From: Bugula neritina
Taxonomy: Eukaryota; Animalia; Bryozoa
NCBI GenBank assembly: GCA_964035545.1
Contig: OZ037773.1
Span: forward strand, 124,001 to 188,000
Reading direction: 5' to 3'
Length of the DNA stretch: 64,000 bases
Shown here: piece by piece, positions 1 to 64,000 of the stretch
Position numbering within the stretch: the stretch's first letter is position 1
Layout: every line of letters begins with the position of its first letter
Made by a program: the position numbers and the translations under genes
The notes under the pieces: model-generated
Databases searched by the model: none
Seen by the model: the letters and a program-made list of their open reading frames with translations, nothing else
Told to the model about the DNA's origin: nothing

Positions 1-345
1 TTTGGCAGGCTTGCCGGCTATTTGTCCTGGTAGAAACAGGCTGCTCTCGTGGGGATGTAGTGGTATCTTGGGTGACTTCATCTCCCTCGCCCTGGCGGAG
101 GAGTTAGGTTCCTGACGACGACTGGGGACCAGCTGTCGAGGGGAGGGGCGCCACGCCTTGCGGCGTTTGAGCTTTTCCCTCCGCAGACTTTGCGGTCCGT
201 CGTTTGTCGAACCTGTTGCGGGGTGGCATTGAGAACACCGGCGGCGAGCGGCTTGTACAGCCTGCTTGCCGTCCTGGTGGCCGTTTCGCGAGGTCCCGGA
301 CGGGTGTCTGGCGTGGCGGACGCCACTGTGTCCTCCCTTGGGGTT

Positions 346-1281
346 TTAACGGCGGCCCGCCGGATGTGGGAGCATCCGCGGGCCGTCGTAGTTTAACCCT
401 GGTTGAAGTCGGGGGCAGTGTTTCTGGAAGTGTCCTGGTCTTCCGCACTCCCAGCAAGAGGGGTGTCCTCTACCAGGCGACTGTACCGGTAGCCCGTCAA
501 GCTCACGGGTGGTGTCTAGCTGGCTTAGAGGGGCCAAGGCGGAGACCAATTCGGCTAGCATGTAGGTCATTTGTGCGACCTTCGATGCCACCGTCATCTG
601 CGTCACCTTGGCCACCGCTGGAGTTTCCGCGTGAGAAGCGGTAGGAGCAGCGGAGGGCTCCATGTCCACCTGGCGAGAAGTCACACGGTTCCGGTGCAGT
701 TGACTCGCCAGAAGGTAAGCTTCCCCTTCTGCGAGCGCACCTTCGACCGTGGTGACTCCCCTCGCCAGGAGTTGGGGATGGAGTCCCAAGTCGTTGATGG
801 ATTGCACGAAGGCATCATAAGTGTACCTCTCACGGTTTACTTGCGGCAGATCGCGGAACGCGATCTGCGCCAATCTCATTACCCTGGTAGCGTGCTCTTG
901 TAGCGGCGTGTGAAGATCACGTCGCAGTCTTTGGAGACGGGCCCGCGCATCTACAGCGGAGATACCAAAACAGGCTCGCAGGGAAGCAAAGATACCGTCG
1001 ATGTCCGGTCCCACTCCGTATGGCTTGGCGTTGTCTGACAGCGCCATCCTGAGCTTGAGCAATGCTATTCTGGGCAGCCACTGTGCAACCTCCATTACAT
1101 CTTGAAATTCCTGAACGAATTGCTCCACCGGCTGCTCACCTGAGAAGGTGGGCACCCTCAGCCGGTACTTCTCTTCATAACATTCCCTATGCACTCTCAC
1201 TTCTGGTTCTATAGGTATAGCAACGTTATCTTCCTCACCTTCATTCCTTCGAATGGGTAGCTCTGTGCCTCTTTCTGTCAT
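346..1281 (-). CDS. gag: Gag (capsid plus CCHC zinc knuckle), 311 aa
   Basis: Intact ORF starting about 16 nt after the PBS; CWECGRPGHFQKHC knuckle; near-identical to ORF 30086-31021. Confidence 0.9.
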   Translation of the reverse strand: MTERGTELPIRRNEGEEDNVAIPIEPEVRVHRECYEEKYRLRVPTFSGEQPVEQFVQEFQDVMEVAQWLPRIALLKLRMALSDNAKPYGVGPDIDGIFASLRACFGISAVDARARLQRLRRDLHTPLQEHATRVMRLAQIAFRDLPQVNRERYTYDAFVQSINDLGLHPQLLARGVTTVEGALAEGEAYLLASQLHRNRVTSRQVDMEPSAAPTASHAETPAVAKVTQMTVASKVAQMTYMLAELVSALAPLSQLDTTRELDGLPVQSPGRGHPSCWECGRPGHFQKHCPRLQPGLNYDGPRMLPHPAGRR

Positions 1282-1297
1282 CTTGATATACGCAAAG

Positions 1298-1315
1298 ATC
1301 CCACCGCTGCCACCA
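1298..1315 (-). promoter_or_regulatory. Primer-binding site complementary to the 3' end of tRNA-Leu
   Basis: TGGTGGCAGCGGTGGGAT, 1 nt from the LTR, complementary to the tRNA-Leu end ATCCCACCGCTGCCA-CCA. Same site at 8916-8933, 30053-30070 and 36710-36727, and a variant at 17537-17554. Confidence 0.88.
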
Positions 1316-1316
1316 C

Positions 1317-1663
1317 TGTTGTGAATTTTAGCACAATTATTAAGCGTGGATTGTATGCGTATTTAGTGTCAATTTAACTAGTAATCACTAGTCTGGCTTG
1401 CGTACGATAACCTTTATTTAACTCGATAAACATAATTATAACATCACATCAAAATACCACAATACATCAATCAATTATAAACACATGTTACTACTACGAG
1501 TCCCTGCTCTCAACAACACATGGTTTCTGCTGGCTAACCCGCGAACAGTGACTTGACCGGAACCTTGCCTTCCGGTCCTTCTGATTGGATAGTAGAACAT
1601 AATTATAAGTATTCCCATACATGAGGGGACGACCCCATTATTATACTACGTAATACCATTACA
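1317..1663 (-). repeat. 5' LTR of copy A
   Basis: TG...CA termini, adjacent PBS, homologous to LTRs at 29708-30051, 34199-34535 and 36729-37071; followed by ATAT. Confidence 0.9.
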
Positions 1664-2515
1664 ATATTTACTACAAATTTCAAAAATAGCATAAATTAAG
1701 TAGTATTACTGTGCCTATTTGCATCCAATTTACTAGTCTTACATTTATAGCAACTATAACGTATTTTGTGTAAAATGGTTATTGCAAGTATTATTCAATT
1801 CATATTCACGTTGTAATCACAGCGAAGCTTAAACTTTATAGCTTTGTATTTACGTGCATGATTGGGTTTCAATTTTTTTTAAATTTTATATGCATTGAAA
1901 ATATGTTTAAAAACTTTACCAATGAACAAAAATAAAAAAAATAGACACATAAAATAAAAGAAAATAAAATCACAAAAGTGGCAAAATTTTTCCTTAATAA
2001 CTTATATAAACTCGCGGTACCAATAGCGGCATTATGATTTTTCATGGTTTAAAGTCAACACTCCTAAATATACCACACTGGATGAAACCAGAGTGGTATA
2101 TATTAGGACTGTTGACATTAGGTAATCTTGCGAAATTATGTGGGCGCCATTATGCCGAGATTGGTACCGCGAGTTTATATAAGTTATAGAGGAAAAATTT
2201 TGTCACTTTGTTATTTTATATTTTTTTCTATTTCATGTGTACATTTTTTTTAGTTTTGTTTATTGGTAAAACTTTTAGACACATTTTTTATGCACATAAA
2301 ATTTTTAAAAAAATGAAAACTCAATCATGCACGTAAATACAAAGCTATAAAGTTTAAGCTTCGCTGTGATTACAATGTGAATATGCTTGCAATAACCATT
2401 CTACACAAAATACGTTACAGTTGCTATAAATGTAAGACTAGTAAATTGGATGCAAATAGGCACGGTAATACTACTTAAGTTATGCTATTTTTAAAATTTG
2501 TAGTAAATATTTGGC

Positions 2516-2519
<4 letters not shown>
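1664..2519. mobile_element. Foldback/MITE-like element made of two inverted arms of about 420 bp
   Basis: 1664-~2082 is the reverse complement of ~2085-2519. The terminus ACATGCCAAATATTTACTACA abuts a (TA)n tract. Half copies at 3233-3660 and 9397-10186. Confidence 0.8.
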
Positions 2520-2587
<68 letters not shown>

Positions 2588-3135
2588 ATATTATTATATA
2601 TATAATGTATATATTTAATATATAATGTAATAATATATTATATATGATAACATTATATATATATAATATATATATATATTATAATATATAATATAATAAT
2701 ATAATATGATATATATTAGATATGATATAATTATATATATATAATATATATATAATATAATATATAATATAATATTATAATATATATATATATTATATAT
2801 GATATTATTAAATATATATAATATATAATATATTAATGTATAATATATTATTATAATATATATATATATATTATATATATAATATAATATATAATATAAT
2901 AATATATAATATATTATTATAATATATATATATTATATATAATATTTTTATACTTATATAATATATATATAATATAATATAATATATAATATAACAATAT
3001 ATAATATATAATAATCTATAACATATTATTATGATATATATATTATATATGATATTATTATACTTATATAATATATATAATATAATATAATATATAATAT
3101 AACAATATATAATATATAATAATATATAATATATT

Positions 3136-3232
<97 letters not shown>
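2520..3232. repeat. (TA)n and degenerate AT microsatellite
   Basis: Pure and interrupted TA tracts. Confidence 0.95.
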
Positions 3233-3233
<1 letters not shown>

Positions 3234-3660
3234 CATGCCAAATATTTACTACAAATTTCAAAAATAGCATAAATTAAGTAGTATTACCGTGCCTATTTGC
3301 ATCCAATTTACTAGTCTTACATTTATAGCAACTGTAACGTATTTTGTGTAGAATGGTTATTGAAAGTATTATTCAATTCATATTCACGTGGTAATCACAG
3401 CGAAGCCTAAACTTTATAGCTTTGTATTTACGTGCATGATTGAGTTTCAATTTTTTTTAAATTTTATATGCATTGAAAATATGTTTAAAAACTTTACCAA
3501 TAAACAAAATTTAAAAAAATGGACACATAAAATTAAAAAAAAATAAAATCACAAAAGTGATAAAATTTTTCTTTTATAACTTATATAAACTCGCGGTACC
3601 AATAGCGGCATTATGATTTTTCATGGTTTAAAGTCAACACTCCTAAATATACCACACTGG
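3233..3660. mobile_element. Single arm of the foldback element
   Basis: Matches 1664-2080 and ends at the hairpin apex (CCACACTGG). Confidence 0.8.
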
Positions 3661-3931
3661 CTGAGATCGGCATTTCGGTCTTCCGATATGCCGATATTCG
3701 GCATTTCGGAACCCCGATCTCGGCAACAAAAGAATGTCTTTGTCTCGCTTGTATATAAAAGCCAGCGAGTTCCAGTGTAGTTCAGACTACTACTGGAGCT
3801 CGCTGGTAGTAGGACCACATAAGCTGTATCTGATGCAAATAAAGTTATCTTTCATTCGTACTCAAATACTTGGCTTATTCTCTTTAGAGCATGTAGGCAC
3901 TAGTTGCATTCAAAACCCACAGTTTACTAGA
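3661..3931 (+). repeat. Probable 5'-truncated solo LTR of another family
   Basis: TATATAAAA at 3752-3760, hairpin at 3762-3806, AATAAA at 3838-3843. The end TTACTAGA followed by ATAT resembles the TTACTACA LTR ends seen elsewhere in the window. Confidence 0.5.
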
Positions 3932-3974
3932 ATATAATATAATATATATTATAACAATATATAATATATTATTA

Positions 3975-4031
<57 letters not shown>

Positions 4032-4670
4032 AGTAATTTGTCCAATTACTGAGTGTGAGTTATTTACTTGCGTATAGCTAGCTGGTTATTCTGTTATCAA
4101 TTACTAAGGTAGCTGTCGAGTAATTATATTTATTATCCACAATAAAGCATAAACCAAACATCACATCAAATTATCCTATACAAGAGTCAACTACTAACAC
4201 ATGTTACTACTACAAGCCTCCGCTTACAACAACGTGATATAATCTTAATAACCGGGGAAGTGTCACGTGACTCGGAAGCATATCTTCCGGAGCTGCTAAT
4301 TGGTTGCTACATAAGAGTCTAAGTATTCCAAGAATAGGGAGAGGGCGATTCCTGTATTTGTACTTGCACTACTCACTACACCGTCCCCCCCAGCAGAAAG
4401 CCCTACTTTCTGATAACACAATAAAAAAACATAATGAAAAACCATACAATAATCCAAAAAGGAAATATTCATAAGTAAACCCACAAAGAGTAAGAAAAGA
4501 AATAGTTAAACACGACAACGTTTACATTAGAAGACAACAGGGTGATCGATCACACACATCTAGTCAGCTATTTAGAGAGAGGGTGCTTACCAGCACGCGG
4601 GCCAATGTCGGAGCGCTCGTCACATCCTAAACGAGCTATAGCTCAACGAAGGTGCCTACCCCACGCATTC

Positions 4671-5718
4671 TCATTGGTTGGACTCTGCTTCTTGTAGCGA
4701 CCGTGCTCTGTGTCGAGCCTGTCGGGCCCGTAGCCGCCTCTTCAGTCGTCCCACTGAGTCCTTCAACTGGTATAGACCTGTCGTCGTATCCAGCAAGTCA
4801 GGGGCAAGTTGTGTGAACTCGGCTTGCAGTCTTAGAAGCCGCTCTTCTACGTTAGCCAGCTGGCTAGGTCTTGGTGGGGTTATAGGGGTCTCCGTTATAC
4901 GGGATATGGTTGTCTCTTCTACTTCTGGGGTGTTGCTAGGGTTGACGGGAGTAGGAGGTGGGCCCTGAACCATAGGGGACTTATGGCGGGCAGATAGTAA
5001 CAGTACGTGAAACCCTGACGTTAGTGCGGCCAGGGTAATAGCCTTCCTGATGACTGGCTTGATGGCATCCAGGTATAGGGGGAAACTGTCTTCATCAACA
5101 GTGTGGTTCTCTCCGGCGAAGCAGCTTAGCTTATGTACTGTCACGGGATACGGGTAGACGTCGTGGAACCCGCAGGGACAGAAGTGGAGTAGGAAATGGG
5201 CATCCACATGTAAACGCAAGGAGCGGTGTGACGGGCACTCCTCAAAGCAGACCTGGCAGGTTCGGTGTGGTCCACTGGGTCCCCAGGCTTCTTCAATTCT
5301 CCTCTCTGTCGTGGGTGACACCCAACGGTGTCGTCGGCGGAGTACTACTGGTATGCCATTCTCCATTACAGGCTCTTCTTCCATAGACAGAGAGGTTGGC
5401 TGGTCCCGTGACCGGGAGGTGGTCACTCGAGTGTGATCTGAAAGAGTAGCAGTGTTAAAGATTATACACTGCGGCACCGTCGGCGTGTACAGCCTGACCG
5501 GTACTCTGTTCAGTTACACTCGTGAGATTCAGGCTAATGAATAGTTGATGGAGAACACACTCGCTATGATAGATTATTTAAAATCAAAGTCGACGTGTAT
5601 TCCCACCACTGTTTATCATTATCGAATCTCCAGCTAGCTAGTGTAGCTGACTGATGCAGTCTAGTTATCGTACCAAAAACATAATTAACTCACCCTTCGA
5701 TCCAGAATAGTAAGACAT
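4671..5718 (-). CDS. Spliced accessory ORF3 of copy B: C2H2 plus C2HC zinc fingers, Pro/Thr linker, coiled coil and Arg-rich end (about 263 aa)
   Basis: Exon 1 5718-5694 (ATG...AAG G|GTGAGT), intron 5693-5438 ending CTCTTTCAG, exon 2 5437-4671 in frame. Motifs CQVC-x12-H-x3-H and CPC-x12-H-x3-C. Same exon structure in copy D. Confidence 0.78.
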
Positions 5719-5741
5719 TTTGGAATGAAAGTGGTAACTGA

Positions 5742-8000
5742 TTACTGTTTACTGGCACGTCTACTCTCGACTGCATCAACATAGGAAAAGACCGGACAGC
5801 GTGGTTGTGAAACGTGACTAGGGCTTTTCACTTCCAGCGGATGAATCTCGTGTGAGATTCCGCCGAGGCAAAAGTTGAGATTCTCGTGGTGATCACAACT
5901 CCCACGGCTCTTTGCCTGCTTTCCCATGCGAGGCCTCTCTAGACTTTTGTTACTGCCGCTTATACCGCGGTCACGTACACAGTCTCTGAGACACGCTGGA
6001 AGTTGCCTAGTGTGTGGTGTTGGTCCTATGTTGGCATCTCCTTGCGGAGCCCCTCCCACGGGGGGTTTTTGCACTTCCGGACCTGTTTCTGGTTCCGGAA
6101 GTGGTGATGATGGCAGGCTTGACGTTGGGGGCGGTGGGCGCACTTTCAAGGACGGAAGTGGCCTTTCTCGCCTCGCCAAGTCTTCTTGACGTGTCATGGA
6201 GGTGTTTCCGGCCAGGTTGACAGTCTCCGCCCGCCGAGACCTTCTCGCACAATGCGTCTGCCGCCCCGCTTCACCAGGGAGACGGCTATGCTTGTTGGTC
6301 TGGCAGACTTTGCACCGTCTCACTCTGCGTCGGATATCCCGTTCCATGTTAGGCCAGTACCACCGGAGTTGTAGCTTGGTGACCACCCCTTGGACTCCTC
6401 CGTGAGTCTCCTCGTGAGTGTCTTGTATCAACTTCCGGCGGATGGCAACTGGGCAGACAACCCTCTTCCTGGCTGGCTGTCTGCTGTTGGTGGCCAAGGT
6501 CATGGTTAGCAGACCATCTGGCCCGACCCGCAGAGAGCTCCAACGTTGACAGTACAGCCGTAACTCGGCGCATCCCTGTCGCCGTTGTGTACTACTGGGT
6601 CGTCGCCCCTCCTGTTTCGCTCGGTACACGTCGGCTACCACCCCAGGAAGGCATTCCTGGAGCTTCGGCAGCTCCCTAACGTTACCAGCCCATACAGGTT
6701 TGGCGCGGAGGCTCTGGGCAGCCTCCGGGGGCGTGTCAGCCCTCTGTTGAAGTGGCTGAGCAGGGGCGGTCCTCGCCGCCCGTGGTACCTCACGGCAGCC
6801 TGCTCTATTTAGGCGGGCTCCGTGGTTTGTGTGGCCGAACGCCTCACTGTACCCATGTGGCAACCTAGCCATAGCCTGGCGCTTTCCGTTGCCTGTGCAG
6901 CCACGCGTCCCTGGAGGAGGGGAGGCGTGGGTTGGGACGGTCCTCCGCCCTCGAGACGGGCTCTGCTGAGGACCTTCCGTCGTAGCTCCCGACGACGGCC
7001 CAATGGCTTCCTCCTGGACAGGATGGAAGCGACCCAGCATGGATCTGAGTGGTAGGTCTACTGTCTCTGAGAAGGGGTTGACACACTGCACTGAGATCTC
7101 TCCTTGCCCCGTGAGCCGGCTAAAACTACGGGCAAGTTGGACTCTCGAGTGCGTACTTTCGACAACTCCCAACTTAGAGGTTTGGCCACCGTCTACCTTG
7201 CAGCGGACGGTAGCCCGGGAGTGGCCTGGTATAGTACAGCTCCGTACTACCTGCACTGCTCCCGCTAGAGGACGACCAAACTTATCGACACAAGCGAGCT
7301 CCTTGTCGCCCATGATCATCGCAGATTTACTGAAATCGATGCGACAACCGTGTCGTTGTAAGAATGGCATCCCGAGGATAGCATCCTCGTTGAGCTGCCC
7401 GACGATAAACGTCTCTTGGATGGCCTGGTTACGGACGTAACCAGTTAGCTCAATAATGCCGTAGAAGGGAATGCACGACCCGTCTGCCAAGGTGCCATGA
7501 TCCCCCTCGTACGGTGCCAACCTGTCCTTGACCTTAGCGCTGAGGGTGTCAAAGAACTGACGGCTAAGGAGGTTGGTGGTGCAGCCGGAGTCCAGGAGGA
7601 AGTTGGCAGGCTTGCCGGCTAACTTCCCTGGCAGGAAGTAGCTACTTCCGTGCGGCTGCAATTGAGTGTGCCGTGGTTGCACCTCCCTCGCTGTGGGTCG
7701 AGGGGTCCACGGTTGGCGGCGACTATTGACCAGCTGCCGAGGTTGGGGCTGTACGCCTTGCGGCGCTTGTACCGTTTCCCTCGCAGGCTCTGTGGTCAAC
7801 CGTCTGCCGGCTCCGTGTTGGTGCCGGAGTGGCGTAGAGGACCCAGGCGGCGAGTGGCTTGAGCCTACTTGCCGCGGGGGTCGCCACTTCACAGCATCTC
7901 CGCGCGGCGCCCAGCGGGGCGACAGACGCGCGGGCCTCCCTGGGTGATTCACAGACGGCCCGCAGGAGGTGGGAACATCTGCGGGCCGGGGTAGTTTAAC
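5742..8000 (-). CDS. pol: Internally deleted Pol of copy B (-1 frame to gag): aspartic protease plus integrase HHCC domain and Pro-rich tail; no RT, RNase H or integrase core
   Basis: Open frame 5742-8102 with FLLDSGCTTNLL protease motif and H-x3-H...CKVC integrase zinc-binding motif. Comparison with copy C shows deletions at ~6753 and ~6192. Confidence 0.85.
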   Translation of the reverse strand, partial: VKLPRPADVPTSCGPSVNHPGRPARLSPRWAPRGDAVKWRPPRQVGSSHSPPGSSTPLRHQHGAGRRLTTEPARETVQAPQGVQPQPRQLVNSRRQPWTPRPTAREVQPRHTQLQPHGSSYFLPGKLAGKPANFLLDSGCTTNLLSRQFFDTLSAKVKDRLAPYEGDHGTLADGSCIPFYGIIELTGYVRNQAIQETFIVGQLNEDAILGMPFLQRHGCRIDFSKSAMIMGDKELACVDKFGRPLAGAVQVVRSCTIPGHSRATVRCKVDGGQTSKLGVVESTHSRVQLARSFSRLTGQGEISVQCVNPFSETVDLPLRSMLGRFHPVQEEAIGPSSGATTEGPQQSPSRGRRTVPTHASPPPGTRGCTGNGKRQAMARLPHGYSEAFGHTNHGARLNRAGCREVPRAARTAPAQPLQQRADTPPEAAQSLRAKPVWAGNVRELPKLQECLPGVVADVYRAKQEGRRPSSTQRRQGCAELRLYCQRWSSLRVGPDGLLTMTLATNSRQPARKRVVCPVAIRRKLIQDTHEETHGGVQGVVTKLQLRWYWPNMERDIRRRVRRCKVCQTNKHSRLPGEAGRQTHCARRSRRAETVNLAGNTSMTRQEDLARRERPLPSLKVRPPPPTSSLPSSPLPEPETGPEVQKPPVGGAPQGDANIGPTPHTRQLPACLRDCVRDRGISGSNKSLERPRMGKQAKSRGSCDHHENLNFCLGGISHEIHPLEVKSPSHVSQPRCPVFSYVDAVESRRASKQ
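7936..8000 (-). promoter_or_regulatory. Putative -1 ribosomal frameshift signal (G TTA AAC plus stem/pseudoknot)
   Basis: Slippery heptamer 8000-7994 in the gag frame. Stem CGGCCCGCAG/CTGCGGGCCG; loop TTCCC can pair with downstream GGGAG. Pol lies in the -1 frame. Confidence 0.7.
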
Positions 8001-8899
8001 CCTGGTGGGAGTTGAGGGCAGTTTCTCTGGAAATGTCCTGGCCTTCCGCATTCCCAGCAGAAGTGGTGCCCCATGCCTGGTGATTGTACCTGCGGCCCGC
8101 AAGGCTCACGGGCAGTATCTACCTGGCTTGGGGAGGCTAATGTGGTGACCAGTTTATCTAGCATGTCAGTCATCTGTGAGATTTTTGACGCTAGTGACAT
8201 CTGGTTCACACTAGCCACCGTGGAGGGTTCCGCATTTAATTCAGTGTGAGCAGTAGAGTGCTCCGTGGTCACCTGGCGGGAGGCCACGCGGTTGCGGTGC
8301 ATATGAGTCGCCAAGAGATAGGCTTCTCCCACCGCAAGTGCATCTTCGACTGTGGTGACTCCCCTCGCTTGGAGTTGATGGTGGAGCCCCAAGTCGTTGA
8401 TGGACTGCACGAAGGCATCATAGGTATACCTCTCACGGTGTACCGGAGGCAGATCGCGGAATGCAATCTGCGCTAATGGGTACACCGTGGCAGCGTGCTC
8501 TTCTAGTGACGTGTGAGGATCACGCCGCATCCTCTGTAGACGGGCCCGCGCATCTATGGGAGAGATGCCAAAACGGGCCCGCAGGGAAGCAAAGATTCCG
8601 TCTATGTCAGGTCCAGCTCCGTACGGCTTAGCTTTGCCCGTCAACGCCATCCTGAGCTTTAGCAACGCCACCCTTGGCGGCCATTCTGCAATCTCCATCA
8701 CATCCTGGAATTCTTGGATGAACTGCTCCACTGCTTCTTCGCCAGTGAAGTTGGGCGCCTTCAGCCGGTATCTATCTTCACCATGCTCTCTAAGAATTCT
8801 CACTTCTTCATCTAACACCACTGGTTCCACAGGTATATCAAAATCATCTCTCTCACCTTCATTCAGTGGAATGGGTAGCTCCGTGCCGTCTTCTGCCAT
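7949..8899 (-). CDS. gag: Gag of copy B
   Basis: Intact ORF, first ATG at 8899 (MAEDGTEL); CWECGRPGHFQRNC knuckle. Confidence 0.9.
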   Translation of the reverse strand: MAEDGTELPIPLNEGERDDFDIPVEPVVLDEEVRILREHGEDRYRLKAPNFTGEEAVEQFIQEFQDVMEIAEWPPRVALLKLRMALTGKAKPYGAGPDIDGIFASLRARFGISPIDARARLQRMRRDPHTSLEEHAATVYPLAQIAFRDLPPVHRERYTYDAFVQSINDLGLHHQLQARGVTTVEDALAVGEAYLLATHMHRNRVASRQVTTEHSTAHTELNAEPSTVASVNQMSLASKISQMTDMLDKLVTTLASPSQVDTAREPCGPQVQSPGMGHHFCWECGRPGHFQRNCPQLPPGLNYPGPQMFPPPAGRL

Positions 8900-9282
8900 G
8901 ACTGCTATACGCAAGATCCCACCGCTGCCACCACTGTAGTAATTTGTGCAATTACTGAGCGTGAGTTATTTACTTGCGTATAGCTAGCTGGTTATTCTGT
9001 TATCAATTACTAAGGTAGCTGTCGAGTAATTATATTTATTATCCACAATAAAGCATAAACCAAACATCACATCAAATTATCCTATACAAGAGTCAACTAC
9101 TAACACATGTTACTACTACAAGCCTCCGCTTACAACAACGTGATATAATCTTAATAACCCGGGAAGTGTACGTGACTCGGAAGCATATCTTCCGGAGCTG
9201 CTAATTGGTTGCTACATAAGAGTCTAAGTATTCCAAGAATAGGGAGAGGGCGATTCCTGTATTTGTACTTGCACTACTCACT

Positions 9283-9397
<115 letters not shown>

Positions 9398-9409
9398 CAT
9401 GCCAAATAT

Positions 9410-9761
9410 TGTAGTGAGTAGTGCAAAGTACAAATACGGAATCGCCCTCTCCCTGCTTTTGGAATACTAAGACCCTTATGTAGCAACCAATTAGCAGCTC
9501 CGGAAGATATGCTTCCGATTCACGTGACACTTCCCGGGTTATTAACATTTTATCACGTTGTTGTAAGCGGAGGCTTGAAGGAGAAACATGTATTAGTAGT
9601 TGACTGATGTATAGGATAATTTGATGTGATGTTTGTTTTATGCTTTATTGTGGATAATAAATATAATTACTCGACAGCTACCCTAGTAATTACTAGCAGA
9701 ATAACCAACTAACTATACGCAAGTAGATAACTCACGCACAGTAATTGCACAAATTACTACA
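9410..9761 (+). repeat. Solo LTR of family B with ATAT target-site duplication
   Basis: TG...CA, 352 bp, inverted homologue of 8935-9285; ATAT at 9406-9409 and 9762-9765. Inserted in a foldback-element arm (9397-10186). Confidence 0.92.
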
Positions 9762-11458
9762 ATATTTACTACAAACTTCAAAAATAGCATAAATTAAGTA
9801 GTATTACCGTGCCTATTTGCATCCAATTTACTAGTCTTACATTAATTATAGCAACTGTAACGTATTTTGTGTAGAATGGTTATTGCAAGTATTATTCAAT
9901 TCATATTCACGTGGTAATCACAGCGAAGCTTAAACTTTATAGCTTTGTATTTATGTGCATGATTGAGTTTTAATTTTTTTTAAAATTTTATATTCATTGA
10001 AAATATGTTTAAAACTTTACCAATAAATAAAATTTAAAACAATTGACACATAAAATTAAAAAAAAAATCACAAAAGTGATAAAATATTTCCTCTATAACT
10101 AATTTAAACTCGCGGTACCAATAGCGGCATTATGATTTTTCATGATTTAAAGTCAACACTCTTAAATATACCACACTGGATGAAACTTGTATTGCAAGCG
10201 CGCTACTATGCTACTCGCTGTAAGTTCAGTCTGCAACGAACATCCGGGCTGCCAAAGTGTAAAGCCACAGCCAATGGGCGAGGGCGTGCTGCTATCTAAT
10301 TATTGAATTGACTACTAGCAGTCGTTGCGTAGGCGGGAATCAAACGATGCGATAACTTAGTTGAATGAAACGTTACGCTAAACGCAACACTGAATGCTCG
10401 ATCGACTATGGTACTATGGTACTTTTACTACTGGAATTAATTATTGTAAGTGCTAACTTGACAGTTAGTGACTATGTTTAGTTGTCGATTGGTGTGTTGC
10501 AGTAGTATAGTAGTAGTACGTAGAAGCTGTCATAAAAAACGTCAACGTATACACATTAATCACTACTTTTAATTTGAATAAGAGTTGAAATGTTGTTCAT
10601 CAAATTCAATTTTAAGGACAAACGGTATTTTGATTTAAATTTAATGATAATACTAAATCTAATTGATTTTCATTTTTTTCGAATTTGATATTTAAAATTC
10701 AATCATTATCATATTTAAGTTTATATTTATATTTATTATCCATTATGATTATCATTATGATTGTCATTATGATCATCATTTGAATAGTAATGAATCATGA
10801 TATAAATAACATTAACTGATTACATTTACTGATCAAACAGCAAATGTTGTAAATGTAACAAATACAACTACAAGTGCTAACCCTGGTCTAATAGTAATAT
10901 AAGTTTTCACTAGAGGCTTCCCTCTCTATAACTCAGTATAAGTATAGGCATTTTAGTTGCTGCGGAAGTGCTACCTCAACTGAGATAATAATAAACTGTA
11001 GCAATGCTGTTATGATTGTTGGTATCATTATGATTAACTAAGTGATTATCATTAATGACCATGATTAAGATATTGTTATAATTTCCACAATTATAATAAG
11101 TATGGGGATTCGTGTATACTATAGTTATCCACGTTGCATTGCCAAACACCAGACGAGTAATTAAGAGAGAAGAAGATTTATATACCACACTAAGTACACA
11201 AGTAAAAGTAGTATAGTTTTAGTAGCACACATATATAAAACATCTATCCTAGTACACTCAGCATCACGCTTTAACTGAATTGTATTATGAAACTGTCCGG
11301 AAGCCTTTCTGCTTCACCGGGGGTAATCACGTGCTTAGTGGGGATTGGCTCGTGAGCACGTGGCGCTTACGCTTCACTGGCCACTACACCGCCCCCTCCA
11401 GCAGGGAGCCTACTTCCTGCTAAAAAAATGAGTGGGAGGGAAGCGTAAAAAAAGAACA

Positions 11459-11528
<70 letters not shown>

Positions 11529-11782
11529 ACCAGAATAAAAATGTACATAAGAAAAAATACTAAGAAACGTGTATCTTAGTATTTTTTCTTGTGTGTACAC
11601 AAATAATATCTTTCTAATCCTATTTACAAAATATAGTTTTCACAGCCCCGGTGGAGCACCAGGATGGAGGGAGACGGAGGAAATATATCCGGAGACGAAG
11701 GTGGTGTAGGGAGAGGGAGAGAGAGTGTCACACTAATCCTTAGTGGCACGTTTCAGCCGATTTATAGACTCCTGGAAGGACT

Positions 11783-12222
11783 TCAACTCGCTGCTTTTAC
11801 TCTGAGAGCCAACCGATGCACTTCCCTCTCGAGCTCGTTGGTCCTTACTTCGACTTCCTGCAGGTTACGGGCCAGTGGAGAGGAACGGGAGGGAACTGAT
11901 GAGGTCGATGTCTTCGGATCTTTACAACATAATTCTAGTGACAATCGACTGTTACTAGTCTGAGAGTCACAACTTTTATAAGGCACTCCAGAGACCAGTT
12001 GATTACGTGTAGACTGACCAAGAATGACAGTGTCTAGCTCGAGATCTAACAGATCGTCGGCCATTACTGCGTCCTCATCGTCATTCACGTTAAACGTGGT
12101 CCCTAGTAACTCTGATTCAATCCGACTGATTAGTTCAGAATTAACTGGCATCGGGCCTGTTTCCATAGATAGTAATACAAGACTTATACAGGCTTACCTG
12201 TGAACTTGGTATTGATCGACAT
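11783..12222 (-). CDS. ORF3 remnant of copy C (25-nt ATG exon with GTAAG donor; acidic region and coiled coil)
   Basis: ATG TCG ATC AAT ACC AAG TTC ACA G|GTAAGC at 12222-12198, the same position and phase as in B and D. ORF 11783-12166 ends in a heptad-like stretch (LQEVEVRTNELEREVHRL). Confidence 0.45.
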
Positions 12223-12331
12223 ACTCAACGTTCAGTAGTGGTAGTTGTGAGCTTAAGAGGTAGTTGTGAAATACGTCTGCCCTTGGCGATGTCAGCGTAG
12301 GAAAAGGCCGGGCAGCGTGTTTGATCTTTGC

Positions 12332-15300
12332 TCAGAGCGCATCAATTCCTCCCACTACTCCGCCCTCGCAAAAGTTGATATTTGCGTGGGGCTCACAACT
12401 CTTACATTTGCCCGATAATTCTCTCGAACGGTTTCCCCCTAGACTTTCAGACGCGCCGCTTTGGACGCAGTCACATACAAAATCTTTTAAATATGATGGG
12501 GGTTGCCTCGTACGTTGTCCCCGCTCTAGGGAAGGTGACGCACTCACCGGTGGACTAGTGGGTGCCACTGGCGGTGCTTCTGGTTCACTGGTAGTGATTA
12601 CTTCTTCCTGTTCTCCGGATGGAGCCCCTCCCTCCGTGGGGGTTTGCACTTCTGGAACCGGCTCGGTTTCCGGAAGTGATGGTATCAGACTTGGTATAGG
12701 AGGCGGCGGACGCACTTCTGTGGGTAGGAGCGGTCGCTCGTCTCGTACCAAGTCCTCTTATAGCGGAATGACCACTTCATACTCATGTCCATACCACCGT
12801 CACCCACGCGTTGTCGTCTGCCTCCTGGGCTCCAACAAAGGGGGGGCTTCTCCCACTGCGTCTGTGCTAGCCCATTACGGCTTCAAGCAAGCCTCATTTT
12901 GGATGGACATCTGTCCTGAGCGCTCGATCTTGTAGGTATGGTTGGGCATAGCCTCATCTATCACCTAGGGTCCCACGAACTTAGGCTGTAACTTAGCCGC
13001 CTGCCCGCGACGCTTACGATAATTGACCATTCACACCCAATCTCCTGTCTGATAGAGGGGTGGTTCCTTGGAATCCTCGCGCCGCACCTGCCACTGCTTC
13101 TCCCGCAGCATTTCGTGTGCGACCCTCATCCATTCCACTAGTTCGCTGGCATACTCGTAAATCGAGCTGTCTTGCTCTGGAATGTGGTAGGTAAGATGGT
13201 CAGGAACTCGAGTCTCTTTCCCGAGCCTCAGGAGGTTAGGGGTCTTACCAGTACTGGTGTGCGGGGTGCTACGGTATGCGCGCATGACTTGTGGCAATAC
13301 CGTATCCCATTCCTCTTGACTGCGCCCGAGTAGTAGACTCCGGAGCGCATCACCTAGCATCCGGTTATTGCGCTCCACCACCCCGTTGCCTTGGAGCTGG
13401 TAAGGAGTGGTCCTGCTCTGATTTACTCCCAGGAGGCGGCAAAAGTCGCTCATCAGTTGAGACTGAAATTGAACGCCTTGGTCAGAGTGTATCTGCTCGG
13501 GGAGGCCAAAGTAGCAGAATACATGTTGGTCTAGCACCCTGGCCACTGTCGGGGCTGACGCACCTGGGATAGCCAGAGCGTCCGCCCACCTGGTAAAGTG
13601 GTTGGTTAATACTAAGATCCAACTATTGCCTCTGGGGGTTAGGAGCATGGGTTCGACCAGGTCGACAGCTACTACTTGCCACGGCCTTCCAGCATATAAC
13701 CTTCGCCGTCCCGCTTCACCAGGGAAACGGCCATGCTTGCTGGCCTGGCAGATTTCACACTGTTTTACTCTGAGTCGAACATCCCGCCCCATCTTGGGCC
13801 AATACCACCGGAGTTGCAAATTGAAGATCACTCTTTTGACTCCTGCGTGAGCCTGCTTGTGAGTGTCCCAAATTAACTCACGGCGTATGGCAGTGGGACA
13901 GACCACCCTCTTCCTTTCCTCTGCCTTAGCTGTTCCTCTCTGGGTCGTCGCCCTTCCTTTTTAGCCCGATATACGTCTGCCACTACTCCAGGCAGGTTTT
14001 CCTGAAGCCTCTTTAGTTCCCGGACATTATCGGCCAAAGCAGGGTTGGCGTGGAGGTTCTGTACAGCCTCCGAGGGTTCGTCAACTGTCTGTTGGAGTTG
14101 ACCCTCGTCCCAGTCAAACCGTGCTCCGTGGTGAACCAGTGTCTCTAACTCATATCGTGGGGGACCTCCATCCCTCTTTTTGATGTTGAGACACTGTTTA
14201 CAACACCCGCCAGGTCGTCGGCTCAAGCCATTCGCATTGCTGTGCCTCTTACCCAGTCGATGTTCAATCGGGTAAGAAAAATCGGCTAGAATTTAGAGCC
14301 ATCGGGCGACCTGACTGGACGGTTCTGCTCACTTGCACAACCAAATCAAAAAGGCATGATCCGTACGCAGCCGGAACTTCCTGCCATACAGATAGGGTCG
14401 GAAGTGCTTCACTGACTTGATTACTGCCAGCAACTCCTTGCCAGTAGTGCAGTAAATTCGTTCAGTGTGTGAGGGAGACATGCTGTAGTAAGCTACTACT
14501 ACTTCCCGGCGTTCCTGCACCTGCGACAGCACAACGCCAACATTCTAGTCACTGGCGTCTGTGTCGAGGATGTACTCTAGAGTAGGATCTAGTTAGACCA
14601 AGATGGGTGCCGCCAGTAGGCAACCCTTGAGGCGGTCAAACGTCCACTGCCACGTCACTTCCTTTGCCGTGAGCCGGTTAAACGGCTGCGCTATCCCCGC
14701 AAAGTCTGGTATGTATAGCCTGTAATACTCTGCCAGACCCAGGAAAGCCCGGAGTCCGGTCAAGTCTTGGGGGGGTAACCCAGTCTTCTATCGCCCGTAC
14801 CTTTTCGGAATCTGTGGCCATGCCGTTTCGACCGACAACGTGCCCCAAATACTTGACCTCCGGCTGCAATAGAGCGCACTTGGAAGGTTTTAGCTTCAAA
14901 CTGGCACCTCTGAGTTTTTCGAAAACTTCTCTCAGACGACTGATGTGTGTCTTGAAGTCTGGGGAGATCACGAGGACTTGTTCCATCAGCCTCTGGAAAG
15001 TGGCTGGGGCGGAGGTCAGTCCAAACGGCAGTACCTTCCACTTCCACAATCCGTCCCATGTTAAAAAACGCCGCCTTCTCCTGGGCGTCGGGACTCAGAG
15101 GCACCTGCCAGTAACCGCTCAATAAGTTTAACGTACTGAAGTACTTGCTGTCGGTTAGGGCGTCCAAGGAATCGTCAATACGAGGTAGAGGGTAAGCGTC
15201 CTGTATGGTCACGCTATTTAGCTTGCGGTAGTCCACACAGAACCGCCATCTTCCGTCTTTCTTCCGGACCAAGACGACCAGCGAGCTCCATGCACTATGG

Positions 15301-16402
15301 GCTGGCTATATGAGGCCTCGTTCCAGAGGATCCTGGAGCTGTCGGCTGACCTCCTTCTCCGGTCCCAACCTGCGTGTGGGTTGCCAAATAGGGACTGTAC
15401 CTGCAGTCAGCGGTATCTCGTGTCTGACAGCTCCAGTCAGTTCCACGTCATTGTCTCCGCTGCTGAACACATCACCGTAGTCGCGCAGCAACTTCGCCAT
15501 GGCCTGGCCTTCTTCGTTGCTTGCACAGCCACCACAGGCCGTCTCATACAACTCCTTGATGTGTGGTGGAACAGTCCCCCACCCTTTTTGCGGGCGCTGA
15601 GGGGGCCTTCCGTCGCGTCTCCCAGCGATGGTCCCACGTCCTCTTCCTGGACAGAGTGAAAGCGGCCCAGCATGGATCCGGCAGGTAGCTTTATGGACTC
15701 CGTGAAGGGGTTTACGCACTGCACCAAGATCTCTCTATGCGCAGTCAGCTGGTTTAGACTGCTAGCAAGTTGGATTCTAGCGTGTGCACTTTCCACCACC
15801 CCCAGTCCGGAGATCTGGCTATTCACCCTGCAGTGAATAGTAGCCTGGGAGCAGCCTAGTATTGTACAGTTCCGTACTACCTGCACGCCTCCCGCTAGAG
15901 GACAGCCAAACTTGTCGACACAGGCAAGTTCTCGCCCGGACATCACCATCACAGACTTGCTAAAGTCGATGTGACATCCGTGCCATTTCAGGAACGGCAT
16001 CCCGAGGATAGCATCCTCTTTAAGCTGACTGACGATAAACGTCTCTTGGATAGCTTGATCTCGAATGCGTCCCGTCAGCTCAATTATACCATAGAAGGGA
16101 ATGCACGACCCGTCAGCCAGGGTGCCATACTCCCCATCGTATGGTTCCATCTCGCTCCTGACCCTAGTGCTGAGGATGTCAAAAAGTTGGCGACTTATGA
16201 GGTTCGTGGTACAGCCCGAATCGAGCAGGAAGGTAACAGCTTTACCCGCAATCTTGCCGAGTAGGAAATAGCTGTTCCCATGGGGCTGCACCCGCACTCT
16301 TGCAGGAAGCACCTCTCTCGCTTTAGGTAGGGGAAGTGGTCGTTTGGAACGGTGGTAGGGTGACCTCGGAGGAGGGGGAGGCAAGTTTCCTGGCACCTGC
16401 AC
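12332..16402 (-). pseudogene. pol: pol pseudogene of copy C (protease, RT, RNase H, integrase)
   Basis: PR FLLDSGC (15437-16402); RT RFCVDYRKLN and PFGL with the YxDD region deleted (14678-15272); RNase H KELLAV...TDH (14329-14532); IN VAVDL/SDQG/VERNN (13031-13906). Multiple frameshifts. Confidence 0.9.
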
Positions 16403-16639
16403 TGGTCCCCATTCCGATTCTTAGGCCGGTAGCCCGTCGAATAGGTTGTGGAGTGGCATAGAGAAGGTAACAGCGGGGCGGGGCCCCTTACCTGTCCGTC
16501 GCAGCTGCTGCCACTCGTGGTTGTTAGCACGCGGTACCCGTCTGGGTGACCTACGTTTCTTCTTCCCTGGGGGATTCATCGCCGGCCCGCTGAAGGCGGG
16601 AACATCTGCGGGCCACGATAGCTTAACCCCGGAGCAAGA

Positions 16640-17520
16640 TTAAGGCAATATCTGCGGAAATGTCCTTGGTTTCCACATTCTCAGCAAAAACTGACTGCTT
16701 CCCCTGGTGGCGGTGTCAGTGGCCGTGAAGGCCCGCAGGCGGTACCTACCGGGGTTTTGTGTGTCAGTGCTGTCACCAGTTTAGCCAACATGTCCGTCAG
16801 TTGGGCGACCTTTGATGCGGCGGTTAACTGTCCCACGGCAGCGGCCGTGGGGGGCTCTGCCTAAAGATCAGCCGGAGTGACTGTGGACTCTACCTCCACC
16901 TGGCGGGAAACCCCGCGGTTCCTATGCATCTGGTTTGCCAGAAGATAGGCTTCCCCTTCTGCAAGAGCGCCTTCGACTGTGGTAACTCCCCTAGCTAGAA
17001 ATTGATGAAGGAGTCTCAAGTCATTGATAGATTGCACAAAGGCGTCAAAGGTATACCTCTCACGGTTAGCTTGAGGTAGATCGCTATACGCAATCTGCGC
17101 CAGCTTCATCACCGTGGCAACATGTTCTTGTTGCAGGGTGTAAGGATCACGCCGCAGCCTTTGTAGTCCGGCCCGAGCGTCTATGGCGGAGATGCCAAAA
17201 TTGGCCCGTAGAGAAGCAGAGATGCTGTCGATGTCCGGTCCTAACCCATAGGGCTTGGCCTTATCCATCAACGACATTCTGAGCTTCAGCAGGGCCACTC
17301 TGGGTGGCCATTTGGCGACATCCATAACGCCGCTGAACTCTTGTATGAATTGTTCCACTTTCTCTTTGCCCGTGAAGGTGGGTGCCTTTAACCGGTAACA
17401 GTCCTCGTTTAGCTCCCTCGGAGCTCTTCGCTCTTCTACTACATAATTCACAGGAACAAGATCATTTCCACGCTCACCTTCTATCGGCTGTGGGGGTGTT
17501 CCAGCATCCTCAGTCTCCAT
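16640..17520 (-). pseudogene. gag: gag pseudogene of copy C
   Basis: Homologous to the other gags; premature stop at 16861; knuckle reads C*ECGNQGHFRRYC. Confidence 0.85.
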
Positions 17521-18310
17521 CGTTGATGTGCACAGTGTCCCACTGCTGCCACCACTGTTATCTTTTCAGTATTGTGGGTTAGTGTGCAATCGAGTGACTT
17601 TCTATCATGTAAGCTAGATCAATTTCACCAGTGACATTCGAATTATAATAATATATTTCATACAATGATACACAATCTAAAAACTACATCTATCGAATAC
17701 ATCGACAGCTACTCAACACAATGTCTACAGTTTGCCACACTATTCCTAACTGACTGTTACTCGAGAAGTCACAGCTACTAATAATAGTTCATGATTCCTA
17801 TTGGCGGGTTGCTGTCTCGGATCATCTTCTTAATATACTTAGTGACCCCGTGCTGCACTTAGAAGGGAATTAACATTTACCCCGTTATTACGATGGTAGC
17901 TCCACGAGCCACCACAATAATACGGTTATACTAGTAGTAGGTCTAATTGTTACACTAATACTAATGATCATACCATTAGTAATAGTAATGCTAATGCTTA
18001 GTTATACTTATACATATGTTATAGTTTTTACTCATTTATCGAATACAATTTTTATGGAGCTATAACATAAGTATTTAAAGTATAACCAAGTATTGCTGAT
18101 AAAGTAGCTAATAATAGTATTGATAATAGTCACTCTTTCAGTTACAACTGATGATCATACTTGTGCTCAAACTGACACATTAAAATTACATTTAGTTTTA
18201 CTGGTGTCACGACTCACCAGGTGATACTATTAATCATTTATTTTCATGGTTATGAACTTGAAACCCTTTATCAGTAATTACTATGAGTAAGAGTCATACT
18301 AATAGTCTAA

Positions 18311-18653
18311 GCCTAGGGCCACACGGTTCGTATTTTCGCATGCGAAAATTGAAATCACAAGTAGCAAAGGTGTTCACTGTGCACGTTGAGAAAACCTTCG
18401 CACTTGTCGCTCTGCATTTTCAACGCAAGTGCAAATCGTCTCTGTCGTCGTCACCTAATTGGTTGGTAGCTATTCAGCGAGCCCAATTTCTTTATTTAGT
18501 GCTATATTCCAGTAAATTGCGTTTTATTGAAAGTGAGTGCAATTTAAAAATGAAAGCTTTATTTATCACGCATCACTGACGCTACAGTGGACACCTTTGC
18601 TACTCGTGATTTTAATTTTCGCATGAGAAAATACGCACAGTGTGGCCCTAGGC
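18311..18653. mobile_element. PIF/Harbinger-like MITE
   Basis: TIR GCCTAGGGCCACAC and TAA duplication; the paralogue at ~49570 has an empty site with a single TAA. Confidence 0.85.
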
Positions 18654-19438
18654 TAATACCATATTTTTTACCATTAGTAATATTGTTGTACTAATACTAA
18701 TAGTAATATTAGAAGATCAATTTTAAGCTCTTTTGATTTCCCTTTGTGTTCATTTTCAGGGAATACTCAAACCAATTGATAAGAATAATTTTGATTAAAT
18801 GCACAAAATCAATGAATGTGATTTACATTGACTGAAATATTGAGTTTTACTTAGTCTTACCCTTGCTTGTAGTTATAATAGCCTGTATTAGTAAGAATAT
18901 TGTAAAGGAACTTATACTCAGTAGTACAGTATCAATTTTAATGTATGATTACTATTTTTTCAAGGAATAGCTTGGAAGGCACCAATGGCAGAACTCAATA
19001 GCTAAAACTTAACACTAAGTTGGTTTTTGAATTAAAATAGATGATTGACAAGAATCTAATTACTTAACATGCTGAAAATTAATTCGCAATGTAAGTATTT
19101 GTTGCTTTCCTAGTATTTCATGTGTTATAATAGCTGTTGATATATGCTGGATTATTTTGGTCTGTAGTTGACACTGAGTTTATGTACCCATTACTTCATT
19201 ATGCTGGAGGGTTTAAATCACATTTGAATCATGATAAAACTTTTTTTGTTTGACTTATTTAGGATATTTGTGTAGTGAGATACATTACATCATATTATAT
19301 TACATTTAACTTGCTAATTGTATTCAGCAAATCTATTTTTGTAGATAAGTATACATTTTAAAATAGGTAAAATTAAAACTATCTAATCCAACTGTGCAAT
19401 CCATTTAATTAACCACTACTTTCTGCTAGTTGTATGTA

Positions 19439-20235
19439 TGAGGGCAATTCAAAAAGTAAAGATAATTTTGCCATAAGTCAAGTTGTAATCGAATTAGGCA
19501 CTTGATTTTTTTCAGCATAATTTCTTGGCCAGCAAACACCTTTCTGTCATCTTGGTACTATCTTTTTTATTCCCTCAGCATAAGATTCGGTAGATTGACT
19601 CAGTAAAATTTCGCTCGAAGTAGTTCGGACCTTGTCATGAGTCTCCTTGTGAATGATTAGTTTCGGTGTGGAACGTAGAGCACCAAAGAAATGGTACTTA
19701 CAAGGTGAAGGACTAGGATTCTCCAATCGTTAAGGACTTAGTTGATGTTCTCAATGGTTTTAATGGCAGATTATGGCCTTCCGGTGTCTTTGTGGATATT
19801 ACACTGTAATTACATGCCTATTCTCTTCTACTTACTCTCTTTCTAAACTTAGATGAATTACACTGTTTATTAAATTAGTAAAGTTGTCGTTCTATGCTGT
19901 TACTTTCCTGAATGCCTGTCAAAAGTCTCTGAAGTCTCCAAATTGGCTGGTCTAGCCGCCTCTTCTGCTATTCGCCTACCTGAGCCATGTCCACTCTCCA
20001 AAGAAGTTGTTCAATCCTTAAAACCGTTAGCCCATTTAAAAACTTTGTTTTGGTTTTAACAACTGTCACCATATTAAGCTTTCATTCCCCTATAAATTTC
20101 ACTTGGTCTGACTCCCTGAAATGATTACTGTGTAAAGACAACTTCTGAAACAACGTAATATTAAAAAGATAGGTACATATTACAATTATATTTAGTTTTA
20201 TAAAGAATTTATCTTTACTTTTCAAATCGCCCTCA
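19439..20235. mobile_element. Decayed Tc1/mariner element (also at 50350-51248)
   Basis: Imperfect TIRs (TGAGGGC...AAAAGTAAAGATAA) flanked by TA. Present in both duplicates, so it predates the duplication. Confidence 0.75.
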
Positions 20236-20267
20236 TAATTCTTTAAGCAAGCATTATGTGTGTATGT

Positions 20268-21407
20268 CAGGGTTGGGGTAATTGTAATTTGTAATTGTAA
20301 TTGGTTGTAATTAATTACATTTTTTCAAGTAATTGAATGTAATTTGTAATCAATGTATAAAAATGTAATTGTAATTGTAATTAATTACATTGCTAATGTA
20401 ATTGAATTTTACAATTACTTTATAATTACATGTCAATTACTTCAAACTTCTAAATCTTGAAAAAAATCATTCTTTTCCTACCATATCTACTGTTAAATAA
20501 CAAGTTCAGATTAAGTCAATATAGCATAGGGTCATTCCATGCTAACTCACCACATGGCCGGTGCCTTTGTGTCTCAGAGTTTGTTCATATTTACACCAAA
20601 TAGGCCTACATATGTCTTGAGTACTCTTCTTAAATATTTTTGGCCTGACAGAAATTTTTTTGAGAAATGACTACATTTGTGGACAAAGGTTGGGAAAAAC
20701 TTTAAGGAAAATTGGTGATTTCTACTTTTAGAGCAATTTATAAATGTCTATATCTCAATCATTTTTCTAGACTGAGTCTTAAAATTTGCTGTGGGATTTG
20801 ATAATACCTATCAACTTGCACTAGTAGCAACACGGGAAAATTTTTGTAAATTTTGAAAAAATTTTAAATATCCCCCACATCAATTTTTAAGGCTCAGTCT
20901 AAAAAAATGGTAGAGATATAGACATTTATAAGTTGGTATAAAAGTAGAAATCACAAATTTTCTTAAAAAGATTTCCGAACCTTTGTCCACAAATGTAGTA
21001 ATTTCTCAAAAAAGTTTTTGTGTCATGTCAGAAATATTCACGAATAGTACATCGGACATGTGTAAATATAAGCAAAATCTGAGAAGCAAAGGCGTGGGAC
21101 CCCTTAAAATTTGGTTGATTTGACATGGATTGACCCTATAGTGTCACTATTGGGAACAAAGGAGGTTCACCACTGTCAACATTGCCCCTGGTAGTTGGAC
21201 CCTAGAAGTGACATTGTATAACTTCTAGTTATCCCTTGTGAGAACAAAAGTAATTGTAATTGTAATTAATTACATTACCATGTAATTGTAATTGTAATTA
21301 ATTACATTACCTTTTAACTGTAATTATAATTGTAATTGTAATTGACAAATCTTCATGTAATTGTAATTGTAATTAATTACATTTACATGTAATTGACCCC
21401 AACCCTG
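20268..21407. mobile_element. hAT-like MITE with (GTAATT)n subterminal repeats
   Basis: TIR CAGGGTTGGGGT, 8-bp TSD GTGTATGT (20260-20267 and 21408-21415); absent from the paralogue. Confidence 0.88.
20529..21136. mobile_element. Nested TA-flanked (Tc1/mariner-type) MITE
   Basis: TIR GGGTCA(T/A)TCCATG, TA on both sides, internally palindromic. Confidence 0.75.
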
Positions 21408-21736
21408 GTGTATGTTGCCTAGGTAAAATACTTGCCTATTCAAGTATTTTTGAGTCATTGGTTTTAATTATCTGAAACTTGGTTAGTCTGTGACTTGGTT
21501 TGCTTTGACTAACTGTTACCTCAACATGACTCTGGTCACACTGCTCTCTGTTGTACACACCAATTCATCAGCGCTCATTTGGTAGGCAACTTCATACAAT
21601 ATAATAATAGCATTAGCTTATATAAATTTCTCTCTTTTTAGCATTACTTTTCCCTGGCAAGTTAATTAGCTACTGTATATCTCAGTCTATGAGCCAGTAT
21701 GTATAATGTTTCCTATGATTTGTTGTTTTCAGGAAA

Positions 21737-24700
21737 ATGAAACTTTCCTGGATAACCATTTTCAAAATACTTCTAGCATCTAGCTACACACTTGGTGAGT
21801 TTATATTTTTAAAGCTAACATCTCCAGTGTTTGTTAAATCTGGTTCTTGATTTTTAATGAATCGCTCTAATGACAGCTCTATTCCCTTCAGATATGATTC
21901 CTATGCTTACACAACTGTAAATAACGAAATGCCTTATTTCAACTTGTAATGTTTGTGAAATTCTAATGTGGCTGTTGGCTAGTTTAGCAGTGATTTTTTG
22001 ACGTTTTTTATGCACCTACAGAGACTTTCAATAAATAAAACATATCGATTAAAGATACTGAAAAACATCTACCGGTACTTAGTTTAAAAGAGTTCCTTCT
22101 GTTTTGTTGCCTTTTTATGCAGTACATGATGTCATAGGTCATGCAGTATTCCCAGTTTAAATCAGTTTAAATATATAGCAACAGACCTACACATACCTAT
22201 ATAACGTTATATTGATTGCTAAACATGAAATAATAGATAATATGAATTCTTTGGAATAATATTCCAATTTTTACGAATTTTTGTGAGACAAAAAGACAGT
22301 ATAATTCATTAAAAATAGACATTATCTTTAATGAATAGTTATTAATGAAATATTTTTTCTAATAACAAAAAGTATAGAAAATGAAAAATTATTACCTTAA
22401 TGCAGATCAAAGGAATTTATTTATGTGCTAACTGCTAAATAACAAGCAATTGATCTAAATTTATTTAAATGTTTATATATTCCAATAAGATTCAAATAAT
22501 TTGCACAAAAAAATATATTTTACAAAAAATAAATAAATAGTGTCCAACTGGGAAGTGTCTATCTTGGGATCACACCTTTTAATATATTTATAGTCTTAAA
22601 AATGTTCGAAGGATTTAATTAATCATCTTGGTTATCAATATATTTGCGTTGTTCGTTTTTGAAAAAAATGTTTTGTAGCAGTCATAAGAAGTTGTGAGAG
22701 TTGGACAAGAATTTTGATTTGTTTTGTTTTTTATCAAAGTGTTACATAACAGCCAGGATAAGTTGGACAAGATTCATTTTTCCTTTTTGCAATGTAGGTT
22801 CTGGTGAGCTAAACTGTTGAATCTATTTATGTTTAGCTCAACCATCTACAGAGATAGACTACAGTACTCCAAGCTCACCTGACTTCTATAAAAATGAGAA
22901 GATAACTTTCACATGTGAGGCAACTGGTTATACTGATCTGAGAAGCTTACGGTTACGATATGAAGCTGATGGAGACAGTAAAGTCTACAGAAGTGTATGT
23001 GGTCGAAGTCCTGATGATGACACAGTATGGATTAGTATATCAACTCCAGATATTATTACTGTCTCTGGAATAGAAGGACCTGGAGTCAGTAATGCACACT
23101 GTAACTCAGATGGTAAACCTGAAGGGTTCTCTCTTTCTGTACAACTCACTGCAACTGATTCATCACTCAGAGGGAAGTTCTACTGTAGAGGGTTTGAAGG
23201 AGGAAGTGTGGGAGAAATTCTCTCCTCAGAAGTTTCAATGGAAGTCAAAGGTGAACACTTCAAACTAGTTTCTTTGGTCACTGATAGCCTTTATATACCA
23301 CTTTAGCATTTTCTAGTACAACTTCTCATAGTTTTTACCAACTTCCTGCTTCCTCCTCATAGACAAATTTAACTGTTCCCAAGATTGGTATTGTTGGTAT
23401 TAAAATAGTATGTTTGGTATGCATTATATGGATAGTGGATAGTATTTGTTTTATTTGGCCTTTGTTGGATGATTCTGTCCAATATCTCATGAGAAGATCT
23501 AATGATAAAATTCAACTTATCCCATGATGATGGTGGTTAGTTAAATCAAAATAGTATATTTACTATCGTTGTTGGGTAGAGGACAAATTTTAGTTTATTA
23601 TACCTTTGTTGGAGATTTTCTGGTCAGAATCACATAAGGATATCTGGTTGGCATGTAGTTTTAAATAACTGTTATCATAGACAGACTTGGAATGTTGCAG
23701 TGTTGCTGTTTAAATTTACACTTTTTATTGCTACAATTTACCCAGAATATAGCACATGGTCTTTACTGCAGTCCTAACCTAATTTACAATACATTGATGC
23801 ACCTGTATTTGAAAATGTATATTATGCACTCTTTCATTCTACAGTTGCACCCACTGGCATATCACTTAATAAACCAGCAACTATTATAGAAGGAGAAGAA
23901 TTTACCTTTGATTGTAACTCTACAGGAGCAGATCCTGTGTCAGTCTATGAATACAGTAAGTATATACATGTCTAAATGTTATGCAACAAGCTTTCCCCAC
24001 CTTTCTATCTAAGAAACTAGAAACAAATTAAGTTATAAATGCATTGAACAACAAACTAGGTTTTAGTTTAGCTAATTATTGTTATACAAGTGATGTAATA
24101 TGCAGTGCTCCCTCCATATCTCAGAGCTCTCCATTCCTAACAAAGAAACATAGGACATGAGAAGAACTTGAATTCCCTTTTTGTGACTTATGTATATGTG
24201 TGTATATAAAAACAAAATGTCGGTATTTAACTGTTCGGTGAGTTAAATCTGGTATTCTGCCATGTCACAGATAGGGGTATCAGACCAGCAGGTTTGGAGG
24301 GAGCACTGTATTCCTATTTAATTATATAAATATTTGAATGTTGTAAAACTCTGAGAATATTATCTAATGAGTTTACAATAGTTTATAAATCAGTTTGCTA
24401 TAATAGATTGAAATGTAAGAAGTTAGATGATTGGACAAAAAGTGTCTACAGTCTTTTTCAGTTTCTATTAAATAACCAATAATCTTCCTCAACCACAAAC
24501 TAACTCGCCTGTTATATCGTGAATTATTTTATTAAAATTAAGCTGGAACTAAATTCTTCTTGCTGAAAGAAGGTGTAAGGCTGATTTAGCAACTGTAACA
24601 GAAAATTTTTTGAATTGCTTTTTTAAGTATTGCAGGAAAGTAGAAAATGTGCATAAATAAGTCCTGAGAAAATTTACCATATAATTGTGATTGTAGGCTG

Positions 24701-26131
24701 TATTTATACTTTTTACTTCTTCCCTAGTAGTTTTCTTGCCTGACACACTTCACTTATGCAATATTAAAATATTCTTATATCTGTTAGTTTTCGTTTGCAT
24801 ACTGATTTATAATGAATTTTGTTCGAGTATGTGCCGAAATGATTTGGGATTTCTGATTGCATGAAAATCAAATTTTCAGTCGGCTTTACCTTTACCATCC
24901 AACCTCAAAACAGAATGTAAATGAAAACTAACATATTATCATAACAATCTTTCAGTACTGCATAAGTGAAGTGTGCAGGGAGTCTTTAAAGAGTTTGCAT
25001 ACATGGACATATTTTATTTATCAGAGGTAAATGGTAACACAGTGGCTGAAAAATATACTCCCACAGAGACAGACAGAGCTGGACTAACTTTATCCTGTAC
25101 AGATACGAAACATTCTAACTGGAAGGGAGGGAATACTGAACAAACTGTTGCCATCACACCACAGTGTAAGTAAGCACCATCAATATTTTTCTTGTTATAC
25201 CTACTGTTTGAATGTGAAATTTCCAGTTGACATGTAAGGTGCTAGACCAGGGGTGTCCAACCTTTCAAAGGGAGTGCCTCTGAAGGGGAATATTCCAGTG
25301 GCAAGACCCATATTTTAAACTTCAGTTTGAACTGGGTACCGCAGCGTCAGTTATTTTTAGATAGTTTATTCTAAAGTCTTATTTATCAGTACAAAGTAAA
25401 GTCCCAATAGTTACTGCATACTACATTTTGTAGCATTTATATGAATAATACATTTAAAAGGTGCTTTTTCTCTCAAATTCATATATGTGTGAAAAATAGT
25501 TTTATTTGTTATGCCTTTGAGAGCCACATAAATGTAGGCTGGGGGCCACATCCGGTCCTGGGGCCTCCTGTTAGACAGCCCTGTGCTATGAATTTTATTT
25601 TTGTAGACTTGGATAGAAAGGCTGATGCTCCAGATCCAATTGTGAAAGAATTTAACCCTGGACATTCTGATGCTAGACTAGATTGTAGCCAACATGTGGA
25701 TGCCAACCCACCACCCTCTACGTTCACTTGGACATATAATAGAGTTGTGACAACTGAATCATCCAATCAGCTGACTCTAATTCCTCAGACAAACGGTGTA
25801 ACAGAAACAGCCGAATGTACAGCTGAAAATGGCTTATGTAAGAATTAGCACTTATACAAATGAATGAGAATTGTAAATTTTTTTCTAATTTCCTAATGTT
25901 AGTTGTAGATGTTTTTTAAGTTAAAACTTTTTTTTTCTTGAAAATTTCTTTAAATCGGTTTCAGCAAAGACAGTGACTATCAAATGGGACATAATGTGGA
26001 AGGATACTGCCACAATACCCCCTACAACCCCCACTACAACTGCTGTGAACAAGGGAGGTCTGATAGGTGGCATACTTTCTACTTTCATTGCAGTGATAGT
26101 TGCAGTAGTAGTCTCAGGAGTGGTTAGATAA
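21737..26131 (+). CDS. Ig-superfamily type I membrane protein, copy 1 (signal peptide, 3 Ig-like domains, TM; ends at a stop right after the TM; about 373 aa)
   Basis: Exons 21737-21794, 22837-23250, 23845-23955, 25025-25165, 25607-25837 and 25965-26138, all GT-AG and phase 1. Ig motifs ITFTC...GKFYC, FTFDC...LTLSC, RLDC...ANPPP.FTW...AEC; [28 protein letters not shown] at 26129-26131; tail exon at 27684-27736. Confidence 0.82.
24103..24308. mobile_element. Small MITE
   Basis: 14-bp TIR CAGTGCTCCCTCCA; TSD not evident. Confidence 0.55.
25248..25583. mobile_element. hAT (Charlie-like) MITE
   Basis: Imperfect TIR CAGGGGTGTCCAAC / GTTAGACAGCCCTG; degenerate 8-bp flanks TGCTAGAC / TGCTATGA; absent from the paralogous intron. 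Confidence 0.6.
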
Positions 26132-26428
26132 TCAAAAGGTATGATTTTGTTATCCATTGCTAGAATTATAATAGATTATTATAAAATGTAATCGGTGCTA
26201 AGAAACCAAGTCATACATTGCATAAAAAGTAGTTGCAGCAAATACAAACTGCCACTGTGTAAAAAAAGGGCGTGGAGTTGCTAAATGGCAATTGTGACTG
26301 GATACTTTTCTCACCATCACTAGCAGTATTTGCTGGGAATAGTAGCAGCAAATAGTTACTTATCACTCTTTGTATAGGCTGATCCACCAGAAAATCAATA
26401 ATAAATATTGACACAAAAACTGACATAT

Positions 26429-26873
26429 TGTAGTAAATTTATGCTATTCACTAATTATGCAGGCATATAAAACGAAAGCTGAAAACTGCCAACATAGAGT
26501 ATTGATAGCCTTTATTTAGTAAGAATTATACATGAGTTAAATACAGTACACAAGTGTGAAGAATTACATAACTTGACAAATAATAAGCATGCAACCTAAC
26601 TATTCAAGCATTACTATTCAACTGCTGATGCACCTGCTTATAATCTCACATTATTAGCTCCATCCCAAAGCATTAGCTGCAGCTACTGATGCAAGTTGCT
26701 AATGTTTGTATCATCATTAGCTCCATTCTAATTGGTTGATCCCATTCATTTTTCACAGAAGTAGCGTAACAATGTAGGCAGTACTAGGCCGAGTGTAGCT
26801 TAGTGTATCCAAGACATGAGAGCAGTGGAGTAATTATAAGAGTTGCCCTTCCGATATATCATAAATCACCACA
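26429..26873 (-). repeat. Solo LTR (445 bp) with ATAT TSD in an intron of Ig gene copy 1
   Basis: TGTAGT...CCACA termini, ATAT at 26425-26428 and 26874-26877; absent from the paralogue (~56600). Orientation tentative. Confidence 0.75.
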
Positions 26874-28556
26874 ATATATAACACCTCAGCAACAATAGAA
26901 GGATGACGAACTGTTGAAAACAAACAATATCCAATTGCCTACCATCATAGATCATCTACTTGGCTTATACTGTTCAACTAGCCTGCCTTTGAGTTTTGAG
27001 TAATATCTATACCACAGCAATTGGGCAAATGTGATTGGTCACTTGAATTTCACTCATTTCGATCAAGTGGCATAATTTTAAGATTGGAAAATCTTATTAG
27101 TGTGGCCTTAATCCAACCTATTTTGTCCCATTCAGTTTCTAATTGTCAAGATTTTATTGTCTCTTTGATCTCATTTCAGTATCCTGATTATCAATATCTA
27201 CTGAACTTCTTTATAAGTATTCCTCCACTTTTGACAGCAACTTTTCAGTTCAGTCACTTCTATTTTTATGTGCAATGTTTGTATTTGATTTGAAATTAAA
27301 CCAATTGATAATACAGTCAAATTTCTTACTCAAACTATCATGATCTTTAGTTGATTAAATTTGCTTTTATCAACTTTTTCAACAGTATTGTTTTTACTGG
27401 TACAGTTCGCTCCATTCAAATGTAACCATGTAACATTAGGCTTCAAACTTTTCAACCAGCTCAACTCTACACTGTATTTTCATGGCTGCTCATTATGCGA
27501 ATGAATGCCCTTACCGATCATTTATGGTTTGCATTAACTTATAGTTGGAGTTTTATTCAATGCAACTATTTCTCTTGGCCAATTTTTTTATGGAGCCTGT
27601 GCACAAAATGTATCATTAGGCAATTGTTTCTGATTGGTCTGTGTGTTACGTTAGTTTATAATAACATTATTTGTCATTTGCAGAAAACAAACTCCAAAAT
27701 GATGAGATTAAGGGAGACTCCAAAAGAACGAGATGAGAGTTTCACTGTGTGTCTGCAGATACACTACCGGTTGATAAAATCTCACTCATTTTCACTGAAG
27801 ATACAAAATAAATATTGGGTGACTGCCAAATTTCTCTATACCAAGAAATGCATTTGGAATTTGAAGTTTTTACTCTGTAGATTATTTAGCTATTGAAACT
27901 ATTTGCTTTTTATGATTGTGATTTGCTTCATGTTTTTTCCTGTTTCATTGCATGTATTGTTCAAAATGACTACAATATCATTTTACACTCTGTACCAAAA
28001 TAATGATCAATAAATTGTTAACAGTTTTATGCATACCTTGATACAAATACTTTTATTTAAAACTCATGAAACATACCTCCCAAATTTAAAGTTGAAATCA
28101 TACAATTAATCACTAAAATCCATGTTAAGCAAGGTTTCCAACAATATCTAAGGAATGCTTTGCAGATTTGAGAGATCTTCTGAACAATATAGCATACTGA
28201 AAGTTAGCAAAAATTACAGCAACTAAAATTGCTGTCATTAAAATAATAATGATAATTAATTTGTACAAATACATAAACAGATTAACAGTAAGTGTGTTTG
28301 GTACTAATATATATAGTTCATAAAACTGTTGTTGAGCTCTTTTATCAAAATATAACTAAATTATTTATACAGAACAATCAATCCAAGAAAGAATAAAAAA
28401 GTTTATCAAAAACCCAACAAACAGTAACAGGAAACAAAACAAAAAGTAGTTGTATAATTGAAGATGAAAAAGAATCCAACTAAGTTATACATTGCATGCA
28501 GATAAACTAGTTTATTAAAAAAATGTAGTGAGGTTATAAAATTTTTCAAACCCACC

Positions 28557-28625
28557 CACCCCTCACCGGGGTTGGAACCTGAGACCCCCATTTCTCAAGC
28601 AAGTGCTAACCAGTACACCACATGT
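28557..28625 (-). mobile_element. tRNA-derived SINE-like head
   Basis: A-box-like TGGTGTACTGG and B-box-like GGTTCCAACCC at tRNA spacing; no clean cloverleaf. Confidence 0.4.
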
Positions 28626-29132
28626 ATGACTGGGTAGTCTCATCACCGAACATGCATATGTATATACACATACACAGAATGATTCAAGCGTAAATCTCTT
28701 TGAAATGGCAATAATTTTATGCATCCAGCTCACTAAAAGTATGAAGTTGATGATTATCTCCTCTCATTTCAATGATAATTTAGTTGCAGGCAACTGTTTG
28801 ACTGCAAACTGTTCTTGAATAAATTCACCTGCAGTAATCAGCCTCTGCACTTCTTCATGCAAAACAGCTTGGACTTCTGCTTCTTTCCATTTCTTGAACC
28901 TCAAAGGTTTTCTTTCTACTAACACAACAATGCTACTAAGAACCACCCACAATACCTTTACAGACGACTACTTCTTGTACTAGTAGAAAACTCAATGCTC
29001 ATTGCCTGTACTCAAAATAAAACTTTGAACACTATTATTCAAGAAAAAAAATTAAAAAAAACCTTAACAAATTTATTTAATGAAATCCATAACCCTGCTA
29101 AATTAACAATTGTTTTTGCCAGAGACAGATAT

Positions 29133-29505
29133 TGTAATGGTTAGAGGAAGTATACCCCCCAGTACCCCCTGCTAAGCATGACTATAGATTACAGTGAAAC
29201 TAACATCAAGGACGACAACTCCGCAAACCCTTGCTGCATGTCTATGTGATGCCCTATTAGTAACTACGGATGACACCGCTGGAATCTATGTCATCCAATC
29301 GGAATCTACTCTGTGTATATAAGCAATGCCTCCCTCTGCCCACAGCAGTCTTGGACAGTAGTAGTAGATAACTAGTTAATTACATGTAGCGCTCTACGTT
29401 TGATACTTATGTTGCTTTTCTGATTGTAATTGTGATTTTTATCATCTTACGTAATTAATTATAATATAGTTATTCATCGAACACTCAACTAGCTCGGTTA
29501 CTTCT
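29133..29505 (+). repeat. Probable truncated LTR of a related family
   Basis: Starts ATAT|TGTAATGG like the D LTR; TATATAA motif; no clear CA end. Confidence 0.4.
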
Positions 29506-29507
29506 AT

Positions 29508-29613
29508 AGGGAAAGAGAAAGGGAAGGGAAGGGAGGGGAGGGGAAGAGAGGGGGAGAGAGAGGGAGAGAGGGGGAGAGAGGGAGAGGGGAGAGGGGGGTG
29601 AGAGAGGGAGAGA
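29508..29613. repeat. GA-rich simple repeat
   Basis: Polypurine (GGGAGA-like) tract. Confidence 0.85.
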
Positions 29614-30085
29614 GTGTGTGTAAGGGGAGAGTGTATGGAAGAATACAGAGTAAATGTTCAATCAGAAATTCAGGACATATAGTATAGCCATACAGACACC
29701 ATGATATTGTAATGGGATTACGTAGCATAATAATGGAGTCGTCCCCTTTTGTGTGGAATACTTATAACTATGTTCTACTATCCAATCAGAGGGACCGGAA
29801 GGCAAGGTTCCGGTCAAGTGACTGTACGCGGGTTAGCTAGCAGAAACCATGTGTTGTTGAGAGCAGGGGCTCGTAGTAGTAACATGCGTTTATAATTGAT
29901 TGATGTATTGTGGTTTTGATGTAATGTTATAATTATGTTTATCGAGTAAAATAAAGGTTATCGTACGCAAGCCAAACTAGTGATTGCTAGTTAAATTGAA
30001 ACTAAATACGCAGGCAATCCACGCTTGATAATTGTGCTAAGACTCACAACAGTGGTGGCAGCGGTGGGATTTCGCGTATATCAAG

Positions 30086-31021
30086 ATGACAGAAAGAGGC
30101 ACAGAGCTACCTATTCGGAGGAATGAAGGTGAGGAAGATAACGTTGCTATACCTATAGAACCAGAAGTGAGAGTGCATAGGGAATGTTATGAGGAGAAGT
30201 ACCAGCTGAGGGTGCCCACCTTCTCAGGTGAGGAGCCAGTAGAGCAATTCGTCCAAGAATTCCAAGATGTAATGGAGGTTGCACAGTGGCCACCCAGAAT
30301 AGCAATGCTCAAGCTCAGGATGGCGCTGTCAGACAAGGCCAAGCCATACGGAGTGGGGCCAGACATTGATCGAATCTTTGCTTCCCTGCGGGCCCGTTTT
30401 GGTATCTCCGCTGTAGATGCGCGGGCCCGTCTCCAAAGACTGCGGCGTGATCCTCACACGCCGCTACAAGAGCACGCTACCACGGTAATGAGGCTGGCGC
30501 AGATCGCGTTCCGCGATCTGCCGCAAGCAAACCGTGAGAGGTATACTTATGATGCCTTCATGCAGTCCATCAACGACTTGGGAATCCATCCCCAACTCCT
30601 GGCGAGGGGAGTCACCACAGTCGAAGGTGCGCTTGCAGAAGGGGAGGCTTACCTTCTGGCCAGCCAGCTGCACCGGAGCCGTGTGACTTCTCGCCAGGTG
30701 GACATGGAGCCCTCCGCTGCTCCTACCGCTTCTCACGCGGAAACTCCAGCGGTGGCCAAGGTGACGCAGATGACGGTGGCATCGAAGGTCGCACAAATGA
30801 CCTACATGCTAGCCGAATTGGTCTCCGCCTTGGCCCCTCTAAGCCAGCTAGACACCACCCGTGAGCTTGACGGGCTACCGGTACAGTCGCCTGGTAGAGG
30901 ACACCCCTCTTGCTGGGAGTGCGGAAGACCAGGACACTTCCAGAAACACTGCCCCCGACTTCAACCAGGGTTAAACTACGACGGCCCGCGGATGCTCCCA
31001 CATCCGGCGGGCCGCCGTTAA
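30086..31021 (+). CDS. gag: Gag of copy D
   Basis: Intact 311-aa ORF with CCHC knuckle. Confidence 0.9.
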   Translation: MTERGTELPIRRNEGEEDNVAIPIEPEVRVHRECYEEKYQLRVPTFSGEEPVEQFVQEFQDVMEVAQWPPRIAMLKLRMALSDKAKPYGVGPDIDRIFASLRARFGISAVDARARLQRLRRDPHTPLQEHATTVMRLAQIAFRDLPQANRERYTYDAFMQSINDLGIHPQLLARGVTTVEGALAEGEAYLLASQLHRSRVTSRQVDMEPSAAPTASHAETPAVAKVTQMTVASKVAQMTYMLAELVSALAPLSQLDTTRELDGLPVQSPGRGHPSCWECGRPGHFQKHCPRLQPGLNYDGPRMLPHPAGRR

Positions 31022-31034
31022 AACCCCAAGGGAG
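30970..31034 (+). promoter_or_regulatory. Putative -1 frameshift signal (GTTAAAC plus pseudoknot)
   Basis: Heptamer 30970-30976; stem 30982-30989 / 31007-31014; loop CTCCC (30995-30999) pairs with GGGAG (31030-31034). Confidence 0.7.
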
Positions 31035-31285
31035 GACACAGTGGCGTCCGCCACGCCAGACACCCGTCCGGGACCTCGCGAAACGGCCACCAGGACGGCA
31101 AGCAGGCTGTACAAGCCGCTCGCCGCCGGTGTTCTCAATGCCACCCCGCAACAGGTTCGACAAACGACGGACCGCAAAGTCTGCGGAGGGAAAAGCTCAA
31201 ACGCCGCAAGGCGTGGCGCCCCTCCCCTCGACAGCTGGTCCCGAGTCGTCGTCAAGAACCTAACTCCTCCGCCAGGGCGAGGGAG

Positions 31286-33352
31286 ATGAGGTCACCCAAG
31301 ATACCACTACACCCCCACGAGAGCAGCCTGTTTCTACCAGGACAGATAGCTGGCAAACCTGCCAGGTTCCTGTTAGACACGGGCTGCACCACCAACCTCC
31401 TGGGTCGTCGATTCTTCGACACACTCAGTGCTCAGATCCGAAGCAGGTTGGGACCGTATGAAGGCGATCATGGCACCCTGGCAGACGGGTCGTGCATTCT
31501 CTTTTACGGTATCATTGAACTCCCTGGGAGCGTCTGTGACCAGACCATCCAGGAGAGGTTCATAGTCGAACAACTCCAGGAGGACGCCATCCTTGGGATG
31601 CCATTCTTACAACGACACGGGTGTCGCATCGATTTTGGTAAATCTGCGAAGTTTATGGGCGGCCGGGAGCTCGCCTGTGTCGATAAGTTTGGCCATCCCC
31701 TAACGGGAGAAGAGCCGATAGTACGTACTTGTACTATGCCCGGCCACTCCCGGGACACCGTCCACCACCAGGTAGACGGTGGCCGTACCTCCAGGCCGGG
31801 AGCTGTAGAGAGCGTGCACCCGAACGTCCCACCTGTCCGCAGCTCTAACCAGCTAACACGGAAAGGAAAGGCCTTGGTGCCATGCCTTTACTCCCCCTCA
31901 GAGACAGTGAGCCTACCACCCACATCTCCATCAAGCTGTACTCCTTCTGTTCAAGAAGATAACAGCAGGTCATCGCGGGAAACCGCGATGAGAAGTCCTC
32001 TAGAGAGCCCGCCTCCAGGGCGAAGGACTGCCTCACCCCACGTCCCCCATAGCCAGGGGACTCGTGGGAGAAAATCAGACGGTTGTGTAGATAACGAGAA
32101 GCGCCAAGAGACGGCCACGTTACTACACAAAACCGAGGCTACACCTCACCTTGGGGACCCTGACATGCCCCCAAAAGTGGCACAGGACCCCCACGCCGAA
32201 CCTGTCTCAACCGATGGCGTCAAGGAGCTAGGACACCTCCAGGAAACTATTCCGGGGGTGGTAGCCGACGTCTATCGAATAAAACGGGAAGGGCGACGAC
32301 CCAGTGACAAACAACGGAAGCAGGGCTGCGCCGAGTGGCAGCTGTACTGCCGACGTTGGAACGCACTGCGGATCGGGCCGGATGGTCTATTGACCATATC
32401 TTTGGCCGCTAACCACAACCAGCCAGACCAAGAGAGGACCCTCTGTCCTGCCGCTATCCGCCGAGAGTTGATAGAAGAGGTACACCAACAGGCTCACGGG
32501 GGAGCCCAACAGGTGCTCATCGAACTACAACTCTGGTGGTATTGGCCTAACATGGAGCATGAAGTACAACGCAGAGTTGGGCAGTGTGGAGTCTGCCGGG
32601 TCAGTAAGCACGGCCTCCCTCTTGACGAGGGGGGGCGGCGAAGGCAAAGTGCAGAAAGACCCGGGCAGACGGAGACTGCTAACCTTCTTGACAAACCGCC
32701 TAGGATGCAACCCAAAGCAGTGGCGAGGCAGGAAAAGCCACACCCGTTCAGGGAAGTGCGCTCACCGCCTTCAGCGTGCAAGCCGCCACCGCCACTTCCT
32801 AGGTCAGGAACCGACCTGGAAGTGCAAAAACCCCCCAAGGGAGGGGCTCCGTACGGAGATGCTGGGGAAGCTCCATTTGTCACAAACTGGCTGGAAGCAC
32901 CACCTGTGAGACGTGACCGTCCACGGGTGAGTAAACCACCCTGGCTGAGGACAGCACTTCCCCAGGCTCCGTATGGAGATGCTAGGAAAGCTCCATTTGT
33001 CACAAACTGGCTGGAGGCACCACCTGTGAGACGTGACCGTCCACGGGTGAGTAAACCGCCTTGGTTGGTGATGACACCTCGGAAACGGTGTTCTAGACCA
33101 ATCCCCGCGTATCGCAAGGACTTACCACGTGTCGTTCAGGGCGCGGTCAAACGTCCTACGAGGCGCCGTAAGGGGAAAAGAGCAAGGCGTGGGAGTTGTG
33201 AACACCACGAGAATATCAACTTTTGCCTCGGCGGAAATTCAAACAGGATTCGTACGCCGGAGGTAATAAGTCATAGTCACGTTTCACAACCACGCTGCTC
33301 GTTCTTTTATCACATTAATACAGCTTTGAGTAGACGTACGGAGAAATCATAA
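31286..33352 (+). CDS. pol: Protease plus integrase HHCC fusion ORF (688 aa) lacking RT, RNase H and integrase core
   Basis: FLLDTGCTTNLL; HQQAH...CGVC; deletions at ~32160 and ~32710 relative to copy C; in-frame 120-bp duplication near the end. Confidence 0.83.
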   Translation: MRSPKIPLHPHESSLFLPGQIAGKPARFLLDTGCTTNLLGRRFFDTLSAQIRSRLGPYEGDHGTLADGSCILFYGIIELPGSVCDQTIQERFIVEQLQEDAILGMPFLQRHGCRIDFGKSAKFMGGRELACVDKFGHPLTGEEPIVRTCTMPGHSRDTVHHQVDGGRTSRPGAVESVHPNVPPVRSSNQLTRKGKALVPCLYSPSETVSLPPTSPSSCTPSVQEDNSRSSRETAMRSPLESPPPGRRTASPHVPHSQGTRGRKSDGCVDNEKRQETATLLHKTEATPHLGDPDMPPKVAQDPHAEPVSTDGVKELGHLQETIPGVVADVYRIKREGRRPSDKQRKQGCAEWQLYCRRWNALRIGPDGLLTISLAANHNQPDQERTLCPAAIRRELIEEVHQQAHGGAQQVLIELQLWWYWPNMEHEVQRRVGQCGVCRVSKHGLPLDEGGRRRQSAERPGQTETANLLDKPPRMQPKAVARQEKPHPFREVRSPPSACKPPPPLPRSGTDLEVQKPPKGGAPYGDAGEAPFVTNWLEAPPVRRDRPRVSKPPWLRTALPQAPYGDARKAPFVTNWLEAPPVRRDRPRVSKPPWLVMTPRKRCSRPIPAYRKDLPRVVQGAVKRPTRRRKGKRARRGSCEHHENINFCLGGNSNRIRTPEVISHSHVSQPRCSFFYHINTALSRRTEKS

Positions 33353-33372
33353 ACATACCACTCTCATTCACA

Positions 33373-34207
33373 ATGGCTTGCCAGGAATCGAGAGGTGAGT
33401 TAGTTATGTTTTTGGTACGAGGGCTAAACTGTATTAATCAGTTTAACTGTAACAGAGTAAGCTGGAGACTCGGTAATGATTTTTAGTGGTGAGAATTCAC
33501 ATTGACTCTAAGACTGAGCAGTCTGTTACAGCAGTGTGTGTTTTCGATCAACTATTCATTAGCTGAGTCTCACGAGTGTCTAATTGAGTTAAATACCCAC
33601 CAGGCTGTATACGCCGGTCGTACTCAGTGTACCCTCTTACACTGTTATACTCTTGCAGATTACACTCGATCGACCAACTCTGGGTCACAAGATCTACACT
33701 CTCTCTCCTCCTTGGATAACGGACCGGAAATGGACAACGGACTGTCCGCGGTGCTGCGTCGAAGACACAGATGGGTGTCGCGACGGACGGAGCAGCAAAT
33801 TGAAGAAGCCTGGGGACCAAGTAGGTCACAACGCACCTGCCATGCATGTGTGTCACGAAGAGCTTCCCTCACACCAAGGACTACGGCTGCATGTGAATGC
33901 ACACTTCCTGCTACGTTTCTGCCCGTGTGGATTTCACGACGTATACCCATACCGCGTCGTGGCTCATATGATGGTCTGTTTCGCGGGCGAGGGCTATGTA
34001 GTGGACGCGGACAACTACGACCAATACCTAGAAGCTGTCAGACCAGTGGTTAAGAAGGTTTTGACCTGGGCCGCATTGTCCTCCGGATTTTATACACTAC
34101 TAACAGCCGCCCGTCAGAAGTCCCCTATGATAAAAACGGTCGCTGCAATAATACCTCGGCCGGACAACACCTCCATTGAAGCATCAGACTCTCCCGAAGA
34201 GTTTTAG
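33373..34207 (+). pseudogene. Spliced zinc-finger ORF3 of copy D (frameshifted and truncated in this copy)
   Basis: Exon 1 33373-33394 (ATG...AGA G|GTGAGT), intron to 33658 (CTCTTGCAG), in-frame exon 2. Apparent 2-nt slip near 33848; cut off by E at ~34199. Confidence 0.75.
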
Positions 34208-37071
34208 CACAATTATCAAGCGTGGATTGCCTGCGTATTTAGTTTCAATTTAACTAGCAATTACCAACAGAGCTTGCGTACGATAACTTTTATTTAACTC
34301 GATAAACATAATTATAACAGTATATCAAAGCCACAATACATCAATCAATTATAAACACGTCTAGCTACTACGAGCCCCTGCTCTCAACACACATGGTTTC
34401 TGCTAGCTAACCCGCGAACAGTCACTTGACCGGAACCTTGCCTTCCGGTCCTTCTAATTGGGTAGTAGAACATGGTTATAAGTATTCCACGCAGGAGGGG
34501 ACAACTCCATTATTATGCTACGTAATCCCATTACACCGCCCCCACCAGCAGAAAGCCATACTTTCTGATAAAAACAGAAATAGTATAATAATGCAAAAAT
34601 AACATAAGTCAAGAAAATCCACAAAGAGAAAGAAGAGAAATACCAAATGTACGACATATATAAACACATAAGTAAGATAACGGATGGCCAGTGTACAACT
34701 GGCCAGCTATAAAGAGAGAGTCCTGGATCGTAGGTCATTAGCAGTCGAGCATTTACATGATCACAATGTAGTATCCCGGGAACATGCGGGGTGGAATTGT
34801 CAACTGTCAGCTCCTATTTTTGTAGGGACTGGATCCGGTGTCGTGCTTGCCGTGCACGTAGTCTACGCTTAAGGCGTCCCACTGAGCCCTTTTGTTCATT
34901 AAAGCTCACTGAAGTGCTGAGTAAGTCGGGTGCCAACTGGGTGAATTCATCCTGCAGCCGTAGGAGTCTTTCTTCGACGGTTGCTAGTCGGGTAGGCCTG
35001 GTTGGGGTTGGCGTCGCCTCTTCCGGGGAGTCTGATGCTTCCATGGGGGTATTGTCTAGCCGCGGTATGATTGCAGCGACCGTTTTCACCATAGGGGACT
35101 TCTGACGGGCGGCAGGTTAGCAGCCTCCGTCTGCCCAGGTCTTTCTGCACTTTGCCTTCGCCACCCTACTTCCTCAGTAGGGGGGGCCGTGCTTACTGAC
35201 CCGGCAGACTCCGCACTGCCCAACTCTGCGTTGTACTTCATGCTCCATGTTAGGCCAATACCACCAGAGTTGTAGTTCGATGAGCACCTGTTGGGCTCCC
35301 CCGTGAGCCTGTTGGTGTACCTCTTCTATCAACTCTTGGTGGATGGCGGCAGGACAGAGGGTCTTCTCTTGGTCTGGCTGGTGGTGGTTATCGGCCAAAG
35401 ATATAGTCAGTAGACCATCCGGCTCGATCCGCAGTGCGTTCCAACGTCGGCAGTACAGCTGCCACTCAGCGCAGCCCTGCTTCCGTTGTCTGTCACTGGG
35501 TCGTCGCCCTTCCCGTTTCATTCGATAGACGTCGGCTACCACCCCCGGAATAGTTTCCTGGAGGTGTCCTAGCTCCTTGACGCCATCGGTTGAGACAGGT
35601 TCGGCGTGGGGGTCCTGTGCCACTTTTGGGGGCATGTCAGGGTCCCCAAGGTGAGGTGTAGCCTCGGTTTTGTGTAATGACGTGGCCGTCTCTGGGCGCT
35701 GTTCGTCATCCACGCAACCGTCGGATGTTCTCCCACGGGTCTCCTGGCTGTGGGGTGAGGCAGTCCTTCGCCCGAAGGGCGGGTTCTCTAGAGGACTTTT
35801 CATCGCGGTTTCCCGCGATGGCCTGCTGTTATCTTCTTGAACAGAAGGAGTACAGCTTGGTGGAGAGGTGGGTGGTAGGCTCACTGGTTCTGAGGGGGAG
35901 TGGAGGCATGGCACCGAGGTCTTTCCTTTCCGTGTCAGCTGGTTAGAGCTGCGGACAGGTGGGACTTTCGGGTGCGCGCTCTCTACAGCTCCCAGCTTGG
36001 AGGTACGGCCACCGTCTACCTTGCGGTGGACGGTGCCCCGGGAGTGGCCGGGCATAGTACAGGTACGTACTACCAGCTCTTCTCCCGTTAGGGTATGGCC
36101 AAACTTATCGACACAGGCGAGCTCCCTGCCGCCCATAATCATCGCAGATTTACCAAAATCAATGCGACATCCGTGTCGTTGTAAGAATGGCATCCCAAGG
36201 ATGGCGTCCTCCTGGAGTTGTCCTACAATGAACCTCTCCTGGATGGTCTGGTTACAGACGCTCCCAGGGAGTTCAATGATACCGTAGAAGGGGATGCACG
36301 ACCCGTCTGCCAGGGTGCCATGATCGCCTTCGTACGGTAGCCTTTGAAGACGGGCCCGCGCATCCACAGCGGAGATACCAAAACGGGCCCGCAGGGAAGC
36401 AAAGATGCCATCAATGTCTGGTCTCATTCCGTATGGCTTGGCTTTGTCTGACAGCGCCGTCCTGAGCTTGAGCAATGCTATTCTAGGTGGCCATTGTGCA
36501 ACCTCCATTACATCTTGGAATTCCTGAACGAATTGATCCACCGGCTCTTCACCTGAGAAGGTGGGTACCCTCAGCCGGTACTTCTCTTCGTAACATTCCC
36601 TATGTACTCGCACTTCTGGTTCTATAGGTATAGCAATGTTATCTTCCTCACCTTCATTCCTCCGAAGGGGTAGCTCTGTGCCTCTTTCTGTCATCTTGAA
36701 ATACGCGAAATCCCACCGCTGCCACCACTGTTGTGAGTTTTAGCACAATTATCAAGCGTGGATTGCCTGCGTATTTAGTTTCAATTTAACTAGCAATTAC
36801 CAACAGAGCTTGCGTACGATAAACTTTATTTAACTCGATAAACATAATTATAACAGTATATCAAAGCCACAATACATCAATCAATTATAAACACGTCTAG
36901 CTACTACGAGCCCCTGCTCTCAACACACATGGTTTCTGCTAGCTAACCCGCGAACAGTCACTTGACCGGAACTTTGCCTTCCGGTCCTTCTGATTGGGTA
37001 GTAGAACATGGTTATAAGTATTCCACGCAGGAGGGGACAACTCCATTATTATGCTACGTAATCCCATTACA
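34199..37071 (-). mobile_element. Further-deleted copy E (2.87 kb) of the A/D family
   Basis: LTRs 34199-34535 (terminal ~6 nt missing) and 36729-37071; PBS 36710-36727; PPT-like tract 34536-34551. Fused gag-protease ORF 35174-36694 and 3' half of ORF3 at 34814-35110. Confidence 0.9.
35174..36694 (-). CDS. In-frame Gag N-terminus / protease C-terminus / integrase HHCC fusion (506 aa)
   Basis: Junction ARLQRL|PYEGDHG at ~36338 removes the knuckle, the frameshift site and the catalytic DTG. Confidence 0.6.
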   Translation of the reverse strand: MTERGTELPLRRNEGEEDNIAIPIEPEVRVHRECYEEKYRLRVPTFSGEEPVDQFVQEFQDVMEVAQWPPRIALLKLRTALSDKAKPYGMRPDIDGIFASLRARFGISAVDARARLQRLPYEGDHGTLADGSCIPFYGIIELPGSVCNQTIQERFIVGQLQEDAILGMPFLQRHGCRIDFGKSAMIMGGRELACVDKFGHTLTGEELVVRTCTMPGHSRGTVHRKVDGGRTSKLGAVESAHPKVPPVRSSNQLTRKGKTSVPCLHSPSEPVSLPPTSPPSCTPSVQEDNSRPSRETAMKSPLENPPFGRRTASPHSQETRGRTSDGCVDDEQRPETATSLHKTEATPHLGDPDMPPKVAQDPHAEPVSTDGVKELGHLQETIPGVVADVYRMKREGRRPSDRQRKQGCAEWQLYCRRWNALRIEPDGLLTISLADNHHQPDQEKTLCPAAIHQELIEEVHQQAHGGAQQVLIELQLWWYWPNMEHEVQRRVGQCGVCRVSKHGPPY

Positions 37072-38269
37072 GTATTTCTTTTAACTCTGTAGTGTTTATC
37101 ACTCCGAAGCTAATCTGGTAATTAGTAATTTTAGTCAACATTTAGAAGCTCGCCTTTTCAGCATTTATGCCTACTTGGCAGACAATTTTACAATCTTTTA
37201 AAGAGACAAACAGGCTAGCAGAGAAACTAGTGAACAGACAGACTCTCAGAGGAACTAATGTAATTGGTTGATGCTCTATTATGTGTTTGTATCCAGTAAT
37301 TTGTTTGTTGATGTAATGGTAAGTGCAATAAGACTTGCTCTGACACAGTCTGAGAGTAATGAGATTGGTTACAGGAGTTGCACCATGTGACAATGAACTA
37401 GAAGAAGCAGATTCGCGTGCGCTGTTGATGCACTATGCCGGGATGAGTGTAATGTGCAGACAAGCTATCATGGCCGTGGCCAGGTGAGCCTAGAATGCAC
37501 AAAGTTGCAGGTTTTACCTATAAACAATCATACAGATCGCTTTGTTCTAACTTCAACTGCACTTGAAGCAATATGCACTGAGTTATACTACTTCATAGAC
37601 GTTCAACCCTGTTTTATGATAGGTTTTTTCTCAATAAGGTGGCATTTGGTAAAATATCTATCCGTTTGAATCTTTTGTTAAGCTAAGGTATCATCTTCTA
37701 CAATTATGTTTTCTAAGTCCAACTTTTAGAAGTTGTTTTTCCTAGATTATGCTGTCTCCCATTATACAAAAAATGAACAACTTCAGTCTGTTAGTTATTT
37801 TCATTTAATTTTTGACTGTTTAGTTTTTTAATTGTCTATGGGCTCGAGAAAACCTCTGCTATATCATGTGATATATCATGTCATATACTATATTATAGTG
37901 TATTATAGGATACACACTGCATGTGAAACATGCTTTTTCTGTTGCGTAGATATGCTGTAGACAAAGGTATAGTAAAGAGGGTATATTATCCTAGTGGTAC
38001 TTCAGTAAACATCCATTGTCTCTGTGGACTGGTTAAAACTACAGTACTAACAGATAATAGTTTTACGTTCATATCAGTGCCCTCATTTGTTGCAATCAGT
38101 GGACTAGATCTCTGGCTACCCTGTGGTCGCCAGGCCAAGGTTAGATCATTACTTTCATTGCATCATCATGATGTGTTCGTTTACCACAATTTTAATTTTC
38201 AGGTCGAGATTAGGATCAGTAGATATACACAGAGGAGGAGATAACTTAAGACTCTATAATATATAGTTG

Positions 38270-39610
38270 CAGTTAGACCTTTATGAGCCACTGGAAAGTT
38301 GTCGGGGCGGACATAAGCCTGAATGGCAGTACTTTTCATTTCCAGAGCCCATCGCGGGTAATAAATGCTGCTTTGTCCTGGGCATCAAAACTGATGGGCA
38401 CCTCCCAGTACCCGCTCAGCAGATCCAAAGTACTAAAGTACTTGCTACTCGCGAGGGCATCCAGAGACTCATCTATTCGTGGGAAAGGGCAGGCGTTATA
38501 AATGAGAACACTGTTGAGTTTGCGGTAGTTCACACAGAACTTCCAGTTATCATCCTTCTTCTTGACCAGGACTACTGGAGAGCTCCATGCACCGTGAGCA
38601 GGCTCAATCAGGTTCCAGTCGAAAAGATTTTGTACCTGTCGGCTCACCTCGTTCTCCGGGTCTAAACCCCGGGTTGGCTGCCTGATGCGAGCGGTGCCGG
38701 CTGCCAGGAGTATCTCATGCGAGATAACCTTAGTCAGCCCCATATCTCCATCGCCTCGATTGAAAACATCACTGTACTCCATGAGTAGTTGAGCCAGTAC
38801 TTGGCCTTCAGTACTGCTCGTACAGTTGCCACATGCTCCACCATACAGGTCAGCCAAGTGCTCTGGGACTGCTCCTCGACTGGCACAAGGGGGGTTTTCC
38901 TGGGTGTCAGCCACTGTCTCAGTGCCGCCCCCACATCCGCTTCTTGAATGGGGTGGTACTTCCCCACCAGCGCTCCAGCCGATAATCAGACACGTTTCGT
39001 GAAGAGGTTGATACACTGCACGAGGAGCTCTCTCTGACAGCCTAGTCGATTCAGGCTGTTTGCCAGTCGGATTGCTCCGTGCGTTCCCTCCACCACTCCC
39101 AGACTTGAGATCTCCTCGCAGTTGACCCTGCAGCAAAGAGTAGCCTAAGATCTTCCCAAAACCGTGCAGTCCTGCACTACTTAGACTCCGAAGGCCTGCC
39201 AAACTCTTCAACACAGACAAGTTCCCTCCTAGCCATCACCACCGCCGACTTTTGGAAACCCATGTGACACTGGTGTTTCTCCAGAAATGGCATCCCAGGA
39301 TGGCGTCCTCCTCCAGCTGGCTGACTATGAACGTCCCTTGAATCACCTGATCAGGGACACGTTCAGGTAGTGTGATGATGCTGTAGAAAAGAATACATGA
39401 TTCGTTCACCAACGTACCATGTGCACCTTTGTACAGCTCTAGGCTCGCTCTTGGGCACCAAGAGTGTCATAGAGACGCCTACTCAGCAGGTTTGTAGTGC
39501 ACCCAGTATCCAGTAGGAATGTGGCAGCTTTACTTAGTTAATCTCTGGGGGAGACACAACCTTCGTCTACACAGCGGGCCTCCTCTTCGTCTTAGAGACA
39601 ACCGGGTAAG
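38270..39610 (-). pseudogene. pol: Older Gypsy pol remnant (protease to RT N-terminus)
   Basis: FLLDTGCTTNLL near 39480-39520; WSSPVVLVKKKD...CVNYRKLN...LDLLSGYW in ORF 38336-39220. Confidence 0.85.
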
Positions 39611-40224
39611 CTAAATCTTCCTTCACAACTTCCTTGGGCAACCTCGCGAATTGGTTGGGAGTGGCAAGGCCGGAGGATTGGATAGACCTTTACAGTCTCC
39701 GAGGTCTCCGAGTTTTGGGGTAGAATGAAAATAAGTGGGGAGCATAACTTCAATATAGTAAAAACAAGAGGTGTTGTAGTCTCCAAGAGTATAAATCTTT
39801 ATTGCGTAGTGGATGCTTTAATAGGTAGTTCGTATCAGGCGAGCTCCAATAGCAGACTGAATCTACACTGTGAGGTCGCCTTTTTTTATAGAAAAAAAGT
39901 TAGAGTAACGATTTACAGAGCAAAAAAAAAGTATACAGAGAAGAATGAATAATTCAATACCCAGGCCAAGAGTTTAGCTATAATAATAATCTTTGAAGGC
40001 ATTCATAAAAGCTACACAGAGAATACTATTATAAAAATGATGCAATAGTTATTGTATTCTTACTTACTTGACTTACTTGACTTACTTGAAGATGCAATCA
40101 CGTTAGACCACTATATTAGTGTAAGCGACGTGCCTCGTTTGGTGAACAGAATTATTAAATGTAGTTAATACTTTTATCGCATAAGTGCAGTTCTGATTTA
40201 AGACTTTGGTGCCAGTACAGGGCC

Positions 40225-43032
40225 TTATGAGTCCTGTCTGTGAGCAGCATTTGATGTTATTTTCATATCACGTATTGTTCTGGGTAGGAAGCTGGCATGA
40301 AATAGTGAGGTGTTAGTTCTAAAAGTGGTGGGCATGCCATTTGACTGGGACCTGGTGGTAACTGATGTAGTGGGCTGATCGATGAGGTGTTCATACGACT
40401 TTGAGAGTGAAGGATGATATTCCTCTTTGGCCAGGATCCGCATCAAGAGACTAAATCGTAGGTCTTTGCGCCTGTTTTGCAGGGGGGTTAATCCAAGCCT
40501 AGATCTTGCCTCATCTGAGCCAACCCTGCCTTTAATACCTGCCACAAATCTCACAGCCTGCTCTTGCACTTGCTCAATATCTACTACAGCCTTCTTGGAG
40601 CTCGGGTCCCACACAGCAGCAGCATATTCTAGGTGAGGACGACACAGGGCTTTGTATGCTATTAACTTCGCCTTTTCTGGTGCCCAATACAGTGCCCTTT
40701 TAATCATCTCGAGTTGTCGTTTTGCTGTGAGTAATTTCTGCTGGATATGCATGTCGAACTTCAGGTCTGATTGTATTGTGACACCAAGATACAACGCGTG
40801 GTCAACAACTGCGAGAGTCTGGCCTCCAAGTGAATAGTTATGTGTGAATTTTTTGTTACTAAAGATGATGTTCTTGCTTTGTTTCACATTGAAAGACATA
40901 CCCATCCTACATGCCCAGGAGTCCAAAGAGTTCAGGTTGTGCTGAAAACGGGCTGTGTCCTGCTGGCTTGTGATGGTCTGGTACATTAAGGTGTCGTCTG
41001 CAAATAGGGCGACTGGGCAATCTACCTCGTTTGGAAGGTCATTGATAAATATCAGGAAAAGCACAGGCCCGAGAACTGATCCCTGAGGTACCCCTGACGA
41101 AACTGGGAGACTGCTTGACACCTTACCATTAAGTATCACCCGCTGGGACCTATCAGTAAGGAAGTTATGTATCCAGTGGAGTATATGTGTGTCAATTGTT
41201 CCGATCCTGGAGATTTTTTCCATTAGAAGTGCATGCGGCACCTTGTCAAAGGCTTTTGTGAAGTCAAGCACCGCAGCATGAGTGCTCAAGCCTTTATCTG
41301 CCACACTGAGAATATCATGCATGGTGGCACAGAGTTGTGTCTCACATGATAGCCCTTTTCTAAAGCCGTGCTGTCTGCTGTGGAGGAAACCATCTATTTT
41401 CTCTAGTAAAATACCAAGAACAATGTGCTCTAGTAGCTTACATGGAATGCTAGTTAGGGAGATTGGCCTATAGTTATTGGCAGAGCTCCTGTCACCACTC
41501 TTGAAGATAGGGGTGACATTGGCAGATTTCCAACTGTCAGGGAGTTCACCATGCTGTAGGGACTTGTTATAGATCTGGGTCAGGCATTCTGCAGTCAGAT
41601 GTGTATCAATTGTAAGGTCAGCTTTACGTAGTTGGTCTGGCCCTGGAGCTTTCCCATTTTTAAGGCCTGCCAGTAGCTTCTTCACTCCCTCGATTTCAAT
41701 ATGGGTGGTGGGTTCATTAGCATGTGTCTTTGGTAGCTTTTGAAGCTGGTGTCCACTGTTGAATTGCTTGTGAAAGTGGTTATTTAGGATATCTGCACAC
41801 TCCACGGCATCATCTGTGGACGAGTTGTTTGGCTTGGTTAGACGAATGAGCTGTTTACTAGTTCGCGTACCCTTTAGGTGTTTGTAAAATGGTCTGCAGT
41901 TGCCTTCAGCCAGAGGTTTGCATATGCGTGACTCCAAATATGCCTTCTTGTGCTGTCGCATATTTTTCTTTGCCTGCTTTCTGTACTGCGCATATAACTT
42001 ATGATCAAAAGGGTCACCTGTCTTTTTAAATCTGTTATATAGGGAACGCTGCTTTTTAACCATTTTCCGGCTATCCTGGTTAAACCACATTGGTTCAGCA
42101 TCGTTTGGTGATCTCCGAGTTTTCTTGGGAACATACTTATTAACTGCTTCCCGTAGACCTGCTGTGAAAAACTCCCACATTGCATTGACATCATCTAAAT
42201 CTGAGAGTTTATGTTTGATTTCCTGCAGAGTGTGCTGAAAGCTGCCAAGGTCAACCTCATTGTACGCTTTAAATGTGTATTTTGACCTGTTCTTGTTTGC
42301 ACGAGAGGAAATGTTGGCTGTCAAAATGAAGTGGTCACTTAGCCCAGGGCGAATAACATTGGCATCTACTACTTGGTTTGGTCTGTTGGAGCATATTAGG
42401 TCTAGAGTGTTACCATGTATATGGGTCGGCCCAGTAATAAGTTGGTCAAGGTTATGTTGTGCTAGTATTGACAAGAATTCCAAATTAGGTGTTTTGTTAT
42501 GAGACAGTGGTTTTACTCTGGGGCCAGTCCAGTCAATACCTGGCATGTTCATATCACCAATTAGTAGCAGGTGATCATTTGGATATTTTATTGTAACTTC
42601 CTCCAAGACTCCATGCAGTGGGCCAAGATCCCTGGCAGTTGGGGGTCTGTAGTAGCATCCTATAAGCAGGGACTGATAAATACGGATGAAGATGATCTCA
42701 ATGTTACTTGCATTGTTGCAAGAAACCTGTTCCACAGAAATCACATCATTGATGGCCAACAAAACCCCACCCCCATGTACATCTCGGTCTTTCCTAAAAA
42801 TGATTTTGTTTTGGTAATCAAAGATTTGATGGTCAAAGATTGTATGGTCCAGGTGAGTTTCAGTCAGACAGATGATGTCGTAATCATGGGTATCAGCAGA
42901 GAGCTCTTCAGTTTTACCTTTGGCTGACCTTATGTTCGTGGCAAATATTTTTAAACTGTCATTAAGTTGGAATTCTGTGGAGTTGGGCTGTGCTGGTTGT
43001 TTGAGTGGAGACCTATGCTCACTTCCCTCCAT
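40225..43032 (-). CDS. LINE ORF2: APE endonuclease plus reverse transcriptase (935 aa, uninterrupted)
   Basis: EN motifs LTETHL, GDMN, LDLI, SDH; RT motifs YRPISL, QHGFR, LDFTKAFD, GVPQGSVLGP, FADD. Confidence 0.95.
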   Translation of the reverse strand: MEGSEHRSPLKQPAQPNSTEFQLNDSLKIFATNIRSAKGKTEELSADTHDYDIICLTETHLDHTIFDHQIFDYQNKIIFRKDRDVHGGGVLLAINDVISVEQVSCNNASNIEIIFIRIYQSLLIGCYYRPPTARDLGPLHGVLEEVTIKYPNDHLLLIGDMNMPGIDWTGPRVKPLSHNKTPNLEFLSILAQHNLDQLITGPTHIHGNTLDLICSNRPNQVVDANVIRPGLSDHFILTANISSRANKNRSKYTFKAYNEVDLGSFQHTLQEIKHKLSDLDDVNAMWEFFTAGLREAVNKYVPKKTRRSPNDAEPMWFNQDSRKMVKKQRSLYNRFKKTGDPFDHKLYAQYRKQAKKNMRQHKKAYLESRICKPLAEGNCRPFYKHLKGTRTSKQLIRLTKPNNSSTDDAVECADILNNHFHKQFNSGHQLQKLPKTHANEPTTHIEIEGVKKLLAGLKNGKAPGPDQLRKADLTIDTHLTAECLTQIYNKSLQHGELPDSWKSANVTPIFKSGDRSSANNYRPISLTSIPCKLLEHIVLGILLEKIDGFLHSRQHGFRKGLSCETQLCATMHDILSVADKGLSTHAAVLDFTKAFDKVPHALLMEKISRIGTIDTHILHWIHNFLTDRSQRVILNGKVSSSLPVSSGVPQGSVLGPVLFLIFINDLPNEVDCPVALFADDTLMYQTITSQQDTARFQHNLNSLDSWACRMGMSFNVKQSKNIIFSNKKFTHNYSLGGQTLAVVDHALYLGVTIQSDLKFDMHIQQKLLTAKRQLEMIKRALYWAPEKAKLIAYKALCRPHLEYAAAVWDPSSKKAVVDIEQVQEQAVRFVAGIKGRVGSDEARSRLGLTPLQNRRKDLRFSLLMRILAKEEYHPSLSKSYEHLIDQPTTSVTTRSQSNGMPTTFRTNTSLFHASFLPRTIRDMKITSNAAHRQDS

Positions 43033-43570
43033 TCCCCCGAGACAGGATCTTTCTTTTGTATTTTCAGACTTCTTATCCTGTATTCTCCATCAGTATCAGG
43101 GCTATGCTTTAGATCTCTAATTCGCTGACGTAATGCATATTGTTCTTCTCTTTTTTCCTTACTTTCATCTGGCTTGACAAACACATTGAACGATCTTAGA
43201 GAGGCATTCGCTCTTTTAATGAATTCCCACTTACTTGCCTCGCTGGTAAATTCCACTTTGATAGGTCGGGGTCTGTTTGGATCTACAGGTCCACTTGTTC
43301 GAAGTCTTATAGCACTTTTTGGTTGCCGATCAGGTTGGGCATCGCTGTGTTGGAAGCAGTAGTTTTTCATTAGGTCTTTTACTTGATTCAGTGCAGTCAT
43401 TTCTTCTTTTTCCTCAATCCCATAGACAATAGCATTGTTTTTCCTTGCTTCGTGCTGATTTGTTTCGAGGTGTTTCTGGAGAATGGCCTGAGCACTCCTG
43501 TTAATCTCTTGTGTTTTTCGCATACCCTCATCATTGGTTTTAACAGCTTCTGCATACACAGTTGGTTTAA

Positions 43571-46119
43571 GGTCATACTTTTCATTTTCTGGCTCTTTGC
43601 CAGGTGCTTTATGTTCTATATGAACAATGTTCCACTGATAGCTCGAACAGGTTGAATGTCACAAGAACAAAAAAAATATGAAAAGATAAAGAAACTTATG
43701 TTCTCCAATATACTTTTTTATTTTTTTCAAAAGCCAATTCATGTTTAAGTTATAGCGTGTTGAAAAATATAGTCCCCCTTCCACATTCTTTTTAATTTAT
43801 ACGCTCCTGACTTGTTATTGTGTCTCAATATGCCTTGTATTTGAGTGCTCGTTAGTCTCGCTTCACTAACTTTGCCTATACTTCACAAGTGCCAGTGCTG
43901 CTGGCTCAAAAGCTAAATGTTATAAACTGTCAGCTAAAACCCAATCTTGTATTCCTAGGTTGGTTGGCCTAAATAAAACGATAATCAAATCATGATTTCA
44001 TGTTTTAAAAATTTACTCTATTCTAACCTGCTGCCTAGCTAGTTCTATTTTTGATGTATAATTACAGAATTTGTGAAACATTTTTTCGGCAACCATCCTA
44101 GTTATAAAATGCAGTAATGGTACTTATAATATTATATTATTATCATTATAATATATTATATTATAGTATTATGTGTGTTTTTATTATACTGCATAATATA
44201 TATTTTATTATTGTTGTTGTGCAAACAAGTGCAATTAACCTAGTTTTCAAAATTTACCTCTAAATTATCAGAATATCAGTTTAGATATTTTCATGCTTTG
44301 TTAGGTAAACCTAAAAAAAGAGGCTGTATTCCCAAAGTAAAGGGTGTTGAACTATGAACTATATTAGATTAGCCACATTTGCTACCAAGTGCATCAGTAT
44401 AATATTATATGAATAGCTCTGATGCTTTGTCTCCGGTGGCTGGCTGCGATATGATAACTTGGCCAACTTCCAAGAGTTTAAAATTGGCGCAATTATTCAA
44501 GAGGTTACATACTGCACAGAGCTAGCAGTGATAGTAACCTTGCTATTGACAGTACTTATTACAACTGCCAGCATATAAGCTGCATTGTAGAATGCCGTTG
44601 GGGTAGGCTAGTGAAATTAAATTCTGCTCTCTAATATACCTTAGACACAATGCAGCAACATAATTTTTAGTTTCAAATTACATTGCCACCCTTACATGAG
44701 CTGTGGGCTTCATAAAGATTCATATGATTAGAGATTTATGCTATAGGCCCTACCTGTGCTAGTGCATGATGAAAATAACACACCATTGTCAAAGTTAACT
44801 TCAAGTATGTTGTTTTCCAGAAACTCAGTATTGTTGATTTATCTCTCGCATACAAATACTCATGTAATACCATACAGTTTAAGTTTTATTTTAGAGCACA
44901 TCGGCAAACTCTACAATAAGACCTTGCTTTATTAGTCTATTTCAGACCTGTTTTTGTAGCTAGTAATACGCAAGCTACTTATTTTTAAACTGTTGGGTTA
45001 TTTGTTCAAAACCATTAGCTTTGCTAGTAACCAGAGGCTATTGCAACAGTTCACTGCTAATCAACATGAATTGACAGCCTAATAATTATAACCCATTTGC
45101 GCGCGAAATATTTATGTACTCATAGTTACTCATATAGTTGGCAATTTATTAACGATGACTGCGTGGTCCAGAGGTTATAGGCGGCGGCGAGAAGTTGGTT
45201 GGTCATGGTTCAATCCCAGTATGTTGCAATTTTTTTTGTCAACTTATGCAAATCCTATGCATGTATAATAAATATGGCTATAATTTTAAAGGTTTTTTAA
45301 CTTTTGTTCAACAGTAAGACAACATACATGCATAATACTTAGCTACTGAACACTGGGCTAAACTTTAAATTGATCTTATAGAATACAATGTACTTGAAAT
45401 AATCATATGTGAATTAGAGAAACTGGAAGTACACCTGCTGCAATATAGACAGACCTTTACTGACAAGACTGCAAAGTGAAGTGATTTAGCTGAAATTAAC
45501 TCTGCCAAACAAACAAAGAATTATGTTGTGCTGAGGCATTGTCAATAGATTGTAACATAATGAGATGATTCAGCTAAGTGCTAATGTAAAACAGGGAACA
45601 TTATATTGGCAGAAATCCAATAGATTGCCAATTTGTGCGAGAGGGTACTATATGTTATTGTGATAGCGCGCAGAGCAGCAAACGTACTAGGGATGTTATA
45701 ATTAGTCACAGGAGCGTAGCTAGAACCACCATATGAAGAATTTAGAAAATTGCAGTGAAACTTGCATAATGGTGTATGTTTTTACCAAATTGTGAAGAGC
45801 ATAAACAGAATTTTAAAAAACAAAGAAAGTATATTAGAGAAAACATATCAAGGAATGTCAAGTTTAACTTTTAGACTTTATAAAATAAATCCCCTGTGCT
45901 ACAGCAGTGGAACATGGAGGGTGTAAAATTTTACTTATTATGCAACAACTTTCTCAGAAAATTTTTTATTGAAAAATTAAAAAAGTATATGAAAGAGGAA
46001 TGCAAGAGCTATCTTTTCATGTAAAATTTATTAATGTGAGACAAAAACTGTTCGAGCTATCCCCTGGAAACCATTTATATATAACATAAAGCAGTGCTTG
46101 AATCTGGAAAGTAATGACC
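43571..46119. mobile_element. Non-autonomous Kolobok-like DNA transposon (2549 bp)
   Basis: TTAA on both sides (43567-43570 and 46120-46123), GG...CC termini, imperfect TIRs of ~75 bp including GATAGCTCGAACAG; no transposase ORF. Confidence 0.72.
45157..45238 (+). mobile_element. tRNA-derived SINE-like sequence
   Basis: A-box TGGTCCAGAGG, B-box GGTTCAATCCC, followed by a T-run. Confidence 0.4.
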
Positions 46120-48029
46120 TTAAACTAACTGTGTAAGACTTTTCTAACTTTTCCATCCTCATCTCAAGGCTATTATTGGCGGTAGTCATGTTTTTGATCA
46201 GACTTTCAATATTTGACAACTTCTCTGATGCGGCTGTGTTAACAGCAATCACTGCTAGACTCCCTAAAGAAGCATCCTCATTTCCTATGGAAGCTGATTC
46301 AATTTGGGGACAGCATGTGTTACAAAACCATTAATTGATACCTTTTTTGTCGTTTTTGTCAAGAAAGCTTACATCAGCATTCTGAAGATCTTGACACATT
46401 CCATGGTACCATTCATGACAGAGGTCACAGTTCACCCATCTAGTATTTATTTTGTGCTGCTTTCCCTTTGAGTTCCTACCACTCATGTAGCAATCAGCCT
46501 CCTTGCAGGTCTTACAAGGCGTTTCAGCTGGCTTGTCAGTCTCATCATCAAGAGCAGGCATGCTTTTTCTTTTTTGCAATCCAAGTTTGAATTTATGCTG
46601 TGCTTATAATAGCATTAGCCCACACCCAAGGAGGCAAAGAAAGCGTGGCTTTTATGCAACTACAGTAAGGTTTGCTAGTCGTATCGTGTGAATGTTACCG
46701 TGCGCTATTAACACATTCTAGAACTATTCACTCTTAAAATCTATTACAAGATAGTCTATTTATTTTCCTTTTGGCCTATCAATGTGCATCTGATATCCAT
46801 AAATTTCCACACCACGCTTTTATATATTGCTAGGCGTTCACTTTAATTTGTCTTTAGTCACAAAGTTTTGCCTAATTACAGTTGTAATTTGCCATAGAAA
46901 TCATTTTATTATGGCCTATAAAAGATATACAGGTATTGTATAGATTCTATTTCTTTATCTATATAAAAAGTTTTTAGGGAGTCATTAGCTCTTGTATAAT
47001 CTATTAGACTGATTTAGCGATTTTGAGGGATCGCATTTTAGCTGCATTATTTACTGACCAATCTTCGCTGAAAAAGCCGATATTTAGCGTGAAAATATTA
47101 TTATTATGTGGAAAAGATATGGGATAGCTCGTTTTAGCTGCAACTAGTACTATCCTGACGCGCTAGGAAGTAAATACGGGCATTAAACAAATCTACTGCC
47201 TGGCTATCTGCTTATGATGGGCGTTAGTGACTATATTTTAATTTTGTTGTCGATTGGTGTGTTGCACTAGTATAGTAGTACGTAGAAGCTGTCATAAAAT
47301 ATGTAAACGTATACAAATTTATTACTAATTTAAATTTGAATATGGGTTTAAATTAAAATATTTTCATCAAATTCAATTTCAAGGACAAATGACATTTTCA
47401 TTTTGATTTAAATTTAATAATAATATTAATTGATTTTCATTTTCTTTTTGAATTTGACATTTAAATTTCAGTCATTATCACATTGAAGTTGATATTTATA
47501 TTTATTATCCATCACGATTTTAATTATCATTATGATTATCATTTGTGATTTGTCTGATTTGAATAGTAATGAATCATAATATAAATAACTGATTACAATT
47601 ACTCATTATGATTACTGATCAAACAGCAAATGCTGTAAGTGTAACAAGTACTACTACAAGTGCTAACCCTGGTCTAATAGTAATACAAGATGTCACTAGA
47701 GGCTTTCCTCGCTATAGGCGTTTCAGTTGCTGCGGAAGTCCTACCTCAACGGCTCAACTGAGATAATAATAAGCTGTAGTAATGATCATGATGCTATATT
47801 TTTTGTTATCATTGTGATTAACTAAGTGATTATCATTAATGACCATGATTAAAATATTCATTGTGATAATAATATTGATTGTGATAATTATAATAAACAC
47901 AATCACAATTCCAGTGATAGTGCTAATAGTTGTTGACTTATACTTCTAGTTATTCATATTGATATTCAATTTCATATTCCTATCGAAATTACAAACCTCT
48001 GTACAAGCTATGTGAAGTAAAGATGAATT

Positions 48030-48590
48030 AGGTAGACTCAGCGACATACTTTGGAATTGTAGCGCAGTCAAACCTTAAATTTTATCAGTATATTACACTT
48101 AAAAAGGATAAGGCCTCAAAAATTCTGGAAGCAATTAAACATGTTCTACATGATGCCCCAGAGAAGGTAAGCTACTGGCCTACACTAGTCTGTGCCGTCC
48201 CATTTTCAAGTACGTAGATACCGCATGATATCCAACAGTAGCTAAAGATATTGAGTTCATGGAAATGTTACAGCACAAGGCAGTGAGCTTTATTGCTGGA
48301 TTAAAGGGACGAGAAAGTGTCACCGAGGCATGTTCTTAGCTTGGCCTTCAGTCTCTCAAACAGAAACGCTGGACTCACCGACTGAATCTCCTCTTGAAAA
48401 TACTGCTAGAAGAAGAACAACACTCAATATTGGCAATGGCATACAATGAAATCACAAGAGATCGCCATAGTATGACAACCACTAGGTCAGCTGCCCGCGG
48501 TGAACTAACATTCATTTATGCAAACTCACAAGTATACCATGGTAGCTTCTTACCAAGAATCATTAGAGACACCAGAGGGTCCATATAAAA
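48030..48590 (+). pseudogene. 3' fragment of a LINE ORF2
   Basis: Degenerate similarity to the C-terminus of 40225-43032 (FIAGLKGR, YHGSFLPRIIRD). Confidence 0.75.
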
Positions 48591-51500
48591 GAATTTACAC
48601 AATTACCAACAATTAGCCCACACTGTAAAACAAATGAGGCGCTTTTATAATCTGTATTGTTTCCAAGTGTTTTATGTCATTAAAGGTATTCAAAGGTAAT
48701 AAAAAAAATGGTAAGGCAATTAAACTTCCAAGTTTCAATAGTAAACTTAATTTTTGGTTTAGTATGAGTATCAATATCATCAATTTAATTATTCAATATG
48801 AATTTAAATATTAATATACTAATAAATAGGAACATCATGATCATAATCATCATCATGGTCAACTTATTCACTTCCAGCTATTAATGATAATTTGGTGCAA
48901 GTCATTTCTTACACAAGTCGTTTACTACCCACTTTTTGATTTGCAGGTCGTTTCATTCAGCTACACATCAATATAACATTAAATCAACTAAAATACATAT
49001 TTTTCGCATTTGTTTTGTTATTTAGATTTGGGGTACAGGGTTTGAAGTTTGGGGTTCATTTATTATTCACTTTGTGTACAGCAGTTTGTGTACAAAACAG
49101 CCATTTTGTATATGACAGTAACCCATACAATAATTGTGATATAATAATATTAATAGTATAAATATTTATATTTAATAATAATACAGTTATACTAGTAGTA
49201 GGTCTAATTGTTACACTAATAGTAATGATCATACTATTAGCAATAGTAATACTAATGCTTAGTTATGCTTATACATATGTTATAGTTTTTACTCATTTAC
49301 CGAATACAATTTTTATTGAGCTATAACATAAGTATTTAAAGTCTCACAAAGTATTGCTGATAAAGTAGCTAATAATAGTAGTTTAATAATAATCACTCTT
49401 GCAGTTACAACTGATGATCATCCTTGTGCTCAAACTGACACATTAAAATTACATTTAGTTTTACTGGTGTCATGGCTCACCATGTCATACTATTGATCAT
49501 TTATTTTCATGGTTATGAACTTGAAACCCTTTATCAGTAATGACTATGAGTAAGAGTCATACTAATAGTCTAATACCATATTTTTTACCATTAGTAATAT
49601 TGTTATACTAATACTAATAGTAATATTAGAAGATCAATTTTAAGCTCTTGATTTCACTTTGTGTTCATTTTCAGGGAATACTTAAACCAATTGATGAGAA
49701 TAATTTTGATTAAATGCACAAAATCAATGAATGTAATTTACATTGACTGAAATATTGAGTTTTACTTAGTCTTACCCTTGCTTGTAGTTATAATAGCCTG
49801 TATTAGTAATAATATTGTAATGGAGCTTATACTGAAAGTAGTATCAATTTTAATGTATGAATACTATTTTTTCAAGGAATAGCTTAGAAGGCACCAATGG
49901 CAGAACTCAATAGCTAAAACTTAACACTAAGTTGGTTCTTGAAATAAAATAGATGATTGACAAGAATCTAATTACTTGACTTCCTGAAAATTGACTCGAA
50001 CTGTAAGTATTTGTTGCTTTCCTAGTATTTCATGTGTTATAATAGCTGTTGATATATGCTGGATTATTTTGGTCTGTAGTTGACACTGAGTTTATGTACC
50101 CATTACTTTATTATGCTGGAGGGTCTAAATCACTTTTGAATTATGATAAAACTTTTTTGTTTGACTTATTTAGGATATTTGTGTAGTGAGATACATTACA
50201 TAATATTATATTACATTTAACTTTCTAATTGTATTCAGCAAATCTATTTTTGTATATAAAGATAAATTTTAAAATAGGTAAAATTAAATCTATTTAATCC
50301 AACTGTGCAATCCATTTAATGAAACACTACTTTCTGCTAGTTGTATATATGAGGGCAATTCAAAAAGTAAAGATAATTTTGCCGTAAGTCAAGTTGTAAT
50401 CGAATTAGGGACTTGATTTTTTTCAGCATAATTTCTTGGCAAGCGAATACCTTTCTGTCATTTTGGTACTATCGTTTTTATTCCCTCAGCATAAGATTCG
50501 GTAGATTGACTCAGTAAAATTTGCTCGAAGTAGTTCGGACCTTGTCATGAGTCTCTTTGTAAATGAATGGTTTCGGTGTGAAACTTGGAGCACCAAAAAA
50601 ATGGTACTTACAAGGTGAAGGACTAAGATCCTCCAATAGTTAGGGACCTAGTTGATGTTCTCAATGGTTTGAATGGCAGATTATGGCCTTCCAGTGTCTT
50701 TGTGGATATTACACTGTAATTACATGCCTATTCTCTTCTACTTACTCTCTTTCTAAACTTAGATGTAATACACTGTTTATTAAATTAGCAAAGTTGTCGT
50801 TCTATGCTGTTATTTTCCTGAATGCCTGCCAAAAGTCTCTGAAGTCTCCAAATTGGTTGGTCTAGCCGCCTCTTCTGCTATTGGCCTACCTGACTCAGGT
50901 TCACTCTCCAAAGACGTTGTTCAATCCTTAAAACTGTTAGCCCATTTAAAAACTTGGTTTTGGTTTAAACAGCTGTCACCATATTAAGCTGTCATTCCCC
51001 TATAAATTTCATTTGGTCTGACGCCCTCATTTGACAAAAACTTTAATATAGCTCTCTGTTCAATGTGAGCGAATTTTTAGTGAGGCTGCCCTCATTAATT
51101 ATACACTCTTAAATAAAAAGTATTTCCTCAAAACTGTTGAAATGATTACTATGTAAAGACAACTTTTGAAACAACATAATATTGAAAACGAATTACAATT
51201 ATACTCTGTTTTATAAAGAAATTATCTTTACTTTTCAAATCGCCCTCATAATTCTTTAAGTAAGCATTATGTGTGTATGTTGCCTAGGTAAAATACTTGC
51301 CTATTCAAGTATTTTTGAGTCATTGGTTTTAATTATCTAAAACTTGCTTAGTCTGTGACTTGGTTTGCTTTGGCTTGCTGTTACCTCAACAGACTTTGGT
51401 CACACTGCTTTCTGTTGTACACACCAATTCATCAGCACTCATTTGGTAAGCAACTTCATACAATATAATAGTAACACTAGCTTTTAGAAATTTCTCTCCT

Positions 51501-51595
51501 TTTACCATTAATTTCTTCCATTTTTAAAAATTTTTTCCTGACAGGTATATTTTAGTCTATGAGCTGTCTACTATAATTTTTTTAATTTTAGGAAA

Positions 51596-54500
51596 ATGAA
51601 TTTTCCCTGGATAACCATTTTCAAAGTATTGCTAGCATCTAGCTACACACTGGGTGAGTTAATATTTCTAAAGCTAACATCTCCAGTGTTTGTTAAGTCT
51701 GGTTCTTACTTTTTAAATGAATCGTTGTAATGACAGCTCTATTCCCTTCAGATATGATTCTTATGCTCACACAACTGTGACTAATGAAATACCTTGTTTC
51801 AACTTGTAATGTTTGAGGAATTCTAATGTGGCTGTTGGCTAGTTTAGCAGTTACTTTCTGTTGGTTTTCATGCGCCTACGGAGGCTCTCAATAAATGAAA
51901 CAAATAAATTAAAGACGCAGTAAACAATCTACTTAGTTTAAAAGAGTTATTTCTGTTTTTGTTGCCTTTTCATGCAGTACATGATGTCATAGGTCATGCA
52001 GTATATGATGCTATAGGTCATGCAGTATTCCTATTTCAAATATACTTTTAGCCTTGAGAACGGGTAAACTTGAAACCAATCCAAAGTATGTAATTAATCA
52101 TCTTGGTTATCAATTCATTTGTTTTGTTTGTTTTTGAATAGAATGTTATGTAGCAGTCAGAATCACTGGCTTTCCATGGATCCATCTCACTGAGATCCAT
52201 TTGAGATGTGCTCAGATCGATCTTGCATAGTTGCCTCCTCTTAAGTGAATAAATTTTTTAAGGATAATTTTTTCACCCACCCAGGTGATTAAAGCTACTT
52301 TGATTAGAAAACAAGATTGTTGCCGTATAGAACTATAAACTACACGCAGCAAAGCTTTTAGAGTAAAGTAATTTTGCCAATTTATGATGATTAATTTTAA
52401 TTTTTTAGCTTGACAGCTTATATAAAATTAATAGCTGTTGTGCAGACTATTCATAAACCTGCAGGATTGTTAGGCTTGAAATTACCCAGCAAATAACTAA
52501 TGGAAGTAAGATTTACTAGTCACTTAAATTCAATCTAAATGCTCCCATTATTTGTTTCTTCCACCATCTATAATTTCATATAATTCAGTTTTCTTATTCA
52601 TTGTACTAAAAGCCAAAGTTTTGGCATCTGAAAAAGTGCCTCTTGTAATTATTAAGTACTTTGCTTAGCAACTAGCCAAGTTATCAATTTTATTAGACAA
52701 CATTTTAGCGAACAGTCTTTTTCTACTTCTCAGATCGATCTGGCATCTTTCCATGGTTTTATTGTCTTGAGATTGATCTGAGTTCGATCTCTACAGACCC
52801 ACCAGGTCAGATTGATGGAGATCGATCTTTGCCGTCTTTCTTAGTGAGATCGATCTGAGATTGATCCATGGTTAATCACGGGCTTTCCATGTACCGATCT
52901 CAGATCCATCTCAGCGAGATCGATCTGAGCACATTACTCAGATCGATCGTTTTTCCATGAGAGTGTCAGATCGATCTCTCGGAGTTGCCTCCTCTTAAGT
53001 GAAGAGCACTTTAATAGTATAATTTTTTCACCCACCTGAGTGATAAAAGTTACTGCTTGTGAAAAACAAAATTTTCATAGTCTAAAATTTGACGTCAGCT
53101 ATAAACTCTACGCAGTAAAGCTTTTAATATGAAGTAATTTGGCCAATTTAAGATAATTGATTTTAATATTTTAGCTTGACAGCTTATATAAAATTAATAG
53201 CTGTTGTGCAGCTTATTCATAAACTTACGGGACTAATAGGCTTAAAATTACGCAGCAAATAACTAATGACAGTGCGTTATACTAGTCGTTTAAATTCAAT
53301 TTAAATGCTCTCACTTTTTGTATCTTCTACTGTCTATAATTTTACATAATCAAGTTTTCTTAATCATTTTACTGAAAGTCAAAGTTTTGCCACTTGAAAT
53401 AGTTGCTATCTTAATTATTAAGTACTTTGCTTAGTAATTACCAATAAGTTATCATTTTTATTAGCAGATGACATTTTAGCGAGCAGTCATTTTTCTACTT
53501 CTCGGATCGATCTTTCATCTTTCCATGGTCTTATTGCCTTGAGATCGATCTGAGTTCGAGCTCTACAGACCGACCAGCTCAAAACGACTGAGATCGATCT
53601 TTGACGTCTTTCCATGGATTGATCTCCCTGAGATCGATCTGAGATCGGTACTTGGAAAGCCGGTGATTAAGTTGTGAGAGTTGGACAAGAATTGTGTTTT
53701 GTTTTGTTTGTTATCAAAGTGTTACATAACAGCCAGGATGAGTTAGCCAAAAGTCATTTTTTCATTTTTGCAATGTAGGTTCTGGTGAGCTAAACTGTTG
53801 AATCTATTTATGTTTAGCTCAACCATCTACAGAGATAGACTACAGTACTCCAAGCTCACCTGACTTCTATAAAGATGAGGAAATAACTTTCACATGTGAA
53901 GCAACTGGTTATACTGATCTGAGAAGCTTACGGTTACGATATATAGCTGATGGAGACAGTACAATCTATCAAAGTGGATGTAGTCGAAGTGCTGATGATG
54001 ACACAGTATGGGAGAGTGCACCATCTCCAGATATTATTACTGTCTCTGGAATAGAAGGACCTGGAGTCAGTAATGCATACTGTAACTCAGATGGTAAACC
54101 TGAAGGGTTCACTCTTTCTGTGCAACTCACTGCAACTGACTCGACACTCAAAGGGAAGTTCTACTGCAGAGGGTTTGAAGGAGGAGGTGTTGGAGAATTT
54201 CTCTCCTCAGAAGTTTCAATGGATGTCAAAGGTGAACACTTCAAACTAGTTTCTTTGGTCACTGATAGCCTTTATATACCACTTTAGCACTTTCTAGTAC
54301 AACTTCTCATAGTTTTTAACTAACTTCCTCTCTTTCTCCCTCATAGACAAATTTAACTGTTCCCAAGATTGGTATTATTGGTATTGAAATAGTATGTTTG
54401 CTATGCATTATATGGATAGTGGATAGTATTTGTTTTATTTGGCCTTTGTCTTCCAGCATCTCATGGAAGGATCAAGTGATAAAATTTAACTTTTCCCATG

Positions 54501-56433
54501 ATGGTGGTAGTTAGTTAAATCAAAATAGTATATTGGCTATCTTTGTTGGGTAGAGGGCAAATTTTAGTTTATTATACCTTTGTTGGAGATTTTCTGGTCA
54601 GGATCACATAAGGATATCTGGTTCACATGTAGTTTCAGATAACTGTTATCATAAGCAGACTTGGAATGTTGTAATGTTGCCATTTAAATTTACACTTTTT
54701 ATTGCTACAATTTACCCAGGATATAGCACATGGCCTTTACTGCAGTCCTAACCTAATTTACAATACAGCAATGCATCTGTATTTGGAAATGTATATTATG
54801 CATTCTTTCATTCTACAGTTGCTCCAACTGGCATATCACTTAATAAACCAGAGACTATTATAGAAGGGGAAGAATTTACCTTTGATTGTAACTCTACAGG
54901 AGCAGATCCTGTGTCAGTCTATGAATACAGTAAGTATATACATGTCTAAATGTTATGCAACAAGCTTTCCCCACCTTTCTATCTAAGAAACTAAAAACAA
55001 ATTAAATACCATAGCAGTGATAAAAAATTTTAAAAGATCATCTAAAAGGTCTTTTGTTATATTAAACTGAAATTTATAAGAATTCAGGAGAAACATACTA
55101 TTGTATTAATTGGGTATCGGTATTTTATTTTAGTTCCAATTCAATAACCAATAATATTCATCTAGCTTTCGCATAATCTTAATTGAATGATTATTGGGGA
55201 AAATAAAAAATGCACATGGATCATTTCTGGGTGAAGCTATCATAAACTTGCGCTTGTAGATTTTAGTTATAGTCTTCACTATTTCTTTTGTAGTTTTTTC
55301 CCTAACTTTGAATGTCTAGTATACATGCACATGTTTTATTTATCAGAGGTAAATGGTAAGGCAGTGGCTGGAAAATATACTCCCACTGAGACAGAGAGAA
55401 CTGAACTAACTTTATCCTGTACAGATACGAAACATTCTAACTGGAAGGGAGGGAATACTCAACAAACTGTTGCCATCACACCACAGTGTAAGTAAGCACC
55501 ATGAATTTGTTAATATCGCTTGAGTGTGGAAATTGTAATTCCTATGTAATGTTTGGAATTTTATTTTATTGCATTATATTGTTGTAGACTTGGCTAAAAA
55601 GCCTGGTGTTCAAGATCCAATTGTGAAAGAACTCAACCCTGGACAACCTGATGCTAGACTAGATTGTAGCCAACATGTGGATGCTAACCCACCACCCTCT
55701 ACGTTCACTTGGACATATAATGGAGTTGTTACCACAGAAACATCTAATGAGCTAACTCTGGATTCTCAAAAGAATGGTGTAACAGAAACAGCTTCATGTA
55801 CAGCTAACAATGGCTTATGTAAGAATGAGTACTTATATAATTTATAATGATTGTTTCAAATGTTTTCTAAGTTTTAAATTAACTTTTTCTACACAATTTA
55901 AAAACTGTTTCAGCGAAGACAGTGGCTATCAAATGGAACATAACATGGGATAATGCGGCCACAATACTCACATCCACTACAACACCCACTCCAACTACTG
56001 TGAACAAGGGAGGTCTGATAGGTGGCATAGTTGCTGCTTTAGTCGGAGTGATAGTGGCAGTAGTAGTCTCGGTGGTAGTGGTTAGAAAATCAAAAAGTAT
56101 GTTTTTATTATCCATTGCTAGAATTCTAATTTAATAGTGTAATTGTAGTAGTCTTTGTTATTTCTTAATTGGGTGGGTGATAGAAAACTGAGTAATACTG
56201 GAGATAACCTTGCATTTAGTATAATTGCAGTAAATATAAACCAATATATGTATTCATTTTTAAAGTCTCCATCCCTGTGAGTCGTGAGAACTTCGTATAG
56301 AAAGTGGTTTCAACTAAGCTAAGGACTTGTTTTCTGTAGTAGCAAAAGGAAGTTATGACTCAATACTGTTTTAGCATCACCAATCATCTTTACTTTGAAT
56401 AATTGCAGCAACAAAAAAATATATATATATATT

Positions 56434-56522
<89 letters not shown>

Positions 56523-58054
56523 ATCACACTAGCCAGTTGGTATCGCATATTCTTCGGATGCTCCACCAGATAATCAATAATCCAACGTCAAAAAAAAACT
56601 AATGTAACACCTGAGCAACAATAAAAGGTTGACGAAAAAGATTAGAAAAAGAAAATATTCAATTGCAATTCCTTGCAAATAGCTTATGCAGTAGAGATTT
56701 AATTGGCTGATAACTGTTTAACTGGCCTACCTTTCAGTTTTACCTTAATCATTCCAATAAACAGTACATTATTGAGAATAGTGAGTGGGATTTAAAAATT
56801 TAATAATTTATACCACAGCAGTAAAGCCATTGGTCACTTAAGTTTTACTTGTTTTGCTTGTGGCTTTAAGCTAAAACGGAAATGAAGTCATTAAAGTTCC
56901 ATCTGATTTTCTAATTGCCACTGCTCTGCTCCACACATGGTTGAAGTCATTCCAATCTGTTTTGTACAGATTAGTTTCAGTTTGTCAAGCTTTCATTTTC
57001 TCTTTTGTTCAATTTTAGTAAGGAGGGCAGTAGCAGATGAAGGTAAAACATAGTTAGACACCAGCTAGCTCACACCAATAATCACAGTTTGCATATGTGA
57101 CCATTTTCCTCGTGTACTTCTAATTATAAACATCAGTTTGAAAGTTCTAGATTAATGCTTTAGTATAGGTGTTCCTTGTACAGCCTTTGGTAATGTTGTC
57201 TGCTAATACAAGTTCTTACAACAGACTTACCAAATTGCATTTGTATTCTGCACAGCTGCGTTTTATGGGTTTGAGTTGGTAAAGTATAGTGAAAAATTGA
57301 GATAACTAGTTCAACTAATGTTTGATTCAGGCCACGTTTGCCCACCATTTCACAGCTGGTTACATGTATTGAAACCATAACATATTAAACTGGGCTGTTT
57401 TCTCAATTATCAGTCTCGGTTGCTTTTCTTCTGCCCAGTGTTGGCCAATTGGAGTATTGATATACACTGAATTTCTCCATAAGTGTTCCTCCACTCCTAA
57501 CAGCAATTTAAAGTTTAAGCACTTACAGTTCTATGTACAATGTTTATAAATTAATGCTATTAAACCAGTTGGTTTTACAATTAGATTATTAAATGGATTC
57601 ACGATGATATTTTGGTAGATAACATTTTATTTTTTAACCCTCTTGAGTGTTGTTTTCACTGGTACAACTAGTTCAGTTGTAATGCAACCATGTGGCATTA
57701 AGCTTTAAACTTTTAAACCAGCCCAGTGTGTGTTGCATTAGCTAAGAACATGATGCAGTAAAAGTCAGCAATAATACTGTGTGGACTGCAGAGTAGAAAT
57801 CTTACAGTAATTCAGGGCATGTGCAAAACATTTGTTATAAAACAATTTTTAAGCATACAACCCTGTCTAGTGATCTGTAGATAGTAGCTAATATGTATAT
57901 GAATGTTTCAAAATGTGTACGTAATTTTATATCAAATATTTCAAGCTGTGGACCTCTCAAATAAGTATTTCTAACTTTCTTTATTTTGCCATCTGCAGAA
58001 AGAAGACTCCGGTCGGACGCTGAGAATGCTGCAGACTCCAAGGAAAAGAGGTGA
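51596..58054 (+). CDS. Ig-superfamily type I membrane protein, copy 2 (signal peptide, 3 Ig-like domains, Thr/Pro stalk, TM, short basic tail; about 397 aa)
   Basis: Exons 51596-51653, 53818-54231, 54819-54929, 55347-55487, 55588-55818, 55914-56096 and 57999-58054, all GT-AG and phase 1, joining into an open 1194-nt frame. The last exon could instead splice onward at AG|GTGAGA. Confidence 0.85.
52161..53668. mobile_element. Tandem dimer of a ~750-bp MITE with AGATCGATCT subterminal repeats
   Basis: TIR AATCACTGGCTTTCCA / TGGAAAGCCGGTGATT; second unit starts at ~52874; absent from copy 1. Confidence 0.7.
56419..56519. repeat. (TA)n microsatellite
   Basis: TA tract. Confidence 0.9.
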
Positions 58055-58277
58055 GAGTTTAAATGTTTTTCACAGATTTACTGTTTGTTTCACAGATTTA
58101 GCAAATGAGTAAAATTTGTTGAAATATTTTTGGCACATTTTCAAAAAAAATTAACTGGTCAAACTCTAAAGCTTGTTTAGTGTCACCCTAAGGCCTAAGC
58201 TATTAACAAAATCTCACTCCTCACTGCTTTGACTTCCATTTTCACTTTTTAACTTCAGTGTACATTCCTTACTATAT

Positions 58278-59051
58278 CTGCATGTACACAGGCCGATTTT
58301 GTGCTAGTCGATTTCGCTATTGCTGATTGCAAAATCGGCCAAGAAATTCAGACGATTTTTATGTCCCTCGTTATTTGTCTGCTTGCGCTTTATTGGCGAT
58401 TGGCTCTCAGTCTATATAACTTTCTCAGGTTTACGAGCAAAGGTCAAGATCAGTTGTATTTGCCTTGGCGTAGTAATCAATCAAAATATGGCGACTTCAA
58501 CATTTCTGTTTATTCTGATGAACTAATAAATAAAAACTGAATAAAATAAACAGCTTGCTGCATTTGAAAATTGCGTAAAAATTCATCTCTAATTTTGTAT
58601 TAAATTAAATAGCAAATAGCTGGCTTGGTAGCTATTTATTTAACCAGGTTTAATGTCTATAATTATCCATAAATTACTAAGCTACACTACATTAACATCA
58701 CTTACCAGATTTTTTAAGCTATTTAGTTTAAAACTAGAAGTTTAACTGAAACGTTATTGCTTATAATATAGTCAAGGAAAACTCTAGATCTCAGCAAATC
58801 TGTTCTCTTAAAAAAAATTAAGTTGTAAAGTTGAGATGTTAATACTAGTTACATGAATATAAAACAACAACATATAAACTACAAGTTATAAATTATATTA
58901 TAAGCGAGTAAAAGTTAAGAATAATACCAGTGTTCTATTTAAAAAAGCAATATTTAAGGAATTTCCATGAAAGTGAACCGGACTTTTACTCACGTATAGT
59001 CAGACAGCTTATCGGCTGATTTTAATGAAAAATCGGCCTGTGTACACGCAG
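58278..59051. mobile_element. MITE (possibly PIF/Harbinger-like)
   Basis: ~23-bp TIR CTGCATGTACACAGGCCGATTTT / AAAATCGGCCTGTGTACACGCAG. Confidence 0.65.
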
Positions 59052-60802
59052 CTTAACTGTGATATATCTCCATCTTCTCTTACTAACTGTGATGTATCCC
59101 CATCTTATGTACTATTATTATATTTTGCACTTTTCCCTGTCAATAGACTATCTACTGGGATTATCTTTACAGCAATTCTAGTTAACTATACAGACTAACT
59201 ACTATGCTGTTTTTTCTACCATAAAGTTTGGTTTTCAGTCAGCTTGCCGGCCAGTAATGCTACCAAATCCGAGACTATTCGAAAAAGTTATTTACAAAAT
59301 GGGACACATGTCATTCGACTTAATGTAGTGCACATAGCAGGAAATTAGGACCAAAAGTTGAAGTTAGCTCAAAACTCATGAATATTTCCTATATAAGTAA
59401 CTTTATGTATAGCATAAAAGGCTGGGAGGAGATTCTTCAACATCATCAGTACCAGTAGTGCCGTATCAGTTAGGCTATCACTGAAATGGTGTTGGCTACT
59501 GAATCATTCTAATTTAAACTTACTCACATTCACAACTATTTTAGACCTGACTGATTTTTGAATGACTCACTCCAAACTAGGCCATGTTGAATATGGGCAC
59601 CTTTAAATCTTCCCTGGACTAAAATTATCTATTTGTCAAATGTTTATTTTCGAGTTTTCCATTGGCTATTTGTCTATTTCCACGAGTGTCCATCTTTAAG
59701 TGACTTTTTCTAAAGTGTATATCATGGCTAACTCACGTGTTAGGAGTTCAAACTAACCCATTCCCCAACTCACAGCTTCGAGTTAATAATTTCATGTCTT
59801 AAGACAATACTGCTCTTAGACAGCATTGTCCTAAGACAGTTCCAACTGCCTGAAAACCAGACTTGAATGATTACAGTGACTACATTTATGTTTGTGTGTT
59901 CCTCCACTGCATGCATGTTGCCAACACCAAACGCTTCTTCTCTCTGTAACCTCTAAGCATGCTACCTGTGTTCTGACTAGCAGATGTTGTTTGTGTTGTG
60001 TTATTGTTTCTTTCTGTTAACTCTGGCATGTGTTGTTTATGAGTAGCAACCTGGCCCCTAAACCTGTGTACACCTCTGGTGGTGCTAAGAAAGACAAACG
60101 AATCAACGGCAACAGACATTGTAAGTTCTAATCTAAATATACGAGTTTTTGGCTGAGGTTATGTCTGTTTGTCACATTAAGTTGAGGTGTGTTACAAGTC
60201 ACTTGAAGCTAATACTTGTAGCATGTATGTAAATCAAGTCAAATGTATTTCACTGCCTTCAGTAGCAAGCAGAGAGAGTTTAGGTGGACACCAGATCCTC
60301 TCTATTATGTTACACTTTGTTGCATAGCAACATAACCTGATCACGTGCCATCTCCTGTCACTTCAACATATCAGGAAGTTAATCTTCATAACTTGTCAGG
60401 TCGTGTCACCTAAGAACAGTACTCTGAATGCTTCACTTTCACCTCAAGTGAATTATTTGCTGGAATACATTTGGTAATTGATGAGGAAGTGTCATTGTTC
60501 TTGAGCTATGGTGAAGGTGCACCTATCATAGCATCCACTAACTAGCTACTGTTCATGACACTTAGTTGGGGCACTTTTATATTGCCTACTCCATTGTATG
60601 TTGGTCCCAACTGTATTAGTTGCTCACAAATCAGTTGCTGTCAGGCTCATTCAACTAGCGCTAGCCCAAACATTCAACTGCTTTATTTTTTGCTAGGACA
60701 AGCTTGTATAGTTTGAGCAATAGCTATGGTTATTCCTACATCTTATCTGTGTGGTTGTAGTTATTTACTAACAAATATACTCCCAGCTATCTTTAAAGTG
60801 AA

Positions 60803-62946
60803 GTAGTACTGTGAGCTAGTTGATTGTACTGTGTGCTAGTAGTACTGTGTGTTAGTTAGTAGTACTGTGTGTTAGTTAGTAGTACTGTGTGCTAGTTAGT
60901 AGTACTGTGTGCTAGTTAGTAGTACTGTGTGCTAGTAGTACTGTGTGCTGGTTAGTAGTACTGCGTGCTAGTTAGTAGTACTGTGTGCTGGTTAGTAGTA
61001 CTGTGTGCTAGCTAGTAGTACTGTGTGCTAGTTAGTAGTACTGTGTGCTAGTTAGTAGTACTGTGTGCTAGTTAGTAGTACTGTGTGCTAGTTAGTAGTA
61101 CTGTGTGCTAGTAGTACTGTGTGCTAGTAGTACTGTGTGCTAGTTAGTAGTACTGTGTGCTAGTTAGTAGTACTGTGTGCTAGTTAGTAGTACTGCGTGC
61201 TAGTTAGTAGTACTGTGTGCTAGTTAGTTGTACTGTGTGCTAGTTAGTAGTACTGTGTGCTAGTTAGTAGTACTGTGTGCTAGTAGTACTGTGTGCTAGT
61301 AGTACTGTGTGCTAGTTAGTAGTACTGTGTGCTAGTTAGTAGTACTGTGTGCTAGTTAGTAGTACTGTATGTTAGTTAGTAGTACTGTGTGCTAGTTAGT
61401 AGTACTGTGTGCTAGTTAGTAGTACTGTGTGCTAGTTAGTAGTACTGTGTGCTAGTTAGTAGTACTGTGTGCTAGTAGTACTGTGTGCTAGTTAGTAGTA
61501 CTGTGTGCTAGTTAGTAGTACTGTGTGCTAGTAGTACTGTGTGCTAGTAGTACTGTGTGCTAGTTAGTAGTACTGTGTGCTAGTTAGTAGTACTGTGTGT
61601 TAGTTAGTAGTACTGTGTGTTAGTTAGTAGTACTGTGTGCTAGTTAGTAGTACTGTGTGCTAGTTAGTAGTACTGTGTGCTAGTTAGTAGTACTGTGTGC
61701 TAGTTAGTAGTACTGTGTGCTAGTTAGTAGTACTGTGTGCTAGTAGTACTGTGTGCTAGTAGTACTGTGTGCTAGTTAGTAGTACTGTGTGCTAGTTAGT
61801 AGTACTGTGTGTTAGTTAGTAGTACTGTGTGTTAGTTAGTAGTACTGTGTGCTAGTTAGTAGTACTGTGTGCTAGTTAGTTGTACTGTGTGCTAGTTAGT
61901 AGTACTGTGTGCTAGTAGTACTGTGTGCTAGTAGTACTGTGTGCTAGTAGTACTGCGTGCTGGTTAGTAGTACTGTGTGCTAGTTAGTAGTACTGTGTGT
62001 TAGTTAGTAGTACTGTGTGCTAGGTAGTAGTACTGTGTGCTAGTTAGTAGTACTGCGTGCTAGTTAGTAGTACTGTGTGCTAGTTAGTTGTACTGTGTGC
62101 TAGTTAGTAGTACTGTGTGCTAGTTAGTAGTACTGTGTGCTAGTAGTACTGTGTGCTAGTAGTACTGTGTGCTAGTTAGTAGTACTGTGTGCTAGTTAGT
62201 AGTACTGTGTGCTAGTTAGTAGTACTGTATGTTAGTTAGTAGTACTGTGTGCTAGTTAGTAGTACTGTGTGCTAGTTAGTAGTACTGTGTGCTAGTTAGT
62301 AGTACTGTGTGCTAGTTAGTAGTACTGTGTGCTAGTAGTACTGTGTGCTAGTTAGTAGTACTGTGTGCTAGTTAGTAGTACTGTGTGCTAGTAGTACTGT
62401 GTGCTAGTAGTACTGTGTGCTAGTTAGTAGTACTGTGTGCTAGTTAGTAGTACTGTGTGTTAGTTAGTAGTACTGTGTGTTAGTTAGTAGTACTGTGTGC
62501 TAGTTAGTAGTACTGTGTGCTAGTTAGTAGTACTGTGTGCTAGTTAGTAGTACTGTGTGCTAGTTAGTAGTACTGTGTGCTAGTTAGTAGTACTGTGTGC
62601 TAGTAGTACTGTGTGCTAGTAGTACTGTGTGCTAGTTAGTAGTACTGTGTGCTAGTTAGTAGTACTGTGTGTTAGTTAGTAGTACTGTGTGTTAGTTAGT
62701 AGTACTGTGTGCTAGTTAGTAGTACTGTGTGCTAGTTAGTTGTACTGTGTGCTAGTTAGTAGTACTGTGTGCTAGTAGTACTGTGTGCTAGTAGTACTGT
62801 GTGCTAGTAGTACTGCGTGCTGGTTAGTAGTACTGTGTGCTAGTTAGTAGTACTGTGTGTTAGTTAGTAGTACTGTGTGCTAGGTAGTAGTACTGTGTGC
62901 TAGTTAGTAGTACTGTGTGTTAGTTAGTAGTACTGTGTGCTAGTTG
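60803..62946. repeat. Minisatellite of 20-bp units (TAGTACTGTGTGCTAGTTAG) and 16-bp variants, with an 860-bp higher-order repeat
   Basis: Directly visible tandem array; rare variants recur at 860-bp spacing. Confidence 0.95.
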
Positions 62947-64000
62947 ATTGTGAGACTAGCTGTTCAGCTATGCCAGGGTCTAACTTGGTTAAAATGATAG
63001 AAGGAAACTCTTATATGGGAAAGATAAGCTAAGTTTCATTAAACGTTTATATTGACATGTGTTGCTCTCAACATCAGTATCGTAAACTCCCCTTTCCCCA
63101 CTCGAAATAGTGAGGTATAAGTTTAATATGGTAAGTGATAGAGCATATGTGTGTGCAGATTTATTCTATTTTAAACACCACATCTCATAGTTAGATAATT
63201 CAGTTGGTGCTGTAGAGCTTTCAAATGCTATCTGGAGCAATTTAATTTTATTCATCCCCCCCCCTCCCCTTTAGTGTTTTAGCTCACCTCTGATAATCAG
63301 CCATTATGATGGGTTTGCTGTACATAGTTACTCAAAGCTCAGCATTTCCGACTATAATCAGCTATAATATGCATTGCATAGCTGGTTTAGTGAGGGAATA
63401 TGCTATGCCTGTGCCGTACTAACTTGGCAACCTACACAGTCCATAACTAGGCTCGTGATTGATGGCCTTTACAACATACTCCGGTGTAGCCTCACTATGA
63501 TAGCAGATAGTATTCTACCAACTATCGCACTAGGTGTTGCCCATCTCCGAATACAGCTTGAAGAGAAATTCATTGGCCCAATGTAGTTGATTTCGGAAGA
63601 TATTGTCTGCTGGCTCTTTCTGTTACACCAGGCCACATTGCTTAACCCCCTAGGGCCTAGACACACTGCTTGGCACATGACATCCTAAACTCATAGGGAC
63701 AGCCTACTCTGTAGGCTATGCTGTGTAGAGCAAGTTGAAGGATGCTAAGTCATGTTTTATTGATCAAATAGGGAGGAATGTTTCAACAGGAGTAGTTTAT
63801 TTATTCAGTGTGTTTTAGTAACAAGTAGGTCACGTGACTCCATAGTTTAGCATGTAATCAGGGACTAACGTGCTACACTTACATGTACATGTAGCCTGTT
63901 TTACACAATAATATAACAACCTTCTACAAAATATCATAGATTCCCACTTCCTCTCCTTAACTTCTTGCTCTCCTGGTTTTCAGTCTATACAGCTATCTGC

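Follow-up and report, generated by a model that had tools for sequence, protein, structure and literature searches.

What a gene with an intron does in the env position of an LTR retrotransposon, and how that intron outlasts reverse transcription, is the question raised by the 64-kb stretch of Bugula neritina DNA analysed here (the window). The export of intron-containing LTR retrotransposon RNA is understood in few cases. A dedicated protein has been shown for Cer1, a Ty3/gypsy element of C. elegans, where CERV is reported to be needed for export of the genomic RNA (PMC10309623). An earlier note on the window had described the present gene (ORF3) and had proposed a Rev/Tat-like regulator, an anti-silencing factor or an integration-targeting factor. 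The gag-leader first exon, the constrained intron hairpin, the conserved box before the mini-exon and the non-autonomy of three of the elements were not part of that description and are added below.

Five related LTR elements (A to E), a LINE and AT-rich host sequence were found within the window (Table 1). Ty3/gypsy membership is indicated by TG..CA LTRs, a primer-binding site (in B a putative match to tRNA-Leu), a polypurine tract, gag and the order protease, reverse transcriptase (RT), integrase in C, as well as by RNase H followed by integrase in the homologue P0245. By Pfam, protease, RT and integrase of C stand in gypsy order, but stops and frameshifts are present. The reading frame that the earlier note had called pol in B and D proved to be so in part: Pfam recovered protease and the zinc-binding part of integrase, whereas RT, RNase H and the integrase core were absent, and alignment of B with C placed the missing parts in two gaps, one of about 1.46 kb that takes out RT and RNase H and one of 1.0 kb that takes out the integrase core. 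B, D and E are non-autonomous deletion derivatives, yet B and D are under selection (dN/dS 0.23 in gag and 0.24 in protease). ORF2 is open and selected at 5742-8105 (B) and 31022-33352 (D), with a dN/dS of 0.39 for the retained integrase piece.

Table 1. Positions of LTR elements and ORF3-related features in the window (exon boundaries marked by a slash)
Feature	Position	Strand	Details
Element A	1-1663		
Element B	9285-4029	minus	Ty3/gypsy
Element C	about 17950-11075	minus	
Element D	29708-34200	plus	
Element E	37071-34199	minus	
B 5' LTR, TG..CA	8935..9285	minus	98.9% identity with 3' LTR over 352 nt; inside (TA)n tract
B primer-binding site	8916..8933	minus	TGG-starting 18-mer, one base past LTR; identical or nearly so in A-E
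B gag leader exon, 14 codons + 1 nt, ending GAAG/GTGAG; alternative first coding exon of ORF3	8857..8899	minus	43 nt ATG to donor; P0011
B gag ORF with zinc knuckle	7949..8899	minus	PF00098; dN/dS 0.23 against D
B ORF2: protease, integrase zinc-binding part, tail	5742..8105	minus	Pfam; two gaps against C
Box conserved as nucleotides before B mini-exon; candidate internal promoter or acceptor region	5745..5910	minus	B-D identity 41/44/42 of 55
B ATG mini-exon, 25 nt, donor G/GTGAGT	5694..5718	minus	X1 joint
B intron, 256 nt, GT-AG, conserved as nucleotides	5438..5693	minus	76.6% identical to D intron; absent from one X1 contig
Predicted 35-pair stem-loop in B intron; candidate response or packaging element	5523..5630	minus	z -4.66; same stem in D
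B ORF3 exon 2, 254 full codons + stop	4671..5437	minus	
Compact domain: Trp-helix, C2H2 finger, C-x-C..H..C finger, strand, three helices	4965..5372	minus	AlphaFold2 pLDDT 94.9, pTM 0.88
Long heptad helix to Arg-rich stretch (4748-4707)	4677..4862	minus	helix 192-253, pLDDT 68-97 by block; conservation
B polypurine tract and 3' LTR	4029..4390	minus	AATAAA at 4134
C gag leader exon, same length and donor, different peptide	17478..17520	minus	
C doubtful mini-exon and second-subfamily ORF3, finger domain deleted	11736..12222	minus	P0159 residues 1-78 (85%) and 306-355 match, nothing between
D gag leader exon	30086..30128	plus	
D mini-exon 33373-33394, intron 33395-33658 (stem 33465-33571), exon 2 to 34207	33373..34207	plus	exon 2 frameshifted near 33845, truncated
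E: C-terminal third of ORF3 (helix, Arg-rich end)	34800..35113	minus	55% identical to B

The tiny ATG exon that the earlier note had placed about 20 nt past the pol stop begins 23 nt downstream of the ORF2 stop in B and 20 nt downstream of it in D. In B its position, its donor, the 256-nt intron with a pyrimidine-rich CAG end and the in-frame phase-1 join to exon 2 were all found as described, giving a 263-aa product that ends at 4671. The 22-nt exon and 264-nt intron attributed to D are likewise there, but D's exon 2 is frameshifted and runs only up to E's LTR at 34207. The statement that C has the same 25-nt exon did not hold: 25 nt of the form ATG..G/GTAAG exist at 12222-12198, but their sequence differs from that of B's mini-exon, they lie about 109 nt past the stop (judged by eye), the family-typical ORF start comes 31 nt beyond the GTAAG donor, and a fitting intron would measure 41 nt. 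This candidate was rejected as an equal of B's mini-exon. An ORF3 is nonetheless present in this RT- and integrase-bearing relative, as a member of a second subfamily from which both fingers (residues 79-305 of P0159) were lost by deletion. By eye, in the alignments, a conserved YAG-ACGT with a branch-point-like word was seen 42, 39 and 54 nt upstream of the three mini-exon ATGs, at approximately 5764-5761 (B), 33331-33334 (D) and 12279-12276 (C). This may be a third acceptor, and its use with the gag donor would shift the frame.

A second way into ORF3 starts in gag. The donor GAAG/GTGAG stands exactly 43 nt past the gag ATG in five of five elements, including C, despite the differing 14 leader residues there, and it is the sole AGGT[AG]AG in 3.46 kb of B. 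Both this donor and the mini-exon donor are phase 1, as is the exon-2 acceptor that they have in common. Of the 39 gag homologues whose N-terminus was parsed, EGE stands at the donor in 27 and G-E or S-E, by which the GT is retained, in nine (two are broken and one is misparsed). P0011 (JGI, 5,320-nt contig) continues from the gag leader directly into the acceptor Asp of exon 2, and is the only gag-led protein among the ORF3-type proteins screened (1 of the 120 listed). All 35 homologues translated through the acceptor have Ser or Leu followed by Asp or Gly, compatible with YAG/G (43 rows minus six misparsed, P0011 and the window's own protein; near-duplicates included). With its two first exons, ORF3 would have 269 aa when gag-led (by arithmetic) or 263 aa when led by the mini-exon.

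The splice joint of the mini-exon was looked for in contigs of run X1. One contig (depth 843) joins 5437 to 5694, skipping exactly 256 nt with CT..AC ends, on a side of 29 nt and with a likeness floor of 80; artefacts are frequent among joints whose side is below 30 or whose likeness is below 95, and other sequence may stand in for the skipped part. In this case the ends had been predicted in advance, and the joint is the only one with canonical ends among 15 listed of 39, the other 14 being non-canonical. The first 25 intron bases are near-identical in B and D, so an intron-bearing relative would have aligned beyond the donor. For D, none of the eight joints in X1 contigs falls at either predicted splice (33394/33659 or 30128/33659). 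Run X1 looks like diploid DNA, judging from a longest contig of 59 kb and from diverged pieces with depths around 50 and around 100. If it is DNA, the joint would represent retrotransposed copies of spliced RNA, a minority against intron depths of 6,940-15,346. Each ORF3 junction rests on one record, namely one X1 contig for the mini-exon and P0011 for the gag leader. Scans of metagenomes, viruses and prokaryotes confirmed no related DNA loci, so the evidence for the splice sites and the hairpin comes from the copies in the window and from protein-level proxies.

The protein motifs reported for B were present: C-x2-C-x12-H-x3-H, C-x-C-x12-H-x3-C, a Pro/Thr linker, a heptad helix and the RLKRRLRARQARHR end. 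Both fingers are held in one compact fold of 136 residues in the AlphaFold2 model, and the C-terminal part is a single long helix, for which dimer prediction gave a score of 0.04. The homologue search returned 134 close homologues, and clustering at 50% gave 120 representatives. The C-type subfamily comprises 53 proteins, is 33% identical to the B-type and has its second recognition helix replaced. The eight zinc ligands are retained in 47-52 of 52 sequences. All 50 diverse members compared share Cys154, His167, His171, Cys177 and Cys179, while Cys151 and His192 occur in 48 and Trp130 in 44. Finger 1 is a classical C2H2 finger, helix included (profile matches HIC2 at E 3e-6 and SALL3 at 6e-6), and Pfam zf-C2H2_4 was detected in 18 of the 50 members, although the window's own protein had no Pfam match. 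Arg and Asp of the second finger are kept in 39 and 37 of 50, and each of the nine basic positions of the Arg-rich motif (R230-R243) in 35-44 of 52; this motif could serve only as a nuclear localisation signal.

In the structural comparison, neither PDB nor the viral models yielded a Foldseek match at E 0.001. For the 136-residue domain the listed matches are of low quality and extend over the fingers or over generic helices, the best being VIA (Z 4.0, rmsd 8.0, 96 aligned) and the Kaiso fingers (Z 3.9, rmsd 3.5, 59 aligned); such results establish neither that the fold is new nor that it differs from known ones. A transmembrane segment was not found in three members (best 19-residue hydropathy 1.43 in B, 0.88 and 0.69 in the others), which, together with the zinc-finger domain, bears out the earlier view that ORF3 is not Env. 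The leucine-rich export pattern was matched by 24 of 32 C-type N-termini, the rate in shuffles being 60%, and all of its B-type matches lie inside the folded domain.

Between B and D/E, ORF3 has a dN/dS of 0.25 (0.10-0.51) on 60 codons; elsewhere pN is 0.25 and pS is saturated at 0.82. Identity in exon 2 by codon position is 67, 68 and 40 of 90. ORF3 is under purifying selection in this comparison. Both neutral evolution and the one-off capture of a host fragment, which the earlier note had named as possible refutations, were rejected on the basis of this selection and the family of homologues. Taken together, ORF3 is almost certainly a real, spliced and selected gene, whose protein probably starts from either of two first exons.

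The intron is itself constrained. Its 76.6% identity between B and D compares with 44% (40/90) at third positions of the adjacent exon 2 and 66% at those of gag. Whole-intron folding gave z of -4.66 in B and of -2.30 and -1.87 in D; for the stem core, which was chosen after folding, z is -6.4 (B) and -5.3 (D). The two stems have 35 pairs in common, with all 70 cells paired and three two-sided changes, a covariation that is not significant for two sequences (64 of 500 shuffles). In B, folding is better than in shuffles (z below -2) for 10 of the 13 tiles that span the intron and the region as far as the gag donor, as against none of four over exon 2 and the 3' UTR, and in D for nine of 13 as against none of two beyond the acceptor. 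The stem is not unique, given that z below -2 was obtained in 14 of 86 windows of B and 24 of 73 of D, and much of gag-pol folds as well. Rfam had no match above noise, its three sub-threshold matches being outside ORF3. Constraint at the nucleotide level was also seen over the last 55 codons of ORF2 (165 nt), where B-D identity is even over codon positions 1, 2 and 3 (41/44/42) and blocks are common to C.

Precedents for a third ORF in place of env, often a spliced one, exist in bdelloid LTR retrotransposons, in which such ORFs are reported to be family-specific, generally spliced and kept by a non-autonomous family (PMC5408684). Those proteins differ from the present one in being GDSL esterases, DEDDy exonucleases, or transmembrane or coiled-coil proteins, and the word 'zinc' is absent from the main text of that paper (PMC5408684). 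It is likewise absent from the available text of surveys of metazoan, annelid and tubeworm elements (PMC13524379, PMC8556966, PMC8220671). No account of the ORF3 family was found in the literature searched, a scope outside which most subscription journals, Repbase and supplements fall.

The only named homologues of ORF3 come from two bryozoans. Uncharacterised proteins of Watersipora subatra (XP_067940963/4, XP_067944745) and Bugula neritina (KAF6040922/3) have the same domain of Trp, C2H2 finger and C-x-C finger (E 1.5e-33 for XP_067940964), often with a C-terminal heptad helix. They differ from ORF3 in being larger and annotated as host genes, and some have two copies of the domain. Domestication of the domain in these two genomes is possible. 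P0244, P0191, P0423 and P0424 are annotated Watersipora and Bugula genes with the ORF3 domain, two of them adjacent in Bugula.

Among the functions proposed in the earlier note, we infer that a Rev/Tat-like nuclear regulator is the best reading. More specifically, by analogy, ORF3 may act in the nucleus as a CERV/Rev-like switch by which intron-containing genomic RNA escapes splicing and is exported; we give this reading a probability of roughly 40%. With a strong gag donor and a strong ORF3 acceptor, splicing would be the default and genomic RNA would have to avoid it. A basic, oligomer-type finger protein made from spliced RNA and a structure found only in unspliced RNA would be the parts of a feedback switch. 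In such a scheme, the LTR transcript would be spliced by default to ORF3 mRNA, with everything from gag codon 15 to the acceptor removed, hairpin included. ORF3 would then enter the nucleus by its basic end, oligomerise by its helix and bind a structure present only in unspliced RNA, for which the intron hairpin is the best candidate. The unspliced RNA would be exported, translated into Gag and ORF2, and packaged. Non-autonomous B, D and E would each retain a diverged ORF3 of their own, with RT and integrase supplied by C-type elements.

Several results weigh against this scheme. The export pattern does not exceed shuffles, and finger 1 is an ordinary C2H2 finger, of the kind best known from DNA binders. 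The hairpin is known from two sequences without significant covariation, folds weakly over the whole intron in D and has company in gag-pol. Should X1 be DNA, there are a number of copies that lack the intron, and elements may thus be able to do without the hairpin in cis. Splicing of env in simple retroelements also takes place without any Rev.

Rev is a helix-loop-helix protein, whereas ORF3 has zinc fingers, no export signal above chance and an envelope-less retrotransposon as its host. Alike in ORF3 and the Rev/RRE system of complex retroviruses, as the CERV report summarises it, are a small protein translated from fully spliced mRNA, an Arg-rich stretch and, as a candidate in the case of ORF3, a structured RNA present only in intron-containing RNA (PMC10309623). 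CERV is closer in layout: both are non-env ORFs located in the interval from pol to the 3' LTR, expressed from a spliced mRNA with an N-terminus in common with Gag (for ORF3, the donor in five of five elements and one junction protein from a single record), and the leucine zipper, candidate nuclear localisation signal, cysteine finger and predicted multimer of CERV are features that ORF3 resembles (PMC10309623). CERV differs in its 517 aa, five exons, C4-type loop and G-protein-like domain, and the same text reports it without homologues outside nematodes (PMC10309623). ORF3 for its part, at 263-269 aa, combines C2H2 and C2HC fingers with a choice between two first exons and with an intron hairpin that is conserved.

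If the switch is real, it would be a second, apparently unrelated solution to export in another phylum than that of CERV, with a small, well-modelled domain and a named candidate RNA target, and it would explain why a spliceable intron is kept through many rounds of reverse transcription. The two natural subfamilies differ in their recognition helices, so specificity would be directly testable. A bolder version, which we regard as unlikely and offer tentatively, is that an envelope-less lineage of bryozoans and relatives independently evolved a full complex-retrovirus circuit. This would comprise a new zinc-finger family, two first exons (LTR/gag leader and internal start), recognition of the intron hairpin, and satellites whose matched regulator-hairpin pairs control export apart from their helpers, some domain copies having perhaps become host genes.

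The main alternative, possible if somewhat unlikely, is an activator comparable to foamy virus Tas. The mini-exon mRNA would be the first product, made from an internal promoter within the final 165 nt of ORF2, and a dimeric finger protein would bind DNA of the LTR and the internal promoter and switch the element on. The box conserved as nucleotides stands directly before the mini-exon, and this tiny ATG exon needs a 5' end of its own; the profile matches of finger 1 are DNA-binding C2H2 proteins, the second-finger Arg and Asp are kept, and the C-type N-terminus is acidic. The LTR and the box, however, have just two 8-mers in common, no excess over the one to nine of control tiles. There are only two fingers with a 5-residue linker, the second helix of the B-type contains prolines, the acidic region is short, and an activator alone does not explain the constrained intron or the gag donor. 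Tas is not known to be a C2H2 protein. It is reported to be a DNA-binding protein that is expressed by way of an internal promoter and that directs splicing too (PMC13220597), and ORF3 is similar in being a putative regulator gene 3' of pol with a possible 5' end of its own, splicing and possible DNA binding. Given that Tas steers splicing from a DNA site, at least in that text, this reading and the RNA switch can overlap (PMC13220597).

An improbable alternative is a family-specific anti-silencing factor that would coat its own copies and block heterochromatin or small-RNA silencing, for which VANC is the comparison. The strong divergence of B-type and C-type ORF3 with the replaced second recognition helix, and the selection by which non-autonomous families keep their own version, would suit such a factor; this divergence suits any regulator with cognate sites, however, the splice layout is left unexplained, and Pfam and profile searches found no enzyme or chromatin-reader domain.

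The mini-exon and hairpin might instead be a packaging or dimerisation device, with ORF3 a cytoplasmic particle or RNA-selection protein. A spliceable intron that survives reverse transcription needs selection for intron-containing RNA, and the structure is confined to the part found only in unspliced RNA. Gag, though, already has its own knuckle, and basic clusters past the domain in 17 of the 25 family members examined (by a crude pattern) suit nuclear import, so that this reading appears very improbable.

Integration targeting is the weakest of the three options of the earlier note and the least probable reading here: a tether of the pre-integration complex to target DNA would fit ATAT flanks at LTR junctions and the domain of P0245 in one frame with RNase H and integrase, but that fusion is a single record with the domain about 500 residues beyond integrase, its cluster partner P0230 is free-standing, the ATAT preference is common to elements with very different ORF3 helices, and a 4-bp target preference is usually set by integrase. 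The one-frame fusion does tie a distant family member to a gypsy pol.

Some further features of the window were recorded. ATAT flanks seven of eight LTR junctions (9285, 4029, 9410, 9761, 29708, 1663, 11075, 37071; that of E is ATAC), which suggests a fixed 4-bp target for insertion. B, itself inside the (TA)n tract, adjoins an inverted solo LTR (9410-9761), and D and E meet tail to tail at 34199-34207, the 3' end of D being replaced by the 3' LTR of E. No match exists between the 5' LTR (17556-17954) and the 3' LTR (11075-11387) of C, which may therefore combine parts of two elements; sequence related to its 3' LTR recurs at 47713-47858. A G-TTA-AAC heptamer near the end of gag at about 8000 (B), 30970 (D) and 400 (A) may be a -1 frameshift site, and the ORF2 frame of D and A departs from that of B further on past the heptamer. 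Another X1 contig (depth 372) skips 2,010 nt of D (30164-32175) and resembles the gag-protease deletion type of E, which points to further shortened subfamilies. Outside the LTR elements, a host segment is duplicated 30.9 kb apart (18928-23777 and 49840-54751, 91-95% identity), with a Cys-containing, extracellular-looking exon at 22821 and 53802. The LINE (40225-43658, minus strand) has an open endonuclease/RT-like ORF of 954 aa with a 235-aa ORF upstream (domains judged by eye), and a 20-nt tandem array with strong strand skew occupies 60721-64000.
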